This document shows, piece after piece, positions 1 through 64,000 of a DNA stretch of 64,000 bases. The notes below the pieces were generated by a model that was not told the DNA's origin, did no database searches, and was given only the letters and a program-made list of their open reading frames with translations. Each line of letters opens with the position of its first letter. Positions within the stretch are counted from its first letter, which is position 1. The stretch lies in assembly GCF_013122565.1 (NCBI RefSeq), contig NZ_CP053258.1. One strand, written 5' to 3'. Source of the stretch: Escherichia coli. GTDB lineage: Bacteria > Pseudomonadota > Gammaproteobacteria > Enterobacterales > Enterobacteriaceae. Made by a program: the position numbers and the translations under genes.

Positions 1-932
1 GTACCGATAATACCGTTGATTACCGAAAGGGTTTTGCTCGACATACCGGTAATGTTGGCGAAACCTAAACCCGACGCATAGAGTGCGTTATCGTTGGTGG
101 TCCAGATATTCAGCCCCAGCACCACAATCGCAGGCAGCAGCAGGCCCTGAGCAATCATCACATCAGAGATATCCGCCATCCCCAGTGCCGCCGCGCCCGC
201 TGCACCGAAAATAAACATCAACGAGTTGCCGAGGAAAAAGGCCACCATCGCCACCAGCACCGCCAGTTTGGCATTGCGACCAAACCGGACAAAGTCAGCG
301 GTGAGCGTACCCGCACTGATAAATGACCCCACAACCAGCGCCAGTGCGACATTGAAATCTAGCGGTTGTGCAGGAACGACCGCTTTTAAGGCGTCCAGAC
401 CGCCCATGCCGTTAACGGCCAGCCACACGGAATAACCACCAAGGCAGGCGATGGCCGGAACCGCAATCACCGAAAGAACGGTCAGCGCCGAAATACCAAA
501 GAACACGGTGACGGTCATCAGTAAACCGGAAACGGCAATCAGCAAATTAATATCCAGCCCAGTTGCCTTGCCCACCGGAATGGCAAACATCGCCACGCCA
601 ACGCCAAACCAGCCAACCTGGGTGCCGCCCAGCAGCAGTGAAGGCAGCCATGAGCCTTTAACACCAAACGAGAAGCGAGCAAGAAGATGGGTGGTCAGGC
701 CGGTTTTTGCGCCAATGTAACCAAGAAATGAAGTGTAAATACCGAGGAGAAGATTACCGATGAGAACTGCGAGGAAGAAATCATGATAGCTAAGACCGGT
801 TCCGAGAGTGCCGCCGGTCCACATACTGGCGGAAAAGAAGGTTAATCCCAGCATGACGAACGTCAATGCCAATACCCCTTTCCGCGCCGACTGCGGGACT
901 GGCCCCTGGCTAAAGTTGTTATCTTGCGACAC
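1..932 (-). CDS. codB: cytosine permease CodB, partial (3' end beyond window start)
   Basis: Reverse complement of 921-932 reads GTG-S-Q-D (MSQDNNFSQGP...); reverse complement of 1-80 reads ...ASGLGFANITGMSSKTLSVINGIIGT; no stop before window edge. Confidence 0.85.
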   Translation of the reverse strand, partial: MSQDNNFSQGPVPQSARKGVLALTFVMLGLTFFSASMWTGGTLGTGLSYHDFFLAVLIGNLLLGIYTSFLGYIGAKTGLTTHLLARFSFGVKGSWLPSLLLGGTQVGWFGVGVAMFAIPVGKATGLDINLLIAVSGLLMTVTVFFGISALTVLSVIAVPAIACLGGYSVWLAVNGMGGLDALKAVVPAQPLDFNVALALVVGSFISAGTLTADFVRFGRNAKLAVLVAMVAFFLGNSLMFIFGAAGAAALGMADISDVMIAQGLLLPAIVVLGLNIWTTNDNALYASGLGFANITGMSSKTLSVINGIIG

Positions 933-1096
933 GAAATTCCCCCTTTTTGCTGTTTGAAACCCAAAAAATCCGCCGCATTCTATTCATCTGAAGATAAAAA
1001 GCAATCGTTTTCGTGGGGAAATATATTTTTTATATGAATGAGTGCAAAAAGGTGGGGGAAAAATTATCGGTGTAAAAACAGTGGGCAGGCATAATA

Positions 1097-1162
1097 AGAC
1101 GCGGTAAGCGTCGCATCAGGCATCTGCGCATGGTGTCGGATGCGCCAGGCGACGCATCCGAC
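1097..1162. repeat. REP-type extragenic palindromes between codB and prpE
   Basis: GC-rich imperfect palindromes, including 10-bp stem gtcggatgcg/cgcatccgac at 1135-1162. Confidence 0.6.
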
Positions 1163-1168
1163 AATAAC

Positions 1169-3055
1169 CTACTCTTCCATCGCCTGGCGGATCTGATCCA
1201 ACGACGCAGGATCATCAATGGTTGTCAGATCCCCAGGATCGCGTCCTTCACAAATCGCCTGGATCGTGCGCCGCAGCATTTTTCCGGATCGCGTTTTTGG
1301 CAATTGCGAGACAAACCAGACGTGCGCCGGCCGGCCAAAGTTGCCAATCTGGCTGTCCACCAGCGCCATAATCGCCTTCTCTTGCGAGTGCGCCACCTCG
1401 CGGTCTTCCAGACTGTCGCTCTCTTTCGGAATGACAAACGCCAGCGCCACCTGCCCTTTCAGCGCATCTTTCACCCCAACCACCGCCACTTCGGCAACGC
1501 CCGGATGACTGGAGATACTCTCTTCAATCTCGCGCGTCCCCAGCCGATGCCCGGCAACGTTAATCACATCGTCAGTGCGCCCGAGAATAAAGTGATAACC
1601 GTCAGCATCGCGGATACCCCAGTCAAAGGTGGCGTACACCGGACGGGAAAACAGCGACCAGTACGTCTTCACAAAGCGGTCGTCGTCGCCCCAGATGGTC
1701 TGAATACACCCCGGCGGCAGCGGCCCTTCCACCACCAGCATCCCTTTCTCGTTGACGCCGCACGGTTCGCCGGTGACTTCATTAAGCAACTGCACGTTAT
1801 AGCCATACATCGGCACGCCGGGGCTACCCAGACGCGTCGGCCTGTCGTCCAGACCGCGAGCAATCGCCATAATCGGCCAGCCGGATTCGGTCTGCCAGTA
1901 GTTGTCGATGACCGGCACATCCAGCGTATTGCTCACCCAACTGGCGGTCGGCTCGTCCAGCGGTTCTCCAGCCAGATAGAGCACTTCCAGCGACGAGAGA
2001 TCGTGTTTGCGAATTTCAGCGGTAGGGAATTTTTTCAGCACGCGAATGGCGGTCGGCGCTGAAAACATCCGGCTAACCTGATATTTCTCGACGATTTTCC
2101 ACCACACACCGCAGTCCGGCCAGGTCGGCAATCCTTCGTAAACGATAGTCGCCATCCCCGCCAGCAGCGGCGCGTAGACGATATACGAATGCCCCACCAC
2201 CCAGCCGATATCCGAGGCGCAAAAAAACACGCCGCCCGCTTTGCCGCCAAAAATGGTGTCCATCGAGGTCGCCAGCGCCACCGCATATCCGCCGACGTCA
2301 CGCTGCACGCCTTTAGGTTTGCCGGTCGTGCCGGAGGTGTAGAGAATGCAGGAGGTTTCGTTGGATTCCAGCCACGCCACCGGTACCCGTGCGCCGATGT
2401 GTTGATGGCGCAACGACGCGAAATCGACATCCCGCCCGCTGACGCGCGCCATTTTCGCCAGCCCGCGATCCACCAGCAAAACGTGGCGCGGCTGATGCTG
2501 CGCCTGACTTATCGCATCGTCGAGCAATTTTTTATAGGGAATGATTTTGCCACCGCGCGCCCCGGCATCAGCCGAGACAATCAGCACCGGTTTAGCGTCA
2601 TCAATTCGCGCCGCCACGCTGTGCGAGGCAAATCCCCCAAACACCACCGAATGAATAGCGCCAATGCGCGCGCAGGCCAGCAGAGTAATATGCGCTTCGG
2701 CAATCATCGGCATATACACCAGCACCCGATCGCCACGCTGCACGCCCAGCGAGCGCAGCATTGACGCCACCGCGTTCACTTCGTCATGCAGCTGGCGAAA
2801 GGTAAAGGTGCGCTCTTCTTCTGTTTCCGAAGAGACGGCAATCAGCGCCAGCGCCTCTGGCTGTTTCTCCAGCCAGCGGTCGATAGCGTTGTGGCACAAG
2901 TTGGTTCGGCCTTCACAAAACCAACGGGCAAACGGCGGATTGCTGTGATCAAGCGTTTGCGTAAAGGGCATCTGCCAGTCAATACGCCGGGCCTGCTCGG
3001 CCCAGAACTGCTCCGGTTCGTTAATCGAACGCTGATAAAATTCGCTAAAAGACAT
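1169..3055 (-). CDS. prpE: propionyl-CoA synthetase (acyl-CoA synthetase family)
   Basis: 628-aa ORF MSFSEFYQRSINEPEQFWAEQARRIDWQ...; AMP-binding motif YTSGTTGKPKG. Confidence 0.93.
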   Translation of the reverse strand: MSFSEFYQRSINEPEQFWAEQARRIDWQMPFTQTLDHSNPPFARWFCEGRTNLCHNAIDRWLEKQPEALALIAVSSETEEERTFTFRQLHDEVNAVASMLRSLGVQRGDRVLVYMPMIAEAHITLLACARIGAIHSVVFGGFASHSVAARIDDAKPVLIVSADAGARGGKIIPYKKLLDDAISQAQHQPRHVLLVDRGLAKMARVSGRDVDFASLRHQHIGARVPVAWLESNETSCILYTSGTTGKPKGVQRDVGGYAVALATSMDTIFGGKAGGVFFCASDIGWVVGHSYIVYAPLLAGMATIVYEGLPTWPDCGVWWKIVEKYQVSRMFSAPTAIRVLKKFPTAEIRKHDLSSLEVLYLAGEPLDEPTASWVSNTLDVPVIDNYWQTESGWPIMAIARGLDDRPTRLGSPGVPMYGYNVQLLNEVTGEPCGVNEKGMLVVEGPLPPGCIQTIWGDDDRFVKTYWSLFSRPVYATFDWGIRDADGYHFILGRTDDVINVAGHRLGTREIEESISSHPGVAEVAVVGVKDALKGQVALAFVIPKESDSLEDREVAHSQEKAIMALVDSQIGNFGRPAHVWFVSQLPKTRSGKMLRRTIQAICEGRDPGDLTTIDDPASLDQIRQAMEE

Positions 3056-3094
3056 AATGCTCTCCTGTTGAACTTACGCCTTACCGCTGTTTGC

Positions 3095-4546
3095 TTAAAT
3101 GACGTACAGGTCGAGATACTCATTGACCGGCATCTGTTCCAGGCGAGTTCTGTCGAGAGAAACCTCCAGAATGCGCTGCTGTTGGCGAGTCGGGAACTGG
3201 CGCGCGAGATTGATTTTGAATTTATCCACCAGTTTCGGTATACCATCCTGACGGCGGCGAGCATGACCAATTGGGTAGTCCACCACCACTTCTTCAAATC
3301 GTGTGCCGTCGGTGAACTCAAGGGTTATGGCATTGGCGATGGCACGTTTTTCCGGGTCGTGGTAGTCAGCGGTAAATGCCGGATCTTCAAAGCAATTGAT
3401 CTTCTCGCGCAGGGCATCAATGCGTTTATCTTGCGCAACGTTGTCTTCGTAATCTGCCGCCGTTAAGCGCCCGAATAACAGCGGGATCGCCACCATGTAC
3501 TGAATGCAGTGGTCGCGGTCTGCCGGGTTATTGAGCGGCCCTTTTTTGTCGATGATGCGAATACAGGCTTCGTGGGTGCGAATGGTCACTTTTTCGATAT
3601 CTGCCGCCGTTTTGCCTGCGGCCTGCATCTGTTCATAGAGCGTCATCGCCGCTTCAACTGCCGTCTGGGAGTGGAACTCCGCCGGGAAGGAGATTTTGAA
3701 CAGCACATTTTCCATGACGTAAGAACCGTACGGGCGCTGGAAGCGGAACGACTCACCTTTAAAGGAGACGTCGTAGAAGCCCCACACCGGCGCGGTCAGG
3801 GCTGACGGGTAACCCATTTCGCCCGTTTTCGCCATCAGTGCCAGACGTACCGCGCGGGAAGTGGCATCGCCCGCCGCCCAGGATTTACGCGTGCCGGTGT
3901 TCGGCGCATGGCGATAGGTGCGCAGCGACTGACCGTCCACCCACGCCAGCGAAACGGCGTTGAGAATTTCCTCGCGGGTCAGACCGAGCATTTCGGCGAC
4001 CACGGCGGTGGAAGCCACTTTCACTAACAGAACGTGGTCGAGGCCAACGCGGTTAAAGGAGTTTTCCAGCGCGATGCAGCCCTGAATTTCATGGGCTTTG
4101 ATCATTCCGGTCAGCACCTGTTTCATGGTCAACGGCGCTTTGCCGCTGGCAACCGCGTTGCGCGAAAGCCAGTCCGCCGTTGCCAGAATGCCGCCGAGGT
4201 TGTCGGAAGGATGGCCCCACTCCGCCGCCAGCCAGGTATCGTTGAAATCGAGCCAGCGGATCATCGCGCCAATGTTAAATGCCGCCTGGACGGGGTCGAG
4301 CTGGAACTGAGTTCCGGGGACGCGCACGCCGTTAGGTACGACAGTGCCGGGGACAATTGGCCCCAGCAGTTTTTTACAGGCCGGGTATTCGAGAGCTTCA
4401 AGACCGCAGCCGAGAGTGTCGAGCAGGCAGTAATGGGCGGTGTCGTAGGCTACTCTGGAGCTGATTTCGTAGTTCATCACGTAATCGACGATATCAACGA
4501 TTTCACGATCAAATTCCGGGCGGATGTTGTTGATTTGAGCTGACAT
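3095..4546 (-). CDS. prpD: 2-methylcitrate dehydratase
   Basis: 483-aa [26 protein letters not shown]...; operon position between prpE and prpC. Confidence 0.93.
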
Positions 4547-4579
4547 TGGGTACGTTTCCTTATTGTTATTCGTAGAGGT

Positions 4580-5749
4580 TTACTGGCGCTTATCCAGCGC
4601 GACAAACTGGCGGTCTTCCGGTCCAACATAATTGGCGGAAGGACGGATAATTTTGTTGTCCTGACGTTGTTCAATGATGTGTGCCGCCCAGCCGGTGACG
4701 CGGGCGATAACAAACAGTGGGGTGAACATCTCGGTGGGAACGCCCATCATGTTGTAGGAAACAGCAGAGAACCAGTCGAGATTGGGGAACATCTTTTTAC
4801 TCTCCCACATCACCGTTTCCAGGCGATCGGCGATGTTGTACATCTTCAGCGAACCGCCTTCCTGCGAGAGCTGCTTCGCCACGCGTTTGATCACCTGATG
4901 ACGCGGGTCGGCGATGGTGTAAACCGGATGACCAAAACCAATGACCACTTCTTTGTTTTCCACGCGCTTGCGGATATCTGCTTCGGCTTCGTCCGGCGTT
5001 TCGTAGCGTTGTTGGATCTCCAGCGACACTTCATTCGCCCCGCCGTGTTTCGGCCCGCGCAGTGCGCCAATCGCGCCAATAATCGCGGAATACATATCAG
5101 AGCCAGTGCCCGCAATCACCCGACTGGTAAAGGTGGAAGCGTTAAACTCGTGTTCGGCGTACAGCACCAGCGAAATATGCATCGCCTTTTCCCAGCTTTG
5201 CGACGGCTTTTCGCCATGCAGCAGATGCAGGAAGTGACCGCCGATGGAGTCGTCATCGGTTTCCGGCTGGATACGTTCGCCGTTATGGCTGTAGTGATAC
5301 CAATAAAGGAGAATCGAGCTAAGTGATGCCAGCAGTTTGTCGGCAATATCCCGCGCGCCAGAGACGGTATGTCCCTCTTTTTCTGGCAGCGTGCAGCCGA
5401 GCGCGGAAACGCCGGTGCGCATAACATCCATCGGGTGCGACGCCGCCGGTAAGGCTTCCAGCACGGTACGCACGTTAGCCGGTAAACCGCGCAGGGCTTT
5501 CAGTTTCGTTTTGTAGGCGGCGAGTTCGTCACGGGTCGGCAGTTTGCCGTGGATCAGCAGATGCGCCACTTCTTCAAATTCGCAATGTTCCGCCAGATCA
5601 AGAATGTCGTAGCCGCGGTAATGCAAGTCATTGCCGCTTTTACCCACGGTGCAGAGCGCCGTATTGCCCGCCGGAACGCCGGAAAGTGCTACCGATTTTT
5701 TCGGTTTAATGACATGGGTACTGTTTTGCAGGATCGTTGTGTCGCTCAT
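4580..5749 (-). CDS. prpC: 2-methylcitrate synthase
   Basis: ORF track gives 431 aa from an upstream in-frame start running through REP sequence; the start at [18 protein letters not shown] gives 389 aa. Confidence 0.9.
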
Positions 5750-5789
5750 GTTGTCCTCGTCATTGTTATCATTTGTAGGGTCGAGATTG

Positions 5790-5876
5790 TTGTCGGATGC
5801 GACGCTATGCGTCTTATCCGACAGTTCAGTGCATCCCGTAGGCCTGATAAGTCGCGTCAGCGGCGCATCAGGCATC
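5790..5876. repeat. REP/BIME elements in prpB-prpC intergenic region
   Basis: Two REP-like GC-rich palindromic units (tgtcggatgcgacgc..., gtaggcctgataag...cgcatcaggca). Confidence 0.6.
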
Positions 5877-5906
5877 GGTTATCGAATACAACCAACGGGC
5901 GTTTTT

Positions 5907-6797
5907 TTATTTCGCCTGGCTACGGGCAAACAGGTCGTCGAGCTTCTCTTCGTACTGGTAGTAGTTGATGCTTTCGTACAGCTCGTTGCGGGTTTGCATG
6001 GTGTCGATGACACTTTTCTGCGTGCCTTCCTGACGCAGGACGTTGTAGACATGTTCAGCGGCGCGGTTCATGGCACGGAACGCTGAAAGCGGGTACAGCG
6101 CCATTGCGACATGGGCGCTGCGTAATTCGTCGGTGGTAAACAGCGGTGTTGCGCCAAATTCGGTAATATTGGCGAGGATCGGCACCTGCACCGCATCGGC
6201 AAACTGGCGGTACATGGCGAGTTCGGTAATTGCTTCCGGGAACAACATCTCGGCACCCGCTTCAACATAGGCCTGCGCACGCTCAATCGCCGCATCCAGT
6301 CCTTCAACCGCCAGCGCATCGGTGCGCGCCATGATCACAAAATCAGGATCGGTTTTCGCATCCACCGCCGCACGGATCCGATCCACCATTTCCTCTTTCG
6401 AGACGATCGCTTTGTTCGGACGATGACCGCAGCGTTTCGCGCCAACCTGATCTTCAATATGCAATCCTGCCGCACCGGCTTTAATCATCGATTTCACGGT
6501 ACGCGCCACGTTAAAGGCCGAAGAACCAAAACCGATATCCGCATCCACCAGCAGCGGCAGCGAACAAACGTCGGTGATACGGCGAATATCAGTCAGCACA
6601 TCATCAAGAGTAGAAATACCGAGATCGGGCAGCCCCAGCGACCCTGCCGCCACGCCACCGCCGGAAAGATAAATTGCCTGATATCCGGCACGCTGCGCCA
6701 ACAGCGCATGGTTGGCGTTAATGGTGCCAACAATCTGCAATGGATTTTCTTTAGTCAGTGCAGCGCGAAACGCTTTACCTGGAGAGTGTAGAGACAT
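5907..6797 (-). CDS. prpB: 2-methylisocitrate lyase
   Basis: 296-aa [51 protein letters not shown]... Confidence 0.93.
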
Positions 6798-6841
6798 AGC
6801 CCATCCTTTGTTATCAACTTGTTATTTTCGTTGATAAAGAC

Positions 6842-6862
6842 AAAGCAAGGGGTGTGCCACAA
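6842..6862 (-). promoter_or_regulatory. sigma-54 (-24/-12) promoter of prpBCDE
   Basis: Minus strand reads TGGCAC-acccc-TTGC (reverse complement of 6845-6859), a match to the TGGCAC-N5-TTGC consensus about 50 nt upstream of prpB start; PrpR is a sigma-54 activator. Confidence 0.75.
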
Positions 6863-7035
6863 TTGCCTTAATAAAATTAAATCTTTAATTTCAATTTGTT
6901 AGAGATAAAGTCATGAACTAATCCGCAAATATGCGTTTCAGTTAACGTTTCAGGCAATGTTTCACCGCGTTTCATTGCAACAATTATGAAACAAGACTAA
7001 ACCCAATATTCGGTTTCTTAACTTTGCGGTGCGCT

Positions 7036-8622
7036 ATGGCACATCCACCACGGCTTAATGACGACAAACCGGTTATCTGGACGGTATCTGTAACGCGCCT
7101 GTTCGAGCTGTTTCGCGATATCAGCCTCGAGTTTGATCACCTGGCGAACATTACCCCTATTCAGCTTGGCTTTGAAAAAGCAGTGACCTATATCCGCAAG
7201 AAACTGGCAAACGAACGCTGCGACGCCATCATCGCTGCTGGCTCTAACGGCGCGTACCTGAAAAGCCGCCTGTCAGTGCCAGTTATTTTGATTAAACCGA
7301 GCGGCTACGATGTGTTACAGGCACTGGCAAAAGCCGGAAAGCTCACCTCTTCTATCGGCGTTGTCACTTATCAGGAAACTATTCCGGCACTGGTGGCGTT
7401 TCAAAAAACCTTTAACTTGCGCCTCGATCAACGTAGCTACATTACCGAGGAAGACGCACGCGGGCAGATTAACGAGCTGAAAGCTAACGGCACCGAAGCG
7501 GTGGTCGGCGCGGGGCTGATTACCGATCTGGCAGAAGAAGCCGGAATGACCGGAATTTTTATCTATTCCGCCGCCACCGTGCGCCAGGCATTCAGCGATG
7601 CGCTGGATATGACGCGCATGTCGTTACGCCATAACACTCACGATGCCACCCGCAACGCCCTGCGTACTCGTTACGTGCTGGGCGATATGCTCGGTCAATC
7701 ACCACAGATGGAACAGGTGCGGCAGACTATTTTGCTGTATGCCCGCTCCAGTGCAGCGGTGTTGATTGAGGGGGAAACGGGGACGGGCAAAGAGCTGGCG
7801 GCCCAGGCGATTCATCGGGAATATTTTGCCCGCCACGATGCGCGACAGGGCAAAAAGTCGCATCCGTTTGTTGCCGTCAACTGCGGGGCGATTGCCGAAT
7901 CGCTGCTGGAAGCAGAGCTGTTTGGCTATGAGGAAGGGGCGTTCACCGGCTCGCGACGCGGAGGTCGCGCCGGGCTGTTCGAAATTGCCCACGGCGGTAC
8001 GCTGTTTCTGGATGAGATTGGCGAAATGCCGCTACCTTTGCAGACTCGCCTGTTACGGGTGCTGGAAGAAAAAGAGGTCACCCGCGTCGGCGGGCATCAG
8101 CCTGTTCCGGTAGATGTACGGGTCATTAGCGCCACTCACTGCAATCTGGAAGAAGATATGCAGCAAGGACGTTTTCGCCGTGATCTGTTTTATCGGCTGA
8201 GTATTTTGCGTCTGCAATTGCCACCACTCCGCGAGCGGGTGGCGGATATTCTGCCGCTGGCGGAAAGCTTTTTGAAAGTGTCTCTGGCGGCGCTCTCCGC
8301 CCCGTTTTCTGCCGCATTACGCCAGGGATTACAGGCAAGCGAAACCGTGCTGATGCACTACGACTGGCCGGGCAATATTCGTGAACTGCGCAATATGATG
8401 GAGCGACTGGCGCTGTTTTTAAGTGTGGAACCGACGCCGGATTTAACGCCGCAATTTTTGCAATTGCTACTGCCGGAACTGGCGCGCGAGTCGGCGAAAA
8501 TTCCCGCTCCACGCTTACTGACACCACAACAGGCACTGGAGAAATTTAATGGCGATAAAACAGCAGCGGCGAATTATTTAGGTATCAGCCGGACGACGTT
8601 CTGGCGGCGGCTGAAAAGCTGA
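7036..8622 (+). CDS. prpR: sigma-54-dependent propionate catabolism activator PrpR
   Basis: Start taken at [15 protein letters not shown] (ORF track begins 12 nt earlier at TTG); AAA+ motifs GETGTGKE and GAFTGS; C-terminal HTH. Confidence 0.9.
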
Positions 8623-8625
8623 ACT

Positions 8626-8655
8626 GCCGAATGCAGCGCGAACGCTTTATCCGGC
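8626..8655. repeat. REP-like palindrome downstream of prpR
   Basis: gccgaatgcagcgcgaacgctttatccggc resembles REP consensus with a few mismatches. Confidence 0.5.
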
Positions 8656-8722
8656 ATAAATTTCAATAGATGATGATCGCCGATAAACTTACGCATCGGG
8701 CATGTTTATATAGGGTTCAGAA

Positions 8723-8998
8723 TTACTTCTTCTTATAAATATCCGCCGTGCCGTGGATCTTATTGTCAGTTTGACCAGAGGTCAGCACCAACACATCAGC
8801 CCCTTTTTCATCGGCTTTTTTGATTAAATCTTCTTTTGCATCTGCAGTCGACATTTCATTACTGGTTGAAATATCACCTATTTTTTCATACTGCGATGCA
8901 ACTTTTTCAAATTCCGCTTTGGTCATCAATTCAGCGGCATAGACATTGGCAACGGCAAACGCTAACGCACCGACTAACATTTTAGAGATTATTTTCAT
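8723..8998 (-). CDS. yahO: small periplasmic DUF1471 (YdgH/BhsA/McbA family) protein YahO
   Basis: 91 aa, signal peptide [22 protein letters not shown]-terminal ...[13 protein letters not shown]. Confidence 0.85.
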
Positions 8999-9144
8999 AT
9001 TACGGCTCCAGAGTTGTTATCACACTATCACCCACCCACATTATTGGGTTGATTAATAATTAGTTCAGTCAGGGCATAAACGCCAGTAACCGGAAATAAG
9101 ACACTTTGTGATCTCTCTCGCACCCGATTAGTTTTGGTAGAAAT

Positions 9145-9816
9145 ATGATGAAGTTAGTTCACTTATTTATGGATGAAATCACTATGGATCCTTTGCACGC
9201 CGTTTACCTGACCGTAGGACTGTTCGTGATTACTTTTTTTAATCCGGGAGCCAATCTCTTTGTGGTAGTACAAACCAGCCTGGCTTCCGGTCGACGCGCA
9301 GGGGTGCTGACCGGGCTGGGCGTGGCGCTGGGCGATGCATTTTATTCCGGGTTGGGTTTGTTTGGTCTTGCAACACTAATTACGCAGTGTGAGGAGATTT
9401 TTTCGCTTATCAGAATCGTCGGCGGCGCTTATCTCTTATGGTTTGCGTGGTGCAGCATGCGCCGCCAGTCAACACCGCAAATGAGCACACTACAACAACC
9501 GATTAACGCACCCTGGTATGTCTTTTTTCGCCGCGGATTAATTACCGATCTCTCTAACCCGCAAACCGTTTTATTTTTTATCAGTATTTTCTCAGTAACA
9601 TTAAATGCCGAAACACCAACATGGGCTCGTTTAATGGCCTGGGCGGGGATTGTGCTCGCATCAATTATCTGGCGAGTCTTTCTTAGTCAGGCGTTTTCTT
9701 TGCCCGCTGTGCGTCGTGCTTATGGGCGTATGCAACGCGTTGCCAGTCGGGTTATTGGTGCAATTATTGGTGTATTCGCGCTACGCCTGATTTACGAAGG
9801 GGTGACCCAGCGGTGA
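9145..9816 (+). CDS. yahN: LysE/RhtB-family amino acid exporter YahN
   Basis: 223-aa polytopic membrane ORF MMKLVHLFMDEITMDPLHAVYLTVGLFVITFFNPGANLF... Confidence 0.85.
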   Translation: MMKLVHLFMDEITMDPLHAVYLTVGLFVITFFNPGANLFVVVQTSLASGRRAGVLTGLGVALGDAFYSGLGLFGLATLITQCEEIFSLIRIVGGAYLLWFAWCSMRRQSTPQMSTLQQPINAPWYVFFRRGLITDLSNPQTVLFFISIFSVTLNAETPTWARLMAWAGIVLASIIWRVFLSQAFSLPAVRRAYGRMQRVASRVIGAIIGVFALRLIYEGVTQR

Positions 9817-9832
9817 GCAGATAATTTACTCT

Positions 9833-10078
9833 CTACGTAATCAACCTGATTTGCCGAATCCCGACCATCGGCGATGATAGCCCCCGTAATGCGTGGTCCT
9901 TATTTCCGATAAGTTTACTTGAGTCTTTAGCTTCCCATTTCAGCCCACTCTCCCCTGTGTGGGCTTTTTTCATTGGTCTGACCCGTCCTGAATAGCCAAA
10001 CAATGGCAATGTTCCACTTTGCAGGGATGATAATAAGGGGATCTGATTCAGAAGAGTTTTGAAAAGTTGGACCGCCAT
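9833..10078 (-). CDS. yahM: small hypothetical protein (81 aa from internal Met; yahM position)
   Basis: ORF track 9833..10108; assignment by position and length only; contains the yahN terminator and overlaps a tRNA-like element, so coding status is doubtful. Confidence 0.4.
   Translation of the reverse strand: MAVQLFKTLLNQIPLLSSLQSGTLPLFGYSGRVRPMKKAHTGESGLKWEAKDSSKLIGNKDHALRGLSSPMVGIRQIRLIT
9943..9970 (+). terminator. rho-independent terminator downstream of yahN
   Basis: Stem gcccac/gtgggc with 10-nt loop followed by TTTTTT. Confidence 0.6.
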
Positions 10079-10148
10079 CGAGGCCTCGAACCCCGTACCA
10101 TACAACAATCCTGGTTGTCGTCTGCTCTTCCTGATGAGCTAATGGCGG
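10068..10148 (-). other. tRNA-like element (possible tRNA pseudogene or relic attachment site)
   Basis: Minus strand: acceptor stem CCGCCAT/ATGGCGG (7 bp), D-arm GCTC-ATCAGGAA-GAGC, T-arm CGGGG-TTCGAGG-CCTCG, encoded CCA; anticodon region atypical (ACAAC-CAGGATT-GTTGT, A at position 33) with extra nucleotides. Confidence 0.5.
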
Positions 10149-10490
10149 TTTTTGATATGAGCCTTACAGCATATTTTCTGTCAGGCTTGAGTGCGATGCG
10201 TAAGATACAGAAAAGACCCCACACAAACATGATGGAATTATGATTTTTTTCATATGAATGTCAACCCACACATTCACAAAACATCTGCATAAGATCATTT
10301 TTTATACCCCGCATGGCTGCGAAACCACTGCTGGTGCTTTTTTAAGCGAATTGTCGCCGATCACAACAAAATATCGGCGAAAAAAGAGATGGAATGCCAG
10401 TTAGCATACAGATATACAGATGAAATGATTACCTGCATTGCGATTCACTCTCTGGTGGAATAACAACTTGCAGGTGGAACCCTTTCTGAA

Positions 10491-11306
10491 CTAAAGAGTG
10501 TAGCGGATTTTAACGTGCTTATTTACAGGATAATATCTGTCACCTAATTCCTGCACTCTATTAGATATCCATTCATTTAATCGTGCGTCATCTCTGTATG
10601 TTTTTACGTCCAGAACAGAGAGCAATAACATCACCAGTGATTCAGGAAAAACAGGGTAGATATTTTTTAAGTGTAATAATAATCCATGCGCAAGCGCCTG
10701 CTTAATGGGCGCGTCTGTCTCCGGAATAGACGACATTTCGCGAAGCCATTTTTCCACATGCATACACTCTTTCCCTTTAGGGAAAAGTCTCAGCAAAGGC
10801 ATATGGTGTTCAAGAAGAATACATTTGCAATCTGTTCGCACTGAATCGATAAACTGCACTAATTTCTTAAGCCCGGTAAAGCGTCCAGCCTGCACGTTTG
10901 CTTTAATATCAAGAAACGCATCATCCTGGTCATATACCCAAACTGTCCCTTTTTGATTTTCAAGTATGCGAAAAACAAACTTAACCGGGTGATCAGGGTA
11001 ATCCATCCAGTCATAAAATCCAGGGAAATCATTAAACTGCACATTTATGGTGAGTGCGTTATCGTCTGACCACTCACAGTCTCGTACGGCAGCCATGAGA
11101 TGAATGAGTTTGTCGTCATCGACTAAATCATCACGACAATCATAAGGATAATCATAATATTGTTTAATCAAAACCTTGAATATATCGACACAGGAAACCA
11201 GGGAGCTTTTGATATCCTCTGGTAACTGATTGTTTTTAACCGTATTAAGTATGCTTTGTTGCGTGTATGGCATCAAATTATTGTGCGGAGCTTTTAATGA
11301 TATCAT
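10491..11306 (-). CDS. yahL: hypothetical protein YahL, AT-rich gene
   Basis: 271-aa ORF MISLKAPHNNLMPYTQQSILNTVKNNQLPEDIK...; visibly lower GC than neighbours; no recognisable motifs. Confidence 0.7.
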   Translation of the reverse strand: MISLKAPHNNLMPYTQQSILNTVKNNQLPEDIKSSLVSCVDIFKVLIKQYYDYPYDCRDDLVDDDKLIHLMAAVRDCEWSDDNALTINVQFNDFPGFYDWMDYPDHPVKFVFRILENQKGTVWVYDQDDAFLDIKANVQAGRFTGLKKLVQFIDSVRTDCKCILLEHHMPLLRLFPKGKECMHVEKWLREMSSIPETDAPIKQALAHGLLLHLKNIYPVFPESLVMLLLSVLDVKTYRDDARLNEWISNRVQELGDRYYPVNKHVKIRYTL

Positions 11307-11548
11307 CGCGATCTCTCTTAAATAAAAATAAACGTCGCAGATAATAAAGCTCTGATTAAACCAGGCACTATCAGAAATCGCTCATAACTAACGTATGAAG
11401 TATTGTGTACTGGAGGGAGTTAATTTAACAATTTGAATTTACGTTATAGGTTTTACCACTACTTTGATATTATTTCGCTCTCCTTAACTAAAAAGTTAAG
11501 TGGAGAGCGAAGTTAATATGTTAAACCACCGGGTATTTATTAATTTTT

Positions 11549-12598
11549 TCAGTCTGTTAGTGTGCGATTATCGATAACAAAACGATATTTCACATCACCA
11601 CGCAGCATTCGCTCATAGGCTTCATTAATTTGATCGGCCCGAATCATCTCTATATCAGCCACGATGCCATGTTCGGCGCAAAAATCGAGCATCTCCTGTG
11701 TTTCTGGAATGCCGCCAATCATAGAACCGGCTATCGCACGGCGTTTCATGATCAGGTTGAAAACTTCCGGCGATTTATGCGGTGTCGCAGGCGCACCAAC
11801 CAGCGTCATGGTGCCATCGCGCTTCAGCAAGGTGGTAAAATCGTCGAGATTATGTGGCGCAGCTACTGTATTCAAAATGAAATCGAAACTCTTCAGATGA
11901 GCCGCCATCTCATCGGCATTGCGTGAGTTAACAACTTCATCGGCCCCCAGGGCTTTTACCGCTTCGCGTTTTGACTCAGAAGTGGTAAATGCCACCACAT
12001 GTGCCCCCATCGCGTGGGCCAGCTTAATCCCCATATGTCCCAGACCGCCGATGCCGACCACGCCCACTTTTTTACCCGGCCCGGCCTGCCAGTGACGTAG
12101 CGGCGAATACGTGGTGATCCCTGCACACAACAAAGGAGCCACCGCCGCCAGCTGCTCTTGCGGGTGACGAATACGCAGAACATATCGCTCATGTACGACG
12201 ATCTGTTGTGAGTAGCCGCCCAGAGTATGGCCCGGTTCGTCCGGCGTCGGCGAGTTATAGGTGCCGGTCATGTGATCACAGTAGTTTTCCAGCCCGTCTT
12301 CACACTCTTCGCAATGTTTACAACTGTCGACAATGCAGCCGACACCGACCAGATCGCCCGGCGCATGTTTTTCAACCTGATCACCAACGGCTACCACACG
12401 CCCCACAATTTCATGACCCGGTACGCAGGGGTAAACCGTCCCCGCCCACTCGGAACGGACCTGGTGGAGATCGGAATGGCAGACGCCACAGTAAGCGATT
12501 TCGATTTTGACATCATGCGGTCCCGGTTCACGCCGGGTGATATCCATCGGTTCAAGTGGTTGTTTAGCGGAATATGCACCAATAGCCTTGATATTCAT
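11549..12598 (-). CDS. yahK: NADPH-dependent aldehyde reductase (zinc alcohol dehydrogenase family) YahK
   Basis: Start at MNIKAIGAYSAKQPLEP (349 aa) with AGGAG 8 nt upstream; Zn-ligand motif GHEIVG and CGVCHSD. Confidence 0.88.
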   Translation of the reverse strand: MNIKAIGAYSAKQPLEPMDITRREPGPHDVKIEIAYCGVCHSDLHQVRSEWAGTVYPCVPGHEIVGRVVAVGDQVEKHAPGDLVGVGCIVDSCKHCEECEDGLENYCDHMTGTYNSPTPDEPGHTLGGYSQQIVVHERYVLRIRHPQEQLAAVAPLLCAGITTYSPLRHWQAGPGKKVGVVGIGGLGHMGIKLAHAMGAHVVAFTTSESKREAVKALGADEVVNSRNADEMAAHLKSFDFILNTVAAPHNLDDFTTLLKRDGTMTLVGAPATPHKSPEVFNLIMKRRAIAGSMIGGIPETQEMLDFCAEHGIVADIEMIRADQINEAYERMLRGDVKYRFVIDNRTLTD

Positions 12599-12869
12599 TG
12601 CATTCACTCCTGTTCGAAGAGGTATCTGGATGATGTGAGGAACGTCTTTGCAGCAAAACTCGCTCATTCAATATAGCCAATGAATGGTTGCCCGTGATGG
12701 GCTCTGAGACGTCGATACCGGAGAGTTTAATGACCAATAGTGGTGTCGTTTTTCGTGGCAGATCACACTTTCTGGCACCAGCGATATCCCTTTTCCACCT
12801 TAAAACCGGGGCGATATCGTGACTGGCGAATTAGACTGGCGTGAAATTCAATTATTACGCACACGCCGT

Positions 12870-13517
12870 TTACCCCGCAAAAGAAACACGCAATAACTTT
12901 AACTGCCCGTTAATAATGCCAAATTCCAGTATAGTTGTGCCATCACAAACAGCCGGTGGAATTTGTTCATTAGCCTGCGAGCCAATATTCAGCGTAATGC
13001 CATCGTCAGAAATATTCCCCGACATCGCCAGTTCACATATTCCCGTGACGTAGTGGCGCTCCCCTTTCTCTTCGTAATAGAAACGTCCATCATTGAGGGG
13101 ATAATATTTTCTTTTTTGCTCCGCTGGCGTCAGCGAATGACTGAGATAATCATCAATCCATTGGGTACCCGGATGTATCGTGAATTTTGTGACATTATGC
13201 AGACGCCGCATAATGGTTTCTGAATGGCGATCAAATAGTGCTTCTGTGAAGGGTTCAGATTCAGGAAACTCAATCTCAGCGAGAAAGCCGAAATAGGTAT
13301 CGTAGGGGAATTTTAAGAAGGTTTTTAGTTTCGTGGCATTCTTTGCACTCAGCGCTTGCTGAAACTTTTGCAATTGCGTTAAGGCATCTTTTTTCTGCTC
13401 TGGCGTGACCAGGGGCTGTATGCGCACCGCCTCGCATTCGTGTTGTGAATTTCCAGCAGGGCAAGTTGCCAGGACGGCCTGACTCAGAAACAACAGCGAT
13501 AACCAAAGAAATCTCAC
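12870..13517 (-). CDS. hypothetical secreted protein (215 aa, N-terminal signal peptide, four Cys)
   Basis: GTG-start ORF MRFLWLSLLFLSQAVLATCPAGNSQHECEAV...; hydrophobic signal sequence followed by Cys; no family recognised; I do not recall a gene here in K-12. Confidence 0.5.
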   Translation of the reverse strand: MRFLWLSLLFLSQAVLATCPAGNSQHECEAVRIQPLVTPEQKKDALTQLQKFQQALSAKNATKLKTFLKFPYDTYFGFLAEIEFPESEPFTEALFDRHSETIMRRLHNVTKFTIHPGTQWIDDYLSHSLTPAEQKRKYYPLNDGRFYYEEKGERHYVTGICELAMSGNISDDGITLNIGSQANEQIPPAVCDGTTILEFGIINGQLKLLRVSFAG

Positions 13518-13636
13518 GGAGTCTATCCATCCCTGGATAAAAAAGATAATCCGCAGTGTACGTCATGGGCAAAACGCAGAGGATATCGGGTTTTAAAATC
13601 GGAATAGTGCCTGCCCGGATATCCTCGCTGATAACG

Positions 13637-15016
13637 TTACACCACACTCCCCCACACCAGTTGTCCTTTATGGAACGTTGCCGTTCTCGGCGAGATACGC
13701 GCCACCGCCTCGGCGGAACAGGAGGCGTCCACCAGCACAAAGCTGGCGTCATCCTGTGCTTTCGGCCAGACGCGCTCGCCTTTTTCATTCAGCGGCAATA
13801 CATCACCAGTGGCTAAAAACAGCGAGCGGGAGAGGTTCTGTTCGTTAGGACGAATATAGAGCTGCGCGTAGAGATTGGCTTTTTCCAGCATGTCGCCCAG
13901 GCCGTAAGGCGACCAGTGGTCAATAACGCTGTCAGTTCCGGTCATGACTTTTACGCCTTTGTCGTGCAACTGTTTGAGCGGCATATGCAGCGTGCCAATC
14001 GGCACCGTCGAGGCGATAGAAATTTGCTGCGCCGCCATCCGGTGCGCCAGCGCATCGACCTGTTGTTCGTTGAGCGTTGCCAGCGCAAAGGCGTGGCTGA
14101 TGGTCAGCTTACCTTTCAGTTGCGGCGTTTTCTCTACCGTTTCAACCATATAATTGATGGCTGCCACGCCTGCCGGAGTGGTTTCGTGCATGTGAATATC
14201 GACGCCTTTGTCATAGTCAAGGGCAATCTGGAACATGGTGTCGAGGGATTTTTCCATCGCGCCATCGACATTGGTCGGGTCCAGCCCGCCGACGTAATGC
14301 GCGCCCGCCTGCATTGCTTCACGCATTAAGGGTTCCGATTTCGACAGCAGCAAACCGTGCTGCGGGAAGGCGACAATTTCACACTCGAAGCCCGCCTGAC
14401 GTCGCGCCAGCACCGCCTGCAAATTTTGCAGATTTTTCAGGCCGGAAACCGGTTCGATATTGCAGTGGCTGCGGGCAATGGTGGTGCCTTTCGACTGCAA
14501 TAAATCGATCAGTTTTTCCGCCCGTTCCTGCGTGTACGGTTGCAGCTCCGGCAGCATTTTCTGCTCGAGCTTAATCATGTCCTGGATGGTGGTGCCTGCC
14601 GGACGATTGAGCGAGCGCCACGGCCCGCCGTAAAAGGTTTTGTCGAGATGAATATGCATGTCGCGGGTGGTGGGCAGCATCAGCTTACCGCCAGCGTCAT
14701 AGTGCGGCAGCGTGGCGTCCGGATGCTGATTGTTCTCGCGCAGTGCAACAATTTTGCCGTTCTGAATCTCCACGGTCTGGCGCGCCGTGCGGGTCTGCAC
14801 CGCCACGCCATTTTCGTAGTCAAATCCAGTTTCCAGCAGCACGTTGTCGAGATAGTAATGCGGGTCAGTGATTTTCATGGTGTTGTTCGCTTCGCAGTTT
14901 GTGGTGCCAGCTACCGCCGCATGGGCGAGCGGCACAGAGGTACCAAACAGCGCGGCGGCGGTGACCATCTTACCGCTCTGGCTCAGAAATTCACGGCGGC
15001 TATTGTTTTCTTTCAT
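13637..15016 (-). CDS. yahJ: Tat-exported amidohydrolase-superfamily enzyme YahJ
   Basis: 459-aa ORF; twin-arginine motif SRREFL in MKENNSRREFLSQSGKMVTAAALFGTSVPLAHA; metal-binding HxH motif (DMHIHL). Confidence 0.85.
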   Translation of the reverse strand: MKENNSRREFLSQSGKMVTAAALFGTSVPLAHAAVAGTTNCEANNTMKITDPHYYLDNVLLETGFDYENGVAVQTRTARQTVEIQNGKIVALRENNQHPDATLPHYDAGGKLMLPTTRDMHIHLDKTFYGGPWRSLNRPAGTTIQDMIKLEQKMLPELQPYTQERAEKLIDLLQSKGTTIARSHCNIEPVSGLKNLQNLQAVLARRQAGFECEIVAFPQHGLLLSKSEPLMREAMQAGAHYVGGLDPTNVDGAMEKSLDTMFQIALDYDKGVDIHMHETTPAGVAAINYMVETVEKTPQLKGKLTISHAFALATLNEQQVDALAHRMAAQQISIASTVPIGTLHMPLKQLHDKGVKVMTGTDSVIDHWSPYGLGDMLEKANLYAQLYIRPNEQNLSRSLFLATGDVLPLNEKGERVWPKAQDDASFVLVDASCSAEAVARISPRTATFHKGQLVWGSVV

Positions 15017-15025
15017 CTTACGTCC

Positions 15026-15976
15026 TTACGTTTTAATAATATGGGTGCCCGTTTCACCGCGCAGCGCCGCAGGCAGGCATTCCGGCGTGGTGATAATCAC
15101 TTCTTTGCCGCCCTGTTCCAGGAACGTCAGGCTGGCGATGATTTTTGGCAACATGCTGCCAGGCGGAAAATGCCCTTCCTGCATATAGCGGGTCATGGTG
15201 GCAATATCCACCCGATCGAGCGCCTGCTGCTGCGGTTTACCAAAATGAATACACACTTTTTCCACGCCAGTGGTGATCACCAGAATGTCGGCGTGAATTT
15301 CACGGGCCAGCAGCGCGGTAGAGAGATCTTTGTCGATAACCGCGTCCACGCTTTGGTAATCCCCCGCTTCAGTACGCACTACCGGAATTCCACCGCCGCC
15401 CGCGCCAATTACGACAAAACCTTGTTGGATCAGCGCTTTAATGGCAGGTGCTTCGACAATACGTTTCGGTTCCGGCGAGGCGACCACGCGGCGATAGCCC
15501 CGCCCGGCATCTTCAACAAAACACCAGTCAGGGTTTGCCTTTTGTAATTCGTCACGCTGGCTGTCACTAAAGAATGCGCCGATGGGCTTGGTGGGATGGG
15601 CAAATCCCGGATCGTTTTTATCCACTTCCACCTGAGTCACCACGGTGACGGCTTTTTTCTCGCCGTGGCGCGCCAGCCGGTTGTTCAGCGCCTGCTGGAT
15701 CAGATAGCCAATGCCACCTTGCGTATCCGCCACACAGTTTGCCAGCGGCGTTAAGGGCAGCCCTTCGCGCTCGTGGGCAATCTCCGCACGGCGTAAATCC
15801 AGCCCGACCTGCGGCCCGTTGCCGTGGGTCAGCACAATGTCGTAATCGGAAGCCAGCATTTCCAGCACCGTATCGGCCACGGCTTTCACCGCCTCCGCCT
15901 GATGCTCAATCGACTGGCTGGCGTTATCTTTGATAATGCTGTTGCCACCAATGGCAACGACCACAAGCTCTTTCAT
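15026..15976 (-). CDS. yahI: carbamate kinase-like protein YahI
   Basis: Start at MKELVVVAIGGNSIIKD (316 aa); ORF track begins 39 codons upstream. Confidence 0.85.
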   Translation of the reverse strand: MKELVVVAIGGNSIIKDNASQSIEHQAEAVKAVADTVLEMLASDYDIVLTHGNGPQVGLDLRRAEIAHEREGLPLTPLANCVADTQGGIGYLIQQALNNRLARHGEKKAVTVVTQVEVDKNDPGFAHPTKPIGAFFSDSQRDELQKANPDWCFVEDAGRGYRRVVASPEPKRIVEAPAIKALIQQGFVVIGAGGGGIPVVRTEAGDYQSVDAVIDKDLSTALLAREIHADILVITTGVEKVCIHFGKPQQQALDRVDIATMTRYMQEGHFPPGSMLPKIIASLTFLEQGGKEVIITTPECLPAALRGETGTHIIKT

Positions 15977-16071
15977 AATTTTATGTCCGCTACAGAGGGT
16001 GATGAGGTTATGAGAGTGAGGTTGCCCCTCTCCCCAGAAGGAAGAAGGGATCGTAAGGTGCAGTTGGAGGG

Positions 16072-17490
16072 TCAGACGCCGTAACGTTCGCACCAGCCAA
16101 GAATGGCTTTCTCGAAGCAGGCGAATGGCGGATGCACAATGCCCGCGCCAATCATGCCGACGCCCGCATCTTTATGGGCGATGGCGGTGTTGATCACCGG
16201 CAGAATGCCGCTGCTACCCACGCGGGTGATGTCGATTGCCGACGGCACGCCCATAAAACCGAGCAGCGGAATGGTGACGTTGGGGTTTTCACCGAGGGTG
16301 ATTTCGCGCATCTGACGGGAGAAATCGATAGCCTCTTCCACCGTACCGCCCACCAGCGCGACGATAGCGGGCGCGGTCGCCATAGCAAATCCGCCAATAC
16401 CGTAGGTTTCGGTGATGGCGCTATCGCCGATATCCAGCCCCGAATCTTCCGGCTTATAACCGGCAAACATCGGCCCGATCACCTGCTGCGCCGGGCCGGT
16501 AAACCATTGCCCCGGCAGGCCGCTGACTCGCAGGCCAAACTCGACGCCGTTACGTGCCATCGTGGTCACCACGGTGCTGTATTCGATGCCGTGCGCCGCA
16601 TCCATCGCCGCTTTACACATCGCCATCCACGTCGGGCCGGAGAAGTAGTCGCTGCTGGCGACAAACTCAAATACTTCGCGCTGTTGCTCCACGGAATAAC
16701 CTGCCTGAATAATCCCCGGCGTCAGCGCCTGAATCAGCAGCGTCGTCCCGGCGTTATTGCGGTTATGGCATTCATCGCCCATATGCAGCGCCTGCGCCAG
16801 CATTAAGCGCAGATCGATCTCGCCGATAATTTTCATCGCGTCGCGCAGCATTGGTCCCTGCACATCGCGCATCCAGTTCAGGCGGTCAATCACGCTCTGG
16901 TCGTTAGCGCCCATACGCAAAATCTTCGCCATCTGCTCGCTCATATTGGTATAAGCGATGTTGCCGTAGGTTTTGTTTTTCACGATGTGCATAAACATCG
17001 AGGCCGAGGTAACGCCCGCCATCGATCCCACGCAGTCGTGTTCGTGGCACGGCGAGAAGGTGATCTCCCCGGAGGCCGCCAGTTCAGCCGCCTCGTCGAG
17101 ATCTTTCGCCAGCCCTTCGAACACCAGCGCCCCGGTGACCGCGCCTTTCATCGCGCCGCACATTTTTTCCCAGGTAACCGGCGGCCCGGCGTGAAGAATG
17201 GTTTTCGGCGTCATGCCCGGCACCACGTTAATCGCCTGATCAAAACCAATCAGCACCGGATGCGACTGGATAATGCGCTCCAGCGCCTGCTGGTTAGCGG
17301 CGGCGATTTTGTCTGCCAGCGGCGAATCGGTAATGTTATCCAGCGCCTGCACCACCTGCATATTGCCCTGCCCCGGCGGCGTCCAGTCGAGTTGGGTCAC
17401 TTCTACGTGCTGCTTTTTCAGGTCATCGCTAAACATGGCGATGCCGACGTTAATAACGTTCAACGGTTGGCTAAACAGTGACTGGCTCAT
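16072..17490 (-). CDS. yahG: DUF1116 protein YahG (YlbE/AllG paralogue)
   Basis: 472-aa ORF MSQSLFSQPLNVINVGIAMFSDDLKKQHVEVTQLDWTPPGQG...; start overlaps yahF stop. Confidence 0.8.
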   Translation of the reverse strand: MSQSLFSQPLNVINVGIAMFSDDLKKQHVEVTQLDWTPPGQGNMQVVQALDNITDSPLADKIAAANQQALERIIQSHPVLIGFDQAINVVPGMTPKTILHAGPPVTWEKMCGAMKGAVTGALVFEGLAKDLDEAAELAASGEITFSPCHEHDCVGSMAGVTSASMFMHIVKNKTYGNIAYTNMSEQMAKILRMGANDQSVIDRLNWMRDVQGPMLRDAMKIIGEIDLRLMLAQALHMGDECHNRNNAGTTLLIQALTPGIIQAGYSVEQQREVFEFVASSDYFSGPTWMAMCKAAMDAAHGIEYSTVVTTMARNGVEFGLRVSGLPGQWFTGPAQQVIGPMFAGYKPEDSGLDIGDSAITETYGIGGFAMATAPAIVALVGGTVEEAIDFSRQMREITLGENPNVTIPLLGFMGVPSAIDITRVGSSGILPVINTAIAHKDAGVGMIGAGIVHPPFACFEKAILGWCERYGV

Positions 17491-19037
17491 CAGGCTTCCT
17501 CCCCTTTGCAGATAAATTCACGCGCCAGCAATCCGGTATTGGTGCTGCTGCTCGCCAGAATCACTCCGGCATCAAGCAGCATCTGGCTTTGTTGTTCTAA
17601 CGATGGCGTATCAAGATCGGTACCCAGCACATAGGCGAGAATGATCAACTCGCGTCCTTCGGCAGCGGCGATCGCTTTCGCTTCTTTGATCGCCTCGATG
17701 GTGGAGCCGACCGGATCTTCATGCGATCCAAATCCGAGCACAAAATCCATCACGATCACCGCCACTTCTGGATCGCGCGCCTCTTCGATCAAGCGACTGA
17801 TGCGGTTGGTGGGGTCAATCATTGGATGCGGCTTGCTGTTGGTGAAGTCGTCATCGCCAAAGTCGAGGAAGGTGTGTTTGATGCTGCGGTTGATATCTTT
17901 CAGGCGGAATTCCGGATCGGGCTGGATATTGCTGTAGACATCGCCATGTTTTTCCATCACCGCGAACATGATTTCGTCACACAGCGTGCCGCCGCAGAAC
18001 AGGCCACGAATGTATTTCTGCTGCGGTTGCAGACGCGCACGCACATCCGCAATCAACGGCTGGTTAAGCGTATGCAGGTCGAGATGTTCTTGTTTCACGC
18101 CGGAGAGCATCACCGCTTTTAGCGCCGCTTCTTTGCTGCCACGAGCAAACTGTAGACCCTGCTCATCCACCGGCGTTTCACCGCGACCGAGGAAACAGAC
18201 CACCACCGGCTTGCGGCAGGCACGTGCGCGTTCCAGCACTTTGCGGGCCACCGCAGGCGCGGGAGGTTTTGAAATCAGCGCGATAATTTCAGTTTGCGGA
18301 TCGTTTTCCAGCATCCCGATGGCGTCAAGCATCATCAGGCCGCCGATTTTCTCGCTCAGGTCGCGCCCGCCGGTGCCAATCAGTTGTGAAACGCCGCCAC
18401 CAAATTCATGAATGCGGACGCTCAGCTCCTGGCTGCCGGTGCCGGATGCGCCAACAATACCGATGTTGCCGCGACGCACGGCGTTACCAAAACAGAGCGC
18501 CGCGCCGTTGATAATCGCCGTGCCACAGTCTGGCCCCATCATCAGCAGCCCTTTTTCGTGGGCCAGTTGCTTGAGCGCCAGTTCATCTTCAACTGAGACG
18601 TTATCGGAAAACAGCATCACGTTGAGATCGTTTTGCAGCGCCTGACGCGCTTCGCGAGCAGCAAACAGACCGTTGACCGAAATCACCGCCAGGTTACTTT
18701 CCGGGATATGCTTTTTGGCGCTGGCAATAGTGGCGTAACGCGCCTCGTGCGAGCCGCTTTGCGCTTTGGTGTTGAACAGTTCTTCAATCTCCACCAGCAA
18801 CTGCTCGTTGTCCGCACCCGATTTACCATTGATGACAATCATCAGGTCGCCGTTTTTCGCCTGTTCCAGCTCCGGCGTCAGCAGCCCTAAATTCTTCAGC
18901 ACGCCTTTGTTCATTTCGGTCGCCATCGCCACAAATGCCTGCTCGACGCCGTCGAGTTTATTTGCACGCGTGGAGATAGACATCAGCGAGACAGAATCAA
19001 AATAGGTATTCGGTTTAATGACTATTTTAACTGACAT
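17490..19037 (-). CDS. yahF: FdrA-family CoA-binding/succinyl-CoA-synthetase-like protein YahF
   Basis: 515-aa ORF MSVKIVIKPNTYFDSVSLMSISTRANKLDGVEQAF... Confidence 0.8.
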   Translation of the reverse strand: MSVKIVIKPNTYFDSVSLMSISTRANKLDGVEQAFVAMATEMNKGVLKNLGLLTPELEQAKNGDLMIVINGKSGADNEQLLVEIEELFNTKAQSGSHEARYATIASAKKHIPESNLAVISVNGLFAAREARQALQNDLNVMLFSDNVSVEDELALKQLAHEKGLLMMGPDCGTAIINGAALCFGNAVRRGNIGIVGASGTGSQELSVRIHEFGGGVSQLIGTGGRDLSEKIGGLMMLDAIGMLENDPQTEIIALISKPPAPAVARKVLERARACRKPVVVCFLGRGETPVDEQGLQFARGSKEAALKAVMLSGVKQEHLDLHTLNQPLIADVRARLQPQQKYIRGLFCGGTLCDEIMFAVMEKHGDVYSNIQPDPEFRLKDINRSIKHTFLDFGDDDFTNSKPHPMIDPTNRISRLIEEARDPEVAVIVMDFVLGFGSHEDPVGSTIEAIKEAKAIAAAEGRELIILAYVLGTDLDTPSLEQQSQMLLDAGVILASSSTNTGLLAREFICKGEEA

Positions 19038-19890
19038 AATTCCCTCCGTAGGTTTGGCTCAGCGCACAACCATCGGCCATGCCATACAGCATGTCGCAGC
19101 CGGAACTGGAGCCAATATGTTTAATTTTTTCTATTGCCTGAGTTGCGTTCCCAGGAATGTCATAAATAATGTTGTGAATAAAACGATGAATATTTTCCCG
19201 GCAGCGTTGTTGTAATGCGGCTTCGAGCGTTATGGCACTTAATAATGTGGTATTATTTCTGCCGCGTTGCAGACCGAGATAAAATTCCTCTTTGTATTTT
19301 TCCGCCGGATGTCCGGAAATAAATAAAATAAGTACCAGTCCGGTCAGATAATCATCGGCTGATGGCGTAAGCCCAATCCCTAATCCCATCATATTAGCTA
19401 CCGCTGAGGCGATATTTTGTTTTTCGTTTACGGCCTGAATAACTGCTTGTCGTTTAATATGTAATTCTTTATTTAACGCCTGATAAAACGGATTATCGCC
19501 GCGATAATTAAACAGGGTTTCATTTTCCCCCAGGTGCTGATGAATAATGTCGTGCCACTGTTGCCAGGCGATAAGGTGAAAATTCACAGCGGTCATTTGC
19601 AAGGTTGGGGACAGCCAACGCTGGCAATGACTCATCTCTATATGAAGATGTTGACCAACCGTAATGCCTTGATCGTCAAACTGAACCTTATCACCATGCC
19701 GGAACAGACCATCAAAGTGAGTGAGTGCCAACCGACAACTGTTTGGCGCATTGTCGTACTCTTCACAAAGCAGCGTTAGCAACTGCTGGCGAGCCGGGAG
19801 TGCGATATTTACCGCTCTGGCAAAGACCTGTTCAACCTGTCCTTGCCCCCGCTGCGCCAGAAAATCAGCATCCGCAGTTAGCGCCCACAC
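19027..19890 (-). CDS. yahE: DUF2877 protein YahE (YlbF/AllH paralogue)
   Basis: 287-aa ORF; 11-nt overlap with yahF start. Confidence 0.75.
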   Translation of the reverse strand: MWALTADADFLAQRGQGQVEQVFARAVNIALPARQQLLTLLCEEYDNAPNSCRLALTHFDGLFRHGDKVQFDDQGITVGQHLHIEMSHCQRWLSPTLQMTAVNFHLIAWQQWHDIIHQHLGENETLFNYRGDNPFYQALNKELHIKRQAVIQAVNEKQNIASAVANMMGLGIGLTPSADDYLTGLVLILFISGHPAEKYKEEFYLGLQRGRNNTTLLSAITLEAALQQRCRENIHRFIHNIIYDIPGNATQAIEKIKHIGSSSGCDMLYGMADGCALSQTYGGNYVS

Positions 19891-19929
19891 ACACCGTCTT
19901 TCTGGTGTGTTGATAGCAAGCCTCCCGGT

Positions 19930-20535
19930 TTATGCGCCTGCGGCAATCAGTAACTGCGCAATCTCTTCAAAGCCCCGTTCTCGCGCCAGTTCCAGCGGTG
20001 TTTTGCCATATTTATCGGTCAGATGCGGGCTGGCACCGTGTTCCAGCAATAACTGGACAATCGCCTGCTGTTTAATCCCGCCATCATTAAGCACAATCGC
20101 TTCCAGTAGCGGCGTCCAGCCAACATGGTTGGTCTGGTTAACGTTAATATCGGTGTGCGCCAAAAGCTCTTTTACAATACTTAAATGGCCTTTTTCACAG
20201 GCAGGCGTCAGGCCGACACCGCCAAAACGGGTTACGCAATTAAGATCGGGTTTAGCCGGTAAAATAATTCGTAGTAGCGTTAAATCATCGTACAGACAGC
20301 TAATTAAAAAAGGATTTAAACAGGTATGATCTTGTTTATTAATATCCGCTCCGGCATCAATTAATGCCTGAACGCAAGCATATTGCTGATATAAACTTGC
20401 CAGCGTAATTGCCGTTTTCCCGTGGCGATCGCAGGTATTAATATCGACACCCAGCGCAAGGCAGGTTTTTACTTTATCGATATCACCCTGTTGCGCAGCC
20501 AATAAATAGTCGGCAGGTAGATTTTTTATAGTCAT
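19930..20535 (-). CDS. yahD: ankyrin-repeat protein YahD
   Basis: 201 aa with ankyrin-like repeats (DRHGKTAITLAS..., GLTPACEKGHLSIVKELL..., GWTPLLEAIV..., YGKTPLELARERG...). Confidence 0.8.
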   Translation of the reverse strand: MTIKNLPADYLLAAQQGDIDKVKTCLALGVDINTCDRHGKTAITLASLYQQYACVQALIDAGADINKQDHTCLNPFLISCLYDDLTLLRIILPAKPDLNCVTRFGGVGLTPACEKGHLSIVKELLAHTDINVNQTNHVGWTPLLEAIVLNDGGIKQQAIVQLLLEHGASPHLTDKYGKTPLELARERGFEEIAQLLIAAGA

Positions 20536-20792
20536 TCACATTCCCCTGGTTTTTGTGGCTGTTTTCGATGAATTGAGAATAGCAACGATAATCTGATAAA
20601 AGAACCCGCTTAAATTTAATTCGCCGTATTTCGCCTTTTTGTTGAATGATGTTCAACAATCTTTTCGCAGTGTGCGGTAGTGCAATATTTGTTTCTTTGA
20701 CCCGATACCCTTTCACTCAATCAGGTTTTATTTCTCTATAGTCTGCACATGTAAGAGTAGCTTTCGTCCATGTCTAACCAGAGGGGAACAAG

Positions 20793-21290
20793 ATGAACGG
20801 ACTCACGGCAACGGGTGTCACCGTCGGTATTTGTGCAGGGCTTTGGCAGTTAGTGTCTTCACATGTCGGGCTCTCTCAGGGATGGGAATTATTAGGAACC
20901 ATTGGCTTCGTCGCCTTTTGCAGTTTTTATGCCGCAGGCGGCGGTAAATCGGGGTTTATCAGAAGTCTGGCGGTTAATTATTCCGGGATGGTGTGGGCAT
21001 TTTTCGCCGCGCTGGCTGCCGGTTGGCTGGCCTCGGTGAGTGGGATTTCTGGGTTCTGGGCCAGCGTGATGACTACCGTGCCTTTCTCAGCGGTAGTGGT
21101 CTGGCAAGGGCGTTTCTGGTTACTGTCTTTTATTCCCGGAGGCTTTCTCGGCATGACGCTATTTTTTGCCAGCGGGATGAACTGGACGGTGACATTACTG
21201 GGTTTTCTGGCGGGTAACTGCGTGGGGATAATTTCAGAATATGGTGGGCAAAAATTAAGCGAAGCGACGACTAAACGCGACGGGTATTAA
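20793..21290 (+). CDS. yahC: inner-membrane protein YahC
   Basis: 165-aa hydrophobic ORF MNGLTATGVTVGICAGLWQLVSSHVGLSQGWELLGTIGFVAF... Confidence 0.8.
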   Translation: MNGLTATGVTVGICAGLWQLVSSHVGLSQGWELLGTIGFVAFCSFYAAGGGKSGFIRSLAVNYSGMVWAFFAALAAGWLASVSGISGFWASVMTTVPFSAVVVWQGRFWLLSFIPGGFLGMTLFFASGMNWTVTLLGFLAGNCVGIISEYGGQKLSEATTKRDGY

Positions 21291-21381
21291 AAGTTATTCA
21301 AAAATGATTACCCATCTTTAATTGATACCTCTACAGTTATGCCTGGAGAAAATTAAAGTAGAAAATGGCGGGAATGGTTTA

Positions 21382-22314
21382 ATGAACTCAATTTTTACCG
21401 AAGAGAATCTGTTGGCATTTACTACCGCTGCGCGTTTTGGCAGCTTCAGTAAAGCCGCAGAAGAGTTGGGTTTAACCACTTCCGCCATTAGCTACACCAT
21501 TAAGCGTATGGAGACGGGGCTGGATGTGGTGCTGTTCACTCGCAGTACCCGCAGCATTGAGTTAACGGAGTCCGGGCGTTATTTTTTCCGCAAAGCTACC
21601 GACCTGCTGAATGATTTTTATGCCATCAAACGTAGCATAGATACTATTTCGCAGGGCATAGAAGCGCGTGTGCGCATTTGTATTAATCAGCTGCTTTATA
21701 CGCCCAAACACACCGCACGCTTATTGCAGGTACTGAAAAAGCAGTTTCCTACCTGCCAGATTACCGTCACCACCGAAGTGTATAATGGCGTCTGGGATGC
21801 GATTATTAATAATCAGGCGAATATCGCTATCGGCGCACCCGACACGCTGCTGGACGGTGGCGGTATTGATTACACTGAAATTGGCGCGATTCGCTGGGCT
21901 TTTGCTATCGCCCCGGATCACCCGTTAGCCTTTGTGCCGGAACCCATCGCCGAAAGCCAACTGCGTCTCTATCCTAATATCATGGTGGAGGACACCGCGC
22001 ATACGATTAATAAAAAAGTGGGCTGGTTGCTGCATGGGCAGGAGTCAATTCTGGTGCCAGATTTCAACACCAAATGTCAGTGCCAGATTTTAGGTGAAGG
22101 AATTGGTTTTTTGCCGGATTACATGGTCCGTGAGGCGATGGCGCAATCCCTGCTGGTTACCCGACAAATCCATAATCCACGCCAGGATTCACGCATGTTG
22201 CTGGCGACCCAGCATTCAGCAACGGGTCAGGTGACGCAGTGGATTAAAAAACAATTTGCGCCAAATGGCATATTAACGGGGATCTATCAGGATTTACTGC
22301 ATCGGGAGAATTAA
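21382..22314 (+). CDS. yahB: LysR-type transcriptional regulator YahB
   Basis: Start at MNSIFTEENLLAFTTAARFGSFSKAAEELGLTTSAISYTIKRME (310 aa); ORF track starts 20 codons upstream. Confidence 0.85.
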   Translation: MNSIFTEENLLAFTTAARFGSFSKAAEELGLTTSAISYTIKRMETGLDVVLFTRSTRSIELTESGRYFFRKATDLLNDFYAIKRSIDTISQGIEARVRICINQLLYTPKHTARLLQVLKKQFPTCQITVTTEVYNGVWDAIINNQANIAIGAPDTLLDGGGIDYTEIGAIRWAFAIAPDHPLAFVPEPIAESQLRLYPNIMVEDTAHTINKKVGWLLHGQESILVPDFNTKCQCQILGEGIGFLPDYMVREAMAQSLLVTRQIHNPRQDSRMLLATQHSATGQVTQWIKKQFAPNGILTGIYQDLLHREN

Positions 22315-22355
22315 TCGCTGCCAACCTCCCGATGCGCTGTGAATAGCGGTTTACA

Positions 22356-23444
22356 TCAACCACCTGCTTTCATTACCCATTCAGAGATAAATTTATTACC
22401 CGGAACTGGCGGGGAGTACAAATAGCCCTGCAAAAAGTGAACGCCTTTACCGATCATTAAATCCGCCTGCTCCTGGGTTTCTACCCCTTCCGCTACGATA
22501 CTCAGACCAGGCTTACGCGCCAGTTCGACAATATTGTCCACAATATGACCGGATATTTCGTCGACACTCGCCATTTGCACAAATGACTTATCGATCTTAA
22601 TAAAATCGACCGGAAACGCCTGCAGATAACGATAGGTCGCATAACCCGTACCAAAGTCATCCAGCGCAAAGGTAATGTTGTGCTGATGAAGGCTGTCAAA
22701 TATCGCTCTGGCTTCTGGCGTTACCGGAATAGGGTTACGTTCCGTTAGCTCGAGAACCAGTTTGATCTTATCGTTTCCTAATTTCTTGACCAGGTTCAGG
22801 CATTCTTTTTCAAATCCCGCGGCCAAAAAACAACCCGCCGAGACGTTGATACCAATATGGAAATTATCCGGCAGCAAATGTTTTACCGGCATCAGAATAT
22901 CCGCAGTCTGTTTCATCAGTTGGCGGGTCATTATGACAATAAGACCGGATGACTCCGCCAGAGGAATAAACTGATCCGGCGGGATGATTCCCGTTTGTGG
23001 ATGTTCCCAGCGGACAAGCACCTCACAGCCCGTCAGTACCCCAGTCTGCGCGCAGAAAACCGGTTGGATCCACGGTTTGAATTCATGGTTTTCCAACGCC
23101 AGACTGATGGCTTCAGGCGTGACGATATGGTGATAGTGATTATCATTAATATATCTGTGACTATTACTACCCGTGGCGGATATGATCTCCGGATTGTACT
23201 GAAAGAAAATATCGCGCCAGAAAGTAATATCGCTCTGAATCCCCAGTTTCTCAAAGAGCTGTTTCTTTTGATGTGAAATGGTCTTTGCACTGCGATTTCT
23301 GTACTGTGATATTTCTGTTACAGACATTCCCTGCATCAGCAGCTTGAGTAGCAGTCGTTCTTTCTCGGATACGCTACCAGGCAATGACAAATGAACCGTT
23401 GTACCGAACTCTTGCAGAAAAACACGAAAATCACATGAATTCAT
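22356..23444 (-). CDS. pdeL: c-di-GMP phosphodiesterase PdeL (YahA): LuxR-type HTH plus EAL domain
   Basis: Start at MNSCDFRVFLQEF (362 aa); N-terminal HTH (LTEISQYRNRSAKTISHQKKQLFEKLGI), C-terminal EAL domain. Confidence 0.88.
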   Translation of the reverse strand: MNSCDFRVFLQEFGTTVHLSLPGSVSEKERLLLKLLMQGMSVTEISQYRNRSAKTISHQKKQLFEKLGIQSDITFWRDIFFQYNPEIISATGSNSHRYINDNHYHHIVTPEAISLALENHEFKPWIQPVFCAQTGVLTGCEVLVRWEHPQTGIIPPDQFIPLAESSGLIVIMTRQLMKQTADILMPVKHLLPDNFHIGINVSAGCFLAAGFEKECLNLVKKLGNDKIKLVLELTERNPIPVTPEARAIFDSLHQHNITFALDDFGTGYATYRYLQAFPVDFIKIDKSFVQMASVDEISGHIVDNIVELARKPGLSIVAEGVETQEQADLMIGKGVHFLQGYLYSPPVPGNKFISEWVMKAGG

Positions 23445-24278
23445 GAACACACCTTTATCTTTTATCGCTGTTCAGTATGAGTGATTACCTGTGGATTCCT
23501 GAGCACACATAAGGGGTAACCATAAACATCAGCGATGCCATACGTATAACATCCCACATCACTATCAATAAGATTATCTTTACCTCTGATGCTCGCTCAA
23601 TAACAGTTACGCTAAATACTTTAAAAAGGTAATCACAAGTCAAACTCAGGAGATAATCACGCAAGAATGCAATATTAAAATTCAGATACTCATTTTGGGT
23701 AATAAAGAAGTAGTTGGACTATTTCAATATTTATAATTTCCCACTACGTACTGGCATCCATTCATGAGCAAAGGCGCATTATATGAATTTAACAATCCAG
23801 ATCAACTGAAAATACCTCTCCCTCATAAACACATAGCGTCAACATTCAATGACATAATGAGTAAAGATGTTGGTTATGCGTACGTATCATTACTCTATGC
23901 CTGTCCCTTAAAAACCCACCCATTAAGACTGAATCCATTCAGCAAATGATAACTAATATTATAGCAATGACAATAAAAACAATATTTAAAACATTCAATA
24001 AAATATCACACACAGATAATTAAACCTTAAATAACAAATTGTTGCGTTAATTTCAGTTGATTTACGATACACATTTCTCATGAATAATGAGTCATTTCAA
24101 ATGATCAGCAATATTTACATTAAATAAGACTAAACTTATTGAACATTCGCAACAGCCCAAATGTAGGTTTTGGCTTGTAATAGTTCTTTTCTTTTTTATT
24201 ATCTGTTGTCTGGTAATCATCAATAGATACTAAGTGCTTAATCGTATAGATATAACGTATCAAGAGGTAGGAGAAACA

Positions 24279-24306
24279 GCGCCATATGCAGACATGGCGC
24301 GGTTTT
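24279..24306 (-). terminator. putative terminator downstream of betT
   Basis: Stem gcgccat/atggcgc (7 bp, 8-nt loop); minus-strand reading followed by TGTTTCT. Confidence 0.45.
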
Positions 24307-24318
24307 ATGCAATAACAA

Positions 24319-26352
24319 TCACGCGTCCGGGAACATCACGCTATGGCCCGGCGCTTCACGATGGAGATGGATAAAGTTAAGGTGCCGCTCGTACTGGTCG
24401 AGAATATCGGTGATCACCTGCTCTTTGCTGTAGTCCATCAGGTCGTTGCCCTGGCTGCCTTCTAACAGGAAGGTTTCCAGCCGGTAGTAAGTCGATTTAC
24501 CGCTACGTGCGCGGTAGGTAAAGCCCGGCACCGAATATTGCTGTGGCCAAATCTGATAGACAAAGTTTTGCTCTTCGCCCATATGCACCAACAAATCCAG
24601 ATGCCCCAACTGTTGTCCCTCTTCCGGCGGTAGGCTTTTTAGCTCCACATACGCGCCGCGCAACCGCAGCTCTTGCGCCACTTCTTCCATTGCCGGGTAA
24701 CAGACCGTCTCCATCATCTGTTTAGTGTAACGCGTGCCCGGATAATTCATCAGGCGCGAGAGACGTTTTTTCCAACTCAGGCGATCCTGAAGCCCCAGCG
24801 GTCGCGGCGCGGTATCGCGGTTGGCACTTTCACGGCGGTAATCTTCTACTTTCAGAGATTTATACAACCCCGCCATCACGAAGAAGATCACAAAGCTGAA
24901 CGGCAGCCCCATAATCACCGTGGTGTTTTGCAGCGCGGATATCCCGTTGGTCATCAGCATGCCGAGCGTCAGCAGGCCAATCGCCACCGACCAGAAGACG
25001 CGCAGCCAGCCGGGGGCGTCGCTGTTGATATCTTTAAGCTGCGAGGTGAAATTCCCCAGCACCAGCGCCCCGGAGTCCGCCGAGGTCACATAAAACAGCA
25101 GGCCAGTAATGGTGGCGACGGAGGCGCTAAAGGTAAACGCCGGATACTGCGCCAGCAGGCTGTAGAAGCCGCGCTCCGGATGGACCATCGCTTCCTCTGC
25201 AAATGCCGCGCCGCCGTGGATGATTTCATACAGCGCGCTATTGCCGAACACCGAGAGCCATAACAGCGTGAAGGTAAACGGAATAATCAACGTGCCCAGC
25301 ACGAACTGGCGAATGGTACGCCCACGCGAGATACGCGCCAGGAACAAGCCGACAAACGGCGACCATGCCACCCACCATGCCCAGAAGAAGAGCGTCCAGT
25401 TATTCATCCACTCAACTGGACGGTCGAAGGCAAAACTGTTGAGCGTCATGCCCATAAAGCGATTCACATAGTCGCCAACATTCAGCACCAGTGCATTAAG
25501 CAGGAACGAAGTGTCGCCCATAAACAACACGAACAGGATCAATCCCAGCGCCAGCGCGACATTAAGCTCCGATAACACGCGAATGCCCTTATCGACACCG
25601 GATGTCACCGAGATAGTGGCGATGATCACCGACAAGGCGATCAGTGCCGCTTTCGCCGCCATTGAATCAGGAATATCAAACAGTACGCTCAAGCCATAGT
25701 TAAGCTGCACCACACCGATACCGAGCGTAGTGGCAATACCGAAGATGGTGCCGATCACCGCTGCAATATCCACTGAGTGACCTATCGGCCCGTTAATCCG
25801 TTTACCGAAGATCGGGTACAGCGCCGAGCGGATGGTGAGCGGCAAATTATAACGATAGCTAAAGTATCCAAGCGCCATGCCCATCAGCGCATACATCGAC
25901 CAGCCGGTTAAGCCGTAGTGAAACAGCGTCCAGACCATCGCCTGACGCGCGGCCTCAATCGTCTGTCCCGCGCCTTCCGGCGGCTGCATATACTGCGTTA
26001 CCGGTTCGGCTACGGAAAAGAACATCAGATCGATACCGATCCCGGCAGCAAACAGCATCGCCGCCCAACTCAGCAGACTGAATTCCGGTTTGGATTGTTC
26101 TGGCCCGAGCTTCACCGAACCAAAACGCGAACAAGCGATACAGACCACAAAGACAATATAGAGCGTTGCCGCCAGCAGATAGTACCAACCGAAGGTTTTA
26201 GAGACCCAGTCCAGCGTGCGGCCAATCCACAGGGCCGAGAAGTCGCGAAACAGGATCGTTGTCAGGGAAAACAACAAAATCAGTCCGGCGGAAGTGTAAA
26301 ACACCACCGGATTGATTTTGTCCTTTTCCCTGCTGTGTGAAAGGTCTGTCAT
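24319..26352 (-). CDS. betT: choline transporter BetT (BCCT family)
   Basis: 677-aa ORF MTDLSHSREKDKINPVVFYTSAGLILLF... Confidence 0.93.
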   Translation of the reverse strand: MTDLSHSREKDKINPVVFYTSAGLILLFSLTTILFRDFSALWIGRTLDWVSKTFGWYYLLAATLYIVFVVCIACSRFGSVKLGPEQSKPEFSLLSWAAMLFAAGIGIDLMFFSVAEPVTQYMQPPEGAGQTIEAARQAMVWTLFHYGLTGWSMYALMGMALGYFSYRYNLPLTIRSALYPIFGKRINGPIGHSVDIAAVIGTIFGIATTLGIGVVQLNYGLSVLFDIPDSMAAKAALIALSVIIATISVTSGVDKGIRVLSELNVALALGLILFVLFMGDTSFLLNALVLNVGDYVNRFMGMTLNSFAFDRPVEWMNNWTLFFWAWWVAWSPFVGLFLARISRGRTIRQFVLGTLIIPFTFTLLWLSVFGNSALYEIIHGGAAFAEEAMVHPERGFYSLLAQYPAFTFSASVATITGLLFYVTSADSGALVLGNFTSQLKDINSDAPGWLRVFWSVAIGLLTLGMLMTNGISALQNTTVIMGLPFSFVIFFVMAGLYKSLKVEDYRRESANRDTAPRPLGLQDRLSWKKRLSRLMNYPGTRYTKQMMETVCYPAMEEVAQELRLRGAYVELKSLPPEEGQQLGHLDLLVHMGEEQNFVYQIWPQQYSVPGFTYRARSGKSTYYRLETFLLEGSQGNDLMDYSKEQVITDILDQYERHLNFIHLHREAPGHSVMFPDA

Positions 26353-26414
26353 CCAGTATCCCCACTGTTATTGTTACCATTTAAAATCAAATTCGCAACA
26401 ATTAAGACACATTT

Positions 26415-26437
26415 TATATTGAACGTCCAATCAATAA
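26415..26437. promoter_or_regulatory. putative BetI operator in betT/betI divergent promoter region
   Basis: Near-palindrome tattgaacgtccaatca (TTGAACG/CGTCCAA half-sites) between the divergent starts. Confidence 0.4.
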
Positions 26438-26480
26438 CCGCTTTAATAGATAAACAACGCTGATGAATGGAGTGGCGAAA

Positions 26481-27068
26481 ATGCCCAAATTGGGGATGCA
26501 GTCGATCCGGCGCAGACAACTGATCGACGCCACGCTGGAAGCAATAAATGAAGTGGGCATGCATGATGCGACGATCGCGCAGATCGCCCGCCGGGCGGGC
26601 GTTTCCACCGGGATCATCAGCCACTATTTCAAGGACAAAAATGGTCTGCTGGAAGCGACCATGCGCGATATCACCAGCCAGCTGCGCGACGCGGTGTTGA
26701 ACCGCTTGCACGCGCTTCCTGATGGCAGCGCCGAGCAGCGATTACAGGCGATTGTTGACGGAAACTTCGATGAAACGCAGGTGAGCAGTGCGGCGATGAA
26801 AGCCTGGCTGGCGTTCTGGGCCAGCAGTATGCATCAGCCGATGCTCTATCGTTTACAGCAGGTCAGCAGCCGCCGCTTGCTGTCGAATCTGGTGAGCGAG
26901 TTTCGCCGCGAATTGCCGCGCGAACAGGCACAGGAAGCGGGCTACGGCCTGGCCGCGCTGATTGATGGATTATGGCTGCGCGCGGCACTGAGCGGCAAAC
27001 CGCTGGATAAACCTCTCGCACACTCGCTGACCCGTCACTTTATTACTCAGCATTTACCCACCGATTAA
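26481..27068 (+). CDS. betI: TetR-family repressor BetI
   Basis: Start at [19 protein letters not shown] (195 aa); TetR HTH. Confidence 0.9.
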
Positions 27069-27081
27069 CCGAGGAGACGTG

Positions 27082-28554
27082 ATGTCCCGAATGGCAGAAC
27101 AGCAGCTTTATATACATGGTGGTTATACCTCCGCCACCAGCGGTCGCACCTTCGAGACCATTAACCCGGCCAACGGTAACGTGCTGGCGACCGTGCAGGC
27201 CGCCGGGCGCGAGGATGTCGATCGCGCCGTGAAAAGCGCCCAGCAGGGGCAAAAAATCTGGGCGGCGATGACCGCCATGGAGCGCTCGCGCATTCTGCGT
27301 CGGGCCGTCGATATTCTGCGCGAGCGCAATGATGAACTCGCAAAACTGGAAACCCTCGACACCGGAAAAGCGTATTCGGAAACCTCAACCGTCGATATCG
27401 TTACCGGTGCGGACGTGCTGGAGTACTACGCCGGGCTGATCCCGTCGCTGGAAGGCAGCCAGATCCCGTTGCGTGAGATGTCATTTGTTTATACCCGCCG
27501 CGAACCGCTGGGCGTGGTGGCAGGGATTGGCGCATGGAACTACCCGATCCAGATTGCCCTGTGGAAATCCGCCCCGGCGCTGGCGGCAGGCAACGCAATG
27601 ATTTTCAAACCGAGCGAAGTCACCCCGCTTACCGCGTTAAAGCTGGCTGAAATTTACAGCGAAGCGGGCCTGCCGGACGGCGTATTTAACGTGTTGCCGG
27701 GGGTGGGCGCGGAGACCGGGCAATATCTGACCGAGCATCCGGGCATTGCCAAAGTGTCATTTACCGGCGGTGTCGCCAGCGGCAAAAAAGTGATGGCTAA
27801 CTCGGCGGCCTCTTCCCTGAAAGAAGTGACCATGGAACTGGGCGGTAAATCACCACTGATCGTTTTCGACGATGCGGATCTCGATCTCGCCGCCGATATC
27901 GCCATGATGGCGAACTTCTTCAGTTCTGGTCAGGTGTGTACCAACGGCACCCGCGTCTTCGTTCCGGCGAAATGCAAAGCCGCGTTTGAACAAAAGATTC
28001 TGGCACGCGTTGAGCGCATTCGCGCGGGGGACGTTTTCGATCCGCAAACCAATTTTGGCCCGCTGGTCAGCTTCCCGCATCGCGATAACGTGCTGCGCTA
28101 TATCGCCAAAGGCAAAGAGGAAGGCGCGCGCGTCCTGTGCGGCGGCGATGTGCTGAAAGGTGATGGCTTCGATAATGGCGCATGGGTTGCGCCGACCGTG
28201 TTCACCGATTGCAGCGACGAGATGACCATTGTGCGCGAAGAGATTTTCGGGCCGGTGATGTCCATTCTGACCTACGAGTCGGAAGACGAAGTCATTCGCC
28301 GCGCCAATGATACCGACTATGGTCTGGCGGCGGGTATCGTGACGGCGGACCTGAACCGCGCGCATCGCGTCATTCATCAGCTGGAAGCGGGTATTTGCTG
28401 GATCAACACCTGGGGCGAATCCCCGGCAGAGATGCCCGTTGGCGGCTACAAACACTCCGGTATTGGCCGCGAGAACGGCGTGATGACGCTCCAGAGTTAC
28501 ACCCAGGTGAAGTCCATCCAGGTTGAGATGGCTAAATTCCAGTCCATATTCTAA
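27082..28554 (+). CDS. betB: betaine aldehyde dehydrogenase
   Basis: Start at [15 protein letters not shown] (490 aa); aldehyde dehydrogenase active-site motifs (ELGGKSP, catalytic Cys region). Confidence 0.93.
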
Positions 28555-28567
28555 CCAGGAGGTTTAT

Positions 28568-30238
28568 TTGCAATTTGACTACATCATTATTGGTGCCGGC
28601 TCAGCCGGCAACGTTCTCGCTACCCGTCTGACTGAAGATCCGAATACCTCCGTGCTGCTGCTTGAAGCGGGCGGCCCGGACTATCGCTTTGACTTCCGCA
28701 CCCAGATGCCCGCTGCCCTGGCATTCCCGCTACAGGGTAAACGCTACAACTGGGCCTATGAAACGGAACCTGAACCGTTTATGAATAACCGCCGCATGGA
28801 GTGCGGACGCGGTAAAGGTCTGGGCGGATCGTCGCTGATCAACGGCATGTGCTACATCCGTGGCAATGCGCTGGATCTCGATAACTGGGCGCAAGAACCC
28901 GGTCTGGAGAACTGGAGCTACCTCGACTGCCTGCCCTACTACCGCAAGGCCGAGACGCGCGATATTGGTGAAAATGACTACCACGGCGGCGACGGCCCGG
29001 TGAGCGTCACCACCTCCAAACCCGGCGTCAATCCGTTGTTTGAAGCGATGATTGAAGCGGGCGTGCAGGCGGGCTACCCGCGCACGGACGATCTCAACGG
29101 TTATCAGCAGGAAGGTTTTGGTCCGATGGATCGCACCGTCACGCCGCAGGGCCGTCGCGCCAGTACCGCGCGCGGTTATCTCGATCAGGCCAAATCGCGC
29201 CCTAACCTGACCATTCGTACTCACGCTATGACCGATCACATCATTTTTGACGGCAAACGCGCGGTGGGCGTCGAGTGGCAGGAAGGCGACAGCACCATTC
29301 CAACCCGCGCAACGGCCAACAAAGAAGTGTTGTTATGTGCAGGCGCGATTGCCTCACCGCAGATCCTGCAACGCTCCGGCGTCGGCAACGCTGAACTGCT
29401 GGCGGAGTTTGATATTCCGCTGGTGCATGATTTACCCGGCGTCGGCGAAAATCTTCAGGATCATCTGGAGATGTATCTGCAATATGAGTGCAAAGAACCG
29501 GTTTCCCTCTACCCTGCCCTGCAGTGGTGGAATCAGCCGAAAATCGGTGCGGAGTGGCTGTTTGGCGGCACCGGCGTTGGTGCCAGCAACCACTTTGAGG
29601 CGGGCGGATTTATCCGCAGCCGCGATGAATTTGCGTGGCCGAATATTCAGTACCATTTCCTGCCAGTGGCGATTAACTATAACGGCTCGAATGCAGTGAA
29701 AGAGCACGGCTTCCAGTGCCACGTCGGATCGATGCGCTCGCCAAGCCGTGGGCATGTGCGGATTAAATCCCGCGACCCGCACCAGCATCCGGCAATTCTG
29801 TTTAACTACATGTCGCACGAACAGGACTGGCAGGAATTCCGCGATGCAATTCGCATCACCCGCGAGATCATGCATCAACCCGCGCTGGATCAGTATCGTG
29901 GCCGCGAAATCAGCCCCGGTGTCGAATGCCAGACGGATGAGCAGCTCGATGAGTTCGTGCGTAATCACGCCGAAACCGCCTTCCATCCGTGCGGTACCTG
30001 CAAAATGGGCTACGACGAGATGTCCGTGGTTGACGGCGAAGGCCGCGTACACGGGCTGGAAGGCCTGCGCGTGGTGGATGCGTCAATTATGCCGCAGATT
30101 ATCACCGGCAATTTGAACGCCACGACGATTATGATTGGCGAGAAAATAGCGGATATGATTCGTGGACAGGAAGCGCTGCCGAGGAGCACGGCGGGATATT
30201 TTGTGGCAAATGGGATGCCGGTGAGAGCGAAAAAATGA
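28568..30238 (+). CDS. betA: choline dehydrogenase (GMC oxidoreductase)
   Basis: TTG start giving [21 protein letters not shown] (556 aa); FAD-binding GxGxxG. Confidence 0.9.
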
Positions 30239-30966
30239 GTCGTGATTTGAACTGACGCAAGTCCCTGCAAAGTTAAGCGTTACCGTCTTGAGATAGGTAT
30301 ACAAAGTCTCATACTTCTCTCTCAACAATCCGAAATAATCGGGTACCCGCGTTTACCGGATCAGGAAGGCATATACTATCCGGTCTGCGCTTTCTACTGC
30401 AATATTTCTAAAAGTTGCGCAACACGCGGCAGGATAGTGCTTTTACGCAAAGAAGCACTTTCTGCCGCCCGGGAAATGCGCGCGTGCTATACGCCGTTTT
30501 ACCTGAGATATGACAGAGTAAAGCCCTGTTAAAATACTCTTGTCGTCTCAGGTAAAATAAGTGATTAATATCAATCATATATTTTTACAGCAAGACAACC
30601 ACGTACAAACTCAGGATTAATATGTTTTACCGATTCCCCAACATAACCCAAATCAAGCGAACTAATTTGTGCCATTTCTTTCTCTGTCAATGAGAAATCG
30701 ATTTTTGATGGGCATCTGCAATACTCTGAAGCAGACTATAAGGAAAATTCTACTGCCCCCCTCCATTCCGCATGAACAATGAGTCTACGTTAAAACGTAA
30801 CCTCAAATTAGTATGTGGATTTTGATATCACTTATGCAAAAAATTCATTAATAATGTAGGACTGAAACCTCTCTATTTTCGGGGACAACGAAGCAGACGC
30901 TACCAGTGCTTTTGCCTTCGGCCTTGCTGTTTTTGATACACTTAGGGCCCAGGGCATAACGAAAAT

Positions 30967-31857
30967 GTGCGATATGACGAAGAATTAATGGAGAATGTGA
31001 TGATCAGGCAGAAGATTCTACAGCAGCTCCTGGAGTGGATTGAGTGCAATCTCGAGCACCCTATTTCAATTGAAGATATCGCACAGAAATCTGGCTACAG
31101 CAGACGCAACATCCAGCTTCTGTTCCGAAATTTCATGCATGTGCCTTTGGGAGAATACATTCGCAAACGAAGGCTTTGTCGTGCCGCCATTCTTGTCCGG
31201 CTCACCGCAAAATCTATGCTTGATATTGCACTCTTTTTGCATTTTGATTCACAGCAGTCATTCAGCCGCGAATTTAAAAAGTTATTCGGCTGCTCTCCCC
31301 GTGAATACCGCCACCGTGATTATTGGGATCTCGCAAATATCTTCCCTTCTTTTTTAATACGTCAACAGCAAAAGACGGAGTGTAGATTAGTCAACTTTCC
31401 TGAGACACTTATTTTTGGCAATTCATTTAAATATGACATTGAAGTGTCGAATAAATCACCGGATGAAGAAGTCAAACTGCGACGTCATCATTTAGCCAGA
31501 TGTATGAACAATTTTAAGACGGATATCTATTTCGTCTCCACGTTTGAACCGTCAACAAAATCGGTCGATTTACTCACAGTTGAAACTTTTGCCGGTACGG
31601 TATGTAAACAAACCGATTCAGAGATGCCGAAAGAGTGGACAATTAACCGAGGACTGTATGCATCTTTCCGCTATGAAGGTGAGTGGAAGCACTACCCTGA
31701 ATGGGCGCGAAACCTCTATCTGATGGAATTACCCGCCAGGAGGTTAGCCAGAGTGAACGGCAGTGATATTGAGCGGTTTTATTACAATGAAGATTTCGTA
31801 GAAAAGGATAGCAATGATGTTGTTTGCGAAATATTTATTCCTGTTCGTCCGGTTTAG
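30967..31857 (+). CDS. AraC-family regulator with GyrI-like effector domain (ykgA-like)
   Basis: 296-aa ORF; N-terminal AraC HTH (ISIEDIAQKSGYSRRNIQLLFRN...FDSQQSFSREFKKLFGCSPREYR); true start may be an internal Met. Confidence 0.7.
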   Translation: MRYDEELMENVMIRQKILQQLLEWIECNLEHPISIEDIAQKSGYSRRNIQLLFRNFMHVPLGEYIRKRRLCRAAILVRLTAKSMLDIALFLHFDSQQSFSREFKKLFGCSPREYRHRDYWDLANIFPSFLIRQQQKTECRLVNFPETLIFGNSFKYDIEVSNKSPDEEVKLRRHHLARCMNNFKTDIYFVSTFEPSTKSVDLLTVETFAGTVCKQTDSEMPKEWTINRGLYASFRYEGEWKHYPEWARNLYLMELPARRLARVNGSDIERFYYNEDFVEKDSNDVVCEIFIPVRPV

Positions 31858-31911
31858 CTGTCGCTATATCTAAATGAATTTATAACGAGACTACTGTCAG
31901 GCAATTCAATA

Positions 31912-31944
31912 AATAATGGCGTTGAAGATGTCAACGCCATTATT
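31912..31944. terminator. bidirectional rho-independent terminator between AraC-family gene and eaeH
   Basis: Perfect 14-bp stem aataatggcgttga/tcaacgccattatt, 5-nt loop, T-rich flanks on both strands. Confidence 0.7.
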
Positions 31945-31979
31945 GTTTATTAGAATGCTACTTTCATATCCTTAAAATA

Positions 31980-34900
31980 TTATTTAGCCGCTTCTTCTCC
32001 CTTTGCCGTATCTTCTGCCACGGCGGTAATGGTCACCGTCACTGGCTTCATTTCGTACCCGCCATAGGTCAGGGCGTTAAATGTGAACGTATAGACACCA
32101 GGCTTGCTGGTACTAAATGTACGCGTGATTTTTCCGCTCACGAAATGGTCATTTTTCGACGGCAGGAACTGATAATCCTTCTCCGTCACCCCTTCCGGCG
32201 TCTGAATGTCGACCCACATATTCCCCCCAACGGGGTTGTTTGCCGACATCAGTGTCACCTCCAGCTTCGCAGTCGATTTCCCATCCGCCACCAGAGATTG
32301 CACATCAGATGATGCGGTGAGTACCGCATTTTTATCATCCGCGACGAATTTAGATTCGGCAGTTTTCGTCGATACCTGACCGTTGTTCTGACTCACTTGC
32401 GCCGTGAGTGTATATGTCGCCGCAACAGTAGTGGTAGCGGTGAAAATAGCCTGCCCTTGCTCATTCGTTGTCGCAGTGCCATTCGGTTCCAGGTTTAACG
32501 AAGCCGGGCTGGCAGTCAGCGTCACTTCGCTATCTTTCAACAGGTTGTTATTGGCATCAGTCACCGTAACTTTATACGTTTGTTTGGCTTTGCCGTCCGC
32601 CAGCGCATAGTTGCCAATCACCTCAATACCGGAGACGGTTGCGGTAGCCTTATCGGCTACAAACGTTATAGTCTGCGTATTCGAAGGCTGGCTATTCCCT
32701 GCCGATGCCGTGATCTCATACGTTCCGGCAGTCACTGAAACCACCTGCAACTCTGCTTTCCCCTCATCGTTGGCTTTCACCCAGACATTATCGCCTGTAA
32801 GCGGCTTGACACCCCGGGGCAGATTAAAGGTCACCAGGCTCCCTGGAACAGGGTTACCATTTTTATCCTCAACGGTCGCCGTCAGCGTAAAGGCATCTTT
32901 GCCGTTTGCCACTTTTTGAACGGCGGTGTCTACCTGCAGGTTTGCCTGACCGGTGCTGGCATCCGCGTTGAATTTCACCGTGACCGTCTTCTGAGCACCA
33001 TTCACCGAAGCGGAAATATTGTGTTCTCCCGCAACCGTTGACATAAGCTCAATGTCCACTTTCCCTGCCGCATTGGTTGTTACTGTATTCCCCGTCTTGC
33101 TGGTCACACCCTGCGGTAAAGTCAGCGTAACTTCTTGCCCCTGCAACGGGTTACCATAGCTGTCCACGACGGTCAGGGTTATCTGGTTAGCAGACTGTCC
33201 ATTAGCCAGTTGGTTATTAACCTTCACTGTCATATCACGAATATCAGCCTGAGAAGCGTCCCCTGCAACGTTCAGCACCAGTGGCTGAGCAACAGCATTT
33301 TGGCCGTTCACTCGCGGCATCACAGACAACTGACCCGCAGCCGATCCCAGCGTTAAGGTCGCCACGTAGACCCCATTACCTTTCTCTGTCCAGTTTCCTG
33401 CTGAAGGACGCTCACTCCCCGTGCTGGCGGCACCGCTAAACACTGGTGCATCTGGCTTCAGCCCGGTGACCGGGTTCCCGTACGCATCCTTCACGGTGAA
33501 GGTGAGTTCCGTCGTCGTTTTGACGGTCGGAGCCTTATTGTCCGCAACAAGCGTAGAGTTCGCTGATGACATCTCTCCGGCGATGACCGTCAACTGCGCG
33601 GCTTCGGTGGCTGCTGGCTGGCCGTTGAAGAGCGGCATGACACGAAGCTCGCCCGTCTTTCCGCCTGTAGTCAACGTAGCAACATAGGAACCGTCACCTT
33701 TTTCGGTCCAACTGGAAACGGTCGCCCCTTCAGAGGCGGTCCCCGTCAAACTTGCCGACAACGCAAGACCACTGATAGCGTTGCCATGCGCATCTTTCGC
33801 CACCAGCATCACGGTTGTGCTTTCGCCGGCTTTTACGTGATCTTCTGCGACAGAGACTTTCGACTGGTTTGAAGATAACGCATCAGCCACCACGGTTACT
33901 TTTGCCGCATTTGCTGCCGCATCCTGTCCATTTAGCTTCGGCATAACTTCTAATTCACCCGCCGTAGAGCCGAGAGTAATCTGCGCAGTCCACGTCCCAT
34001 CACCATTATTTGTCCAGCCCGATGCCGTAGAACCTACAGCAGCGGCACCCGCTAATGACGGCGCTTCCGGCGTGAGGCTGGTCACAGGGTTGTCATAGGC
34101 ATCTTTTACCGTCCAGATTGCCGTAACTGTACCCCCAACCACCGGTTTATCAGGATTCAGGGTGATGGACGAATGTGCTGCATCAAGCGGCCCGGCAACA
34201 AACTTCAGCGTTTGTTGTAATGTGCCCAGCTGATACTGCTCGCTGAAGGCACGCACAACAACATTTCCTGCGCGAGTCGAAGAAACCGTAGCGCTGTAAA
34301 CCCCTGGTTTTATTTCCGAAATGGCACCAACGGTAACACCATTAATGTCTTGCGGAACAAGTCGCAGGCGGCTGGCTTCTCCCGTCACCGGATTACCCTC
34401 GGAGTCCACCGCAGTCAACGTCAACGTATAGGCTTGCTGACCATCAGCAACCACGTCACCTGACGGCTCGTTAGCGCTCAGGGTGGAGTTTGCCACATCC
34501 ATCATCGTGGCCCGCAGTTCTGCAGTGACGGTTTTGCTCATGCCATCAACGCTAACAGTAATCGTTGCCTCACCTGACTGCGTTCCGGTAGTAAAGACAG
34601 ACTGATACACCCCTGCTTCAGTTTCGGTGAACTCACCCAGTGTTGGCTTTGCCTGTGATTTAGTGGACTTCAGGGAACGAGTCACAATATTTCCAGCCGG
34701 TTTGAAGGCTAGTTCAGTCTTGATCTGATCTTTCATGCCCGTGACTGGCTGGCCCTCGGCGTCGCGCAGAGACAGCACCAGCGGTCTTTGCTCATTACCG
34801 TTAGCAAGCATTTGAATACGGCTCTGACCGTCAAGCGTTAACGCCGTGCGATCGGCACTCATACCTGCTCCGGTAATGACCACCTCTGTCTGCACGCGTT

Positions 34901-36233
34901 TTGAGGCATTGCCTTTGTTATCGTAGGCAACCGCAGAAATCGCATAATAATTGTCTTTGCCTGCCTGGTAAGCCGGGAGCGTCACTTGCCACTGATTACC
35001 CTGCCCCGTAATTTTTCCGCCTGCGGCCAGCAAAGACGGCGCTTCCCATTGAACATTTTTCAGACCGTGAGTTGCTTTACTCACCACAAGCCCCAGGGAA
35101 ACCGTCTGCCCGCCCTTGCCTTCAATACGTTCAGGCAGAGCAATACGGATCACTTCAGATTTGCGGTACTCAAGAACGATGTTGTTATTACGCTCAACCA
35201 GGTCATAGCGGCTGCCTGCCAGCATTCGACGCTCGCGAATGCTGTCTGTATCGAGTTGTTTTTGCAGAGGTTCGCCAATCCGATAATTAACTTCCAGGCC
35301 AAAGCGAGTGTCATTCTCACCACTCTTGCCCTGCTTATGCCCGGCACTCAGGGTCAGAAGAGGCACTGGCGTATAGGTCACCTCGGCAGAAATAGCATGC
35401 GGGTCTTTCTGGCGTTTATCTTTACCAAACAGCCCGACTTCATCGCCATAATACTGTTCATACATCAGGCTTGCGCCAAGCTGCGGCCAGGCGGGTAAAT
35501 AGCCCTCAGCACGAATATCCCAGCCATTCGCCGGGCGTTCCTGATAATCCTCAACATCCGGCGATTTTTTCCAGCCAGAAGCCCGGATATAACCATTGGC
35601 GCTCAGTTTCAAATAATCACGCCAGTATTCCGCACCAACACCAATGCGGGTATGACTACGGGATAAATCATGGTCGATAAAGGTGTTCACCCCCGCCATC
35701 CAGTCATTTCCTGAAAAATGACGCCAGCCAAAACCAATATTTGACTGAGTGCGATCATCTGTACGATGTATTGCCCCCTGAGTGAACAACATATTTGTCG
35801 GCGTATCATAAATAGGATAAAGCATTTCCAGAGAAGAATCCTTCAGCGAGAAATCTTTATCGACATTGAGTTTGACGCGCGCAGTACCGTATTTCCCGAG
35901 CCACTCCTGTATTTCCTGGTTAGCTTTAGCGGTGGCCATTCCGGTAATAAAGTTACGTGTCGCATCGCTATCTGGCTGACTGCTTAAAAAATTCCCAGCA
36001 TTTGCGGCAAACGACGCGACATTTTTCTCCACATTATTATCAGCAGCTACTGTGGTATTTTCCATGCTCAACCGTGGCTGAACCGCATGCTGCGCGCGTG
36101 CCGCCATTACTGGGGTAAAGGTGACCGCGAGTGGAAAAAGAACCTGAACAGAGATATTTGCCCACGCCACACAGCGGGCCAGAACTGAATAACGAAATCG
36201 TGGTTGTTTATGACCTGTTTTATAACGCGACAT
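31980..36233 (-). CDS. eaeH: intimin/invasin-family outer-membrane adhesin, full length (EaeH/FdeC)
   Basis: 1417-aa ORF; N-terminal beta-barrel region followed by many tandem Ig-like repeats; truncated pseudogene in K-12 as I recall. Confidence 0.85.
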   Translation of the reverse strand: MSRYKTGHKQPRFRYSVLARCVAWANISVQVLFPLAVTFTPVMAARAQHAVQPRLSMENTTVAADNNVEKNVASFAANAGNFLSSQPDSDATRNFITGMATAKANQEIQEWLGKYGTARVKLNVDKDFSLKDSSLEMLYPIYDTPTNMLFTQGAIHRTDDRTQSNIGFGWRHFSGNDWMAGVNTFIDHDLSRSHTRIGVGAEYWRDYLKLSANGYIRASGWKKSPDVEDYQERPANGWDIRAEGYLPAWPQLGASLMYEQYYGDEVGLFGKDKRQKDPHAISAEVTYTPVPLLTLSAGHKQGKSGENDTRFGLEVNYRIGEPLQKQLDTDSIRERRMLAGSRYDLVERNNNIVLEYRKSEVIRIALPERIEGKGGQTVSLGLVVSKATHGLKNVQWEAPSLLAAGGKITGQGNQWQVTLPAYQAGKDNYYAISAVAYDNKGNASKRVQTEVVITGAGMSADRTALTLDGQSRIQMLANGNEQRPLVLSLRDAEGQPVTGMKDQIKTELAFKPAGNIVTRSLKSTKSQAKPTLGEFTETEAGVYQSVFTTGTQSGEATITVSVDGMSKTVTAELRATMMDVANSTLSANEPSGDVVADGQQAYTLTLTAVDSEGNPVTGEASRLRLVPQDINGVTVGAISEIKPGVYSATVSSTRAGNVVVRAFSEQYQLGTLQQTLKFVAGPLDAAHSSITLNPDKPVVGGTVTAIWTVKDAYDNPVTSLTPEAPSLAGAAAVGSTASGWTNNGDGTWTAQITLGSTAGELEVMPKLNGQDAAANAAKVTVVADALSSNQSKVSVAEDHVKAGESTTVMLVAKDAHGNAISGLALSASLTGTASEGATVSSWTEKGDGSYVATLTTGGKTGELRVMPLFNGQPAATEAAQLTVIAGEMSSANSTLVADNKAPTVKTTTELTFTVKDAYGNPVTGLKPDAPVFSGAASTGSERPSAGNWTEKGNGVYVATLTLGSAAGQLSVMPRVNGQNAVAQPLVLNVAGDASQADIRDMTVKVNNQLANGQSANQITLTVVDSYGNPLQGQEVTLTLPQGVTSKTGNTVTTNAAGKVDIELMSTVAGEHNISASVNGAQKTVTVKFNADASTGQANLQVDTAVQKVANGKDAFTLTATVEDKNGNPVPGSLVTFNLPRGVKPLTGDNVWVKANDEGKAELQVVSVTAGTYEITASAGNSQPSNTQTITFVADKATATVSGIEVIGNYALADGKAKQTYKVTVTDANNNLLKDSEVTLTASPASLNLEPNGTATTNEQGQAIFTATTTVAATYTLTAQVSQNNGQVSTKTAESKFVADDKNAVLTASSDVQSLVADGKSTAKLEVTLMSANNPVGGNMWVDIQTPEGVTEKDYQFLPSKNDHFVSGKITRTFSTSKPGVYTFTFNALTYGGYEMKPVTVTITAVAEDTAKGEEAAK

Positions 36234-37128
36234 TGAGATAATTTCCTGATGAACGAATTAACGAACATATGCAGACACAAATAATGGCGTCTGCTTGTCA
36301 GAAAAACCGGGAATTTCCCGGTTTCCTTTTCCGCAGAAAAGGAAATACCTTTATGTAAGAAAGTGCACCGCCACCTAATATATTCAGTGTCTGTAGCCAC
36401 TCATCAGGTGGTTGGGCGCGGGATTATATTTTTATTTATGGGTGAAAATTTAGCTTTTTGTGCAAGTCATTAAAGTATGATTGTCACACTATATTCTCCG
36501 TTTAAATACAGTGAATATATTTTTATTTAAAGTGAATAATGATGTTCTGCTTTTAGTGACCACGATTAGAATTACGCCTAAAGAGGTATATGTTCATAAT
36601 AAGCCAATATTTTTTAAGGGTATTTATTTTCTTTCATCGGGCTATAAAATCCCGAAATATCGGATTTGCACAGCACCGATCAACAGTGCTTAAGCAGGCG
36701 GGTGCTGTTTACGACCAGGATAGTTAAGATAATATCCGGGAAAAGTTGGACATCAGCCCTGTAGAACCTGAATAAGTTCGCCTGACTTTACATAATCATG
36801 AACCGCGTTTTCGGAGCCACAGGCGGTACCAAAGTAAAAGGCTGGTGATGGGTACCTTTAGCCGAATCAGGTAGAAGTCATGAAATTCCCCCCTTAATCC
36901 ACAGCGTGTTCCTGAACTAACCATTCCGGATAGACTATTGGATCAAATTCAGGCATCGAAAGGAACAGGCTGTTTCCCGTTAAGGGATTAATTATCTATT
37001 TTCCTTAATAGATAACTGATGTAATACCTCTATTCAAATTTGTGATACATGTCAAAAAATTGGTTGACCAAACTCGTTATTTATATAAGGACACTTACGA
37101 AGTGCATTTTTAAAGCGAGGAAGTACCA

Positions 37129-37230
37129 ATGAAAGAGAATAAAGTACAGCAAATCAGTCATAAACTGATCAATATCGTTGTTTTTGTTGCAATAGTAGAA
37201 TACGCCTATTTATTTCTCCATTTCTATTAA
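37129..37230 (+). CDS. ykgR: small membrane protein YkgR (33 aa)
   Basis: ATG preceded by GAGGAAG; MKENKVQQISHKLINIVVFVAIVEYAYLFLHFY; not in the ORF track (too short). Confidence 0.6.
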   Translation: MKENKVQQISHKLINIVVFVAIVEYAYLFLHFY

Positions 37231-37290
37231 TAACGGCAATAAACTGTTCACTTTAGTGATATTTAAAATATGCATCCTTTTTCTGCTTTT

Positions 37291-37317
37291 CAAGCTGTTC
37301 AAGCTGTTCAAGCTGTT
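37291..37317. repeat. perfect 9-bp tandem repeat x3 (caagctgtt)
   Basis: caagctgtt caagctgtt caagctgtt followed by partial cag; intergenic. Confidence 0.9.
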
Positions 37318-37657
37318 CAGCGGCGTAAGAGAAAGTATTGAGTATGAATTCGACGATTTAACCATATCTGTTTGATTGGTAATCATCCGTGATTAATGCT
37401 GGTCTATTGATTACGCCAGCATTAACCGCTTAGGGATGTATTCTTCCTGTTCATATACAGCCCTCGAAAAAGAGAGCAAATAAAACTGTGTCCAATATTA
37501 CTCTACCACTCCAGACCGAAGTATCGGTAGAATTAGCAGAACGGCTGGTACAGTAGATTGGGATAGCGTCATTTGTCAGGCATTCCATTGCCATAATAAT
37601 AATTATGAATCAATAGACGTGCTTCTTGATCATGTCTTAAAAATTATACCACGAGCC

Positions 37658-37888
37658 TTATGAAGCATCATTTTTACTGACTGGTGTTAACTTTGCTATC
37701 ATATAAACTCTGTTCTTAAAAAACGCGCCCAGAATTTTATATGATTTTCCTTGTTTTTCTGCCTGTAAAGAAATTTCTTTTTCAGTGCTGTCAATGGTTG
37801 AACCGACGGCAGTAATCGTTTTGGCGACGCTACTGAAAGATAATAAAGACAGTGTCATCACAACAATTAAAGAACAGATAGTATTCAT
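37658..37888 (-). CDS. small secreted protein, DUF1471-like
   Basis: Start at MNTICSLIVVMTLSLLSFSSVA (76 aa); mature part resembles the YahO/BhsA family (TIDSTEKEISLQAEKQGKSYKILG). Confidence 0.5.
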   Translation of the reverse strand: MNTICSLIVVMTLSLLSFSSVAKTITAVGSTIDSTEKEISLQAEKQGKSYKILGAFFKNRVYMIAKLTPVSKNDAS

Positions 37889-38103
37889 GCTAATTCTCCT
37901 GACAATTGAGAGGATGAGTTTTATATACATAGATATTAAACATGAGTCATATTTACTCCAAGAGAAAATACCCCTTCTGTAATTAAACCTTCATCTCCTT
38001 CGGAATGAGTAATGCATAATATAATGCATCTTGCTATGCAAAACAGTGGATATAAATTTTCCTCCCGACCTATTTAATAAAACGTGAATGTAAAAGTTAT
38101 TCT

Positions 38104-38841
38104 TCAGTTTGCAGATGCAGTGGGTCTGATGGTAATTTCGGTTGTATCAACGCTTTCGGGCGATTCAATAATATGCCTTACAGCACGGGCAATATCCGCA
38201 GGTTGAAGTGCAACAGAACGGTAGACATCCATTGCCTTCATGGTTTCCACATGGGTAATGGTTGAAGCCAGTTCACTTTCGACAACGCCAGGATTTACGC
38301 ATGTCACACGGATTTTCGAGCTTTCCTGCCGTAAGCCATCAGAAATAGCCCTTACTGCAAATTTTGATGCGCAATAGACTGCGCCTGTGGGCACAACAGA
38401 AAGGGCACCAATAGAACCAAGATTGATTATCTGACCGGAACCCTGTGCTTCCATCACCGGAAGTACAGCGCCAATTCCCCAAAGTACACCTTTGATATTC
38501 ACGTCTATAGTGAGCTCCCATTCATCCTGTTTTCCTGCTGCAAGCGGTGAAAGCGGCATAACGCCCGCATTATTGATAAGAACATCAACTCGCCCCCAGC
38601 TATCCAGCGCTGCTTGCACGAAATCGGCCATGGACTGTCGGTTTGTGACATCCAACTCCCGCGCTTTAGCAATTCCTCCTGCGCGGCAGATTTCGGTTGC
38701 AATGGCTTCGATACGCTCAACTCTGCGTGCGCCCAGTAAAACCTTTGCACCTGTCGTTCCCAGCGCTCTGGCAATACCTTCCCCAATACCACTTGATGCG
38801 CCGGTAATTAATATGACCTTATCCATTACGTTCTCCTTCAA
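38104..38841 (-). CDS. short-chain dehydrogenase/reductase (SDR)
   Basis: 245-aa ORF; Rossmann motif TGASSGIG, NNAG motif, catalytic YxxxK (YCASK); true start may be MDKVILITG. Confidence 0.85.
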   Translation of the reverse strand: MKENVMDKVILITGASSGIGEGIARALGTTGAKVLLGARRVERIEAIATEICRAGGIAKARELDVTNRQSMADFVQAALDSWGRVDVLINNAGVMPLSPLAAGKQDEWELTIDVNIKGVLWGIGAVLPVMEAQGSGQIINLGSIGALSVVPTGAVYCASKFAVRAISDGLRQESSKIRVTCVNPGVVESELASTITHVETMKAMDVYRSVALQPADIARAVRHIIESPESVDTTEITIRPTASAN

Positions 38842-38924
38842 ATGTGTTCGGAGAGAGAATAGAACTTTATGATTGGTTCCAGTATCCTGCTTTCAATGTA
38901 CTCAGTGGTTAGCGGCATTAAACA

Positions 38925-39824
38925 ATGAAAATCGATCTTAATCTTTTACCCATTTTTATCGCGGTAGCAGAAGAGAGTAATTTTAGTAAAGCCGCCGCAC
39001 GACTGGGCGTTACCCGTTCAGCGGTCAGTCAGGGAATAAGACGCCTTGAAGATGCATTCGGGACAATGCTTGTAATGCGGACCACGCGCTCAGTTAATTT
39101 GACGGAAGCGGGAGAACGGCTGCATAAATCGTTGTCATTACCTTTATCCGGTATTGAGGCAACGTTCGAAGAGATGGTTTCTGACCATGTGCCACGCGGA
39201 CTTCTCAGAATCGCGGTGACGTCGATAGCAGAAGAATTTCTTTCAGGTCCGCTAATCGCTTCGTTTGCAGCTGCCAATCCAGCCGTTACGCTTGATATTG
39301 TTGTAACGGATGAGGAATTCGATATCGTGGCCGCAGGTTACGATGCTGGCGTAAGGCTCGGAGAGGTCATTGAAAAAGACATGATTGCTGTGCCCATTAC
39401 CGGCAGGCAGCGTGAAATGGTCGTTGCCTCTCCCTCCTATCTCGCAGCCAACAGCACTCCTGTTCATCCGCGTGAACTTGTGAATCATAAGTGTATCGGC
39501 TGGCGTCAGTCCCCGGAGGTTGCGCCTTATCGCTGGCCATTTGAAGAAAACGGGAGAGCTTTCGACCTTGCGATTGAACCGCAGATTACGACTAATGATC
39601 TGCGTCTGATGTTGCGGCTGGCTCTTGCCGGTGGAGGAATAACAATTGCCACTCAGGAAACTTTCAGGCCGTATATTGAAAGCGGTAAGCTTGTATCGCT
39701 GCTTGATGACTTTCTTCCACAATTTCCGGGCTTCTATCTGTATTTCCCACAGCGTCGCAATATTGCACCAAAGCTCCGCGCCCTGATTGACCACGTCAAA
39801 GAATGGCGGCAGCAATTGACTTAA
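38925..39824 (+). CDS. LysR-type transcriptional regulator
   Basis: 299 aa; N-terminal HTH (FSKAAARLGVTRSAVSQGIRRLE); divergent from the SDR gene. Confidence 0.85.
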   Translation: MKIDLNLLPIFIAVAEESNFSKAAARLGVTRSAVSQGIRRLEDAFGTMLVMRTTRSVNLTEAGERLHKSLSLPLSGIEATFEEMVSDHVPRGLLRIAVTSIAEEFLSGPLIASFAAANPAVTLDIVVTDEEFDIVAAGYDAGVRLGEVIEKDMIAVPITGRQREMVVASPSYLAANSTPVHPRELVNHKCIGWRQSPEVAPYRWPFEENGRAFDLAIEPQITTNDLRLMLRLALAGGGITIATQETFRPYIESGKLVSLLDDFLPQFPGFYLYFPQRRNIAPKLRALIDHVKEWRQQLT

Positions 39825-40389
39825 ATGTCTGCACCTGCACGGCCTGATGTCAGAACAATATTTTGATGAATTGCCTACACCAGCTAGCCGCAGCACATTC
39901 TTGCATACGACATGTCTGCGGTTTACTTTTCACGCTCAAACCTTATGGTAAAGCACAATAATGATCCCCAGGGCTATATAAATGTTTTGTAATTAGCTCT
40001 TAAGACGAACTTTTCAGACTAACTTCTTTATTCATCCATAATGAAGACTGTATTAGGAAGTTCTCTAAAAACATGAATAACCACTGTCTTACAATGAATT
40101 TAGTTTACAGAACATTCTTATTGAGAAAAAACAACACTGTACACACCCAATAATATAGAAATGTAAATTTAAGTTTATTAATCTTTTGAATTATAATCAT
40201 AACTTTCTGTTAACCATTAGAATATCAATAGATTATAATCACTGAACACACATTTTTATAATTGCTATTCCCACACTCAAAATGCGCATCCCAATATCTT
40301 ATTTGACACTTTGTTGTTTGCTACTAGAGTTAATTGGGTGCTGACAAGGCACATGTTATTTACAAATTGGAAATCAGAGGAGAAATGAT

Positions 40390-40572
40390 ATGACCGAACA
40401 TCGTGGCGGTGCAGGTAATTTCGCTGAAGATCGACAAAAAGCTTCTGACGCAGGTCGTAAAGGTGGCCAACAAAGTGGTGGTAATTTTAAAAACGATCCA
40501 CAAAGAGCATCAGAAGCAGGGAAAAAAGGTGGTCAGAATAGCCATGGCGGCGGTCGTAAATCTGACTCTTAA
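40390..40572 (+). CDS. KGG-repeat stress protein (YciG/YmdF family)
   Basis: 60 aa with repeated GG[NQ]..KKGGQ motifs. Confidence 0.8.
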   Translation: MTEHRGGAGNFAEDRQKASDAGRKGGQQSGGNFKNDPQRASEAGKKGGQNSHGGGRKSDS

Positions 40573-40645
40573 TTTTTCATCTCCCTAAATTCGTGAATAA
40601 CTGCAGCTAACTGCGAGCCTACGGGCTCGCAGGGACAACTCTGGA

Positions 40646-41152
40646 GTGATTATGCAAATTAAATCTGTTGAAGATATCTTCATCCATTTATTATCTGACA
40701 CATATAGTGCTGAGAAACAACTAACCAAGGCACTATCTAAACTTACTCGCTCCGCATATAGTGATAAATTAACCGCTGCTTTTCAGTCACATCTTGATGA
40801 GACACATGGTCAAATTGAACGCATCGACCAGGTTGTTGATTCTGAAGATGGTATTAAACTAAAAAGAATTAAGTGCGCCGCAATGGAAGGCCTTATTGAA
40901 GAGGCGAATGAGGTAATTGAAAGCACTGACAAAAATGAAATACGTGATGCTGCGTTGATTGCAGCAGCACAAAAAGTAGAACACTATGAAATTGCCAGTT
41001 ATGGCACCCTGGTAACACTTGCTGAGCAATTAGGATTTAAAAAAGCGGCTCAACTCCTGAAAGAAACTCTGGAAGAGGAAAAAGCTACTGATGTCAAATT
41101 AACAGACCTGGCATTTAATAATGTTAATAAAAAAGCTCAGGATAACTCCTGA
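40646..41152 (+). CDS. DUF892 ferritin-like protein (YciE/YciF family)
   Basis: 168 aa ...VEDIFIHLLSDTYSAEKQLTKAL...KVEHYEIASYGTL... Confidence 0.8.
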   Translation: MIMQIKSVEDIFIHLLSDTYSAEKQLTKALSKLTRSAYSDKLTAAFQSHLDETHGQIERIDQVVDSEDGIKLKRIKCAAMEGLIEEANEVIESTDKNEIRDAALIAAAQKVEHYEIASYGTLVTLAEQLGFKKAAQLLKETLEEEKATDVKLTDLAFNNVNKKAQDNS

Positions 41153-41186
41153 ACTATAGACTTCACTTTTTTAGGAGAAATATATT

Positions 41187-41693
41187 ATGAATAGCATTGA
41201 ACATTATCATGACTGGCTTCGTGACGCACACGCAATGGAGAAACAAGCGGAATCAATGTTGGAGTCTATGGCCAGCAGGATAGAAAACTATCCTGAGTTA
41301 CGTTCCAGAATTGAGCAGCACATTAGCGAAACAAAGAACCAGCTTTCACAGCTTGAAAGCATACTTGATCGTAATAATATTTCTCGCTCTGTCATTAAAG
41401 ACTCTATGAGTAAAATGGCCGCGTTTGGGCAATCTATTGGTGGAATTTTTCCATCTGATGAAATTGTCAAAGGTTCGATCAGTGGCTATGTTTTTGAACA
41501 ATTTGAAATTGCGTGCTACACATCTCTTCTCGCAGCAGCCAAAAATGCGGGTGATACAGCTTCAGTACCAATTATTGAAGCAATTCTTAATGAAGAAAAA
41601 CAAATGGCTGAATGGCTTCTTAACCATATTCCAGACACCACTGAGCAGTTTATGGTCAGATCTGAAATTGATGGCGCTGAAGCAAAAAAATAA
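41187..41693 (+). CDS. DUF892 ferritin-like protein (YciE/YciF family), second copy
   Basis: 168 aa MNSIEHYHDWLRDAHAMEKQAESML...FEIACYTSLLAAAKNAGD... Confidence 0.8.
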   Translation: MNSIEHYHDWLRDAHAMEKQAESMLESMASRIENYPELRSRIEQHISETKNQLSQLESILDRNNISRSVIKDSMSKMAAFGQSIGGIFPSDEIVKGSISGYVFEQFEIACYTSLLAAAKNAGDTASVPIIEAILNEEKQMAEWLLNHIPDTTEQFMVRSEIDGAEAKK

Positions 41694-41711
41694 TTCTTTA
41701 GAGGAGGAATT

Positions 41712-42602
41712 ATGTTTAGACACGTGAAAAAACTTCAATATACAGTACGTGTAAGTGAACCAAACCCAGGCTTAGCTAATCTACTTTTAGAACAATTCGG
41801 CGGCCCACAGGGTGAGCTTGCAGCTGCATGCCGATACTTCACTCAAGGTTTAAGTGATGAAGATGCAGGTCGAAGGGATATGCTGATGGACATAGCAACA
41901 GAAGAACTAAGCCATCTCGAAATTATTGGTTCTCTTGTTGGTATGCTCAACAAAGGTGCAAAAGGAGCACTCGCTGAAGGAACTGAGAATGAAGCGGAGC
42001 TTTACCGTTCCTTAACTCAAAATGGCAATGACAGCCATATAACTTCTCTTCTCTACGGAGGAGGCCCAGCATTAACTAATTCAGCTGGAGTACCCTGGAC
42101 TGCAGCTTATGTTGATACTATTGGCGAAGTCACAGCCGATCTTCGTTCAAATATTGCAGCTGAAGCTCGTGCAAAGATCATTTACGAGCGTCTCATTAAT
42201 GTTACTGATGATCCTGGAGTGAAAGACACTCTGGCATTTTTAATGACCAGGGAAGCAGCACATATGCTTTCTTTTGAAAAAGCATTACATTCAATTCGTA
42301 ACACTTTTCCACCAGGAAAATTACCACCGATTGAGAAGTACAAAAACGTATATTACAACATGTCAGAAGGTGAAGATGTCAGAGGTAGTTGGAACAGTGA
42401 TGAAAACTTTGATTATGTTTCCGATCCAGTTCCAGCTGTTGACGGTGGGGATGGGAAGGCCTCGATAATTCTTTCGACCAAGCAAGAAGCTATGATAAAA
42501 GCTATGGCAACAAGGTTGAAATCCCATGAAGATATCAATCCTGTCACTGGCGCTGAGCTTGCTGAAGGAGAGCCACAAACAAAGGTAAATAGTAAAAACT
42601 AA
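41712..42602 (+). CDS. manganese catalase (KatN-like)
   Basis: 296 aa; ...LAAACRYFTQG...EELSHLEIIGSLV... and ...REAAHMLSFEKAL... typical of di-Mn catalases. Confidence 0.75.
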   Translation: MFRHVKKLQYTVRVSEPNPGLANLLLEQFGGPQGELAAACRYFTQGLSDEDAGRRDMLMDIATEELSHLEIIGSLVGMLNKGAKGALAEGTENEAELYRSLTQNGNDSHITSLLYGGGPALTNSAGVPWTAAYVDTIGEVTADLRSNIAAEARAKIIYERLINVTDDPGVKDTLAFLMTREAAHMLSFEKALHSIRNTFPPGKLPPIEKYKNVYYNMSEGEDVRGSWNSDENFDYVSDPVPAVDGGDGKASIILSTKQEAMIKAMATRLKSHEDINPVTGAELAEGEPQTKVNSKN

Positions 42603-42692
42603 TTATCTTCTGGTATTTAGCTATCTCTCATAAATTTTAATGGCCGCAGAGATATCCTAAGCTCTAGCCACTGAAAATACATTTATATTTCG

Positions 42693-42725
42693 AAGCCCGC
42701 GATATTATAAGCGGGCTTTTATTTT
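42693..42725 (+). terminator. rho-independent terminator after the catalase gene
   Basis: Stem aagcccgc/gcgggctt (8 bp) followed by TTATTTT. Confidence 0.7.
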
Positions 42726-42832
42726 AACCTTCTGGTATTACAGGCCACTCAATATCCGGTGCTACTGATGGCTCAACACGATTCAACAACATCCGATATG
42801 TCTTCCATGCGGCCATTCAACATTTCGCAGAA

Positions 42833-43718
42833 ATGCAACTAAGAGACATTACTGAATCAAAAATTTATTCAGCAATGCAGAAAATGACGAACCGGCGTCA
42901 TGAGGAAAACTGGAAACTCAGGGCAGAAGCATGCAGAAAAAAGGGAAACCTGTTCCAGAATACACGCCAAACCCAGCGTCTGTTGCAACGAAGGCTACGC
43001 ATCTTTCATTTATAAAAGCCCTGCTAAGAGCCGCAGAGCGTGAATAGAAAATGCTGGATAAGGCACCAATTATTAAAGTGCCTCAACCGAAGAATAAACG
43101 GATCCGCTGGCTGGAACCTCATGAAGCACAAAGGCTGATTGATGAATGTCCGGATCCATTAAAGTCTGTTGTTGAATTTGCACTGGCAACAGGTTTAAGA
43201 CGCTCGAACATCATCAACCTTGAATGGCAACAAATAGACATGCAGCGCCGGGTGGCCTGGATAAACCCGGAAGAGAGTAAATCAAACTGCGCGATTTGCG
43301 TTGCGCTGAATGATACTGCATGTCGAGTATTGAAAAAACAAATCGGGAATCACACCGTTGGGTATTTGTGTAAAAGGAAAGCTGTACAAAACCAGACGGA
43401 ACGAAAGCGCCAACAGTCAGGAAGATGCAGTATGACGCAAACACAGCCAGGAAAACGGCGCTGAGACGAGCTGGTATTGATGATTTCAGATTTCACGACT
43501 TGAGACACACCTGGGCAAGTTGGCTGGTTCAAGCCGGAGTCCCGTTGTCAGTGTTACAGGAAATGGGAGGCTGGGAGTCTATCGAAATGGTTCGACAATA
43601 TGCTCACCTCGCACCTAATCACCTTACCGAACACGCACGGCAAATAGACTCGATCCTAAACCCATCGGTCCCAAATTTGTCCCAGTCAAAAAATAAGGAA
43701 GGTACTAACGATGTGTAA
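42833..43718 (+). pseudogene. decayed tyrosine recombinase (phage/island integrase) beside thrW
   Basis: Three consecutive short ORFs in different frames; second and third carry integrase catalytic boxes ([18 protein letters not shown]; [12 protein letters not shown]...MVRQYAHL); N-terminal half absent or degenerate. Confidence 0.75.
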
Positions 43719-43732
43719 CTTATTGATTTAAA

Positions 43733-43808
43733 TGGTGCCGATAAGAGGAGTCGAACCTCCGACCTTCGCATTACGAATGCGCTGCTCTACCAACTGAGCT
43801 ATATCGGC
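43733..43808 (-). tRNA. thrW: tRNA-Thr (anticodon CGU)
   Basis: Minus strand GCCGATATAGCTCAGTTGGTAGAGCAGCGCATTCGTAATGCGAAGGTCGGAGGTTCGACTCCTCTTATCGGCACCA; full cloverleaf, anticodon loop TTCGTAA, encoded CCA. Confidence 0.92.
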
Positions 43809-43922
43809 CCTGAAAGGACATGTTCACGAACGTGAATCACGGTGGACAAGGTTAAAACTAACCGGGCGATGCGTCAATGGCCTTGTGAATCAAATGGCTA
43901 CTTTTGCATCACCCGGTTTTAT

Positions 43923-45176
43923 TTACGCACGAATGGTGTAATCACCAATGCCGATCCACTTGTAAGTGGTCAGTGCTTCCAGCCCCATTGGGCCACGCGC
44001 GTGGAGTTTTTGTGTGCTTACCGCCACTTCCGCACCCAGACCAAACTGGCCGCCGTCGGTAAAACGCGTAGAGGCGTTAACGTAAACAGCGGACGAATCC
44101 ACTTCGTTAACAAAACGCTGGGCGTTGCGCATATCGCGGGTCAGGATCGCATCGGAGTGTTGTGTGCCGTGTTCACGAATATGGGCGATGGCATCGTCAA
44201 GATCGCTGACGATTTTGACGTTCAAATCTAATGACAGAAACTCATCGTCATACTCTTCGGCTTTAACCGCCACCACCTTCGCGGGGCCTGTCTGCAACTG
44301 CGCCAGCGCAGCAGCATCTGCGTGTAACGTCACGCCGCTTTCCGCCATTTGCTTGCTTAATGCGGGCAGGAAGCTATCGGCGATGTTTTTATTTACCAGC
44401 AACGTTTCTACCGTATTACATGTGCTCGGACGCTGAGTTTTCGCGTTGACGATCACTTTTAATGCTTCAGCGATCTCTGCACTTTCATCAACGTAAATAT
44501 GGCATACGCCTATACCACCAGTGATCACCGGGATTGTCGACTGTTCGCGGCACAGTTTATGCAAACCAGCGCCACCACGCGGGATCAGCATGTCGATGTA
44601 TTTATCCATACGCAGCATTTCACTGACCAGCGCACGGTCAGGATTATCAATCGCCTGCACGGCACCCGCCGGTAAGCCACAGGATTTCAGGGCGTCCTGA
44701 ATCACCGCCACCGTTGCCGCGTTAGTGCGACAGGTTTCTTTGCCACCACGCAGGATCACCGCATTACCGGTTTTCAGGCACAGCGAAGCGACATCAACCG
44801 TCACGTTCGGGCGCGCTTCATAAATCACGCCAATAACCCCCAGCGGTACGCGACGACGCTCAAGACGCAGGCCGCTGTCCAGTACGCCGCCATCGATTAC
44901 CTGCCCCACCGGATCGGCGAGATTGCACACCTGGCGCACATCGTCGGCAATGCCTTTCAGCCGTGCGGGCGTCAGTGCCAGACGGTCAAGCATCGCTTCG
45001 CTAAGGCCATTGGCACGCGCGTCAGCAACATCCTGGGCGTTAGCGTTGAGGATGATTTCGCTTTGTGCTTCCAGTTCATCGGCGATTTTTTCCAGCACGC
45101 GATTTTTTTCGCGGCTGGAGAGTTGCGCTAATTTATACGAGGCTTGCTTCGCGGCAATGCCCATTTGTTCCAGCAT
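43923..45176 (-). CDS. proA: gamma-glutamyl phosphate reductase
   Basis: 417-aa [41 protein letters not shown]... Confidence 0.93.
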
Positions 45177-45187
45177 CAGCCTGCTCC

Positions 45188-46291
45188 TTAACGGGTAATC
45201 ATGTCATCACGGTGAACGGCAACCGGGCCGTATTCATATCCCAGTATTGCATCAATTTCTTGCGAGTGGTGTCCGGCAATACGGCGTAATGCATCGCTGT
45301 TGTAACGACTGACGCCGTGAGCGATATCGCGACCTTCGAGGTTGCAAATGCGGATGACTTCACCACGCGAGAAATTGCCAGTCACGCTTTTAATGCCTTT
45401 CGGCAACAGGGAGCTGCCGCGTTCAAGAATGGCGGCAGTTGCCCCTTCATCTACCGTGATTTCACCCGCCGGCGGCGCACCGAAAATCCAGCGTTTACGG
45501 TTTTCAAGCGGAGTCGCCTGGGCATGGAACAACGTACCGACGGAAATGCCTTCCATCACATCACCAATAACGCCCGGCTTGCTGCCCGCGGCAATAATGG
45601 TGTCGATACCCGCACGGCAAGCCACGTCTGCGGCCTGCAATTTGGTACTCATGCCGCCAGTTCCGAGGCCTGAAACGCTGTCACCGGCAATCGCGCGCAG
45701 TGCGTCATCAATGCCGTAAACATCTTTAATCAGTTCTGCCTGCGGATTGCTGCGCGGGTCAGCGGTATACAAACCTTTTTGATCGGTCAGCAGCAACAGT
45801 TTATCGGCACCCGCCAGAATCGCCGCCAGCGCAGAAAGGTTATCGTTATCGCCGACCTTAATCTCTGCCGTAGCGACAGCATCGTTCTCATTGATTACCG
45901 GAACGATATTGTTATCGAGCAACGCTCGCAGGGTGTCGCGGGCGTTCAGGAAGCGTTCACGGTCTTCCATATCAGCACGGGTCAGCAGCATCTGCCCGAC
46001 GTGAATGCCATAAATCGAAAACAGCTGTTCCCACAGTTGAATCAGTCGACTCTGCCCTACCGCCGCCAGCAGTTGTTTCGAGGCGATAGTCGCTGGCAGT
46101 TCCGGGTAACCCAGGTGCTCACGTCCGGCGGCGATCGCGCCCGACGTCACAATAACAATCCGATGCCCGGCGGCATGTAACTGCGCGCACTGGCGAACAA
46201 GTTCAACGATATGGGCACGGTTCAGGCGGCGCGATCCGCCTGTTAGCACACTGGTGCCGAGTTTTACCACCAGCGTCTGGCTGTCACTCAT
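45188..46291 (-). CDS. proB: glutamate 5-kinase
   Basis: Start at [19 protein letters not shown] (367 aa); ORF track starts 29 codons upstream. Confidence 0.92.
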
Positions 46292-46479
46292 GATTCTCTG
46301 CCATTCAATTTTAGGAAAAATGATATCAAACGAACGTTTTAGCAGGACTGTCGTCGGTTGCCAACCATCTGCGAGCAAAGCATGGCGTTTTGTTGCGCGG
46401 GATCAGCAAGCGTAGCGGCAGTTGTTTACGCTTTTATTACAGATTTAATAAATTACCACATTTTCAGAATATTATTAAT

Positions 46480-46497
46480 CTGTAATATATCTTTAAC
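46480..46497 (+). promoter_or_regulatory. Pho box (PhoB binding site) of phoE promoter
   Basis: CTGTAATATATCTTTAAC, about 80 nt upstream of phoE start. Confidence 0.65.
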
Positions 46498-46578
46498 AAT
46501 CTCAGGTTAAAAACTTTCCTGTTTTCAACGGGACTCTCCCGCTGAATATTCGCGCGTTAATTAAAATCAGGAATGAAA

Positions 46579-47634
46579 ATGAAAAAGAGCACTCTGGCAT
46601 TAGTGGTGATGGGCATTGTGGCATCTGCATCCATACAGGCCGCAGAAATATATAACAAAGATGGTAATAAACTGGATGTCTATGGCAAAGTTAAAGCCAT
46701 GCATTATATGAGTGATAATGACAGTAAAGATGGCGACCAGAGTTATATCCGTTTTGGTTTTAAAGGTGAAACACAAATTAACGATCAACTGACTGGTTAT
46801 GGTAGGTGGGAAGCAGAGTTTGCCGGTAATAAAGCGGAGAGTGATACTGCACAGCAAAAAACACGTCTCGCTTTTGCCGGATTGAAATATAAAGATTTGG
46901 GTTCTTTCGATTATGGTCGTAACCTGGGCGCGTTGTATGACGTGGAAGCCTGGACCGATATGTTCCCGGAATTTGGTGGCGACTCCTCCGCACAGACCGA
47001 CAACTTTATGACCAAACGCGCCAGCGGTCTGGCGACGTATCGGAACACCGACTTCTTCGGCGTTATCGATGGCCTGAACTTAACCCTGCAATATCAAGGG
47101 AAAAACGAAAACCGCGACGTTAAAAAGCAAAACGGCGATGGCTTCGGCACGTCATTGACATATGACTTTGGCGGCAGCGATTTCGCCATTAGTGGGGCCT
47201 ATACCAACTCAGATCGCACCAACGAGCAGAACCTGCAAAGCCGTGGCACAGGCAAGCGTGCAGAAGCATGGGCAACAGGTCTGAAATACGATGCCAATAA
47301 TATTTATCTGGCAACTTTCTATTCTGAAACACGCAAAATGACGCCAATAACTGGCGGCTTTGCCAATAAGACACAGAACTTTGAAGCGGTCGCTCAATAC
47401 CAGTTTGACTTTGGTCTGCGTCCATCGCTGGGTTATGTCTTATCGAAAGGGAAAGATATTGAAGGTATCGGTGATGAAGATCTGGTCAATTATATCGATG
47501 TTGGTGCTACGTATTATTTCAACAAAAATATGTCAGCCTTTGTTGATTATAAAATCAACCAACTGGATAGCGATAACAAATTGAATATTAATAATGATGA
47601 TATTGTCGCGGTTGGCATGACCTATCAGTTTTAA
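46579..47634 (+). CDS. phoE: phosphate-starvation porin PhoE
   Basis: Start at [21 protein letters not shown] (351 aa); ends ...VGMTYQF. Confidence 0.93.
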
Positions 47635-47672
47635 TGGATATTGCCGGATGTGATGCATCCGGCACATTTCAC

Positions 47673-48131
<459 letters not shown>

Positions 48132-49376
48132 TTAACACAAACGTTTTTCGATCCAGTCGGTGATTTCCTGAAGACCTTTGTCAAAATTCCGATACACCGG
48201 GTTAAATGGGATCTCTAATAATTTACCGTCAGCAGATGATGAGGTGATTAAGCGTGAGTCCTCTTCCGGGCTGAACGGATCGTTCTTCCAGTAGCCTGAT
48301 AACATTGGCGTTGGGCAGCGACGTCCCAGCAATCCTTGCACTTTTAATGAATAGCGATTCAGCTCCACGCGCAACGCTTCGTCGGAAGCATCATGCATCC
48401 CCAAACGACTCGCCAGAACGTCAAGATACATTTCCGGCACCTGTTGCTGGCACTTAAAATCACTCAACAGGGTATGAACTACCGGACCAAGACAGGCAAC
48501 CGCTTTCAGACGCGGCGATTCAAGGTATGCCAGACGCACTGCAACGTTAGCGCCGAAACGGAAACCAAAGGCCGCGACGCGAGTGTGATCCACCCACGGT
48601 ACGTTAGGCAGCGCCTTTAAGACGTGCTGATGCAACAGGCTGGAGTCCTGGGTGAGCTTCCATTTTGAAGAAAAGCCCACCGACGGCATATCAATAGTCA
48701 GCATCGCAATGCCGCGCGGCGCAAAATAACGTTCATACAGGCTGTAATAGTCCGTCTGCATCGCATCCAGACCACCACACATTAATACTGTCGGGAACGG
48801 GCCATCGCCTTTCGGCATATGCAAAAAGCCGGTGATGGGCGCACCGCCGGGTACGGTAAACTCCATCTGCCGCATCGTGCCCGGCAGACGCTGAGCGGCC
48901 TCTTCATAGGCGCGGTTTGACAAAGCCTGCGCTTGCTCAGCCAGGTCATCTCCTTTCAGATGAGGATAGGCGGCAATGTTGTACAACGTAGCCGCATGAA
49001 GCCAGTGTCGACCACTGAGTTGCGGATCTTCTTCCGCACAGGCTTTTTGTTGCCACACCATCGCCTGGGTGGCCCACTCATAAATCCAGTTGCCGCCGCG
49101 GTAGCCAATCACCGTATCGTATAAATCATCGTCGGTACGTTCGGCATCGCTCATCACAATACGGGCCTGGACGTCGAGGATTTCACGTGGGTCAATGCCG
49201 CGCCAGATCCACATCAGACGGTTAATCATGCGATACCAGTGAGGGATGGTTTTACCATCAAGGGCCGACTGCACAGGCGGTTGTGCGCCGTGATTAAAGC
49301 GGCGGACTAGCGTCGAGGTTTCAGGATGTTTAAAGCGGGGTTTGAACAGGGTTTCGCTCAGGTTTGCCTGTGTCAT
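48132..49376 (-). CDS. frsA: esterase FrsA (alpha/beta hydrolase)
   Basis: 414-aa [30 protein letters not shown]... Confidence 0.9.
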
Positions 49377-49467
49377 GGATGCAGCCTCCAGAATACTTAC
49401 TGGAAACTATTGTAACCTGCCTGAAGTTAAAAAGAACAACGCCCGGCAGTGCCAGGCGTTGAAAAGA

Positions 49468-49926
49468 TTAGCGACCGGAGATTGGCGGGACGAATACGAC
49501 GCCCATATCCCACGGCTGTTCGATCCAGGTATCTTGTGGGATATCAACAACATAATCATCAACCAGCGGACGACCAGCCGGTTTTGCGAAGATGGTGACA
49601 AAGTGCGCTTTTGGATACATTTCGCGGATTGCCACTGCAGTACCACCGGTATCCACCAGGTCATCAATTACGATGAAGCCTTCGCCATCGCCTTCTGCGC
49701 GTTTCAGCACTTTAAGCTCGCGCTGGTTGTCGTGATCGTAGCTGGAAATACAAACGGTATCGACATGACGAATACCCAGTTCACGCGCCAGTAACGCACC
49801 CGGTACCAGACCGCCACGGCTTACGGCAATAATGCCTTTCCATTGTTCAGAAGGCATCAGTCGGCTTGCGAGTTTACGTGCATGGATCTGCAACATGTCC
49901 CAGGTGACGATGTATTTTTCGCTCAT
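49468..49926 (-). CDS. gpt: xanthine-guanine phosphoribosyltransferase
   Basis: 152-aa [42 protein letters not shown]... Confidence 0.93.
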
Positions 49927-50186
49927 GTGAAGTGTCCCAGCCTGTTTATCTACGGCTTAAAAAGTGTTCGAGGGGAAAATAGGTTGCGCGAGATTATAGA
50001 GATCTGGCGCACTAAAAACCAGTATTTCACATGAGTCCGCGTCTTTTTACGCACTGCCTCTCCCTGACGCGGGATAAAGTGGTATTCTCAAACATATCTC
50101 GCAAGCCTGTCTTGTGTTGACAACATTTTCTGCTAACCCTGTGACCTGCAATACTGTTTTGCGGGTGATCGACAAGGAGACTTAAC

Positions 50187-51644
50187 GTGTCTGAACTGTC
50201 TCAATTATCTCCACAGCCGCTGTGGGATATTTTTGCCAAAATCTGTTCTATTCCTCACCCGTCCTATCATGAAGAGCAACTCGCTGAATACATTGTTGGT
50301 TGGGCAAAAGAGAAAGGTTTCCATGTCGAACGCGATCAGGTAGGTAATATCCTGATTCGTAAACCTGCTACCGCAGGTATGGAAAATCGTAAACCGGTCG
50401 TCTTACAGGCCCACCTCGATATGGTGCCGCAGAAAAATAACGACACCGTGCATGACTTCACGAAAGATCCTATCCAGCCTTATATTGATGGCGAATGGGT
50501 TAAAGCGCGCGGCACCACGCTGGGTGCAGATAACGGCATTGGTATGGCGTCTGCGCTGGCGGTTCTGGCTGACGAAAACGTGGTTCACGGCCCGCTGGAA
50601 GTGCTGCTGACCATGACCGAAGAAGCCGGTATGGACGGTGCGTTCGGCTTACAGAGCAACTGGTTGCAGGCTGATATTCTGATTAACACCGACTCCGAAG
50701 AAGAAGGTGAAATCTACATGGGTTGTGCGGGGGGTATCGACTTCACCTCCAACCTGCATTTAGATCGTGAAGCGGTTCCAGCTGGTTTTGAAACCTTCAA
50801 GTTAACCTTAAAAGGTCTGAAAGGCGGTCACTCCGGCGGTGAAATCCACGTTGGCCTGGGTAATGCCAACAAACTGCTGGTGCGCTTCCTGGCGGGTCAT
50901 GCAGAAGAACTGGACCTGCGTCTTATTGATTTCAACGGCGGCACACTGCGTAACGCCATCCCGCGTGAAGCCTTTGCGACCATTGCTGTCGCAGCTGATA
51001 AAGTCGACGCCCTGAAATCTCTGGTGAATACTTATCAGGAGATCCTGAAAAACGAGCTGGCAGAGAAAGAGAAAAATCTGGCCTTGTTGCTGGACTCTGT
51101 AGCGAACGATAAAGCTGCCCTGATTGCGAAATCTCGCGATACCTTTATTCGTCTGCTGAACGCCACCCCGAACGGTGTGATCCGCAATTCCGACGTGGCA
51201 AAAGGTGTGGTCGAAACCTCCCTGAACGTCGGTGTTGTAACCATGACCGACAACAACGTAGAAATTCACTGTCTGATCCGTTCTCTGATCGACAGCGGTA
51301 AAGACTACGTGGTGAGCATGCTTGATTCGCTGGGTAAACTGGCTGGCGCGAAAACCGAAGCGAAAGGCGCATATCCTGGCTGGCAGCCGGACGCTAATTC
51401 TCCGGTGATGCATCTGGTACGTGAAACCTATCAGCGCCTGTTCAACAAGACGCCGAACATCCAGATTATCCACGCGGGCCTGGAATGTGGTCTGTTCAAA
51501 AAACCGTATCCGGAAATGGACATGGTTTCTATCGGGCCAACAATCACCGGTCCACACTCTCCGGATGAGCAAGTTCACATCGAAAGCGTAGGTCACTACT
51601 GGACACTGCTGACTGAACTGCTGAAAGAAATTCCGGCGAAGTAA
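50187..51644 (+). CDS. pepD: cytosol nonspecific dipeptidase PepD
   Basis: 485-aa GTG-start ORF MSELSQLSPQPLWDIFAKICSIPHPSYHEEQLAEYIVGWAKEKGF... Confidence 0.92.
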   Translation: MSELSQLSPQPLWDIFAKICSIPHPSYHEEQLAEYIVGWAKEKGFHVERDQVGNILIRKPATAGMENRKPVVLQAHLDMVPQKNNDTVHDFTKDPIQPYIDGEWVKARGTTLGADNGIGMASALAVLADENVVHGPLEVLLTMTEEAGMDGAFGLQSNWLQADILINTDSEEEGEIYMGCAGGIDFTSNLHLDREAVPAGFETFKLTLKGLKGGHSGGEIHVGLGNANKLLVRFLAGHAEELDLRLIDFNGGTLRNAIPREAFATIAVAADKVDALKSLVNTYQEILKNELAEKEKNLALLLDSVANDKAALIAKSRDTFIRLLNATPNGVIRNSDVAKGVVETSLNVGVVTMTDNNVEIHCLIRSLIDSGKDYVVSMLDSLGKLAGAKTEAKGAYPGWQPDANSPVMHLVRETYQRLFNKTPNIQIIHAGLECGLFKKPYPEMDMVSIGPTITGPHSPDEQVHIESVGHYWTLLTELLKEIPAK

Positions 51645-51700
51645 TTATTTGATTTGCTGCCGGATGGCGTTCAATCACCTTCCGGCAGTTTCATCCTTCA

Positions 51701-52315
51701 TTATCCTTCGATAAAAGCCATCCCTGTAAATGTCCGTCGCGGGTTGCCACGTTCAATCTGGTGATGGAACATTCGCCGCTGCGATTTCAGCACCGCGCTA
51801 TTCTCCTGTTGCTGTTGTTCCAGCTTCCAGGCAATCAGCAATCGCGCCAGCCGTTTGTTAGCATGCTGGCTGCGCTCTGACTGAACCTTCACGCTAATAC
51901 CGGATGCCAGATGCGTGGCACGTACCGCCGAGTCGGTTTTATTGACATGTTGACCGCCCGGCCCCGACGAACGCAGCGTCTCATACCGGATCGCATCGGA
52001 TTGCCCCTGCTCATCAGCGGTAAAACGCCCAATGCCCAGAAACCAGTTTTTACGCCCGTGATGTGGGCGATACGGGCTCGGGCAAATCCACTGAATAGTG
52101 CCACACCAGCTTTCGCTTAACGCCCATGCGTTGTCGCCATCCAGAGAAATCAGCGCCGAACGCAGCGTGTCAGAGTAGCGGCCTGTTTCTGTTTCCAGCA
52201 CCGTTACCGCGACGTCTTGTCGGGCAGTTTCTTTAATTAGCCTGTCCAGCGCCTTTTTCACTGCGAGACAACATTCTTCCGGCCCCTGCGCTGAGGAGAG
52301 TTGTAGCAAGATCAT
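51701..52315 (-). CDS. prfH: release-factor-like protein PrfH (GGQ motif, no codon-recognition domain), apparently intact
   Basis: Start at [21 protein letters not shown] (204 aa) overlapping rtcB stop in ATGA; GGQ motif in [11 protein letters not shown]. Confidence 0.8.
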
Positions 52316-53463
52316 CCTTTTTTCCCTCCACTGTTTTTGAGCGTTAGCACCGGACGCAGTCGCGCGACAGGAATAATTAACCCAGCCTGCACCAGACATT
52401 GCACCACGCTTTCAGCCGATTTATAAGCTTGTGGCGCTTCTTCAAAGATGAGTTGTTTATCGCGACAAATTACCCGGCTGCCAAGTTCAGTACGCGAGAG
52501 TTGCGTCACCGTGTATTTCGCTGCCAGACGCCCTTTACAATCGGTGCGCCCCCATTTACGCCCAGCCCCATGCGCCAGCGAATGCAATGTTTCCTCACTC
52601 CTGACGGGCTGAACCAGCCAGGAGTAATCACCGCGTGAACCGGGAATAACCACCAGACCACAGTCATCAGGCGTGGCACCTTTACGATGTAAGACCCCTT
52701 GTTGATCACCGATTCGACACGCGCTAACAAAGTTATGCGCCACATCCAGAACCGGACTTCCGGTGGCCTTAACCTGTTGCATTATGCGCAAAGCGATCAG
52801 CTGGCGATTAATACGCGCAAACGCCAGCGCATCGTCATGTTCCGCAATATAACGTAGCGCGTCGTCACTGCCTTCAGGCAAACCATGATGCGAAAACGAG
52901 GCAATATGCCGCTGTAAAATAGACTGCCCTAAACCACGCGAGCCGCTATGAACCAACAGTTGCAGATGCTGCGCATCCAGACCTGCCAGTGCAAACAGTT
53001 CAGCGTTGATGATTTGATCAACTTGTTGCAGTTCAGCGAAATGATTGCCGCCACCGATAGAGCCAAGCGAGCTGCGCCACGGATGCTGTGCAAATGCTGA
53101 CGGCAGGTTTTCCTCCAGCCAGCTTTCTTCAGCAACGTCATCCAAAGCTGATAATCGCTTTTCAAACTTATCGGCGTTGTATTTGCGAGCGAGAATATCT
53201 GTTTGCCATAGCGCCATGCCGCAGCCGATATCATTGCCGACCAGTGCCGGGTAAAAACGACCAACTGAGAAGAACGCTGCGCCAATCGGGTAGCCGCGTC
53301 CGGGATGTAAATCTGGCATCCCCACTACGCGCTGCATGTTGGGTAAATTTGCCGTGGTGTGTAATTGTTGGATCGCTAAACTCTCGATCCACAGGTCATC
53401 AGATGCGATGGTAAATACCGCATCGGATAAGGGACGAATATATTTGCCCATGTACCATTCCAT
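52312..53463 (-). CDS. RtcB-family RNA ligase paralogue (RtcB2), apparently intact
   Basis: 383-aa ORF with RtcB-like His/Cys-rich segments (...[16 protein letters not shown]..., ...[10 protein letters not shown]..., ...AHGAGRK...); translationally coupled to prfH. Confidence 0.75.
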
Positions 53464-53464
53464 T

Positions 53465-53600
53465 TATACTCGTCATACTTCAAGTTGCATGTACTGCGAC
53501 TGCGTTCGTTCACCCCAGTCACTTACTTTAGTAAGCTCCTGGCGATTCACTCGCTTGTCACCTTCCTGCAACTCGAATTATTTAGAGTATATAAATATTA
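53465..53600. repeat. ERIC/IRU-like intergenic repeat
   Basis: Minus strand contains GTGAATCgCCAGGAGCTTACtAAAGTAAGTGACTGGGGTGAaCGAACGCAGTCGCAGTACATGCAACTTGAAGTATGACGAGTATA, close to the ERIC consensus as I remember it. Confidence 0.55.
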
Positions 53601-53768
53601 AAAATCAGGAAATGGCAGACGAATCCAGGGCAAGAAAAAAGAATTAATCCTGGAAAGGTCTGCAAAGAGTCATTGATAAAGGATTTGTCATGATTTACCT
53701 CCTTGCAGTTTGTGGAATCAGAAAACGCGCACATACTAGGCGGGCGTTATTTTCATTGCAAGCTGGAT

Positions 53769-54221
53769 TTAATGTTGCGGTTTATATCGCATATAAAAAT
53801 TAGTAAACCACGCACCCCGGCATTCAACGCGCTGCTGCTTAACTGTCTGAAAACCATAACGTTCAAAAAAGGGTTTTGCGGTTATGCTGGCGTCCACCGT
53901 AAGTTCGGATTCAGACTTAATCCAAGGTTTTAACAAAGCACTGGCAACCCCACGGCGGGTGTATTCAGGGTCAACAAATAACATATCGATATAATGTTCA
54001 ATGCGGGAAATAAAACCAACCGGTTGTGCATTAATGACTGCAACCCGCACTTGTGATTTCGCGAGTTTCTCCTTCCAGCGAGATTCGTCAATCTGCGCCC
54101 AGACTGCAATTTGTTGTGGTGAATAATGCTCACTGGCTGTCATCGTAACCGCTCTAATGAAAATAGCGCATAGTTGCTGAAAATCGCCAGGCTGATAGTT
54201 TCTTATTTGTATGTTATTCAT
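53769..54221 (-). CDS. yafP: GNAT-family acetyltransferase YafP
   Basis: 150-aa [28 protein letters not shown]...; start overlaps dinB stop (ATGA). Confidence 0.85.
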
Positions 54222-55273
54222 AATCCCAGCACCAGTTGTCTTTCCATTTGAGGGTCAAGCAACGTCACATGCAGCCCCACCAGTCGCACACCGCGCCCGC
54301 CGCGGCGTTCATCCCAGGTTTTACGCGCGGTGGCGATTAGATCAGCTTTATTCAGCCGCGGCCAGACGTGCTCCTGGGTGGTTTGCTGAAAATCGTCGAA
54401 CTTTAATTTCACCCCCTGGCGAGCAATCAGTAAATCAGGTTTTACCTTTGCCAGACGGCGTTCAAGTTCCGGATACAGCCGCTCGATAATCGCTTCACAT
54501 TCAGACCAGTGATGAATATCTTCCGCCATCGTGCGTTCCACGCCGACGGATTTTCGCAACCGTTCGCTGTTAACATCGCGTTCGTCAATCCCCTGACTAC
54601 GCTCCCACAAAATGCGGCCAAATTTGCCAAAACGTTTAAGCAACGTCACCAGATCACACTTTTGTACATCACCGCAGGTCCGCAGCCCCATCGCTTCCAG
54701 TTTTGCCGCCGAGACTTTGCCGACGCCGGGGATTTTTGCCAGTGGTAAGGTTTGTAAAAATGCCGGAACTTCTGCCGGCGTAATCACAAACTGGCCGTTG
54801 GGTTTATTCATGTCGGAGGCGATTTTGGCGAGAAACTTTACTGGTGCCACGCCCGCAGACGCCGTCAGTTGCAGCTCGCTGAAAATCGTCTGGCGGATTT
54901 CCTGGGCGATGAGGGTCGCAGAACCGTGGCAATGGACGCTATCGGTGACATCGAGATAAGCCTCATCCAGTGACAACGGTTCAATACGCGAGGTGTAACG
55001 CGAGAAGATTTCACGGATATGATTTGAGGCTTCTTTGTAGGCGTCAAAGCGCCCCGGAAGCAAGGTGAGATGTGGGCATAATTTGAGCGCCATCCCAGTA
55101 GGCATAGCGCTACGTACGCCAAATTTACGCGCGGGATAATTGGCGGTGCTGATCACCCCCCGACGTTCGCGGCTGCCGCCAATAGCAATAGGGATATCGC
55201 GCAGGGCGGGATTGTCGCGCATCTCCACTGCGGCGAAAAAGCAGTCCATATCCACATGAATGATTTTACGCAT
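54218..55273 (-). CDS. dinB: DNA polymerase IV (Y-family)
   Basis: 351-aa [61 protein letters not shown]... Confidence 0.95.
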
Positions 55274-55287
55274 TGCTCACCTCTCAA

Positions 55288-55303
55288 TACTGGTAAAGTA
55301 TAC
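55288..55303 (-). promoter_or_regulatory. LexA box (SOS operator) of dinB
   Basis: Minus strand CTGTATACTTTACCAG (CTG-N10-CAG) immediately upstream of dinB. Confidence 0.8.
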
Positions 55304-55343
55304 AGTGATTTCAGGGTTTGAGAAATGCGTAAAGATTCAGCAT

Positions 55344-56234
55344 TTAACGCGTTCGCTGCGAAAGCACCTGCTGCTTATCCAGCTTTTGCACCAGTGGCTG
55401 CACCACTTTATCCCCATGCTGACCAAAGTATTGATACAGCGTATCGGACGCACTTTTGGTCAGCACCATAATCTCAATACGCCGATTGCCCGCACTTTGC
55501 GGATTTTTCGCGTCCAGCAGCATCTGGTCCGCCATTGCGCTTACCTGCATCACTTTATCTTCCGGCATTCCTGCCTCTTCCAACACCCGACGAGCCGAAA
55601 GCGCGCGGTCACCCGAAAGGTTCCAGTTGTTGTAGATATTGTTTTTGTAAGCCATCGCATCGGTATGCCCGGTAATAATAATTTTGTTATCGAGCGAGTC
55701 GAACACTGGCGCGAGCTCCACCAGCAAAGTTTTAAAGAACGGCATAATCTGCGCGCTGCCGCGTTCGAACATATTGCGGTTCTGGTCGTCTTTAATCAGC
55801 ACGCGTAATCCCTGCGGGACAATCTCCATCTCCAGATTCGCTTCCATATGCGCATCACGGGCAATGGTGTTGATACTGGTTGCCAGCTCGCCAAGCTCGG
55901 TGGCGGATTTCTTCTTCAGCAGCGCCGTATTCTCGTTGACGTCGCGCGCTTTTTTCTCCGTCTCTTCCGGCACCGCCACGGTGGCAGGTTTTGGCGGATG
56001 AGACGGGCTGATTTTATTTAACGGCGACAACCCGCCACCATTGAAAATCGACTGCCCGTGCAGCGCGGCGATAATGCTTTCACGCTCGGATTTACTGACG
56101 CTGTTGACAATCAACTTTATTGTCGTCACCAAAGGGGCCGAGCGTATTTCCGAGGTTTCCGCCCGCTTTACCCTGGACGCGATGCCCGGCAAACAGATGG
56201 CGATTGACGCCGACCTTAACGCCGGGTTGATCAA
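55344..56234 (-). pseudogene. lafU: lafU fragment (MotB-like C-terminal OmpA-type domain), Flag-2 remnant
   Basis: ORF C-terminal region has MotB/OmpA-like peptidoglycan-binding domain (...IIITGHTDAMAYKNNIYNNWNLSGDRALSARRVLEEAGMPEDKV...NRRIEIMVL); N-terminal TM part absent; upstream 190 nt overlap the fhiA ORF on the other strand, so the true 5' boundary is uncertain. Confidence 0.6.
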
Positions 56235-57813
56235 CCAGGCGCAGGCGCAAACCCGGCGTAAAGATGTTGCCAGCGAGGCCGATTTCTACGGCGCGATGGA
56301 CGGGGCATCGAAGTTTGTGCGCGGGGACGCCATCGCCGGGATGATGATTCTGGCGATCAACCTGATCGGCGGCGTCTGTATCGGCATCTTCAAATACAAC
56401 CTGAGCGCCGACGCTGCCTTCCAGCAGTATGTGCTGATGACCATCGGCGACGGCCTGGTGGCGCAGATCCCTTCCCTGCTGCTCTCCACCGCGGCCGCGA
56501 TTATCGTCACCCGCGTCAGCGATAACGGCGATATCGCCCATGACGTGCGCCACCAGCTGCTGGCAAGCCCGTCGGTGCTCTACACCGCCACCGGGATCAT
56601 GTTCGTGCTGGCGGTGGTGCCGGGGATGCCGCATCTGCCGTTTTTGCTGTTCAGCGCCCTGCTTGGCTTTACCAGCTGGCGGATGAGCAAACGCCCGCAG
56701 GCGGCGGAGGCGGAAGAGAAAAGCCTCGAAACGCTGACCCGCACTATCACCGAAACCAGCGAGCAACAGGTCAGTTGGGAAACCATTCCACTGATCGAGC
56801 CCATCAGCTTAAGCCTTGGCTACAAGCTGGTGGCGCTGGTGGACAAAGCACAGGGTAACCCGCTCACCCAACGTATTCGCGGCGTGCGGCAGGTGATTTC
56901 TGACGGCAACGGCGTGCTGCTGCCGGAGATCCGCATTCGGGAAAACTTCCGCCTTAAGCCGAGCCAGTACGCCATTTTCATCAACGGCATTAAGGCTGAT
57001 GAAGCAGATATTCCGGCGGATAAACTGATGGCCCTGCCCTCCAGCGAAACCTACGGCGAGATTGACGGCGTGCTGGGGAACGACCCGGCGTACGGGATGC
57101 CGGTGACCTGGATCCAGCCCGCGCAGAAAGCGAAGGCGCTGAATATGGGGTATCAGGTAATCGACAGCGCCAGCGTGATTGCCACCCATGTGAACAAGAT
57201 TGTGCGCAGCTATATTCCTGATTTATTTAATTATGATGACATCACGCAGTTGCATAACCGTTTGTCGTCGATGGCACCGCGCCTGGCGGAGGATTTAAGC
57301 GCGGCGCTCAATTACAGCCAGTTGCTGAAAGTGTACCGGGCGCTGCTGACCGAAGGCGTTTCCCTGCGCGATATTGTCACCATCGCCACCGTGCTGGTCG
57401 CCAGTAGCACAGTGACCAAAGATCATATTCTGCTGGCGGCCGATGTGCGCCTGGCGCTGCGGCGCAGCATTACCCATTCGTTCGTTCGCAAGCAGGAGCT
57501 GGCGGTGTATACGCTGAATAATGAGCTGGAAAATCTGCTGACCAACGTGGTGAATCAGGCGCAACAGGGCGGCAAAGTGATGCTCGACAGCGTGCCGGTG
57601 GACCCGAATATGCTCAACCAGTTCCAGAGTACGATGCCGCAGGTAAAAGAGCAGATGAAAGCGGCGGGGAAAGACCCGGTGCTGCTGGTGCCGCCGCAGT
57701 TGCGCCCTTTGCTGGCGCGCTACGCAAGGTTGTTTGCGCCGGGGCTGCATGTGCTGTCGTATAACGAAGTGCCGGATGAGCTTGAGTTGAAGATTATGGG
57801 GGCGTTGAGTTGA
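56041..57813 (+). pseudogene. fhiA: fhiA/lfhA fragment (FlhA homologue lacking N-terminal region), Flag-2 remnant
   Basis: FlhA-like motif ...INFIVVTKGAERISEVSARFTLDAMPGKQMAIDADLNAGLI... begins about 20 codons into the ORF; junction with the lafU fragment lies in 56041-56234. Confidence 0.6.
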
Positions 57814-57849
57814 TGGCTTTTAAGAAACGCAATACGATGACATCAATTT

Positions 57850-58248
57850 ATGACGTCAGGGATTGATAAGATGATGAAAACGCGTTCATTAATATCTCAA
57901 GCATCGAACATTATCACAATTAAAGGTCAACCAGCCGCAGTGACATTTGAAGCCGATATCAACGCATTTCGCGGCAAGTTCCTCAATGTAAACGGTTATT
58001 GTGACTTTGTAGCCACAAGTATTGAGGCATTATATCGTGAAGGCGAAAGCGCGCTGGATGAGTGGATGGCGGATTGTGAAGAGGACGGTATTGCCCCTTT
58101 TCGTGAAGAAGAAGAGCAAAAACGCCTGACGCTTCGTGTTCCTCATCACATTGATTCGCGGCTGACCATCGTCGCCAGACAACATTCCATTTCAAAAAAC
58201 CAGCTCATTATTGATGTCTTAGAACGTGAGTTTTCAGCCCAGATGTAA
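57850..58248 (+). CDS. HicB-like antitoxin-family protein (N-terminal HicB fold plus C-terminal ribbon-helix-helix), no HicA partner found
   Basis: 132-aa ORF; C-terminal RHH-like segment KRLTLRVPHHIDSRLTIVARQHSISKNQLIIDVLEREF; strong terminator immediately downstream. Confidence 0.55.
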   Translation: MTSGIDKMMKTRSLISQASNIITIKGQPAAVTFEADINAFRGKFLNVNGYCDFVATSIEALYREGESALDEWMADCEEDGIAPFREEEEQKRLTLRVPHHIDSRLTIVARQHSISKNQLIIDVLEREFSAQM

Positions 58249-58252
58249 ACAG

Positions 58253-58282
58253 GTCGGATGCCGCGTGGCATCCGACCTTTTG
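58253..58282 (+). terminator. rho-independent terminator
   Basis: Stem ggtcggatgc/gcatccgacc (10 bp), loop cgcgtg, followed by TTTT. Confidence 0.75.
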
Positions 58283-58304
58283 CCAGTTCGTCAATATTAC
58301 CCAT

Positions 58305-59054
58305 TTACAAAATCGTCTCTTCCGTCAAAATCCGCCGCGCGCCTAAAAAATGATCCTGCCAGAAAGGTTCAGCTAATCGGCTTATCCGAATGGTTTCGCC
58401 GGTACGTGGTGACTCGATAAACTGACCGTCTCCCAGATACACCCCCATATGATCGGCTATCTCGCGGCTGTGAATATGGAAAAACAGCAAATCTCCCCGG
58501 CGCAGGTCGTTATTCGCCACAATCGTTGCCCGACGGTAGTGATACATCTCATTAGCCGTGCGCGGGAGTTTCGCCTCGAGGATCTTGTTGTAGGCATAAA
58601 AAACCAACCCGCTACAGTCGAAGCCTTGATCGGGCCGTGTGCCGCCCCAGACGTAAGGCTTGCCAAGCTGCTGCTCCAGGCGGTGGATCGCCACTTCGGT
58701 GATGTTATGCAGGTGATCGCTGCTTAAAAAGTGGTTGTTTTCCGCCAGCGCCTGCCAGCGTCTGTCACTCGCCTTGAGCGGTGCAGGAAACCATTCTGGA
58801 TGCTGTTTTATCTGCTCCCGGTTGTGCTGGCGCAGCGCCCTTCTGCTTTCGGCATTGCCTTCCACAATATAGCTGGCCTGTTTTTTCAGATGGGTTTGGT
58901 ACTGTTTTAATAACCGCGCACGGTTTTGCATCCGCTGGCGGGCGGCGTAGCTGAAAGAGATGTGTGATGTGGTGGCGCTGGCAAATGAAGAAAACGGCAA
59001 GCAAAGCAACAGTAATCCCGACAACACAAAGGATGGAATCGACGGCAAGGACAT
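58305..59054 (-). CDS. yafL: NlpC/P60-family lipoprotein YafL
   Basis: Start at MSLPSIPSFVLSGLLLLCLPFSS (249 aa); NlpC/P60 catalytic Cys region GFDCSGLVFYAY. Confidence 0.85.
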   Translation of the reverse strand: MSLPSIPSFVLSGLLLLCLPFSSFASATTSHISFSYAARQRMQNRARLLKQYQTHLKKQASYIVEGNAESRRALRQHNREQIKQHPEWFPAPLKASDRRWQALAENNHFLSSDHLHNITEVAIHRLEQQLGKPYVWGGTRPDQGFDCSGLVFYAYNKILEAKLPRTANEMYHYRRATIVANNDLRRGDLLFFHIHSREIADHMGVYLGDGQFIESPRTGETIRISRLAEPFWQDHFLGARRILTEETIL

Positions 59055-59231
59055 ACTCAATAATGGCTGGTCATGCTTTAATGTTGCAGTGTATCCCGGA
59101 TCGTTTCTGAACAAACTTAATAAACCATTATTATAAAATTAACAGATATATTTCAGTGGATTATGTAAATACATCAGTTTATTAAATTGCTCATGAATTG
59201 CCGCTGTTGCTCAATTGAGCTACAATTCAAG

Positions 59232-59247
59232 CTGAATATATATACAG
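59232..59247 (+). promoter_or_regulatory. LexA box of dinJ-yafQ promoter
   Basis: CTGAATATATATACAG (CTG-N10-CAG) about 17 nt upstream of dinJ start. Confidence 0.75.
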
Positions 59248-59263
59248 CACAGGAGATACCCCA

Positions 59264-59524
59264 ATGGCTGCTAACGCATTTGTTCGCGCCCGAATCGATG
59301 AGGATTTGAAGAATCAGGCGGCGGACGTACTGGCCGGGATGGGGCTGACCATCTCTGACCTGGTTCGCATAACCCTCACAAAGGTCGCGCGTGAAAAGGC
59401 ATTGCCGTTTGATTTACGCGAGCCTAATCAATTAACTATTCAATCAATCAAAAACAGCGAAGCTGGCGTTGGTGTTCATAAGGCCAAAGACGCCGATGAT
59501 TTATTTGATAAATTAGGAATTTAA
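59264..59524 (+). CDS. dinJ: antitoxin DinJ
   Basis: 86-aa ORF MAANAFVRARIDEDLKNQAADVLAGMGLTISDLVRITLTKVAREKALPFDL... Confidence 0.93.
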   Translation: MAANAFVRARIDEDLKNQAADVLAGMGLTISDLVRITLTKVAREKALPFDLREPNQLTIQSIKNSEAGVGVHKAKDADDLFDKLGI

Positions 59525-59526
59525 AT

Positions 59527-59805
59527 ATGATTCAAAGGGATATTGAATACTCGGGACAATTTTCAAAGGATGTAAAACTTGCACAAAAGCGTCATAAGGA
59601 TATGAATAAATTGAAATATCTTATGACGCTTCTTATCAATAATACTTTACCGCTTCCAGCTGTTTATAAAGACCACCCGCTGCAAGGTTCATGGAAAGGT
59701 TATCGCGATGCTCATGTCGAACCGGACTGGATCCTGATTTACAAACTTACCGATAAACTTTTACGATTTGAGAGAACTGGAACTCACGCGGCGCTCTTTG
59801 GGTAA
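59527..59805 (+). CDS. yafQ: mRNA interferase toxin YafQ (RelE family)
   Basis: 92-aa ORF MIQRDIEYSGQFSKDVKLAQKRHKDMNKLKYLMTLLINNTLPLPAVYKDHPLQG... Confidence 0.93.
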   Translation: MIQRDIEYSGQFSKDVKLAQKRHKDMNKLKYLMTLLINNTLPLPAVYKDHPLQGSWKGYRDAHVEPDWILIYKLTDKLLRFERTGTHAALFG

Positions 59806-59960
59806 AGCCCGCTTCCGATGAAATTTGTAAACCCTGCGCCGACAGGCTTGCGTAAAACTCTTTTGGTGATAATGTGAGCCTTCCAAATCCAGACTATTCC
59901 GATTTGGGATCTATTTTGCCGTCCTGGCGTGTGTAACCGTTTTATCAAGGAATAAGCAGT

Positions 59961-60701
59961 ATGCGTAAAATCGCATTAATTCTTGCGATGTTGTTGATCC
60001 CGTGCGTTTCGTTTGCCGGTTTGCTGGGCAGCAGTAGCTCGACCACGCCAGTGAGCAAAGAGTATAAGCAGCAGTTGATGGGATCCCCTGTCTACATCCA
60101 GATCTTCAAGGAAGAACGTACGCTCGATCTCTACGTCAAAATGGGCGAGCAATATCAACTGCTCGACAGCTATAAAATCTGTAAATATTCCGGCGGCTTA
60201 GGGCCAAAACAGCGTCAGGGCGATTTCAAAAGCCCGGAAGGGTTTTATAGCGTCCAGCGTAATCAGTTAAAACCAGACAGCCGTTACTACAAAGCGATTA
60301 ATATTGGTTTCCCCAATGCCTATGACCGTGCGCATGGTTATGAAGGGAAATACCTGATGATCCACGGCGATTGTGTTTCCATCGGCTGCTACGCGATGAC
60401 CAATCAGGGTATTGATGAGATCTTCCAGTTCGTTACTGGTGCGCTGGTGTTTGGTCAGTCAAGTGTGCAGGTGAGTATTTACCCGTTCCGCATGACCGAC
60501 GCCAACATGCAGCGCCATAAATATTCCAACTTTAAGGACTTCTGGGAGCAACTGAAGCCGGGTTATGACTACTTTGAGCAAACCCGTAAGCCACCGACCG
60601 TTTCTGTGGTCAATGGTCGTTACGTGGTCAGCAAGCCGTTAAGCCACGAAGTTGTGCAGCCACAACTGGCATCAAACTACACGCTCCCCGAGGCAAAATA
60701 A
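59961..60701 (+). CDS. yafK: L,D-transpeptidase-fold protein YafK
   Basis: 246-aa ORF with signal peptide [19 protein letters not shown]; catalytic-region motif [12 protein letters not shown]. Confidence 0.88.
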
Positions 60702-61439
60702 GCGCCATTCGCCTGGCATAATCTTTTGCCAGGTTTCATTGCCCGTCAGCGGCTGTGTCGCAATCACCGTGACCACATCATTCGGTGTGGTCTGCGAGCT
60801 GAAGTCGATTTCCACATCCTGATCCAGCAACGTTGCCACGCCAAACGGTGCGCGGCGGGTGATCCAGTGCAGATTGGTCGAGCAATACGCCATTACATAG
60901 CGCCCATCCGAAAGCAGCATGTTGAAAACGCCCTTCTGCCGCAGTTCGTCCGCCAGTGAAGCGATATATTTAAACACTGCTGCCATGTTGCCCGGCGTGC
61001 GCGGGTAACGCTGCGTTAATTTATGCAGCAGCCAGCAGAAGGCTTTTTCGCTGTCGGTTTCACCGACCGGGCGGAAGTTGCCGGTTTCCAGTGATTTGTA
61101 GCCCGTCAGTTGTCCGTTATGGGCATAAGTCCAGTTACGCCCCCATAACTCGCGGGTAAATGGGTGAGTATTTTCCAGCGCCACCTCGCCCCGATTAGCC
61201 TGGCGAATATGAGCCACCACCGAACAGGATTTTATCGGGTAGTCCTGGACAAGTTTGGCGATGGGGGAATTAAAGCTGGGTTGTGGATCTTTAAATGTGC
61301 GACAGCCTTTACCTTCGTAAAAGGTAATGCCCCAGCCATCTTTATGTGGCCCGGTTCCACCACCACGCTGTACAAGTCCGGTGAAACTAAAGCAGATATC
61401 GGTAGGGACGTTGGCGCTCATCCCGAGCAATTCGCACAT
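60672..61439 (-). CDS. yafJ: class II glutamine amidotransferase YafJ
   Basis: Start at [19 protein letters not shown] (255 aa; N-terminal Cys nucleophile after Met); 30-nt convergent overlap with yafK. Confidence 0.85.
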
Positions 61440-61501
61440 GGGTAACCTCCACAACAGCGGGAGCGCATGGCCCCCGGCGAAGATTGATTTAAGAATTTTC
61501 A

Positions 61502-61640
61502 GGTCGGATGCGGCGTGAACGCATTATTCGGCCTTCGGTTCGCGTACAGATTTGTAGGCATGATAAGACGCGTCAGCGTCGCATCAGGCATCAGCGCACA
61601 AATGCTGGATGCGGCGTAAACGCCTTATCCGGCCTACGCC
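61502..61640. repeat. BIME (three REP units) between yafJ and gmhA
   Basis: ggtcggatgcggcgtgaacgc..., gtaggcatgataagacgcgtcagcgtcgcatcaggca, tgctggatgcggcgtaaacgccttatccggcctacgcc. Confidence 0.75.
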
Positions 61641-61644
61641 AGAC

Positions 61645-62223
61645 TTACTTAACCATCTCTTTTTCAATTAACTGGATCAGGATATGGATCACTTTAATGT
61701 GGATCTCCTGAATGCGGTCGGCATAACCAAAGTGCGGAACGCGAATTTCGATATCCGCCGTGCCAGCCATTTTGCCGCCGTCTTTACCGGTCAGGGTGAT
61801 CACTTTCATCCCCTTCTCACGCGCCGCTGCGATCGCTTTGATCACGTTTGCAGAGTTACCGGAAGTGGAGATCCCCAGCAGTACATCGCCTTCGCGACCT
61901 ACCGCTTCAACGTAACGGGAGAAAATATCATTGAAACCGAAATCATTACCGACGCAGGAAATATGACTAACGTCAGAAATAGCAATCGCCGGGTAGCCCG
62001 GACGGTTTTCACGGTAGCGACCGGTCAACTCTTCGGCAAAGTGCATGGCGTCGCAATGGGAGCCGCCGTTGCCGCAGGAAAGCACTTTACCACCGGCTTT
62101 AAAGCTGTCTGCTAACAGGACCGCCGCGCGCTGAATGGCGTGAATATTGGCGTCATCTTTTAAAAAGTTAGCCAGCGTTTCCGCCGCTTCGTTCAGTTCG
62201 TTACGAATAAGATCCTGGTACAT
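61645..62223 (-). CDS. gmhA: phosphoheptose isomerase
   Basis: Start at [20 protein letters not shown] (192 aa); ORF track starts 54 codons upstream. Confidence 0.92.
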
Positions 62224-62462
62224 GAGGATATCCTTCAGCATAAATGTAATAGACAAAATGCAGTGTACCGGATACCGCCAAAAGCGAGAAGTACGGGCAG
62301 GTGCTATGACCAGGACTTTTTGACCTGAAGTGCGGATAAAAACAGCAACAATGTGAGCTTTGTTGTAATTATATTGTAAACACATTGCTAAATGTTTTTA
62401 CATCCACTACAACCATATCATCACAAGTGGTCAGACCTCCTACAAGTAAGGGGCTTTTCGTT

Positions 62463-64000
62463 ATGATGATTTTGAGTATTCTCGCTACGGTTGTCCTGCT
62501 CGGCGCGTTGTTCTATCACCGCGTGAGCTTATTTATCAGCAGTCTGATTTTGCTCGCCTGGACAGCCGCCCTCGGCGTTGCTGGTCTGTGGTCGGCGTGG
62601 GTACTGGTGCCTCTGGCCATTATCCTCGTGCCATTTAACTTTGCGCCTATGCGTAAGTCGATGATTTCCGCGCCGGTATTTCGCGGTTTCCGTAAGGTGA
62701 TGCCGCCGATGTCGCGCACTGAGAAAGAAGCGATTGATGCGGGCACCACCTGGTGGGAGGGCGACTTGTTCCAGGGCAAGCCGGACTGGAAAAAGCTGCA
62801 TAACTATCCGCAGCCGCGCCTGACGGCTGAAGAGCAAGCGTTTCTCGACGGCCCGGTAGAAGAAGCCTGCCGGATGGCGAATGATTTCCAGATCACCCAT
62901 GAACTGGCGGATCTGCCGCCAGAGTTGTGGGCGTACCTTAAAGAGCATCGCTTCTTCGCGATGATCATCAAAAAAGAGTACGGCGGACTGGAGTTCTCGG
63001 CTTATGCCCAGTCTCGTGTGCTGCAAAAACTCTCCGGCGTGAGCGGGATCCTGGCGATTACCGTCGGCGTGCCGAACTCATTAGGCCCGGGCGAGCTACT
63101 GCAACATTACGGCACTGATGAGCAGAAAAATCACTATCTGCCGCGTCTGGCGCGTGGTCAGGAGATCCCTTGCTTTGCACTGACCAGCCCGGAAGCGGGT
63201 TCCGATGCGGGCGCGATTCCGGACAACGGGATTGTCTGCATGGGTGAATGGCAGGGCCAGCAGGTGCTGGGGATGCGTCTGACCTGGAACAAACGCTACA
63301 TTACGCTGGCACCGATTGCGACTGTGCTTGGGCTGGCGTTTAAACTCTCCGACCCGGAAAAATTGCTGGGTGGTGCAGAAGATTTAGGTATTACCTGTGC
63401 GCTGATCCCGACCACCACGCCGGGCGTGGAAATTGGTCGTCGCCACTTCCCGCTGAATGTGCCGTTCCAGAACGGACCGACGCGCGGTAAAGATGTCTTC
63501 GTACCGATCGACTACATTATCGGCGGGCCGAAAATGGCCGGGCAAGGCTGGCGGATGCTGGTGGAGTGCCTCTCGGTGGGCCGCGGCATCACCCTGCCTT
63601 CCAACTCAACCGGCGGCGTGAAATCGGTAGCGCTGGCAACCGGCGCGTATGCGCACATTCGCCGTCAGTTCAAAATCTCTATTGGTAAGATGGAAGGGAT
63701 TGAAGAACCGCTGGCGCGTATTGCCGGTAATGCCTATGTGATGGATGCTGCGGCGTCGCTGATTACCTACGGCATTATGCTCGGCGAAAAACCTGCCGTG
63801 CTGTCGGCTATCGTTAAGTATCACTGTACCCACCGCGGGCAGCAGTCGATTATTGATGCGATGGATATCACTGGTGGTAAAGGCATTATGCTCGGGCAAA
63901 GCAACTTCCTGGCCCGTGCTTACCAGGGCGCACCGATTGCCATCACCGTTGAAGGGGCTAACATTCTGACCCGCAGCATGATGATCTTCGGCCAGGGGGC
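62463..64000 (+). CDS. fadE: acyl-CoA dehydrogenase FadE, partial (3' end beyond window)
   Basis: ATG at 62463; [43 protein letters not shown]...; open to the window edge, so absent from the ORF track. Confidence 0.9.

Follow-up and report, generated by a model that had tools for sequence, protein, structure and literature searches.

Transcription of the prpBCDE operon of Escherichia coli depends on a promoter that is known to integrate 2-methylcitrate (through PrpR), sigma-54, IHF and cAMP-CRP. In the 64,000-nucleotide stretch of E. coli DNA analysed here (the window), the short leader between this promoter and prpB carries a palindrome and an IHF-like motif, for which a preliminary description of the sequence had proposed a role as an operator or as an mRNA hairpin affecting prpB translation. 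We asked which element of this leader is conserved, whether it acts as DNA or as RNA, and which protein might recognise it.

The prpBCDE promoter and its leader

The region between prpB and the divergent prpR gene is organised as follows.

5907..6797, minus strand: prpB coding sequence, read from 6797 to 5907 (2-methylisocitrate lyase, 296 aa), named prpB in annotated E. coli genomes
6804..6808, minus strand: Shine-Dalgarno AAGGA of prpB, by direct reading of the sequence
6833, minus strand: prpB +1, 36 nt 5' of the ATG, predicted and unmapped
6844..6859, minus strand: sigma-54 promoter of prpBCDE, TGGCAC (6859..6854)-ACCCC-TTGCT (6848..6844), at -26..-11 from the predicted start
6933..6993, no strand assigned: PrpR enhancer with repeated GTTTCA(T)/ATGAAAC half-sites, by repeat finding (the published PrpR enhancer consensus is CGTTTCATGAAACG)
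7036..8622, plus strand: prpR, sigma-54 enhancer-binding activator, divergent from prpB

The pattern TGGCACN5TTGCW has one exact match in the whole window, which is the prpBCDE promoter. The K-12 sequence at the promoter is identical to that of the window, and the same motif is covered by a sigma-54 ChIP-seq peak of E. coli K-12 (Bonocora 2015) and likewise by a gSELEX peak. The start site is placed 19 bp past the motif centre and 36 bp from prpB in Table 1 of Bonocora 2015, with the status 'Predicted' in EcoCyc; setting the C of the GC element at -12 also yields +1 at 6833. A dRNA-seq supplement for Salmonella gives a prpR start 27 nt 5' of its ATG and lists no prpB start site. A scan of 6700-7150 returned no sigma-70-like promoter or terminator, and the sole match to the CRP consensus, at the prpR start, has three mismatches and is at chance level.

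The leader contains an ArcA-box-like direct repeat

The leader was scored with an ArcA matrix rebuilt from 115 of the 128 ArcA ChIP-seq boxes of Park 2013 (Table S3), which agrees with the published scores within ~0.7 bit. The following elements were found with this matrix or with a 7-mer repeat matrix.

6808..6825 (+9..+26), plus strand (antisense to prpB): ArcA-box-like direct repeat TTGTTATCAACTTGTTAT, TTGTTAT-N4-TTGTTAT
6808-6814: first repeat (DR1), abutting the Shine-Dalgarno
6819-6825: second repeat (DR2), 11 bp from DR1 start to start
6831..6837 (-4..+3), plus strand: candidate weak third repeat TTGATAA, 5.4 bits with the 7-mer repeat matrix, coinciding with the promoter-proximal arm of the palindrome
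6977..6994, minus strand: second ArcA-box-like match TTGTTTCATAATTGTTGC, 16.2 bits, 42-59 nt 5' of the prpR ATG

The leader box consists of two TGTTA-type half-sites (TGTTA-N6-TGTTA) spaced by 11 bp centre to centre, as in ArcA boxes. Its score of 16.1 bits lies within the range of ChIP-verified boxes (mean ~15.6-15.8 bits) and of the training set (mean 15.8, sd 2.7, minimum 9.6). Sites of at least 15 bits number four in the 64-kb window, including the published fadE ArcA box (62363-62380), and dinucleotide shuffles of the 60 nt 5' of the ATG gave P ~0.001 for the E. coli box. With a spacing-free version of the 7-mer matrix, 11 bp was the best of 17 spacings for this box. The resemblances to DnaA box, Fur box, Nac/LysR-type T-N11-A, Cra and FadR/GntR-type motifs, and to those of OmpR, PhoP, CpxR and the NarL heptamer, were each a poorer fit than ArcA.

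The distance from DR2 to the start of the candidate third repeat is 12 bp in E. coli, against 11 bp in E. albertii and 13 bp in Citrobacter. At putP, no footprint covered a third repeat spaced by 12 bp (Park 2013), so that binding to the candidate in E. coli is doubtful. The GTTGA at the start site was rejected as a third ArcA repeat, its spacing of 8-10 bp from DR2 being off-register. The second match upstream of prpR overlaps PrpR sites and probably the prpR core promoter; it may be a cross-match to the PrpR sites, the comparable matches of other genera all containing TGTTTCA.

The direct repeat is conserved in position, orientation and phase

The comparison covered 59 Enterobacterales loci and betaproteobacterial prpB leaders, including those of Oxalobacteraceae; a PrpB homologue search added nothing beyond near-identical E. 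coli proteins. The best box is antisense to prpB in nearly all 59 Enterobacterales loci and mostly starts 27-32 nt before the ATG, and this position and orientation are kept even where the palindrome is missing and the flanks cannot be aligned. Against dinucleotide shuffles, the box reached P <=0.001 in Escherichia, Kluyvera, Citrobacter, both Salmonella subspecies, Pseudocitrobacter and two Providencia, and P of 0.005-0.04 in Morganella, the other Providencia, Photorhabdus and two of the three Xenorhabdus leaders tested; in the third Xenorhabdus leader and in one Enterobacteriaceae MAG it was not significant by this test. The box was absent from the betaproteobacterial leaders, which stay below ~5 bits on the ArcA matrix, and no ArcA-like box was found in the Shimwellia prpB leader. 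A box present in Escherichia, Kluyvera, Citrobacter, Salmonella, Pseudocitrobacter, Providencia, Morganella, Photorhabdus and Xenorhabdus, with Shimwellia as the one exception, and absent from the Oxalobacteraceae leaders fits the taxonomic distribution of ArcA itself, as it is generally known.

The phasing of the repeats is conserved as well. With the spacing-free 7-mer matrix and 17 spacings, the best pair of repeats was 11 or 22 bp apart in 14 of 18 Enterobacterales representatives, and the spacing was random in Betaproteobacteria. In-register repeats lie at -1/+10/+21 in Morganella, -1/+21 in Photorhabdus, +5/+16/+27 in Pseudocitrobacter and +3/+14/+25 in E. albertii, and an 11-nt insertion in M. 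psychrotolerans adds one extra in-phase repeat. Conservation across genera falls on the G/T positions of the ArcA matrix, the spacer being variable. The top base is that of the ArcA matrix at 15 of 18 positions, and the per-position information correlates with that of the matrix (Spearman 0.57, p = 0.013), a comparison with some circularity, since the matrix itself had served to pick the boxes. The offset of the box from +1 ranges from +9 in Escherichia to ~+33 in some Providencia, so that the distance to the Shine-Dalgarno is steadier than that to the promoter.

A layout of direct repeats with an 11-bp period is common to the whole OmpR/PhoB family, and another member such as PhoB could occupy the phased repeats instead of ArcA. 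A ChIP-chip study of PhoB reportedly found binding of this regulator at prpR. A PhoB ChIP-chip paper (PMC3465305) names prpR five times and prpB twice, the similarity of ArcA and PhoB boxes was remarked on by Park 2013, and the ArcA matrix itself gives a 17.3-bit match at 46482-46499 that corresponds to the opposite strand of the phoE Pho box. Pho boxes such as those of phoE and pstS share with the prpB site the two 7-bp direct repeats with an 11-bp period, and are cross-matched in matrix scans. However, the prpB half-site reads TGTTA(T/A/C) and not CTGTCAT: all 50 orthologous repeats have T or A at position 5 and lack the C that is diagnostic in TGTCA. The prpB box has 6/18 mismatches to the Pho consensus CTGTCATAWAWCTGTCAY, a background level that 97 sites of the window match equally well, compared with 2/14 to a simple ArcA consensus. 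We thus consider a family member other than ArcA unlikely.

Read in the sense direction, the same repeats form an A/C-rich motif, UAACAA-N5-UAACAA, just 5' of the Shine-Dalgarno, and might act in the RNA as a translation enhancer, a standby site or a binding site for Hfq or an sRNA. That the spacing to the Shine-Dalgarno is constant, and the spacing to the promoter is not, favours an RNA motif, as do the leaders from +1 being uniformly unstructured and prpB/prpC of Neisseria being reported sRNA targets. On the other hand, the strict 11/22-bp phasing would be unexpected for an RNA, the leader gave no Rfam match (at the gathering threshold and with E up to 10), and the Morganella, Photorhabdus and Xenorhabdus leaders have one in-phase repeat that extends upstream of +1 and is untranscribed. 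Since some repeats lie upstream of +1, the element appears to act at the DNA level, and we judge an RNA motif improbable. CsrA was discarded as a candidate, the leader holding only one GGA, and so was pairing with Spot 42 or FnrS, which amounts to generic Shine-Dalgarno complementarity. We know of no enterobacterial sRNA partner of the prpB leader.

The palindrome is restricted to one clade and is an unlikely operator or hairpin

The palindrome overlaps the direct repeat.

6811..6818 (+16..+23), no strand assigned: Shine-Dalgarno-proximal arm, TTATCAAC on the plus strand and GTTGATAA in the sense direction, formed by the end of DR1 and the DR1-DR2 spacer
6830..6837 (-4..+4), no strand assigned: promoter-proximal arm, GTTGATAA on the plus strand and TTATCAAC in the sense direction

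The inverted repeat is real: TTATCAAC (6811-6818) and GTTGATAA (6830-6837) are complementary at 8/8 positions across an 11-nt gap, and they lie between the -12 element and the prpB ATG, as the preliminary description had it. Its assignment to the 5' leader holds for the Shine-Dalgarno-proximal arm and fails for half of the promoter-proximal arm, which spans -4..+4 at the predicted start. The window contains the exact pattern a single time and 0/100 shuffles contain it, in a test picked after the sequence had been seen. Folding of the segment from -10 to the ATG is a fairer test and gave -8.2 to -8.4 kcal/mol (z ~-2.6), equalled by 1-2% of the shuffles. At the DNA level, the inverted repeat exceeds shuffled sequences in Escherichia (p = 0.02) and Citrobacter (p = 0.013), and in Shimwellia a different inverted repeat occupies this position (p = 0.01).

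The core ATCAAC-N10-12-GTTGAT is present in 19 loci, once per locus and at this place, and these loci all belong to Escherichia, Citrobacter or Kluyvera; the palindrome was not found in the compared leaders of Salmonella, Pseudocitrobacter or more distant genera. Within this clade the Shine-Dalgarno-proximal sense sequence TAACAAGTTGATAAC is invariant in 21 sequences except for single substitutions in two loci (L017 and L071), and TCAAC alone is invariant in the promoter-proximal arm. This start-site TCAAC and its complement in the spacer are together invariant in the 21 sequences with one substitution (L071), and the -10..-3 region and the loop vary. The gap between the arms is 10, 11 or 12 bp, and the outer 2-3 bp of the promoter-proximal arm vary without a matching change in the other, invariant arm. 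The palindromic operator of a dimeric repressor, for which fixed spacing and symmetric conservation of the arms would be expected, is disfavoured by these features. The operator envisaged in the preliminary description is plausible nonetheless, with the direct repeat TGTTA-N6-TGTTA and not the palindrome as the supported conserved element.

The clade-specific core could still be a separate element laid over the direct repeats, either the operator of a dimeric regulator or a DNA structure at the melting and start region. The invariance of the start-site TCAAC and of its spacer complement among variable neighbours, the occurrence of the core solely at this place in its loci, the shuffle results in Escherichia and Citrobacter with a different repeat in Shimwellia, and a spacer for which ArcA does not account all speak for it. 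Arms spaced by 10-12 bp are awkward for a rigid dimer, however, and the one-sided changes in the outer base pairs, the restriction to three genera and the lack of a match between the palindrome and any regulator motif that we recognise make a separate element a minor possibility. Equally tentative, with small odds, is the broader idea that a clade-specific repeat straddling the sigma-54 start exerts independent control over the ArcA-like repeats, as a regulator target or as a DNA or nascent-RNA structure gating open-complex formation or promoter escape. The palindrome might finally be a functionless by-product of an A+T-rich leader: by our estimate, chance should produce ~15 perfect 8-bp inverted repeats with loops of 5-20 nt in 64 kb, and the local p is only ~0.02. 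The core is, however, invariant in three genera though adjacent positions vary, which makes pure chance highly improbable.

The mRNA hairpin is not supported by folding of the 5' UTR. Because the predicted +1 at 6833 falls inside the upstream arm and leaves 4 nt of it in the RNA, the two arms would not both be transcribed in full; the transcript could pair CAAC/GUUG only. The resulting 4-bp stem has an energy of -2.0 kcal/mol (z -0.9 to -1.2), within the shuffled range (36/200 shuffles as good). A start at least 4 nt further upstream would allow an 8-bp stem (-8.2 kcal/mol, z -2.7). A very 5'-terminal stem can stabilise mRNAs, as in the ompA 5' UTR; the prpB inverted repeat likewise starts at about the first transcribed nucleotide, and its conserved arm part (A)TCAAC at about the predicted +1. 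In contrast to stem-loops of the ompA type, the prpB stem would have 4 to 6 bp transcribed, a 10-12-nt loop and ~-2 kcal/mol, with no covariation. None of six stem pairs shows a compensatory change, which is weak evidence as most pairs never vary, and both substitutions seen break pairs (U-U and A-C mismatches). The Shine-Dalgarno lies outside the stem, other lineages have no hairpin, and leaders from +1 are unstructured in all lineages folded. Control of prpB translation or mRNA stability by a 5' hairpin is thus quite improbable.

Better-placed IHF-like sites upstream of the promoter

The leader motif was compared with A+T-rich sequences upstream of the promoter.

6812-6824 (+10..+22), plus strand: IHF-consensus match TATCAACTTGTTA, exact to WATCAANNNNTTR, inside the ArcA-like box
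6875..6901, no strand assigned: A+T-rich block with three overlapping one-mismatch IHF-like cores, e.g. TTTCAATTTGTTA (6889-6901, 93% A+T flank)

The fit to the IHF consensus noted earlier is exact. As WATCAANNNNTTR is matched 7 times in the window against 2.95 expected, the motif alone carries little weight. Expression of prpBCDE in Salmonella is reported to require IHF (Palacios & Escalante-Semerena 2000, as cited in other papers), and binding of IHF to the leader would account for the invariant TCAA of the spacer in Escherichia, Citrobacter and Kluyvera. The core is, however, confined to these three genera: it carries 1-2 mismatches in Salmonella, where the requirement was shown, and 3 in Pseudocitrobacter, being intact only where the whole box is identical. 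Its 15-nt 5' flank is 53% A+T, short of an A+T tract, compared with 73-93% for the sites in 6875-6901, and this block (-42..-68) sits in the interval from the PrpR enhancer to the promoter, the position expected of an IHF bend site in sigma-54 promoters. The IHF sites of glnHp2, nifH and pspA share with the prp case the consensus core and the need for IHF; they lie between enhancer and promoter, whereas the prpB leader match is downstream of +1, lacks an A+T-rich flank and is unconserved where the requirement was shown. A sharp bend at +16 would also be unsuited to an activating role. An IHF site at TATCAACTTGTTA is thus very improbable.

A putative operator for phosphorylated ArcA

On the basis of these comparisons, we propose that a response regulator of the OmpR/PhoB family, most probably ArcA in its phosphorylated form, has an operator in the prpB leader, with DR1 (6808-6814), DR2 (6819-6825) and possibly the weak TTGATAA over the start site (6831-6837) as its parts. 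In this model, ArcB phosphorylates ArcA when respiration is unavailable, and ArcA-P dimers would bind +9..+26, perhaps spreading to +1. Since remodelling of the sigma-54 closed complex by PrpR requires this region to enter the polymerase cleft, bound ArcA-P would block open-complex formation or early elongation and keep prpBCDE off despite prpR expression and propionate. The palindrome and the IHF-like motif would be by-products of the direct repeats, one arm consisting of DR1 and the spacer and the other of the weak repeat near the start site, and the IHF core running from the end of DR1 through the spacer into the start of DR2. What the data show is the match to the ArcA matrix, phasing by 11 bp and a conserved position and orientation; the identity of the protein and repression are inferred. 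We put the probability that the conserved element is an ArcA-P operator repressing prpBCDE when respiration is unavailable at about 0.5.

Expression data are consistent with ArcA control of the locus. ArcA is a global repressor of carbon-oxidation pathways, chiefly through promoter occlusion, and anaerobic deletion of arcA raises prpR 2.9-fold (Park 2013, Table S5). The same study predicted, upstream of prpR, an ArcA box scoring 15 bits or more, which may be the other box (6977-6994) instead of that of the leader; by its ChIP-seq/ChIP-chip in anaerobic glucose medium, prpR is one of the operons at which ArcA did not bind in vivo. The ArcA supplements of Federowicz 2014, Evans 2011 (Salmonella) and a 2023 mBio study have no entry for prpB or prpR, and the literature examined contained neither an ArcA effect on prpB itself nor a footprint. 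In anaerobic Salmonella, propionate suffices for the induction of prpR, and prpB and prpC need nitrate too.

Compared with the ArcA-P boxes at icdA, sdhC, fadE and lldP (Park et al. 2013, PLoS Genet 9:e1003839), the prpB site has the same TGTTA-type repeats with an 11-bp period, the score of an average real site and extra repeats at 11 or 22 bp, and is similarly close to the promoter of an oxidative catabolic pathway. It differs in that the prpB promoter is sigma-54-dependent and the box lies downstream of +1, abutting the ribosome-binding site, whereas the known boxes lie over -35/-10 elements; the prpB leader has no reported ChIP peak. With the box at +9..+26 of the predicted start and the weak repeat at -4..+3, it is also to be noted that the published polymerase-overlap statistics concern sigma-70 promoters only. 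The astC, argT, potF and ddpX operons are sigma-54-dependent as well. ArcA boxes lie near all four (Park 2013, Table S3), and an ArcA box with a sigma-54 promoter therefore has precedent.

Several observations argue against the ArcA operator. The matrix cross-reacts with other sites of the family, as at the phoE Pho box. Simple promoter occlusion does not predict a steadier distance to the Shine-Dalgarno than to the promoter, the invariant spacer TCAAC and start-site TCAAC of Escherichia, Citrobacter and Kluyvera are left unexplained, and Shimwellia has no box.

Biological meaning

Expression data and a predicted site (Park 2013) had earlier hinted that ArcA controls the prp locus, and the gain is in this sense incremental. 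If the operator is confirmed, it would document ArcA action downstream of the start site of a sigma-54 promoter, and would be relevant to the use of propionate-inducible pPro vectors under oxygen limitation, provided that these vectors carry the leader too. The nitrate requirement of prpB and prpC in Salmonella is of relevance to gut colonisation during inflammation. Binding of ArcA-P to the prpB leader, if it occurs, would couple the prpBCDE promoter directly to respiratory status and give a simple molecular reason why enteric bacteria break down propionate only when an electron acceptor is available.

The prpB promoter and its predicted start site

The 701 bases around the finding share 90–99% identity with 5,219 of 5,426 complete E. 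coli genomes and carry annotated prpR and prpB, and the 238-bp prpB–prpR intergenic region is nearly identical to its K-12 counterpart. On the prpB strand, 5' to 3', the leader region reads TGGCACACCCCTTGCTTTGTCTTTATCAACGAAAATAACAAGTTGATAACAAAGGATGGGCTATG. The locus is organised as follows:

6797–5907, minus strand: prpB CDS, 296 aa
7036, plus strand: ATG of prpR, divergent from prpB
6859–6844, minus strand: sigma-54 promoter of prpB, the sole exact TGGCAC-N5-TTGCW match in the window

In K-12, the identical sigma-54 motif lies under a ChIP-seq peak (Bonocora 2015) and also under a gSELEX peak. Bonocora et al. placed the prpB start site 19 bp 3' of the motif centre and 36 bp ahead of the start codon, and gave the EcoCyc status of this promoter as predicted only. 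The predicted +1 is window position 6833, and setting the C of the GC element at −12 leads to the same position. The dRNA-seq supplement for Salmonella contains a prpR start site and no prpB start site.

An outer imperfect inverted repeat (6795–6811 against 6840–6856, 13 of 17 positions complementary) pairs the Shine-Dalgarno and start-codon region (ACAAAGGATGGGCTATG) with the sigma-54 promoter spacer and −12 region (CACACCCCTTGCTTTGT); its promoter-side part is untranscribed from the predicted start site. The promoter spacer, CACCCCT in the window, is TACCCCT in loci of Citrobacter, Kluyvera and E. albertii (e.g., about 2438–2444 in locus L005 of our prpB relative scan), and this fits the NarL heptamer TACYYMT. 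The likeness is noteworthy because Salmonella prpB expression depends on nitrate; it is probably a coincidence.

The palindrome and the folding of the leader

The inverted repeat reported in the preliminary description was confirmed, as its arms TTATCAAC (6811–6818) and GTTGATAA (6830–6837) are perfectly complementary across an 11-nt gap. Taken singly, neither the palindrome nor the IHF pattern is strongly improbable. With the predicted +1 at 6833, the promoter-proximal arm covers −4 to +4. The region from −10 to the ATG folded at −8.2 to −8.4 kcal/mol (z about −2.6; 1–2% of shuffles equally good). The predicted transcript starts with CAACGAAAAUAACAAGUUGAUAAC and allows only a 4-bp stem with an 11-nt loop; folding the 5' UTR from this +1, a check suggested beforehand, gave −2.0 kcal/mol, a value matched by 36 of 200 shuffles (z −0.9; a second test gave z −1.2).

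The prpB relative scan returned 80 loci from species-representative genomes (L-numbers). The core ATCAAC-N10–12-GTTGAT was found at 19 loci, exclusively in Escherichia, Citrobacter or Kluyvera, as a single copy at this position in each. In an alignment of 21 sequences from these three genera, the promoter, the start-site TCAAC and TAACAAGTTGATAAC were invariant or almost so, and the −10 to −3 segment and the loop varied, with an inter-arm gap of 10, 11 or 12 nt. The outer 2–3 bp of the promoter-proximal arm also varied, without a matching change in the opposite arm. RNAalifold recovered a 6-bp stem with no compensatory changes in this clade, and both stem substitutions seen (U-U and A-C) disrupt pairing. 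No comparable inverted repeat was found in leaders of Salmonella arizonae and diarizonae, Pseudocitrobacter, Morganella, Providencia, Photorhabdus or Xenorhabdus, and leaders of palindrome-free lineages, taken from the predicted +1, folded no better than shuffled sequence. With its stem at shuffle level, no compensatory change and substitutions that break pairs, the mRNA hairpin proposed earlier is not supported: the palindrome exists and is conserved, though in a single clade only, and on these comparisons it is unconvincing as an RNA element.

The leader of Shimwellia pseudoproteus (L070), the sole Enterobacteriaceae genus-level leader without an ArcA-like box, bears another inverted repeat, TATTGCG-N12-CGCAATA, about 45 nt 5' of prpB at 2501 (−11.6 kcal/mol, p = 0.01), whose upstream arm precedes the predicted +1. 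Among RNA genes elsewhere in the window, Rfam reported naRNA4 (CssrE, 74.5 bits) at 61557–61634 (minus strand) and a tRNA at 43733–43808 (minus strand), called tRNA-Thr(CGU) by ARAGORN. A tRNA-Ser(GGA) at 10068–10148 (minus strand), called by ARAGORN and without an Rfam report at the gathering threshold, may be a false call.

Direct repeats resembling the ArcA box

All enterobacterial leaders carry sense-strand TAACAA-like motifs (TTGTTA on the opposite strand), 11 bp apart and directly 5' of the Shine-Dalgarno sequence. This layout matches that of the ArcA box, in which two direct repeats, 11 bp apart centre to centre, make up an 18-bp motif that is often joined by one to three extra repeats at 11 or 22 bp (Park et al. 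2013). We rebuilt the ArcA matrix from 115 of the 128 boxes in Table S3 of Park et al. 2013; its scores agreed with the published ones within about 0.7 bit. The leader element is:

6808–6825 (+9 to +26), plus strand: ArcA-box-like repeat TTGTTATCAACTTGTTAT, 16.1 bits against a training mean of 15.8; direct repeats DR1 (6808–6814) and DR2 (6819–6825)

Only four sites in the window reach at least 15 bits. The published fadE box is among them, exactly matched by TTGTAATTATATTGTAAA (62363–62380), and together with ATGTGTCTTAATTGTTGC (26395–26412), one base off the published betT box, it served as an internal positive control. When the 60 nt preceding the ATG were dinucleotide-shuffled, the probability of reaching the observed score was at most 0.001 in Escherichia, Kluyvera, Citrobacter, both Salmonella subspecies, Pseudocitrobacter and two Providencia, 0.005–0.04 in most remaining Enterobacterales, and at least 0.35 in Shimwellia and most Betaproteobacteria tested; Duganella gave P 0.035, yet a score of just 4.1 bits. 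The best box was almost always on the antisense strand, starting 27–32 nt 5' of the ATG in most loci. With a spacing-free 7-mer half-site matrix, the best pair was 11 or 22 bp apart in 14 of 18 enterobacterial representatives (17 spacings tried). Repeat positions relative to the predicted +1 include:

Morganella morganii: −1, +10, +21
M. psychrotolerans (11-nt insertion): −1, +10, +21, +32
Photorhabdus: −1, +21
Pseudocitrobacter: +5, +16, +27
E. albertii: +3, +14, +25

Because some repeats sit 5' of +1, the element would work at the DNA level. The M. psychrotolerans leader (L053/L066) is the M. morganii leader (L031/L037) plus an 11-nt insertion that contributes exactly one extra in-phase TTGATAC half-site. 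The box holds a steadier distance to the ribosome-binding site than to the promoter (position +9 in Escherichia, up to about +33 in some Providencia), which leaves room for the sense-strand UAACAA motifs to act in the RNA. Post-transcriptional control of prp has been suspected in Salmonella.

Across genera, conservation falls on the G/T positions that are informative in the ArcA matrix and changes fall in the spacer (Spearman 0.57, p = 0.013), and the top base agrees at 15 of 18 positions, a test that is partly circular as the boxes were selected with the same matrix. The Shine-Dalgarno-proximal palindrome arm joins the last bases of DR1 to the spacer. On the plus strand the promoter-proximal arm reads TTGATAA, which covers the start site and scores 5.4 bits as a weak half-site; its distance from DR2 is 12 bp in E. 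coli, against 11 bp in E. albertii and 13 bp in Citrobacter. It is doubtful that E. coli uses this half-site, since a third repeat at 12-bp spacing was unprotected at putP (Park et al. 2013). The operator suggested in the preliminary description is likely to exist, in the form of a direct-repeat response-regulator site and not of a palindrome. ArcA does not account for the constancy of TCAAC, both over the start site and within the spacer, in Escherichia, Citrobacter and Kluyvera, where a clade-specific second element is possible.

The matrix cross-reacts within the OmpR/PhoB family, as its 17.3-bit match at 46482–46499 is the phoE Pho box on the opposite strand (CTGTAATATATCTTTAAC, phoE–proB intergenic region, 46480–46499; three mismatches to the Pho consensus). 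PhoB might bind the leader repeats instead of ArcA, and prpR is named five times in a PhoB ChIP-chip paper (PMC3465305). However, the leader box departs from the Pho consensus at 6 of 18 positions, a fit equalled by 97 other window sites, and from a simple ArcA consensus at only 2 of 14, a fit that only four sites in the window reach; the C of TGTCA was present in none of 50 orthologous half-sites. We consider PhoB improbable.

Candidate IHF sites and PrpR sites

The fit to the IHF consensus noted earlier is exact (TATCAACTTGTTA, 6812–6824, plus strand, against WATCAANNNNTTR), and the pattern occurs seven times in the window against about three expected. The core is made of T-ATCAA (end of DR1 and spacer), CTTG, and TTA within DR2; it is exact only in leaders where the whole box is identical, and carries one to three mismatches in Salmonella and Pseudocitrobacter. 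Other papers cite an IHF requirement of prp as demonstrated in Salmonella. Better-placed cores lie upstream:

6875–6901 (−42 to −68): three overlapping IHF-like cores, one mismatch each, flanks 73–93% A+T
6933–6993: PrpR enhancer, an array of GTTTCA(T)/ATGAAAC half-sites
6977–6994, minus strand: second ArcA-box-like match TTGTTTCATAATTGTTGC, 16.2 bits, 42–59 nt 5' of the prpR ATG

Lying between the enhancer repeats and the sigma-54 promoter, the expected place for a looping site, 6875–6901 is likely the real IHF bend site. One of its cores, TTTCAATTTGTTA at 6889–6901, has a 93% A+T flank, and the leader core a 5' flank of 53%; given this and the decay of the leader core in Salmonella and Pseudocitrobacter, the leader IHF site is not supported. 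The A+T-rich block also holds a palindrome, AAATTAAA/TTTAATTT (6874–6891).

Within the enhancer, CGTTTCAG occurs as a direct repeat at 6934 and 6946, 12 bp apart, alongside inverted pairs at 6958–6964/6987–6993 and 6969–6975/6986–6992. The second of the two intergenic candidate ArcA boxes, 6977–6994, overlaps the enhancer half-sites. Judging from Salmonella, where prpR starts 27 nt upstream of its ATG, this box probably overlaps the prpR core promoter too. Park et al. 2013 predicted a box upstream of prpR without giving coordinates, and this may be the one; alternatively, the matrix may be cross-matching PrpR sites here, since every orthologous match in other genera includes TGTTTCA. A PrpR half-site, GTTTCAT, also occurs among TAACAA repeats about 20–30 nt 5' of prpB in Xenorhabdus and Photorhabdus leaders (e.g., L030, L025), and ATGAAAC is present in Janthinobacterium leaders; a PrpR half-site 3' of the promoter is unexpected.

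A proposed ArcA operator and the respiration-dependence of propionate catabolism

The best explanation of the prpB leader, at a probability of roughly 0.5, would be an operator for phosphorylated ArcA (ArcA-P) at +9 to +26. Bound there, ArcA-P would hold the sigma-54/PrpR promoter shut while respiration is unavailable; at carbon-oxidation operons ArcA represses mostly through occupancy of the region where polymerase binds. In anaerobic glucose medium, ArcA ChIP gave no reported peak at the prp locus (Park et al. 2013), and prpB is absent from three further ArcA datasets (Federowicz 2014; Evans 2011, Salmonella; 2023 mBio). In Park et al. 2013, prpR rose 2.9-fold in an anaerobic arcA deletion (Table S5) and was one of seven operons without an ArcA ChIP signal for which an upstream box scoring 15 bits or more was nonetheless predicted. 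In anaerobic Salmonella, prpR is induced by propionate alone, whereas prpB and prpC require nitrate too (Shelton 2022). This would be compatible with an ArcA lock confined to the prpBCDE promoter, and also with the co-activator 2-methylcitrate not being made. An ArcA operator in the prpB leader would add one member to a well-known class, and Park et al. 2013 foresaw it in part; if true, it would offer a testable explanation of why propionate catabolism depends on respiration in enteric bacteria.

Follow-up and report, generated by a model that had tools for sequence, protein, structure and literature searches.

The segment under study lies in a window of 64,000 nucleotides from an Escherichia coli chromosome, in which prpR, yahO, yahN, yahM, yahL and yahK follow each other in this order. 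The yahN gene (9145-9816) is on the plus strand, and the annotated yahM ORF of 81 codons (9833-10078), the yahL ORF (10491-11306) and yahK (11549-12667) are on the minus strand. On this same minus strand, an 81-nt tRNA-like sequence is found at 10068-10148, as supported by ARAGORN, by its cloverleaf fold, by homology to phage sequences and by conservation. An earlier note on this DNA had proposed a near-complete cloverleaf overlapping the 5′ end of yahM; ARAGORN gives exactly the coordinates that it proposed, and the ATG of yahM (10078) does fall in the 3′ acceptor strand of the element. The tRNA-like sequence is contained in a 60-codon ORF (10048-10230, minus strand), ahead of which a promoter scan finds a sigma-70 promoter, TTGACA-16 nt-CATAAT (10237-10264, minus strand), with 11 of 12 matches.

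The tRNA-like sequence of the xtpA transcript

The annotation and translation of strain MG1655 identify the 60-codon ORF. In the reference record of this strain, xtpA (b4845) is located at 345252-345434, between yahL and yahM, and its product is identical to that of the ORF in the window. ARAGORN places the element of MG1655 at 345334-345414, that is, wholly within xtpA. The earlier note had not recognised the ORF covering the element as the annotated xtpA gene. By its title, a report by Muto, Goto, Kurita, Ushida, Soma and Himeno (J Biochem 2022;171:459) presents xtr/xtpA as a tRNA-like sequence of E. coli K-12 borne on a leaderless transcript. Locus, sequence and ORF product are all the same, and the object is identical: the element is the already known tRNA-like sequence of the xtpA transcript, and its finding here is a rediscovery. 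RegulonDB v12 gives the product name XtpA. Searches of the literature on yahM as a tRNA or small RNA, on argN and on pseudo-tRNAs returned nothing on the element, and the link was made through a reference list.

The title of the report by Muto et al. states that the XtpA peptide affects GcvB levels in K-12, attributing the function to the peptide and not to the RNA. We also considered xtpA RNA as a sponge or target of region R1 of GcvB and rejected this candidate: the best duplex has an energy of -19.4 kcal/mol, a value equalled or bettered by 93% of 472 control segments from the genome.

The geometry of the promoter bears on the nature of the transcript. The -10 hexamer is followed by 6 nt and then by the ATG of xtpA, the A at 10230 being the 7th nucleotide past the hexamer. 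With this spacing, transcription would start (+1) at the first nucleotide of the xtpA AUG, consistent with a leaderless mRNA. The xtpA ORF begins at this predicted +1 and reads through the entire tRNA-like sequence. The promoter itself is well preserved, with 26 of its 28 columns invariant in the genus. We propose that this near-consensus sigma-70 promoter would start a leaderless RNA at the A of the xtpA AUG, and that this RNA would run through 82 nt, then through the 81-nt tRNA-like sequence, and finally through the annotated yahM region. The yahM ORF would then lie mostly within the 3′ part of the predicted xtpA transcript. A Reg-Seq preprint, which terms yahM completely uncharacterised, reports an active yahM promoter that is repressed by IHF, and gives no coordinates for it.

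Within the yahM ORF, a hairpin followed by a T-run on the plus strand (9943-9972) is likely the intrinsic terminator of yahN, which the earlier note had already suspected to lie inside yahM; the sequence argues for it, as do its alignment as a terminator-type hairpin and its conservation in E. albertii and Escherichia sp. SCPM-O-B-8794. The predicted xtpA transcript would meet this terminator hairpin from the opposite side. The yahM-yahN pair has been listed as a convergent excludon, in keeping with an xtpA transcript that extends into the region of the yahN terminator. For a small species, the sole indication is that 'yahM' features among the differentially expressed RNAs of a small-RNA-enriched library.

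RNAfold analysis of 10040-10232 also predicts a hairpin in the 82 nt ahead of the tRNA-like sequence (10160-10187, minus strand), of the form GCCUGACAG-loop-CUGUAAGGC. Both ends of its stem are altered in E. albertii, from G-C to A-U, and the evidence for this hairpin as a conserved structure is weak.

A conserved cloverleaf with an aberrant anticodon arm

Most of the features of a tRNA can be read directly from the element, as the earlier note had indicated. The acceptor stem has 7 bp (CCGCCAT/ATGGCGG). The D arm reads GCUC-AUCAGGAA-GAGC, and U8, A14, G18, G19 and A21 are present. The T arm (CGGGG-UUCGAGG-CCUCG) carries the T54-Psi55-C56 and A58 nucleotides of the elbow, and the 3′ end consists of U73 followed by an encoded CCA. 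The anticodon region is abnormal. The distance from position 26 to the T stem is 27 nt, compared with 21-22 in a normal tRNA, and a canonical anticodon arm, with a 5-bp stem right after position 26 and a 7-nt loop containing U33, is absent. The minimum-energy fold computed by RNAfold is a cloverleaf, with a z-score against shuffles that is only modest (-1.9), and its anticodon stem has 7 bp (ACGACAA/UUGUUGU) with a 6-nt loop, CCAGGA. The label given by ARAGORN is 'tRNA-Ser (gga)', its anticodon being shifted to position 38; the program uses a 5-bp anticodon stem offset by 4 nt and a loop CAGGAUU with A33. This register reproduces the loop (CAGGATT) and the A33 of the earlier note, whereas RNAfold prefers the longer stem and the shorter loop.

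The ARAGORN call, the intact acceptor, D and T arms, the encoded CCA and the conserved sequence are all compatible with a decoding tRNA, either tRNA-Ser(GGA) or an unusual suppressor. Yet U33 is lacking; the anticodon arm has either 4 extra nucleotides ahead of a 5-bp stem or a 7-bp stem with a 6-nt loop; and the long variable arm typical of tRNA-Ser is missing. Furthermore, the Rfam tRNA model (RF00005) does not match the element at its gathering score (29 bits) or at E≤10 in a 97-nt slice, and PGAP does not call it as a tRNA on chromosomes. As far as can be read from its nucleotides, this rebuilt anticodon arm excludes ordinary decoding, in agreement with the opinion of the earlier note that the element is probably no functional tRNA, and we give the possibility of a decoding tRNA almost no credit.

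The earlier note had also held that a background score with covariance models would speak against the element. A background score is literally what was obtained, with other Rfam families giving chance-level matches alone, but it is misleading, because it is the abnormal anticodon arm that makes the tRNA model miss the element. The argN-type phage match described below (E=6e-18) and the near-invariance of the sequence across the genus indicate that the element is a genuine cloverleaf and not the result of chance.

To quantify conservation, variable columns were counted per segment in an alignment of 13 Escherichia sequences. Only 1 column out of 81 is variable in the tRNA-like element and 2 out of 28 in the promoter. 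The counts are 29/88 for the 82 nt ahead of the element (88 columns in the alignment), 117/235 (50%) for the rest of yahM and 167/672 (25%) for yahN. Between E. coli and E. albertii, the element is 100% identical and yahN 83%. The same picture is found within E. coli: the main allele of the element is present in 4821 of 5170 records, and a second allele, T68C, in 301 more, belonging to the O157:H7 lineage. T68C changes a G·U of the T stem into a G-C and is synonymous in xtpA. Identity over the 82 nt ahead of the element is kept in only 2963 of 5168 records, and identity over an 81-nt control stretch of yahM in only 1804 of 5115. These comparisons indicate that the element is under strong purifying selection at the nucleotide level. 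Since it does not vary, no covariation can be obtained for it. One genome carries an IS1 insertion within the element, and the element is absent from ~5% of E. coli genomes and from Escherichia sp. MOD1-EC7003, which shows that it is dispensable.

In a YahN-based scan of species-representative genomes, those carrying the element downstream of yahN belong to E. coli, Escherichia sp. SCPM-O-B-8794, Escherichia sp. E1V33 and E. albertii. The same scan did not find it in Citrobacter, Salmonella and Edwardsiella, in which yahO-yahN is followed by other genes. The neighbour on the far side of the element varies, being yahL, yahK (in yahL-less E. coli and in E1V33) or yahJ (in E. albertii). The distribution indicates that the element has been located downstream of yahN since before the split between E. 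coli and E. albertii.

Phage argN relatives and the variable DNA at the locus

The element matches 32 phage records, including phiP27, mEp460, TL-2011c and 933W-like Stx2 phages. In all of them the match is the middle gene of the ileZ-argN-argO cluster, located downstream of Q or of a DNA methylase gene and upstream of stx or of lysis genes. Identity is 85% with phiP27 (E=6e-18) and 74-81% with other phages. A plasmid prophage (pHX138.261ft_1) also matches, with 86% identity over 89 nt, in a gene annotated as tRNA-OTHER that stands between tRNA-Ile and tRNA-Arg. Together, the matches to phiP27 and to plasmid pHX138 span 82-89 nt at ~85% identity.

Canonical argN, a 77-nt tRNA-Arg(UCG), reaches 53.6 bits with the tRNA model of Rfam. 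In phiP27-like phages an aberrant form of 81 nt is found, which neither ARAGORN nor Rfam sees, and it is to this variant, not to canonical argN, that the element is nearest. With the argN of lambdoid and Shiga-toxin phages the element has in common the acceptor stem, the D arm, the T arm, U73 and the CCA. With the aberrant variant it also shares derived characters: both are 81 nt long, both have AUCAGGAA as D loop, and in both the anticodon stem opens with the 5′ half GACGAC, whereas the remainder of the arm differs. Indeed, the chromosomal anticodon arm was not found in any phage copy among 14 + 120 IMG/VR loci or the 32 phage records. The chromosomal element also differs from phage argN in that it lacks the ileZ and argO flanks and has its own promoter; it sits between yahN and yahL, yahK or yahJ, and not in the phage cluster. 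Furthermore, the argN slot of phages has degenerated independently in several ways, with disruption of the T loop in some cases, whereas the chromosomal element is invariant. A remnant of ileZ upstream of the element or of argO downstream of it was considered and discarded: the alignments of the flanks are equivalent to those of shuffles (P=0.94 and P=0.57), and an apparent MAFFT match was not significant.

These comparisons place the element within the lineage of the argN genes carried by lambdoid and Shiga-toxin phages, a homology that gives no direction of transfer between phage and chromosome. The chromosomal copy would have retained the acceptor, D and T arms and the CCA of argN, with an anticodon arm rebuilt as in one phage variant.

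The earlier note had seen in this locus a small acquired islet, comprising yahL and yahM, at a former attachment site, namely a host tRNA that has since decayed. The element does resemble the tRNA-gene attachment sites of islands and prophages, being a tRNA-shaped sequence at a synteny break with Citrobacter and Salmonella, where yahO-yahN is common and all beyond differs; and yahL is an AT-rich ORFan that is variably present. What is found around the element is nevertheless at odds with such a site. No second copy of the element 3′ end exists in the 64-kb window, even when up to 2-3 mismatches are allowed, and no integrase is annotated nearby, the neighbours being yahN, yahO, prpR, yahL, yahK and yahJ. 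The variable genes (yahL and yahK) are on the 5′ side of the element, not on its 3′ side. Its relatives are cargo tRNAs of phages and not host tRNA targets, and it appears to be under selection, with a near-consensus promoter of its own, rather than decaying. We consider the former attachment site very improbable and do not retain the islet.

The yahL gene has a history of its own. It is AT-rich (GC 0.38-0.43), as the earlier note had pointed out, and YahL has no family in Pfam, PHROGs, NCBIfam or PADLOC and no tblastn match in phages; its homologs are found solely in Escherichia, with 80% identity in the SCPM-O-B-8794 lineage. Comparison of indels shows that yahL is present or absent as a clean block of 837 bp with exact borders (10478-11314, minus strand), at which no direct repeats were seen, and ~1160-1170 genomes carry the yahM side without yahL. 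The presence of yahL thus varies independently of the element. Hence yahL is a separate presence/absence polymorphism that is not linked to the tRNA-like element.

RNA versus peptide as the preserved product

The element underlies two ORFs, and the pattern of variation in each of them helps to discern what is being preserved. In yahM, variable sites are distributed 9/8/6 by codon position, versus 9/2/27 in yahN. Codon 12 of yahM is a nonsense codon in the O157:H7 lineage; the ORF is also frameshifted in strain RIVM_C040753 (and marked as such by PGAP), and in three other Escherichia lineages is disrupted by stops or by frameshifts, that is, by indels that are not a multiple of three. No match to YahM was found in PHROGs, NCBIfam, PADLOC or Pfam. 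The lack of third-position bias and these disruptions argue that yahM (b0327) is probably not a conserved protein-coding gene but a spurious ORF, and the doubts of the earlier note on its coding status seem well founded.

The case of xtpA is different within E. coli. The ORF is intact in nine of ten sampled E. coli, three of the ten ending 3 codons early, and a 1-nt deletion is found in one metagenome assembly. Because the ORF is intact in nearly all of the sampled E. coli and the common variant is synonymous, there may be protein constraint on XtpA within this species. Homologs of XtpA are confined to Escherichia, and in E. albertii gene callers start the ORF further downstream. Within the ORF, M44 would be a candidate internal start, with the arrangement AGGA-N7-AUG. 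Codon 4 is TGG in E. coli, AAG in E1V33 and TAG in both E. albertii and Escherichia sp. SCPM-O-B-8794. Parsimony at this codon favours an ancestral stop, which suggests that the RNA element was there first and that the long ORF of XtpA opened later. The 60-aa XtpA is probably a younger, E. coli-specific ORF lying over the RNA element. The alignments indicate that neither yahM nor the N-terminal part of xtpA is conserved outside E. coli.

The curation of b4845 as a gene, together with the title of Muto et al., would favour the XtpA peptide as the sole functional product, with the tRNA-like shape as a fossil of its origin devoid of any role as RNA. The intact ORF in most sampled E. coli and the synonymous character of the common O157 variant go in the same direction. 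A peptide alone, however, accounts poorly for the way in which the region varies. The 27 codons of the element show no third-position variation in the genus save for T68C, the variant that improves the stem, whereas third positions make up 27 of the 38 variable sites in yahN. In E. albertii and in the SCPM-O-B-8794 lineage the stop at codon 4 coexists with an element that is 100% identical. The 27 N-terminal codons of xtpA vary across the genus at 11/9/7 sites by codon position, and within E. coli this part is far more polymorphic than the element. We regard the peptide as sole product as unlikely, although it deserves more weight than either the attachment site or the decoding tRNA.

The pattern points to a constraint at the nucleotide level, of which the tRNA-like fold is the simplest target, and the invariance of the element would also be compatible with a joint constraint on RNA and peptide. 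We hold it likely that the element, as the tRNA-like sequence of the known xtpA RNA and a relative of the argN lineage, is selected for its tRNA-shaped fold. This fold could serve the transcript as a structural module, or it could act as a free RNA of the size of a tRNA. In the second case, the RNA would be released by RNase P cleavage and by 3′ trimming up to the encoded CCA. The element, with an AU-rich trailer behind it, keeps all the features recognised by RNase P, by the 3′ trimming enzymes and by the CCA-adding enzyme, for which reasons it may be excised as a tRNA-sized RNA.

A more complete scenario can be put forward, which we regard as tentative and somewhat short of an even bet. The preserved unit would be the tRNA-shaped RNA, derived from an argN-type phage tRNA that was domesticated, with its own promoter, in an ancestor of Escherichia, and the XtpA ORF would have been overprinted on it later, mainly in E. 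coli. The action of the RNA would be mediated by factors that bind tRNAs (RNase P, the CCA-adding enzyme, possibly a synthetase or a tRNA-targeting toxin) and not by a peptide.

A parallel exists in the tRNA-Other of Bacillus cereus, which Rogers et al. (2012, PMC3399842) describe as a pseudo-tRNA with a regulatory role. Both are chromosomal tRNA-shaped RNAs beside variable DNA that stand outside translation, and tRNA-Other has been linked to regulation. The two differ in sequence, host and origin; tRNA-Other borders a pathogenicity island and does not lie within an ORF. The fold of the E. coli element is predicted here from its sequence.

The status of yahM as a probable spurious ORF bears on y-ome lists and on the expression studies that report 'yahM'. 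Beyond what was known of xtpA, the interest of the locus lies in its phage argN ancestry and in the evidence for selection on the RNA and not on the annotated peptides. As published, to judge from its title, the function of xtr/xtpA is borne by the peptide, whereas the comparative data presented here point to selection on RNA. An invariant RNA lying under ORFs that are closed in sister species suggests that the published peptide-centred model may be incomplete. Ancestry in the argN slot would make the element a phage tRNA that the host has kept for a purpose other than decoding.

A possible internal start within the tRNA-like element

The anticodon loop of the invariant tRNA-like element contains an AGGA motif, followed 7 nt on by an AUG (window 10083-10111, minus strand). 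This AUG is the Met44 codon of XtpA, the 60-codon product of the long ORF in which the element lies. Judging from the sequence, it could be the start of a 17-codon ORF, MVRGSRPRWRSNFSKLF, which is still open in the species where the long xtpA ORF is closed. In one E. coli strain, DETEC-S792, the element is broken by an IS1 after position 62 (1501-1562 in the coordinates of that locus). As read from this split copy, DETEC-S792 is a natural knockout of the element.

Neighbouring genes and other RNA genes

Presence or absence of yahL corresponds to an exact block of 837 bp (window 10478-11314), for which direct repeats are not obvious. Of the 5426 E. coli genomes, some 1160-1170 are without yahL but retain the tRNA-like element. 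The YahL protein is an ORFan restricted to Escherichia, and its identity in the lineage of Escherichia sp. SCPM-O-B-8794 is 80%, versus 94-97% for its neighbours.

The ~155 nt located 3′ of the yahN stop (9817-9972, plus strand), which terminate in a hairpin and a T-run, are well conserved in E. albertii and SCPM-O-B-8794. The adjoining part of yahM (9976-10067) is not well conserved in either.

A genuine tRNA-Thr(CGU) gene was recovered with the Rfam model (43733-43808, minus strand, 71 bits), 33.6 kb from the tRNA-like element. It is presumably thrW, the attachment site of prophage CP4-6 in K-12. Rfam also gave a match to naRNA4, nucleoid-associated noncoding RNA 4, at 61557-61634 (minus strand; 74.5 bits, above the gathering score).

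The argN slot in phages

Between ileZ and argO, the phage argN slot has decayed independently several times (compared loci L004, 2501-2582; L007, 2501-2588; L064, L072 and L148). The decayed copies comprise the phiP27 type, the mEp460 type, whose T loop is broken, and another three unusual forms. The slot carries no annotation in phiP27 and mEp460. Yersinia phage YeP1 has a related 'tRNA-Pseudo-TTG' (2502-2579 of its locus), and the order in Yersinia phages is Q, 'tRNA-Pseudo-TTG', then tRNA-Met and tRNA-Gly. This Yersinia gene suggests that an argN-like slot of the same kind is present outside Escherichia phages.

What the first reader, a model, noticed from the sequence alone, without database searches (positions are those of the whole stretch)
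12870..13636. Extra 215-aa secreted-protein gene between yahJ and yahK
A co-oriented ORF with a strong N-terminal signal peptide (MRFLWLSLLFLSQAVLA followed by Cys), four cysteines and no recognisable domain lies 119 nt downstream of yahJ. As far as I recall, K-12 has no gene between yahJ and yahK, so this may be a strain-variable insertion and possibly an additional member of the yahD-J operon. A 12-bp inverted repeat (gaggatatcggg / cccggatatcctc, 13574-13621) sits between yahJ and this ORF.
Basis: partly seen in the sequence, partly recalled or inferred. Interest (0 to 1): 0.5.

Follow-up and report, generated by a model that had tools for sequence, protein, structure and literature searches.

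The report
Strain-variable exported NTF2-like protein gene
Between yahJ and yahK this E. coli strain carries a real, intact accessory gene, present in about 1% of complete E. coli genomes, for a small exported protein with an NTF2-like fold; databases already list it as a hypothetical or exported protein and its function is unknown.

Summary
The ORF is real: 12870-13517 on the minus strand, 215 aa, GTG start, 119 nt after yahJ. K-12 has no gene there. Only 59 of 5426 complete E. coli genomes, including strain 042, carry it. 5039 others match an unrelated spacer (376 bp between the genes in K-12), so this is an allelic replacement, not a simple insertion or deletion.

It is already annotated (WP_171459766.1, WP_000670937.1, UniProt D3GTB5 "Exported protein"). 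I found no literature on it.

It looks like a working gene. Three lineages keep 215 codons and the GTG start. pN/pS for residues 36-215 is about 0.10-0.16, and signal-peptide residues 6-20 are invariant.

Pfam, NCBIfam, PADLOC and PHROGs give no hit. Exhaustive HMMER finds a rare ~180-aa domain that Pfam does not catalogue. It usually follows a DUF4431 domain in Enterobacterales proteins, or stands alone behind a signal peptide (one source names Sebaldella).

Nothing links it functionally to the yahD-J genes. The inverted repeat exists, slightly off the stated coordinates, but is imperfect and not conserved.

Best reading: a periplasmic, disulfide-locked binding protein of unknown ligand. Interest is modest.

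The parts
12870..13517 (-). CDS of the 215-aa exported protein (GTG start, TAA stop). Identical to WP_171459766.1/QJU25353.1 and 98-99% identical to WP_000670937.1 / UniProt D3GTB5.
   Evidence: dN/dS 0.13-0.20 across three lineages
13467..13517 (-). Codons 1-17: predicted Sec signal peptide MRFLWLSLLFLSQAVLA, with signal peptidase I cleavage predicted after Ala17. This is inferred by inspection; no SignalP was available.
   Evidence: Hydropathy. Residues 6-20 are invariant in three lineages. Residues 1-34 are 50% identical to the N-terminus of the Citrobacter-type homologue P0017.
13413..13466 (-). Codons 18-35: linker left where the homologues carry a ~97-aa DUF4431 domain. Holds Cys19 and Cys28. 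Low model confidence and relaxed constraint.
   Evidence: two BLASTP segments, 1-34 and 36-215; pLDDT 53-62; pN/pS about 0.6
12873..13412 (-). Codons 36-215: ~180-aa domain absent from Pfam, with an NTF2/SnoaL-like alpha+beta cone fold. Cys161 and Cys191 co-vary across the family, so a disulfide is likely.
   Evidence: pN/pS 0.10-0.16
13518..13636 (-). 119-nt spacer between yahJ and the ORF. No consensus sigma-70 promoter or intrinsic terminator was found, and there is no Rfam match.
13579..13626 (.). Imperfect inverted repeat (arms 13579-13590 and 13615-13626, 11/12, 24-nt loop). Its arms are the least conserved part of the spacer.
13525..13534 (-). Weak Shine-Dalgarno-like stretch (AGGGATGGAT), 8-12 nt upstream of the GTG and invariant in all lineages compared.
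   Evidence: Read directly from the sequence and the alignment; inference.
12682..13641 (.). The strain-variable segment (960 bp, 44-46% G+C against 54-59% in yahJ and yahK). K-12-type genomes carry an unrelated 300-bp sequence in its place.
12599..12869 (-). 271-nt spacer between the ORF and yahK. Relative to lineage L018 it lacks 475 bp, with the junction near 12795.
13637..15016 (-). yahJ (amidohydrolase family), the upstream co-oriented neighbour. Context only.
11549..12598 (-). yahK (NADPH-dependent aldehyde reductase, 349 aa from MNIKAIG), the downstream neighbour. Context only.

Best explanation
This is an intact accessory gene under purifying selection that encodes a small Sec-exported periplasmic protein.

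Shown:
- The ORF is maintained with the same length and the same GTG start in three lineages.
- Residues 36-215 form one confidently modelled NTF2/SnoaL-like cone domain. It belongs to a rare family that Pfam does not catalogue.
- Relative to its closest relatives (Citrobacter-type proteins of 317-334 aa), the E. coli protein keeps the homologous signal peptide and the C-terminal domain but lacks the ~97-aa DUF4431 domain.
- The gene lies in an alternative yahJ-yahK spacer allele carried by 59 of 5426 complete E. coli genomes.
- That allele is far younger than its flanks, which fits recent spread by homologous recombination.

Inferred:
- The signal peptide is cleaved after Ala17.
- Cys161 and Cys191 form a periplasmic disulfide.
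- The cone acts as a non-enzymatic binding module for a ligand or partner that is still unknown.
- The protein is not part of the YahD-J pathway, although read-through transcription from yahJ is plausible because no terminator was detected.
For: Gene and coordinates.

Annotation: the protein is identical to WP_171459766.1. Strain 042 and 58 other complete genomes annotate it as WP_000670937.1. UniProt D3GTB5 calls it 'Exported protein'.

Selection: dN/dS is 0.13-0.20 overall. pN/pS is 0.10-0.16 for codons 36-215 and about 0.6 for codons 1-35, with the hydrophobic core invariant.

Family: 20 hits in 1.84 billion representative proteins, 10 of them at E <= 1e-10. N-terminal partners are DUF4431, YARHG and DUF4459.

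Domain loss: BLASTP against P0017 gives two segments, 1-34 to 1-34 (50% identity, E = 4e-8) and 36-215 to 132-317 (39% identity, E = 3e-41).

Disulfide: Cys161 and Cys191 are both present in 13 of 17 family members, both absent in 3, and one member keeps only Cys161.

Distribution: 59 of 5426 genomes carry this allele and 5039 carry the K-12-type spacer. K-12 has no gene there. G+C is 45.5% against about 55% in the flanks.

Young allele: dS between the window and 042 is 0.014 in the ORF, against 0.175 in yahJ, 0.128 in yahI and 0.090 in yahK.

No link to yah: the eight related loci in other genera have no yah gene nearby, and the genomic contexts differ widely.
Against: - No expression, localisation or binding data exist, and no signal-peptide predictor could be run.
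- Many NTF2-like proteins are enzymes, so 'non-enzymatic binder' is an inference. It rests only on the export signal and the absence of any Pfam or NCBIfam family match.
- Loss of the DUF4431 domain could mean loss of the ancestral function.
- Codons 1-35 evolve almost neutrally, and one annotation starts the protein at Val31 (185 aa, P0004). That start would remove the signal peptide.
Confidence: 0.6

Rival explanations
1. Orphan immunity-like or inhibitor protein. The exported NTF2-like domain would bind and neutralise an incoming periplasm-acting toxin or lytic enzyme, for example a type VI secretion effector, and so give strain-specific protection without a cognate toxin gene next to it.
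For: - Exported, with a likely disulfide, and patchily distributed among strains.
- In Citrobacter, Phytobacter and Kosakonia the homologue is 58-77% identical, while its neighbours are 82-98% identical.
- One source names a Sebaldella contig that carries five tandem genes of 205-217 aa without Pfam hits; the last one is a family member (P0041). Whether the other four are paralogues was not tested.
- In Lelliottia the 659-aa homologue lies about 4.8 kb from the end of a gene with ImpA_N/VasL domains (type VI secretion), directly after another DUF4431 protein.
- NTF2-fold immunity families exist (Pfam Imm-NTF2). This last point is from memory and is only a lead.
Against: - No toxin or effector gene was identified next to the homologue at any locus examined; several neighbouring genes have no family match.
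- No family member matches any Pfam immunity family.
- No PADLOC hit.
- dN/dS of 0.13-0.20 shows ordinary purifying selection, not an arms race.
Confidence: 0.2
2. An extra functional member of the yahD-J (carbamate kinase / FdrA / amidohydrolase) operon, for example a periplasmic enzyme or substrate-binding component of that pathway.
For: Same orientation, 119 nt after yahJ, with no terminator-like site detected in between. The adjacency of yahJ and the ORF is kept in lineages L018 and L021/L022.
Against: - About 99% of E. coli genomes with the yahJ/yahK region lack it.
- Homologues in Citrobacter, Phytobacter, Kosakonia, Lelliottia, Hafnia-type, Siccibacter-type and Sebaldella-type contigs are never next to yah genes.
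- G+C is about 10 points lower than in yahJ.
- The coalescence time is very different from that of the flanks.
Confidence: 0.07
3. A decaying remnant. Deletion of the DUF4431 domain inactivated the protein, and the ORF survives only because the event is recent.
For: The internal ~97-aa domain is missing relative to every close homologue. The gene has been lost or replaced in about 99% of E. coli. The Kosakonia copy appears truncated. The N-terminal 35 codons evolve almost neutrally.
Against: - The truncated 215-codon architecture is kept without stops or indels in three lineages that differ by dS 0.18-0.26.
- pN/pS is 0.10-0.16 in the domain.
- Family members consisting of this domain alone behind a signal peptide exist naturally.
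- The start codon, the Shine-Dalgarno-like stretch and the signal-peptide core are invariant.
Confidence: 0.1
4. The protein is a membrane-anchored lipoprotein, acylated at Cys19, rather than a soluble periplasmic protein.
For: Cys19 lies two residues after the predicted cleavage site. There is a weak similarity to a leptospiral 4-Cys lipoprotein model (E = 0.041, 14.4 bits against a cut-off of 35). Some structural neighbours are annotated as lipoproteins.
Against: The sequence L-A-T-C has Thr at -1, where the lipobox requires Gly, Ala or Ser (established consensus). The closest homologue has L-A-W-C. The NCBIfam hit is far below its cut-off.
Confidence: 0.08

Closest known systems
E. coli 042 'Exported protein' (UniProt D3GTB5; RefSeq WP_000670937.1, locus EC042_RS01915)
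   Same: The same gene at the same yahJ-yahK position. 215 aa, three residue differences from the window protein (R2K, F84L, I201M), 99.2% DNA identity over 767 bp.
   Different: Nothing of substance. It is an allele. It is uncharacterised, and I found no paper that mentions it.
DUF4431 domain-containing proteins of Citrobacter (A0ABD6M691 from C. gillenii; the 317-aa representative P0017, whose source organism is not known; loci L024-L028), Phytobacter and Kosakonia
   Same: Homologous signal peptide (50% identity over residues 1-34) and homologous C-terminal ~180-aa domain (39-42% identity), including the Cys pair.
   Different: They carry a ~97-aa DUF4431 domain that the E. coli protein lacks. 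They lie in a conserved locus, yjcE - LysR - lrgA-like - lrgB-like - X - actP - acs, rather than next to yah genes.
NTF2-like / SnoaL-like superfamily (for example PDB 3H3H and 2RCD, ketosteroid isomerases, CaMKII hub, and the NTF2 domains of the periplasmic LD-carboxypeptidases Pgp2 and Csd6)
   Different: Sequence identity is only 4-15%, and there is no match to any Pfam NTF2-clan family. The domain is larger (about 180 aa against 110-150), is exported and has a likely disulfide. No catalytic residues were identified.
Stand-alone members of the family behind a signal peptide, 200-217 aa (one is named Sebaldella sp. by its source)
   Same: The same domain alone behind a signal peptide. This matches the architecture of the E. 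coli protein.
   Different: 22-31% identity. One contig type has five tandem genes of similar size. Three members (P0033-P0035) lack both cysteines.

Membership tests
NTF2-like (SnoaL-like) fold superfamily | Alpha+beta cone: about three helices followed by a curved antiparallel sheet of five or six strands | tested here: met
NTF2-like (SnoaL-like) fold superfamily | Sequence match to a catalogued family of the clan (SnoaL, DUF4440, Imm-NTF2 and others) | tested here: not met
   The query has no Pfam hit even at E <= 10, and none of the 18 family members matches an NTF2-clan family. A profile search against PDB sequences gave only chance-level hits.
DUF4431 (PF14485) proteins | Presence of the DUF4431 domain | tested here: not met
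   Four homologues match DUF4431 and the E. coli protein does not. The alignment and BLASTP show that the segment corresponding to P0017 residues 35-131 is missing.
Sec / signal peptidase I exported proteins | Positively charged n-region, hydrophobic h-region of 7-15 residues, small residues at -3 and -1 | tested here: met
   M-R, then FLWLSLLFL, then SQAVLA|T. Hydropathy is, the h- and c-regions are invariant in three lineages, and UniProt labels the 042 allele 'Exported protein'. No SignalP run and no experiment.
Bacterial lipoproteins | Lipobox [LVI][ASTVI][GAS]-Cys | tested here: not met
   The sequence is L-A-T-C19, and Thr at -1 is outside the consensus (read). The TIGR04454 hit scores 14.4 bits against a cut-off of 35.
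yahD-J operon / pathway | Co-occurrence with the operon across genomes | tested here: not met
   Present in 59 genomes, while more than 5000 genomes hold yahJ/yahK sequence. Homologues in other genera have no yah genes nearby.
yahD-J operon / pathway | Co-transcription with yahJ | not testable with these tools
   Same orientation, a 119-nt gap, and no consensus promoter or terminator detected. This needs RNA data.
Polymorphic-toxin or T6SS immunity proteins | Encoded next to a cognate toxin or effector gene | tested here: not met
   No toxin gene was identified beside the gene in E. coli or at any of the loci examined. The only hint is a type VI secretion gene (ImpA_N/VasL) in the Lelliottia locus.
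Mobile-element cargo (insertion sequence, prophage or plasmid) | Flanking transposase or integrase, terminal repeats, or copies on plasmids or phages | tested here: not met
   tblastn found nothing in 72,556 plasmids or 50,697 phages. There is no PHROG hit. There is one copy per genome, always on the chromosome. No mobility gene lies in the segment.

The most novel reading that the evidence does not exclude
The uncatalogued exported NTF2-like domain, alone or fused behind DUF4431, could define a new family of periplasmic neutralising (immunity-like) proteins against interbacterial or host lytic effectors. The truncated E. coli copy would then be an orphan protective gene that spreads among lineages by recombination.
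Probability: 0.15. Interest if true: 0.55.

Novelty: new member of a known kind. Interest (0 to 1): 0.28.

Why it matters
The practical gain is better annotation. A 'hypothetical protein' present in about 1% of complete E. coli genomes, including the enteroaggregative reference strain 042, can now be described more precisely. It is an exported, probably disulfide-bonded protein with an NTF2-like fold. It belongs to a small domain family that Pfam does not cover, and it is derived from a DUF4431 fusion protein by loss of that domain.

The locus is also a clean example of two unrelated spacer alleles between conserved genes, in which the rarer allele is much younger than its flanks. If the family turns out to neutralise periplasm-acting toxins, it would add a new immunity-type fold family. 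Nothing here proves that.

Tried and rejected
Searches with no result:
- Pfam, NCBIfam, PADLOC and PHROGs on the protein and its homologues.
- The word-indexed search of 5.8 billion protein clusters found only the E. coli cluster itself.
- tblastn against plasmids and phages.
- The first scan of 100,044 species-representative genomes with the single protein. A 4-sequence alignment then gave 8 loci.
- A profile search against PDB sequences gave chance hits only.
- Rfam on 12400-13800.
- The consensus promoter and terminator scan found nothing useful upstream of the ORF.
- Literature searches for DUF4431, for D3GTB5 and the WP accessions, for yahJ with yahK, and for NTF2-like periplasmic immunity proteins. 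The yahJ/yahK search returned one unrelated genome announcement; the others returned nothing.

Ideas rejected:
- A simple deletion in K-12. The central 300 bp of the K-12-type spacer matches neither the window nor lineage L018. Its 75-bp pseudogene fragment (LALWGTLLLCFIQARGMLGLDRVV) is unrelated to the ORF.
- The inverted repeat as a conserved hairpin or operator. Its arm changes in L018 and L022 are not compensatory, and the fold z-score is -1.12.
- Conserved synteny with yah genes outside Escherichia.
- A consistent functional partner gene. The contexts differ: the actP/lrgAB locus, a genomic island near type VI secretion genes, downstream of wza-wzb-wzc, next to a transposase, and a tandem gene array.
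- The overlapping 170-aa ORF at 13276..13788 in another frame. It is a by-product of the real reading frames.

Full report
**Observation**

The window holds an ORF at 12870..13517 on the minus strand (215 aa, GTG start). It is co-oriented with yahJ (13637..15016) and yahK (11549..12598 from MNIKAIG), and it begins 119 nt after the yahJ ORF ends.

The N-terminus is MRFLWLSLLFLSQAVLA-T-C, so a Thr sits between the predicted cleavage site and the first Cys. The four cysteines are at 19, 28, 161 and 191.

The inverted repeat exists but was mis-transcribed and is about 5 nt off the stated position. Its arms are 13579-13590 and 13615-13626, 11 of 12 complementary, with a 24-nt loop. The arm sequence is unique in the window. 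The spacer RNA is no more stable than shuffled sequence (z = -1.12). Rfam has nothing there.

**Is it strain-variable?**

Yes. K-12 MG1655 has a 376-bp yahJ-yahK gap with no annotated gene.

In 5426 complete RefSeq E. coli genomes, the 767-bp interval is found in 59. It always occurs once, always on the chromosome, and always at 99.2% identity. It is annotated as hypothetical protein WP_000670937.1, and strain 042 is among the carriers. The K-12-type spacer matches 5039 genomes.

The two states are not related by a simple insertion or deletion. Homology stops at window position 13642, just before the yahJ stop codon, and resumes at 12681, about 85 nt before yahK. In between lie 960 bp in this strain and an unrelated 300 bp in K-12-type strains. 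PGAP marks a 75-bp pseudogene fragment in the K-12-type spacer, and it is unrelated to this ORF.

The variable segment has 44-46% G+C, against 54-59% in yahJ and yahK.

The window's own protein is already in public databases as WP_171459766.1/QJU25353.1. UniProt calls the 042 allele 'Exported protein' (D3GTB5). I found no paper that mentions it.

**Is it a real gene?**

Two further lineages carry it. L018 has yahI-yahJ-ORF-yahK, with yahJ 93.7% and yahK 88.5% identical to the window. L021/L022 has the yahJ 3' end, then the ORF, then actP.

All three lineages keep 215 codons and the GTG start. dN/dS is 0.13-0.20, against 0.01-0.08 for yahI, yahJ and yahK. Constraint is concentrated in codons 36-215 (pN/pS 0.10-0.16). 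Codons 1-35 evolve almost neutrally (about 0.6), yet residues 6-20, which form the hydrophobic core and cleavage region, do not change. A weak Shine-Dalgarno-like AGGGATGGAT upstream is invariant.

Between the window and 042, dS in the ORF is 0.014 (2 synonymous differences). In the flanks it is 0.175 (yahJ), 0.128 (yahI) and 0.090 (yahK). At the yahJ rate about 20 or more synonymous differences would be expected in the ORF. The allele is therefore much younger than its flanks, which fits recent exchange between lineages by homologous recombination. That last step is inference.

**What protein is it?**

Pfam, NCBIfam, PADLOC and PHROGs give nothing. The word-indexed search of 5.8 billion clusters finds only its own cluster. 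The first scan of 100,044 species representatives finds nothing.

Exhaustive HMMER over 1.84 billion representatives finds 20 relatives. Residues ~36-215 form a ~180-aa domain that appears in several architectures:
- After DUF4431 in Enterobacterales-type proteins: P0017 (317 aa), P0019 (473 aa) and others.
- After DUF4459 + YARHG + DUF4431 in a 659-aa Lelliottia protein.
- Alone behind a signal peptide in proteins of about 200-227 aa. One source names Sebaldella for one of these.

BLASTP against P0017 gives two segments: 1-34 to 1-34 (50% identity, E = 4e-8) and 36-215 to 132-317 (39% identity, E = 3e-41). The E. coli protein therefore keeps the homologous signal peptide and C-terminal domain but lacks the ~97-aa DUF4431 domain.

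**Fold**

AFDB50 returns the 042 protein, DUF4431 proteins from Citrobacter gillenii, Hafnia paralvei, Siccibacter and Salmonella Albany, and small proteins from Sebaldella and Bacteroidota, some annotated as lipoproteins.

Cys161 and Cys191 co-vary across the family: both present in 13 of 17 members, both absent in 3, and one member keeps only Cys161. This suggests a disulfide and fits export.

**Context elsewhere**

A second scan of species genomes found 8 loci. None has a yah gene within the flanks fetched.

In five Citrobacter species, in Phytobacter and in Kosakonia, the full-length gene lies in a conserved block: yjcE - LysR (divergent) - lrgA-like - lrgB-like - X - actP (convergent) - acs. 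Phytobacter lacks the lrgAB-like pair. X is 58-77% identical across these loci, while its neighbours are 82-98% identical.

The junction between the ORF and actP in L021 is homologous to the Citrobacter junction. The Escherichia gene therefore probably descends from this actP-adjacent gene.

Other contexts differ:
- A genomic island near a type VI secretion gene (ImpA_N/VasL) in Lelliottia.
- Downstream of wza-wzb-wzc.
- Next to a transposase gene.
- A row of five tandem genes of 205-217 aa on the Sebaldella-type contig.

No recurrent partner gene and no adjacent toxin gene was identified.

**Mechanism**

Best reading (confidence about 0.6 overall; the gene and protein description alone is near 0.9). 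The protein is a Sec-exported, signal-peptidase-I-processed periplasmic protein. It consists of a short remnant linker and one disulfide-locked NTF2-like cone, and it acts as a binding module for an unknown ligand or partner. It is an accessory gene, not a component of the YahD-J pathway. Read-through transcription from yahJ is plausible, because no terminator-like site was found.

Rivals:
- Orphan immunity-like inhibitor (0.2). In favour: fast divergence, the tandem gene row and one locus near type VI secretion genes. Against: no cognate toxin anywhere, and ordinary purifying selection.
- True operon member (0.07). Against: absent from about 99% of genomes with the yahJ/yahK region and never linked to yah genes elsewhere.
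- Decaying remnant (0.1). Against: the conserved length and the low pN/pS in the domain.
- Lipoprotein (0.08). Against: L-A-T-C does not fit the lipobox.

**The inverted repeat**

In L018 and L022 the substitutions fall in the arms and weaken the pairing, while the loop and the 3' part of the spacer stay nearly invariant. It is therefore not a conserved hairpin or operator. About 0.015 such repeats would be expected by chance in this one spacer, and about 10 in the whole window (my estimate).

**Novelty and verdict**

The gene is already annotated, but only as a hypothetical or exported protein. The new information is:
- the fold assignment;
- the recognition of a domain family that Pfam does not cover;
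- the relationship to DUF4431 proteins through loss of that domain;
- the allelic-replacement structure of the locus, with a young allele.

This makes it a new member of a known kind (exported NTF2-like proteins). It is of modest interest unless a protective or binding function is demonstrated.

Noticed in passing
window 11549-12598 (yahK): yahK has deeply divergent allele classes. Its 5' ~180 bp is only 83-84% identical to yahK in the low-identity hits listed, and 2025 genome records have a best match of 80-90%. dS between the window and L018 is 0.70 for yahK, against 0.19-0.26 for yahI and yahJ. This suggests old balanced alleles or introgression next to the variable spacer.
   Followed up: partly
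L002:1665-1960 (K-12-type yahJ-yahK spacer; not in the window): The K-12-type spacer matches up to 3 places per genome (7253 places in 5039 genomes), so it contains a dispersed repeat. It also holds a 75-bp PGAP pseudogene fragment of an unrelated protein.
   Followed up: partly
window ~12782-12819; L018:3253-3727: Lineage L018 has 475 extra bp after the ORF, with the junction near window position 12795. These carry minus-strand ORF fragments of 65 and 97 aa. In L018 the ORF is followed by a perfect 11-bp hairpin (ACGATACCGCC...GGCGGTATCGT). In the window the missing segment leaves only a weak GATATC-centred inverted repeat.
   Followed up: partly
L021:1-1353 and L022:1-1031: In two independent samples the ORF lies between the yahJ 3' end and a convergent actP gene, 34 nt downstream. 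The actP part is only 80-90% identical to E. coli and about 84% identical to Citrobacter. This implies a non-coli relative with a different gene order. It also links the gene's origin to the actP-adjacent locus of Citrobacter.
   Followed up: partly
L024-L030 (Citrobacter spp., Phytobacter, Kosakonia): These loci share a conserved block, yjcE - LysR (CidR-like) - lrgA-like - lrgB-like - DUF4431/NTF2-like gene - actP - acs. The DUF4431 gene diverges much faster than its neighbours. The Kosakonia copy looks truncated, Phytobacter lacks the lrgAB-like pair, and two Citrobacter loci have 1.1-1.5 kb inserted before the gene.
   Followed up: partly
L005:2264-5633 (Sebaldella-type contig): Five tandem genes of 205-217 aa without any Pfam hit lie between a PhoH/PIN gene and housekeeping genes. 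The last one is a member of this domain family. Whether the other four are paralogues was not tested.
   Followed up: no
window 12599-12667 and 15977-16093: The mechanical ORF calls over-extend two genes. yahK is listed as 372 aa from the ATG at 12667 and yahI as 355 aa from the GTG at 16093. RefSeq annotation of the orthologues and the alignments support 349 aa (MNIKAIG) and 316 aa (MKELVVV).
   Followed up: yes
window 10491-11306 (yahL) and its surroundings: yahL and its flanks have very low G+C (34-42%) compared with the yah metabolic genes. In lineage L018, yahL and yahM are absent and yahK is followed directly by a yahN-like LysE gene. The region downstream of yahK is therefore also variable.
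   Followed up: no

What the first reader, a model, noticed from the sequence alone, without database searches (positions are those of the whole stretch)
13637..20535. yahD-yahE-yahF-yahG-yahI-yahJ: uncharacterised operon that looks like a second carbamoyltransferase plus carbamate-kinase pathway with a Tat-exported amidohydrolase
Six co-directional, tightly packed genes (yahE/yahF overlap by 11 nt; yahF/yahG share stop and start) with divergent yahC and LysR regulator yahB. From memory, YahF, YahG and YahE are paralogues of FdrA, YlbE and YlbF (reported as oxamate carbamoyltransferase AllFGH), and YahI of carbamate kinase YbcF. By analogy the cluster may cleave an unknown carbamoyl or ureido compound to carbamoyl phosphate and harvest ATP. 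YahJ carries a clear twin-arginine signal (SRREFL) and an HxH metal motif, implying a periplasmic hydrolytic first step. The ankyrin-repeat YahD is an unusual partner. Substrate and physiological role are unknown to my knowledge.
Basis: partly seen in the sequence, partly recalled or inferred. Interest (0 to 1): 0.6.

Follow-up and report, generated by a model that had tools for sequence, protein, structure and literature searches.

The report
Uncharacterised ureide-to-ATP operon yahDEFGIJ
This is the real, intact yahDEFGIJ operon of an Escherichia genome, a sister copy of the recently solved allantoin-end-pathway enzymes (AllFGH plus carbamate kinase). It most likely splits an unidentified urea-like compound to make ATP and ammonia, but nobody has yet shown on what compound.

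Summary
Six co-directional minus-strand genes (yahD-E-F-G-I-J, 13637-20535) sit opposite divergent yahC and yahB. YahF, G, E, I and B are paralogues of AllF, AllG, AllH, AllK and AllS (39, 45, 25, 38 and 39% identity). YahJ is an AtzC/CodA-type metal amidohydrolase. Its twin-arginine signal is conserved in all 75 orthologues examined.

New here:
- Yah-type YahG forms a tight clade, at least 72% identical from Escherichia to Brevibacillus and Enterococcus, against 49% or less to any other relative. The ankyrin protein YahD is a frequent partner in it.
- Most genera carry a 517-aa, Pfam-less permease with the UraA/SLC26 fold between yahG and yahI. The Escherichia/Kluyvera/Raoultella clade lacks it and has yahC instead.
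- Gram-positive clusters swap in an allantoin-permease-like transporter and cytoplasmic deaminases.
- One sister cluster sits beside a cyanuric-acid-hydrolase/barbiturase-family gene, another beside an isochorismatase-family gene.
- yahE is missing in 25 of 78 loci.

Best reading (about 0.55): a feeder deaminase supplies an N-acylurea-type ureide. YahEFG(D) phosphorolyses it to carbamoyl phosphate, and YahI converts that to ATP. The substrate is probably not oxalurate and remains unknown. This is a known y-ome operon and a new variant of a known enzyme kind.

The parts
13637..15016 (-). yahJ: Tat-exported mononuclear-metal amidohydrolase of the AtzC/CodA (deaminase-type) branch, 459 aa
   Evidence: NCBIfam PRK06846 scores 712.8 bits against a cutoff of 447. 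Pfam gives Amidohydro_3 and Amidohydro_1. Nearest solved structures are AtzC-like 6nbo (3.7e-44) and AtzC 2qt3, then cytosine deaminase. Metal and catalytic residues align to CodA: H121, H123, Q219, H275, E278, H308 and D362 against H61, H63, Q156, H214, E217, H246 and D313.
14918..15016 (-). Twin-arginine signal peptide of YahJ (residues 1-33: SRREFL, hydrophobic region, AHA|A)
   Evidence: The motif is read directly from the sequence. RR-x-F-[LI] plus a hydrophobic region plus an AxA-type site is conserved in all 75 orthologues from Enterobacterales and Aeromonas. YahJ is listed as a predicted Tat substrate in PMC7549933.
15026..15976 (-). yahI: carbamate kinase paralogue, 316 aa
   Evidence: NCBIfam NF009007 (carbamate kinase) scores 649.9 bits against a cutoff of 266. 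The arcC equivalog TIGR00746 scores 346, just under its cutoff of 358. Identity to AllK/YbcF is 38%.
15977..16071 (-). yahG-yahI spacer. This is where most other genera carry a 517-aa permease gene (T517) and where K-12 carries the REP array annotated as yahH.
   Evidence: Locus survey. No significant T517 relic was found in the spacer. The K-12 yahH segment is a repeated REP/BIME array.
16072..17490 (-). yahG: AllG/DUF1116-family subunit, 472 aa. Its N-terminal ~57 residues correspond to the C-terminal tail of AllF.
   Evidence: Pfam AllG 6e-89. 45% identity to AllG. About 72% identical to PDB 3clq, an uncharacterised protein whose sequence is encoded in an Enterococcus-like locus. YahG residues 8-52 match FdrA profile positions 509-553 (alignment).
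17490..19037 (-). yahF: AllF/FdrA-family subunit related to succinyl-CoA synthetase alpha, 515 aa
   Evidence: NCBIfam NF004760 scores 487.7 bits against a cutoff of 433, with a partial SCS-alpha match. Pfam gives CoA_binding and Ligase_CoA. 39% identity to AllF. Family-invariant motifs are MGPDCGT, ASGTG, IGxGGRDL, SKPP and PHPMI.
19027..19890 (-). yahE: AllH/DUF2877-family subunit, 287 aa, the fastest-evolving and sometimes missing member
19930..20535 (-). yahD: cytoplasmic ankyrin-repeat protein, 201 aa, first gene of the operon
   Evidence: Partial hits to ankyrin-containing models and RefSeq annotation. Orthologues head the cluster in Brevibacillus (53% identity), Janthinobacterium (68%) and Aeromonas (69%), and a longer Ank+TPR form is present in Trichococcus.
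20574..20685 (-). Conserved control region upstream of yahD. Blocks: TTGCAC-N4-CGCACA (20685-20671); inverted repeat TTGTTGAA-N5-TTCAACAA (20659-20639), a candidate YahB (LysR, T-N11-A-like) site; TTTAAGCGG (20614-20606); GTTGCTATTCTCA (20586-20574).
   Evidence: Alignment of 80 upstream regions covering both locus types. The blocks are at least 90% conserved and partly retained in Janthinobacterium. Binding by YahB is an inference and was not tested.
20793..21290 (+). yahC: DUF1097 inner-membrane protein, 165 aa. Candidate replacement for the lost T517 permease (low confidence).
   Evidence: Of 71 assessable loci, 16 have yahC only, 55 have T517 only, none has both and none has neither. All yahC loci form one clade, so this is a single evolutionary event. 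A DUF1097 gene neighbours preTA-hydA in Anaerostipes hadrus (PMC11036815).
21382..22314 (+). yahB: LysR-type regulator, closest paralogue of AllS
   Evidence: The best NCBIfam matches are AllS (267 bits, below the 372 cutoff) and PunR (238 bits). 39% identity to AllS, E 1e-72. It lies next to the cluster in 75 of 80 surveyed loci.

Best explanation
yahDEFGIJ, with yahB and probably yahC, is a catabolic module. It parallels the oxamate branch of allantoin breakdown but is distinct from it.

Proposed mechanism:
1. YahJ is exported folded by the Tat system. In the periplasm it hydrolytically removes an amino or alkylamino group from an amino-substituted N-heterocycle or amidine, using AtzC/CodA-type chemistry.
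2. The resulting ureide, or the same ureide taken directly from the environment, is imported. In most genera the importer would be the 517-aa UraA/SLC26-fold permease; in Escherichia possibly YahC.
3. In the cytoplasm YahF-YahG, with YahE and/or the ankyrin protein YahD as accessory subunits, transfers the carbamoyl group of an N-acylurea-type ureide to phosphate.
4. YahI converts the carbamoyl phosphate plus ADP to ATP, NH3 and CO2.
5. YahB activates the operon.

Status of each part:
- Shown here: gene structure, homologies, conservation, synteny and signal-peptide conservation.
- Taken from the literature: the AllFGH and AllK activities.
- Inferred: every catalytic step of Yah, the direction of flux, the transporter roles and the regulator role.
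- Unknown: the substrate. The favoured classes are biuret/allophanate/triuret-like, malonurate-like or oxalurate-analogue acylureas derived from oxidised or aminated purine, pyrimidine or triazine rings.
For: - Paralogy covers the whole set: F, G, E, I and B against AllF, AllG, AllH, AllK and AllS. Pfam and NCBIfam memberships agree.
- AllFGH catalyses oxalurate + Pi <-> carbamoyl phosphate + oxamate, and AllK is the coupled kinase (PMC11326118; PMC9843812).
- A carbamate kinase is in the cluster in all 76 Enterobacterales/Aeromonas loci whose sequence reaches that position, and in Janthinobacterium, Brevibacillus, Peribacillus, sister cluster L089 and the IncF plasmid module.
- Yah-type YahG is a separate, strongly constrained orthogroup. 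Identity is 72-79% in Firmicutes and Betaproteobacteria, while the next relatives reach 49% or less. It coexists with allFGHK in E. coli.
- AllF-AllG fusion proteins of about 1000 aa exist, and the 50-residue tail sits on AllF in the All system but on YahG here. Both argue for an F-G complex.
- Feeder deaminases recur and are non-orthologous: Tat-YahJ in 75 of 75 Enterobacterales loci, two cytoplasmic YahJ homologues in Trichococcus, and a 150-aa CDA-fold deaminase in Brevibacillus.
- Transporters at the post-yahG position are nucleobase/ureide-type or organic-anion-type. Brevibacillus has an allantoin-permease-like NCS1 transporter (435 bits to PRK11375). T517 has the UraA/SLC26/SLC23/AzgA fold.
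- Sister AllF/AllG clusters sit beside a cyanuric-acid-hydrolase/barbiturase-family gene and beside an isochorismatase-family gene plus UPRTase. In nitrifiers they are reported beside triuret/biuret genes (PMC12625717).
- Purifying selection: pN/pS 0.03-0.14.
Against: - No Yah protein has been assayed, and no inducer or phenotype is known from the searchable literature.
- YahE is absent in 25 of 78 loci, whereas AllH is needed for full OXTCase function in vivo. The subunit logic may therefore differ from AllFGH.
- Escherichia lacks the dedicated permease. The YahC substitution rests on one evolutionary event.
- No ring-opening enzyme is encoded in the operon. If YahJ's product is a stable oxo-heterocycle, a step is missing.
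- YahI scores just below the arcC equivalog cutoff (346 against 358).
- The modules lacking YahJ show it is not essential to the core.
Confidence: 0.55

Rival explanations
1. Yah is a redundant second oxamic transcarbamylase/carbamate kinase system. It acts on oxalurate itself, from allantoin, parabanate or similar sources, under different regulation or conditions from allFGHK.
For: The paralogy is complete and includes an AllS-like regulator. The Brevibacillus cluster carries an allantoin-permease-like NCS1 transporter. PucR-family (purine-catabolism-type) regulators are found in Firmicutes clusters.
Against: In a K-12 background, which carries an intact yah operon in MG1655, the allF, allG and allFGH deletions give zero oxamate from allantoin (PMC11326118 Tables 1-3). 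YahG is only 45% identical to AllG, yet at least 72% identical to orthologues in other phyla, which is the pattern of a distinct specificity. The conserved deaminase partners have no role in oxalurate use.
Confidence: 0.15
2. YahEFG carries out different chemistry from carbamoyl transfer. Examples are an NDP-forming acyl-CoA-synthetase-like or other acyl-phosphate reaction, or a biosynthetic carbamoylation using carbamoyl phosphate made by YahI.
For: RefSeq names YahF 'acyl-CoA synthetase FdrA'. YahF shares the CoA_binding and Ligase_CoA domains with succinyl-CoA synthetase alpha. YahE is dispensable in many genomes.
Against: No ATP-grasp subunit is encoded in the cluster. The succinyl-CoA synthetase alpha profile match is partial (residues 101-280, model positions 54-232 of 291). 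The only characterised family member is a transcarbamylase (PMC11326118). The tight linkage to carbamate kinase, deaminases and ureide/nucleobase-type transporters fits catabolism.
Confidence: 0.15
3. In Escherichia the operon is a cryptic, functionally stranded remnant. The dedicated permease was lost, so the pathway no longer sees its substrate.
For: T517 is absent from all 16 fully assessable loci of the Escherichia/Kluyvera/Raoultella clade, and the site holds only a short spacer or REP arrays. No phenotype or inducer has been reported. Many truncated YahC variants are present in the protein database. A nonsense mutation in a DUF1116 gene arose in E. coli J53 in M9 culture (PMC6306219; which paralogue was hit is not stated).
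Against: pN/pS is 0.03-0.14 for all six genes. The locus is kept in about 92% of complete E. coli genomes. The promoter blocks and the Tat signal are conserved. A yahJ deletion gave a small competitive defect in an ExPEC mouse model (CI 0.70, p 0.02, PMC7549933).
Confidence: 0.1

Closest known systems
AllFGH oxamic transcarbamylase plus AllK carbamate kinase, with activator AllS (E. coli allantoin oxamate branch)
   Same: All three enzyme subunits, the kinase and the LysR activator are homologous (25-45% identity). The operon logic of an enzyme followed by carbamate kinase is the same. The F-G partnership is supported by fusions and by the migrating tail segment.
   Different: Gene order is E-F-G rather than F-G-H. 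The tail segment is on G rather than F. An ankyrin subunit gene and a Tat-exported amidohydrolase are added. The locus is not embedded in the allantoin regulon. YahG forms a separate orthogroup. Chromosomal yah does not rescue allFGH deletions on allantoin. YahE is dispensable in many genomes.
Arginine deiminase and agmatine deiminase pathways (deiminase, then catabolic transcarbamylase, then carbamate kinase)
   Same: The inferred three-step logic is the same: hydrolytic removal of an imino or amino group creates a ureido compound, phosphorolysis gives carbamoyl phosphate, and substrate-level phosphorylation follows.
   Different: The transcarbamylase here is not of the ATCase/OTCase fold. 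It belongs to the FdrA/DUF1116/DUF2877 family. The deaminase is an amidohydrolase-superfamily enzyme and is periplasmic. This is a resemblance in how it works, not family membership.
AtzC (N-isopropylammelide isopropylaminohydrolase) and CodA (cytosine deaminase), amidohydrolase superfamily
   Same: YahJ shares the fold, the mononuclear metal ligands and the catalytic Glu/His set. It has the AtzC-type HxHxDK lysine.
   Different: Identity to CodA is only 23%. Scores are far below the cytosine deaminase cutoffs (102 against 438). Residue S363 replaces CodA D314. YahJ carries a Tat signal peptide. Its substrate is unknown.
Other AllF/AllG-type clusters: one linked to an AtzD/barbiturase-family gene (L087), one linked to isochorismatase and UPRTase (L089, and the APEC O1 tkt1 island), and nitrifier allFGHK next to triuret/biuret genes
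   Same: They share the same enzyme core, often with carbamate kinase and T517-like permeases (PMC12625717).
   Different: Identity to YahG is 49% or less. The feeder enzymes differ: ring-opening amidase or isochorismatase-type hydrolase instead of YahJ. There is no ankyrin gene.

Membership tests
AllFGH-type (FdrA/DUF1116/DUF2877) carbamoyltransferase family | Three subunits homologous to AllF, AllG and AllH | tested here: met
   BLASTP E-values are 1e-101, 2e-119 and 6e-11. Pfam gives AllG 6e-89, AllH 2e-28, and CoA_binding plus Ligase_CoA. NCBIfam FdrA scores 487.7 against a cutoff of 433.
AllFGH-type (FdrA/DUF1116/DUF2877) carbamoyltransferase family | Genetic coupling to a catabolic carbamate kinase | tested here: met
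   yahI follows yahG. NF009007 scores 649.9 against a cutoff of 266. The kinase is present in every surveyed proteobacterial locus that reaches that position.
AllFGH-type (FdrA/DUF1116/DUF2877) carbamoyltransferase family | Formation of carbamoyl phosphate from a ureide plus phosphate (enzyme activity) | not testable with these tools
   Only AllFGH has been assayed (PMC11326118).
Oxamic transcarbamylase proper (orthologue of AllFGH, substrate oxalurate) | Orthology to AllFGH and a place in the allantoin regulon | tested here: not met
   Identity to AllF, AllG and AllH is 39, 45 and 25%, against at least 72% to Yah-type YahG in other phyla. The locus lies between pdeL and yahK, not beside allECD. 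It coexists with allFGHK in K-12.
Oxamic transcarbamylase proper (orthologue of AllFGH, substrate oxalurate) | Supports oxamate production from allantoin in vivo | tested here: inconclusive
   Literature only. Deletions of allF, allG and allFGH make no oxamate even though K-12 MG1655 carries an intact yah operon. yah may simply not be expressed under those conditions.
Tat (twin-arginine) exported proteins | S/T-R-R-x-F-L motif, moderately hydrophobic region and AxA cleavage site at the N-terminus | tested here: met
   The sequence reads SRREFL...AHA|A. The motif is conserved in 75 of 75 orthologues, while the Gram-positive homologues lack the extension.
Tat (twin-arginine) exported proteins | Tat-dependent export shown experimentally | not testable with these tools
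   PMC7549933 lists YahJ among predicted Tat substrates. I recall reporter-fusion work from before 2010, but it is not in the searchable library, so it counts only as a lead.
Amidohydrolase superfamily, CodA/AtzC deaminase branch | HxH, His, His and Asp metal ligands plus a catalytic Glu | tested here: met
   H121, H123, H275, H308, D362 and E278 align with CodA H61, H63, H214, H246, D313 and E217. PRK06846 scores 712.8 against a cutoff of 447.
Cytosine deaminase (CodA equivalog) | Score above the curated family cutoff and the CodA specificity residue D314 | tested here: not met
   Scores of 102, 83 and 70 bits fall below cutoffs of 438, 483 and 403. S363 replaces D314.
Carbamate kinase (arcC equivalog TIGR00746) | Score above the curated cutoff | tested here: inconclusive
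   346.0 against 358.25 is just below the cutoff, but the subfamily model NF009007 is passed easily.
AllS (equivalog NF007501) | Score above the curated cutoff | tested here: not met
   267.1 against 372. YahB is the nearest paralogue of AllS, not an orthologue.
ATCase/OTCase-fold transcarbamylases | An OTCace_N / OTCace domain protein in the cluster | tested here: not met
   No such hit for any of the nine proteins searched.

The most novel reading that the evidence does not exclude
Yah defines a widespread, phylum-crossing and sometimes plasmid-borne pathway. It harvests ATP and nitrogen by phosphorolysis of an N-acylurea other than oxalurate, for example a biuret-, allophanate-, triuret- or malonurate-type compound. 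That compound would arise from aminated or oxidised purine, pyrimidine or triazine rings. A periplasmic deaminase acts as feeder. A previously unannotated UraA/SLC26-fold permease family is the importer. An ankyrin-repeat protein is an integral subunit of a bacterial metabolic enzyme.
Probability: 0.4. Interest if true: 0.7.

Novelty: new variant of a known kind. Interest (0 to 1): 0.55.

Why it matters
About a third of E. coli genes still lack a function, and yahB-yahJ is a block of at least eight of them. The enzyme family was deorphanised only in 2024, for a single substrate.

This analysis shows that the Yah branch is a separate and unusually conserved orthogroup. It is found in soil Firmicutes, enterics, Aeromonas and on conjugative plasmids of animal E. 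coli. That implies a common natural substrate that yields ATP without respiration.

Identifying the substrate would add a new route of anaerobic nitrogen and energy harvest from nucleobase-like or urea-like compounds in gut, urine and soil. It would assign functions to YahB-J, to an unannotated permease family and to DUF1097. It would also give a rare example of a bacterial ankyrin protein working inside core metabolism.

The comparative data narrow the experiment to a short compound list and point to better test organisms than K-12, such as Citrobacter or Enterobacter, which still have the permease.

Tried and rejected
- **Relic of the lost permease.** I searched the 95-nt yahG-yahI spacer and its equivalents in 18 other loci with tblastn and blastn. 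Only chance-level matches appeared (best E 0.03 in a tiny search space).
- **Riboswitch clue to the ligand.** Rfam found nothing but tRNAs in seven Firmicute, proteobacterial and metagenomic loci, and nothing in window 11000-24000 at E 0.1 or below.
- **Promoter and terminator scan.** The consensus scan over the operon gave counts no higher than shuffled sequence and no terminator after yahJ.
- **T517 by sequence.** No Pfam, NCBIfam or PDB hit. Only the fold search classified it.
- **Independent contexts for DUF1097/YahC.** The homologue search returned only close enterobacterial orthologues, so no independent test of the transporter idea was possible.
- **Literature on yah genes, YahB targets and DUF1116/DUF2877.** No functional characterisation was found. 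The AllFGH and AllK papers do not mention the yah paralogues.
- **Enterococcus-type cluster in the selenium/purine gene cluster.** I had remembered such a link. The locus fetched shows no such neighbourhood.
- **Similarity between the AllS-bound region and the yah control block.** I saw it by eye only and do not rely on it.

Full report
**1. Is it there?**

Yes. The six ORFs lie on the minus strand at the stated coordinates:
- yahD 19930-20535
- yahE 19027-19890
- yahF 17490-19037
- yahG 16072-17490
- yahI 15026-15976
- yahJ 13637-15016

yahC (20793-21290) and yahB (21382-22314) are divergent. The 8-kb stretch is 96.6% identical to E. coli chromosomes, where RefSeq annotates the same genes. 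It is present at 80% coverage or more in 4985 of 5426 complete genomes.

The 11-nt yahE/yahF overlap and the ATGA junction of yahF/yahG are as described. The only loose junction is the 95-nt yahG-yahI spacer. Against E. coli the six genes show pN/pS of 0.03-0.14, so they are maintained by selection.

**2. Homology claims**

Pairwise comparison with the K-12 all cluster (locus fetched) gives:

| Yah protein | All protein | Identity | E-value |
|---|---|---|---|
| YahF | AllF | 39% | 1e-101 |
| YahG | AllG | 45% | 2e-119 |
| YahE | AllH | 25% | 6e-11 |
| YahI | AllK | 38% | 3e-57 |
| YahB | AllS | 39% | 1e-72 |

Pfam confirms AllH (2e-28), AllG (6e-89) and CoA_binding plus Ligase_CoA. NCBIfam places YahF in the FdrA subfamily and YahI in a carbamate kinase subfamily, both above cutoff. 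YahB scores best against AllS and PunR but below both cutoffs.

AllFGH is experimentally the oxamic transcarbamylase (oxalurate + Pi <-> carbamoyl phosphate + oxamate), and AllK is the coupled kinase (PMC11326118, PMC9843812). Neither paper mentions the yah paralogues.

**3. YahJ**

YahJ passes the PRK06846 amidohydrolase model (712.8 bits against a cutoff of 447) and falls far below the cytosine-deaminase cutoffs. Its nearest solved relatives are an AtzC-annotated protein (6nbo, 3.7e-44), AtzC itself, and then CodA.

Aligned with CodA, all mononuclear-metal and catalytic residues are present:

| YahJ | H121 | H123 | Q219 | H275 | E278 | H308 | D362 |
|---|---|---|---|---|---|---|---|
| CodA | H61 | H63 | Q156 | H214 | E217 | H246 | D313 |

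Two residues differ from CodA: S363 replaces the specificity residue D314, and K126 matches the AtzC HxHxDK lysine.

The twin-arginine motif, hydrophobic region and AxA site are conserved in all 75 orthologues from Enterobacterales and Aeromonas. The Gram-positive homologues lack the extension. Conservation of this kind is strong evidence that the signal is used. PMC7549933 lists YahJ as a predicted Tat substrate and reports a small competitive defect for a yahJ deletion (CI 0.70).

**4. What the relatives show**

*A separate, tightly conserved orthogroup.* Yah-type YahG is extraordinarily conserved:
- 86-99% identity in 80 Enterobacterales/Aeromonas loci
- 76-79% in Brevibacillus, Paenibacillus and Janthinobacterium
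- about 72% to PDB 3clq, an uncharacterised protein whose sequence is encoded in an Enterococcus-like locus

In a search of 1.84 billion cluster representatives the whole group collapses into one 50%-identity cluster. The next relatives are 49% identical or less. E. coli AllG is at 45%. Yah is therefore a separate orthogroup that coexists with All in the same genome. That is the signature of a different specificity rather than a spare copy.

*Gene order across taxa.*

| Taxon | Cluster |
|---|---|
| Proteobacteria | yahB; yahD-(E)-F-G-[517-aa membrane protein]-yahI-(yahJ) |
| Brevibacillus | PucR; Ank-AllH-AllF-AllG-NCS1 permease-carbamate kinase-150-aa CDA-fold deaminase. The permease's best NCBIfam match is allantoin permease (435 bits, below cutoff). 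|
| Trichococcus | PucR; two cytoplasmic YahJ homologues (36% identity); a longer Ank+TPR protein; H-F-G; a 394-aa membrane protein; RidA-type proteins |
| Enterococcus-type and Peribacillus | H-F-G plus the 393-397-aa membrane protein. No ankyrin gene. Peribacillus also has a kinase. |

Four conclusions follow:
- Carbamate kinase is the most constant companion.
- Deaminase-type feeder enzymes recur but are non-orthologous: a Tat-exported amidohydrolase, cytoplasmic amidohydrolases, or a CDA-fold enzyme.
- The slot after yahG is a hot spot for transporter exchange.
- The ankyrin protein is a frequent partner across two phyla, though not a universal one.

At least one of YahD or YahE/AllH is present in every Yah-type locus seen. 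Twenty-five of 78 enterobacterial loci (the Enterobacter/Leclercia/Lelliottia group and A. cavernicola) have lost yahE and keep yahD, with D-F gaps of 109-513 nt. The Enterococcus-type and Peribacillus loci have H without D.

**5. The missing gene in Escherichia**

Of 71 fully assessable loci, 55 carry the 517-aa gene (T517) and no yahC. Sixteen carry yahC and no T517. None has both or neither.

The yahC group is Escherichia, Pseudocitrobacter, Kluyvera, C. amalonaticus, Raoultella and K. spallanzanii. It is a single clade by YahG identity, so this is one evolutionary event and not sixteen. It makes YahC (DUF1097) a candidate substitute transporter, but only weakly. The single independent hint is a DUF1097 gene next to preTA-hydA in Anaerostipes hadrus (PMC11036815).

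T517 has no Pfam, NCBIfam or PDB sequence match. Its AlphaFold model (pLDDT 77.5) has the 7+7 inverted-repeat fold of BicA/SLC26Dg, SVCT1, UraA and AZG transporters (Foldseek E 5e-7 to 1e-4). That fold carries organic anions or nucleobases. Two T517 paralogues also sit in a sister AllF/AllG cluster.

No relic of T517 remains in the spacer. In K-12 the site is filled by a REP/BIME array that was once annotated as yahH.

**6. Clues to chemistry**

*The F-G complex.* AllF and AllG occur fused in proteins of about 1000 aa. The last roughly 50 residues of AllF are homologous to the first roughly 55 of YahG. The gene split therefore lies at different points of one ancestral chain, which argues for an F-G complex.

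*Relation to succinyl-CoA synthetase.* YahF shares its N-terminal half with succinyl-CoA synthetase alpha (E 5e-19, model positions 54-232 of 291). Family-invariant motifs include MGPDCGT, IGxGGRDL and PHPMI. Enzymes of that superfamily phosphorolyse an activated acyl group to an acyl phosphate. Phosphorolysis of an N-acylurea to carbamoyl phosphate is the same type of reaction. This link is my inference from established knowledge of succinyl-CoA synthetase.

*Sister clusters.*
- One has an AtzD/TrzD-family (cyanuric acid hydrolase/barbiturase) gene directly upstream of AllF-AllG.
- Another combines PucR, two T517-like permeases, an isochorismatase-family hydrolase, a short AllH, F, G, carbamate kinase and a UPRTase.
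- APEC O1 carries a similar isochorismatase-linked cluster on its tkt1 island (PMC3349570).
- Nitrifier MAGs are reported to place allFGHK next to triuret/biuret genes (PMC12625717).

From established knowledge of these families, AtzD/barbiturase enzymes make carboxybiuret or ureidomalonate, and isochorismatase-family enzymes include the known biuret and triuret hydrolases. Both sets of compounds are N-acylureas. The family as a whole therefore looks like a set of acylurea phosphorylases fed by different ring-processing enzymes.

**7. Most likely mechanism and its limits**

The model is:
1. A periplasmic AtzC/CodA-type deamination by YahJ, which is optional because complete modules lack it.
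2. Uptake.
3. Cytoplasmic carbamoyl transfer to phosphate by YahF-G with YahE and/or YahD.
4. ATP formation by YahI.
5. Activation by YahB.

Upstream of yahD a block of motifs is at least 90% conserved across 80 loci of both locus types. It includes a perfect inverted repeat, TTGTTGAA-N5-TTCAACAA, at 20659-20639. This is a plausible LysR site but has not been tested.

The substrate is probably not oxalurate. Strains deleted for allF, allG or allFGH in a K-12 background make no oxamate. Non-expression of yah under those conditions would explain this equally well.

Four weak points remain:
- No ring-opening enzyme is encoded.
- yahE can be lost.
- The dedicated permease is absent in Escherichia.
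- There are no experimental data at all on any Yah enzyme.

I put the main model at about 0.55, a redundant oxalurate system at 0.15, different chemistry at 0.15, and a stranded remnant in Escherichia at 0.10.

**8. Novelty and verdict**

The operon itself is a known y-ome block. Current RefSeq product names already reflect the AllH and YlbE family relationship, so the paralogy will not surprise a specialist. No paper in the searchable library characterises it.

What is new is the comparative picture:
- a distinct, highly conserved and mobile orthogroup
- recurrent ankyrin and deaminase partners
- an unannotated permease family
- a gene-for-gene parallel with the all system that includes the regulator

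Together these turn 'function unknown' into a short list of experiments. I rate it a new variant of a known kind, with interest 0.55.

Noticed in passing
window 15977-16071; K-12 locus L095 8745-9165: The K-12 gene 'yahH' (b0322) between yahG and yahI is a tandem REP/BIME array (gccggatgcggcg... units). It matches at least 10, median 25, places per E. coli genome. This window lacks the array and has a 95-nt spacer. Spacer length varies from 88 to 318 nt among related loci. It is the site where other genera carry the T517 permease gene.
   Followed up: yes
window 12870-13517 (-): A 215-aa ORF lies between yahJ and yahK. Its N-terminus is hydrophobic and signal-like (MRFLWLSLLFLSQAVLATC). It has no Pfam or NCBIfam match. 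It occurs in only 59 of 5426 complete E. coli genomes (for example strain 042) at 99.2% identity, and is absent from K-12. It is much closer to E. coli than the neighbouring yah genes are (96.6%).
   Followed up: partly
L097 (plasmid pAMSC2, NZ_CP031107.1) 8979-16095: Conjugative IncF plasmids of animal and avian E. coli carry a complete minimal Yah-type module next to IS100: ankyrin, DUF2877, FdrA, DUF1116, T517 (annotated 'xanthine permease') and carbamate kinase. It is about 86% identical in DNA to the window and has no yahJ. Seventy plasmid records match at 80-90% identity.
   Followed up: partly
L010/L011 (Pseudocitrobacter) versus window 13637-19100: Pseudocitrobacter yahF-G-I-J are 94-96% identical in DNA (98-99% in protein) to this window, while its YahD and YahE are only 72% and 55-58% identical in protein. 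The alignment breaks inside yahE. This suggests a recent inter-genus recombination.
   Followed up: partly
L038, L053, L079 and 22 other loci, between yahD and yahF: yahE is absent from 25 of 78 surveyed loci (the Enterobacter/Leclercia/Lelliottia/Silvania group and Aeromonas cavernicola). The gap between yahD and yahF is 109-147 nt in most of them, with outliers of 286 and 513 nt. AllH, by contrast, is needed for full AllFGH function in vivo.
   Followed up: partly
L006 11540-13093; L005 11656-13209; L089 1711-3216 and 3876-5399: The T517 membrane-protein family (about 500-520 aa) has no Pfam, NCBIfam or PDB sequence match, yet models as a UraA/SLC26/SLC23/AzgA-fold transporter. It recurs in at least two different AllF/AllG cluster types. 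A second unannotated membrane family (393-397 aa) takes the same slot in the Enterococcus-type locus, Trichococcus and Peribacillus.
   Followed up: partly
window 20574-20685: The control region upstream of yahD is strongly conserved and includes a perfect 8-bp-arm inverted repeat (20659-20639). By eye, the AllS-bound fragment of the allD-allF intergenic region contains similar TTGTTG ... TTAAAAGTGAGCGG elements.
   Followed up: partly
whole window (tested at 13000-21000 and 36000-44000): Both stretches are only about 96.6-96.7% identical to the best of 5426 complete E. coli genomes. The 36-44 kb stretch is fully covered in only two genomes. The source therefore appears to be a divergent Escherichia lineage.
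   Followed up: partly
APEC O1 tkt1 genomic island (literature, PMC3349570): ExPEC/APEC strains carry yet another AllFGH-like cluster: isochorismatase hydrolase, yahE-like, yahF-like, yahG-like, carbamate kinase and a permease. With the plasmid module above, the E. coli pangenome therefore holds at least four such modules.
   Followed up: no
yahC homologues (protein search): Many E. coli database entries for YahC are truncated forms of about 141 aa that match only the first half of the protein. This may indicate frequent frameshift variants of yahC.
   Followed up: no
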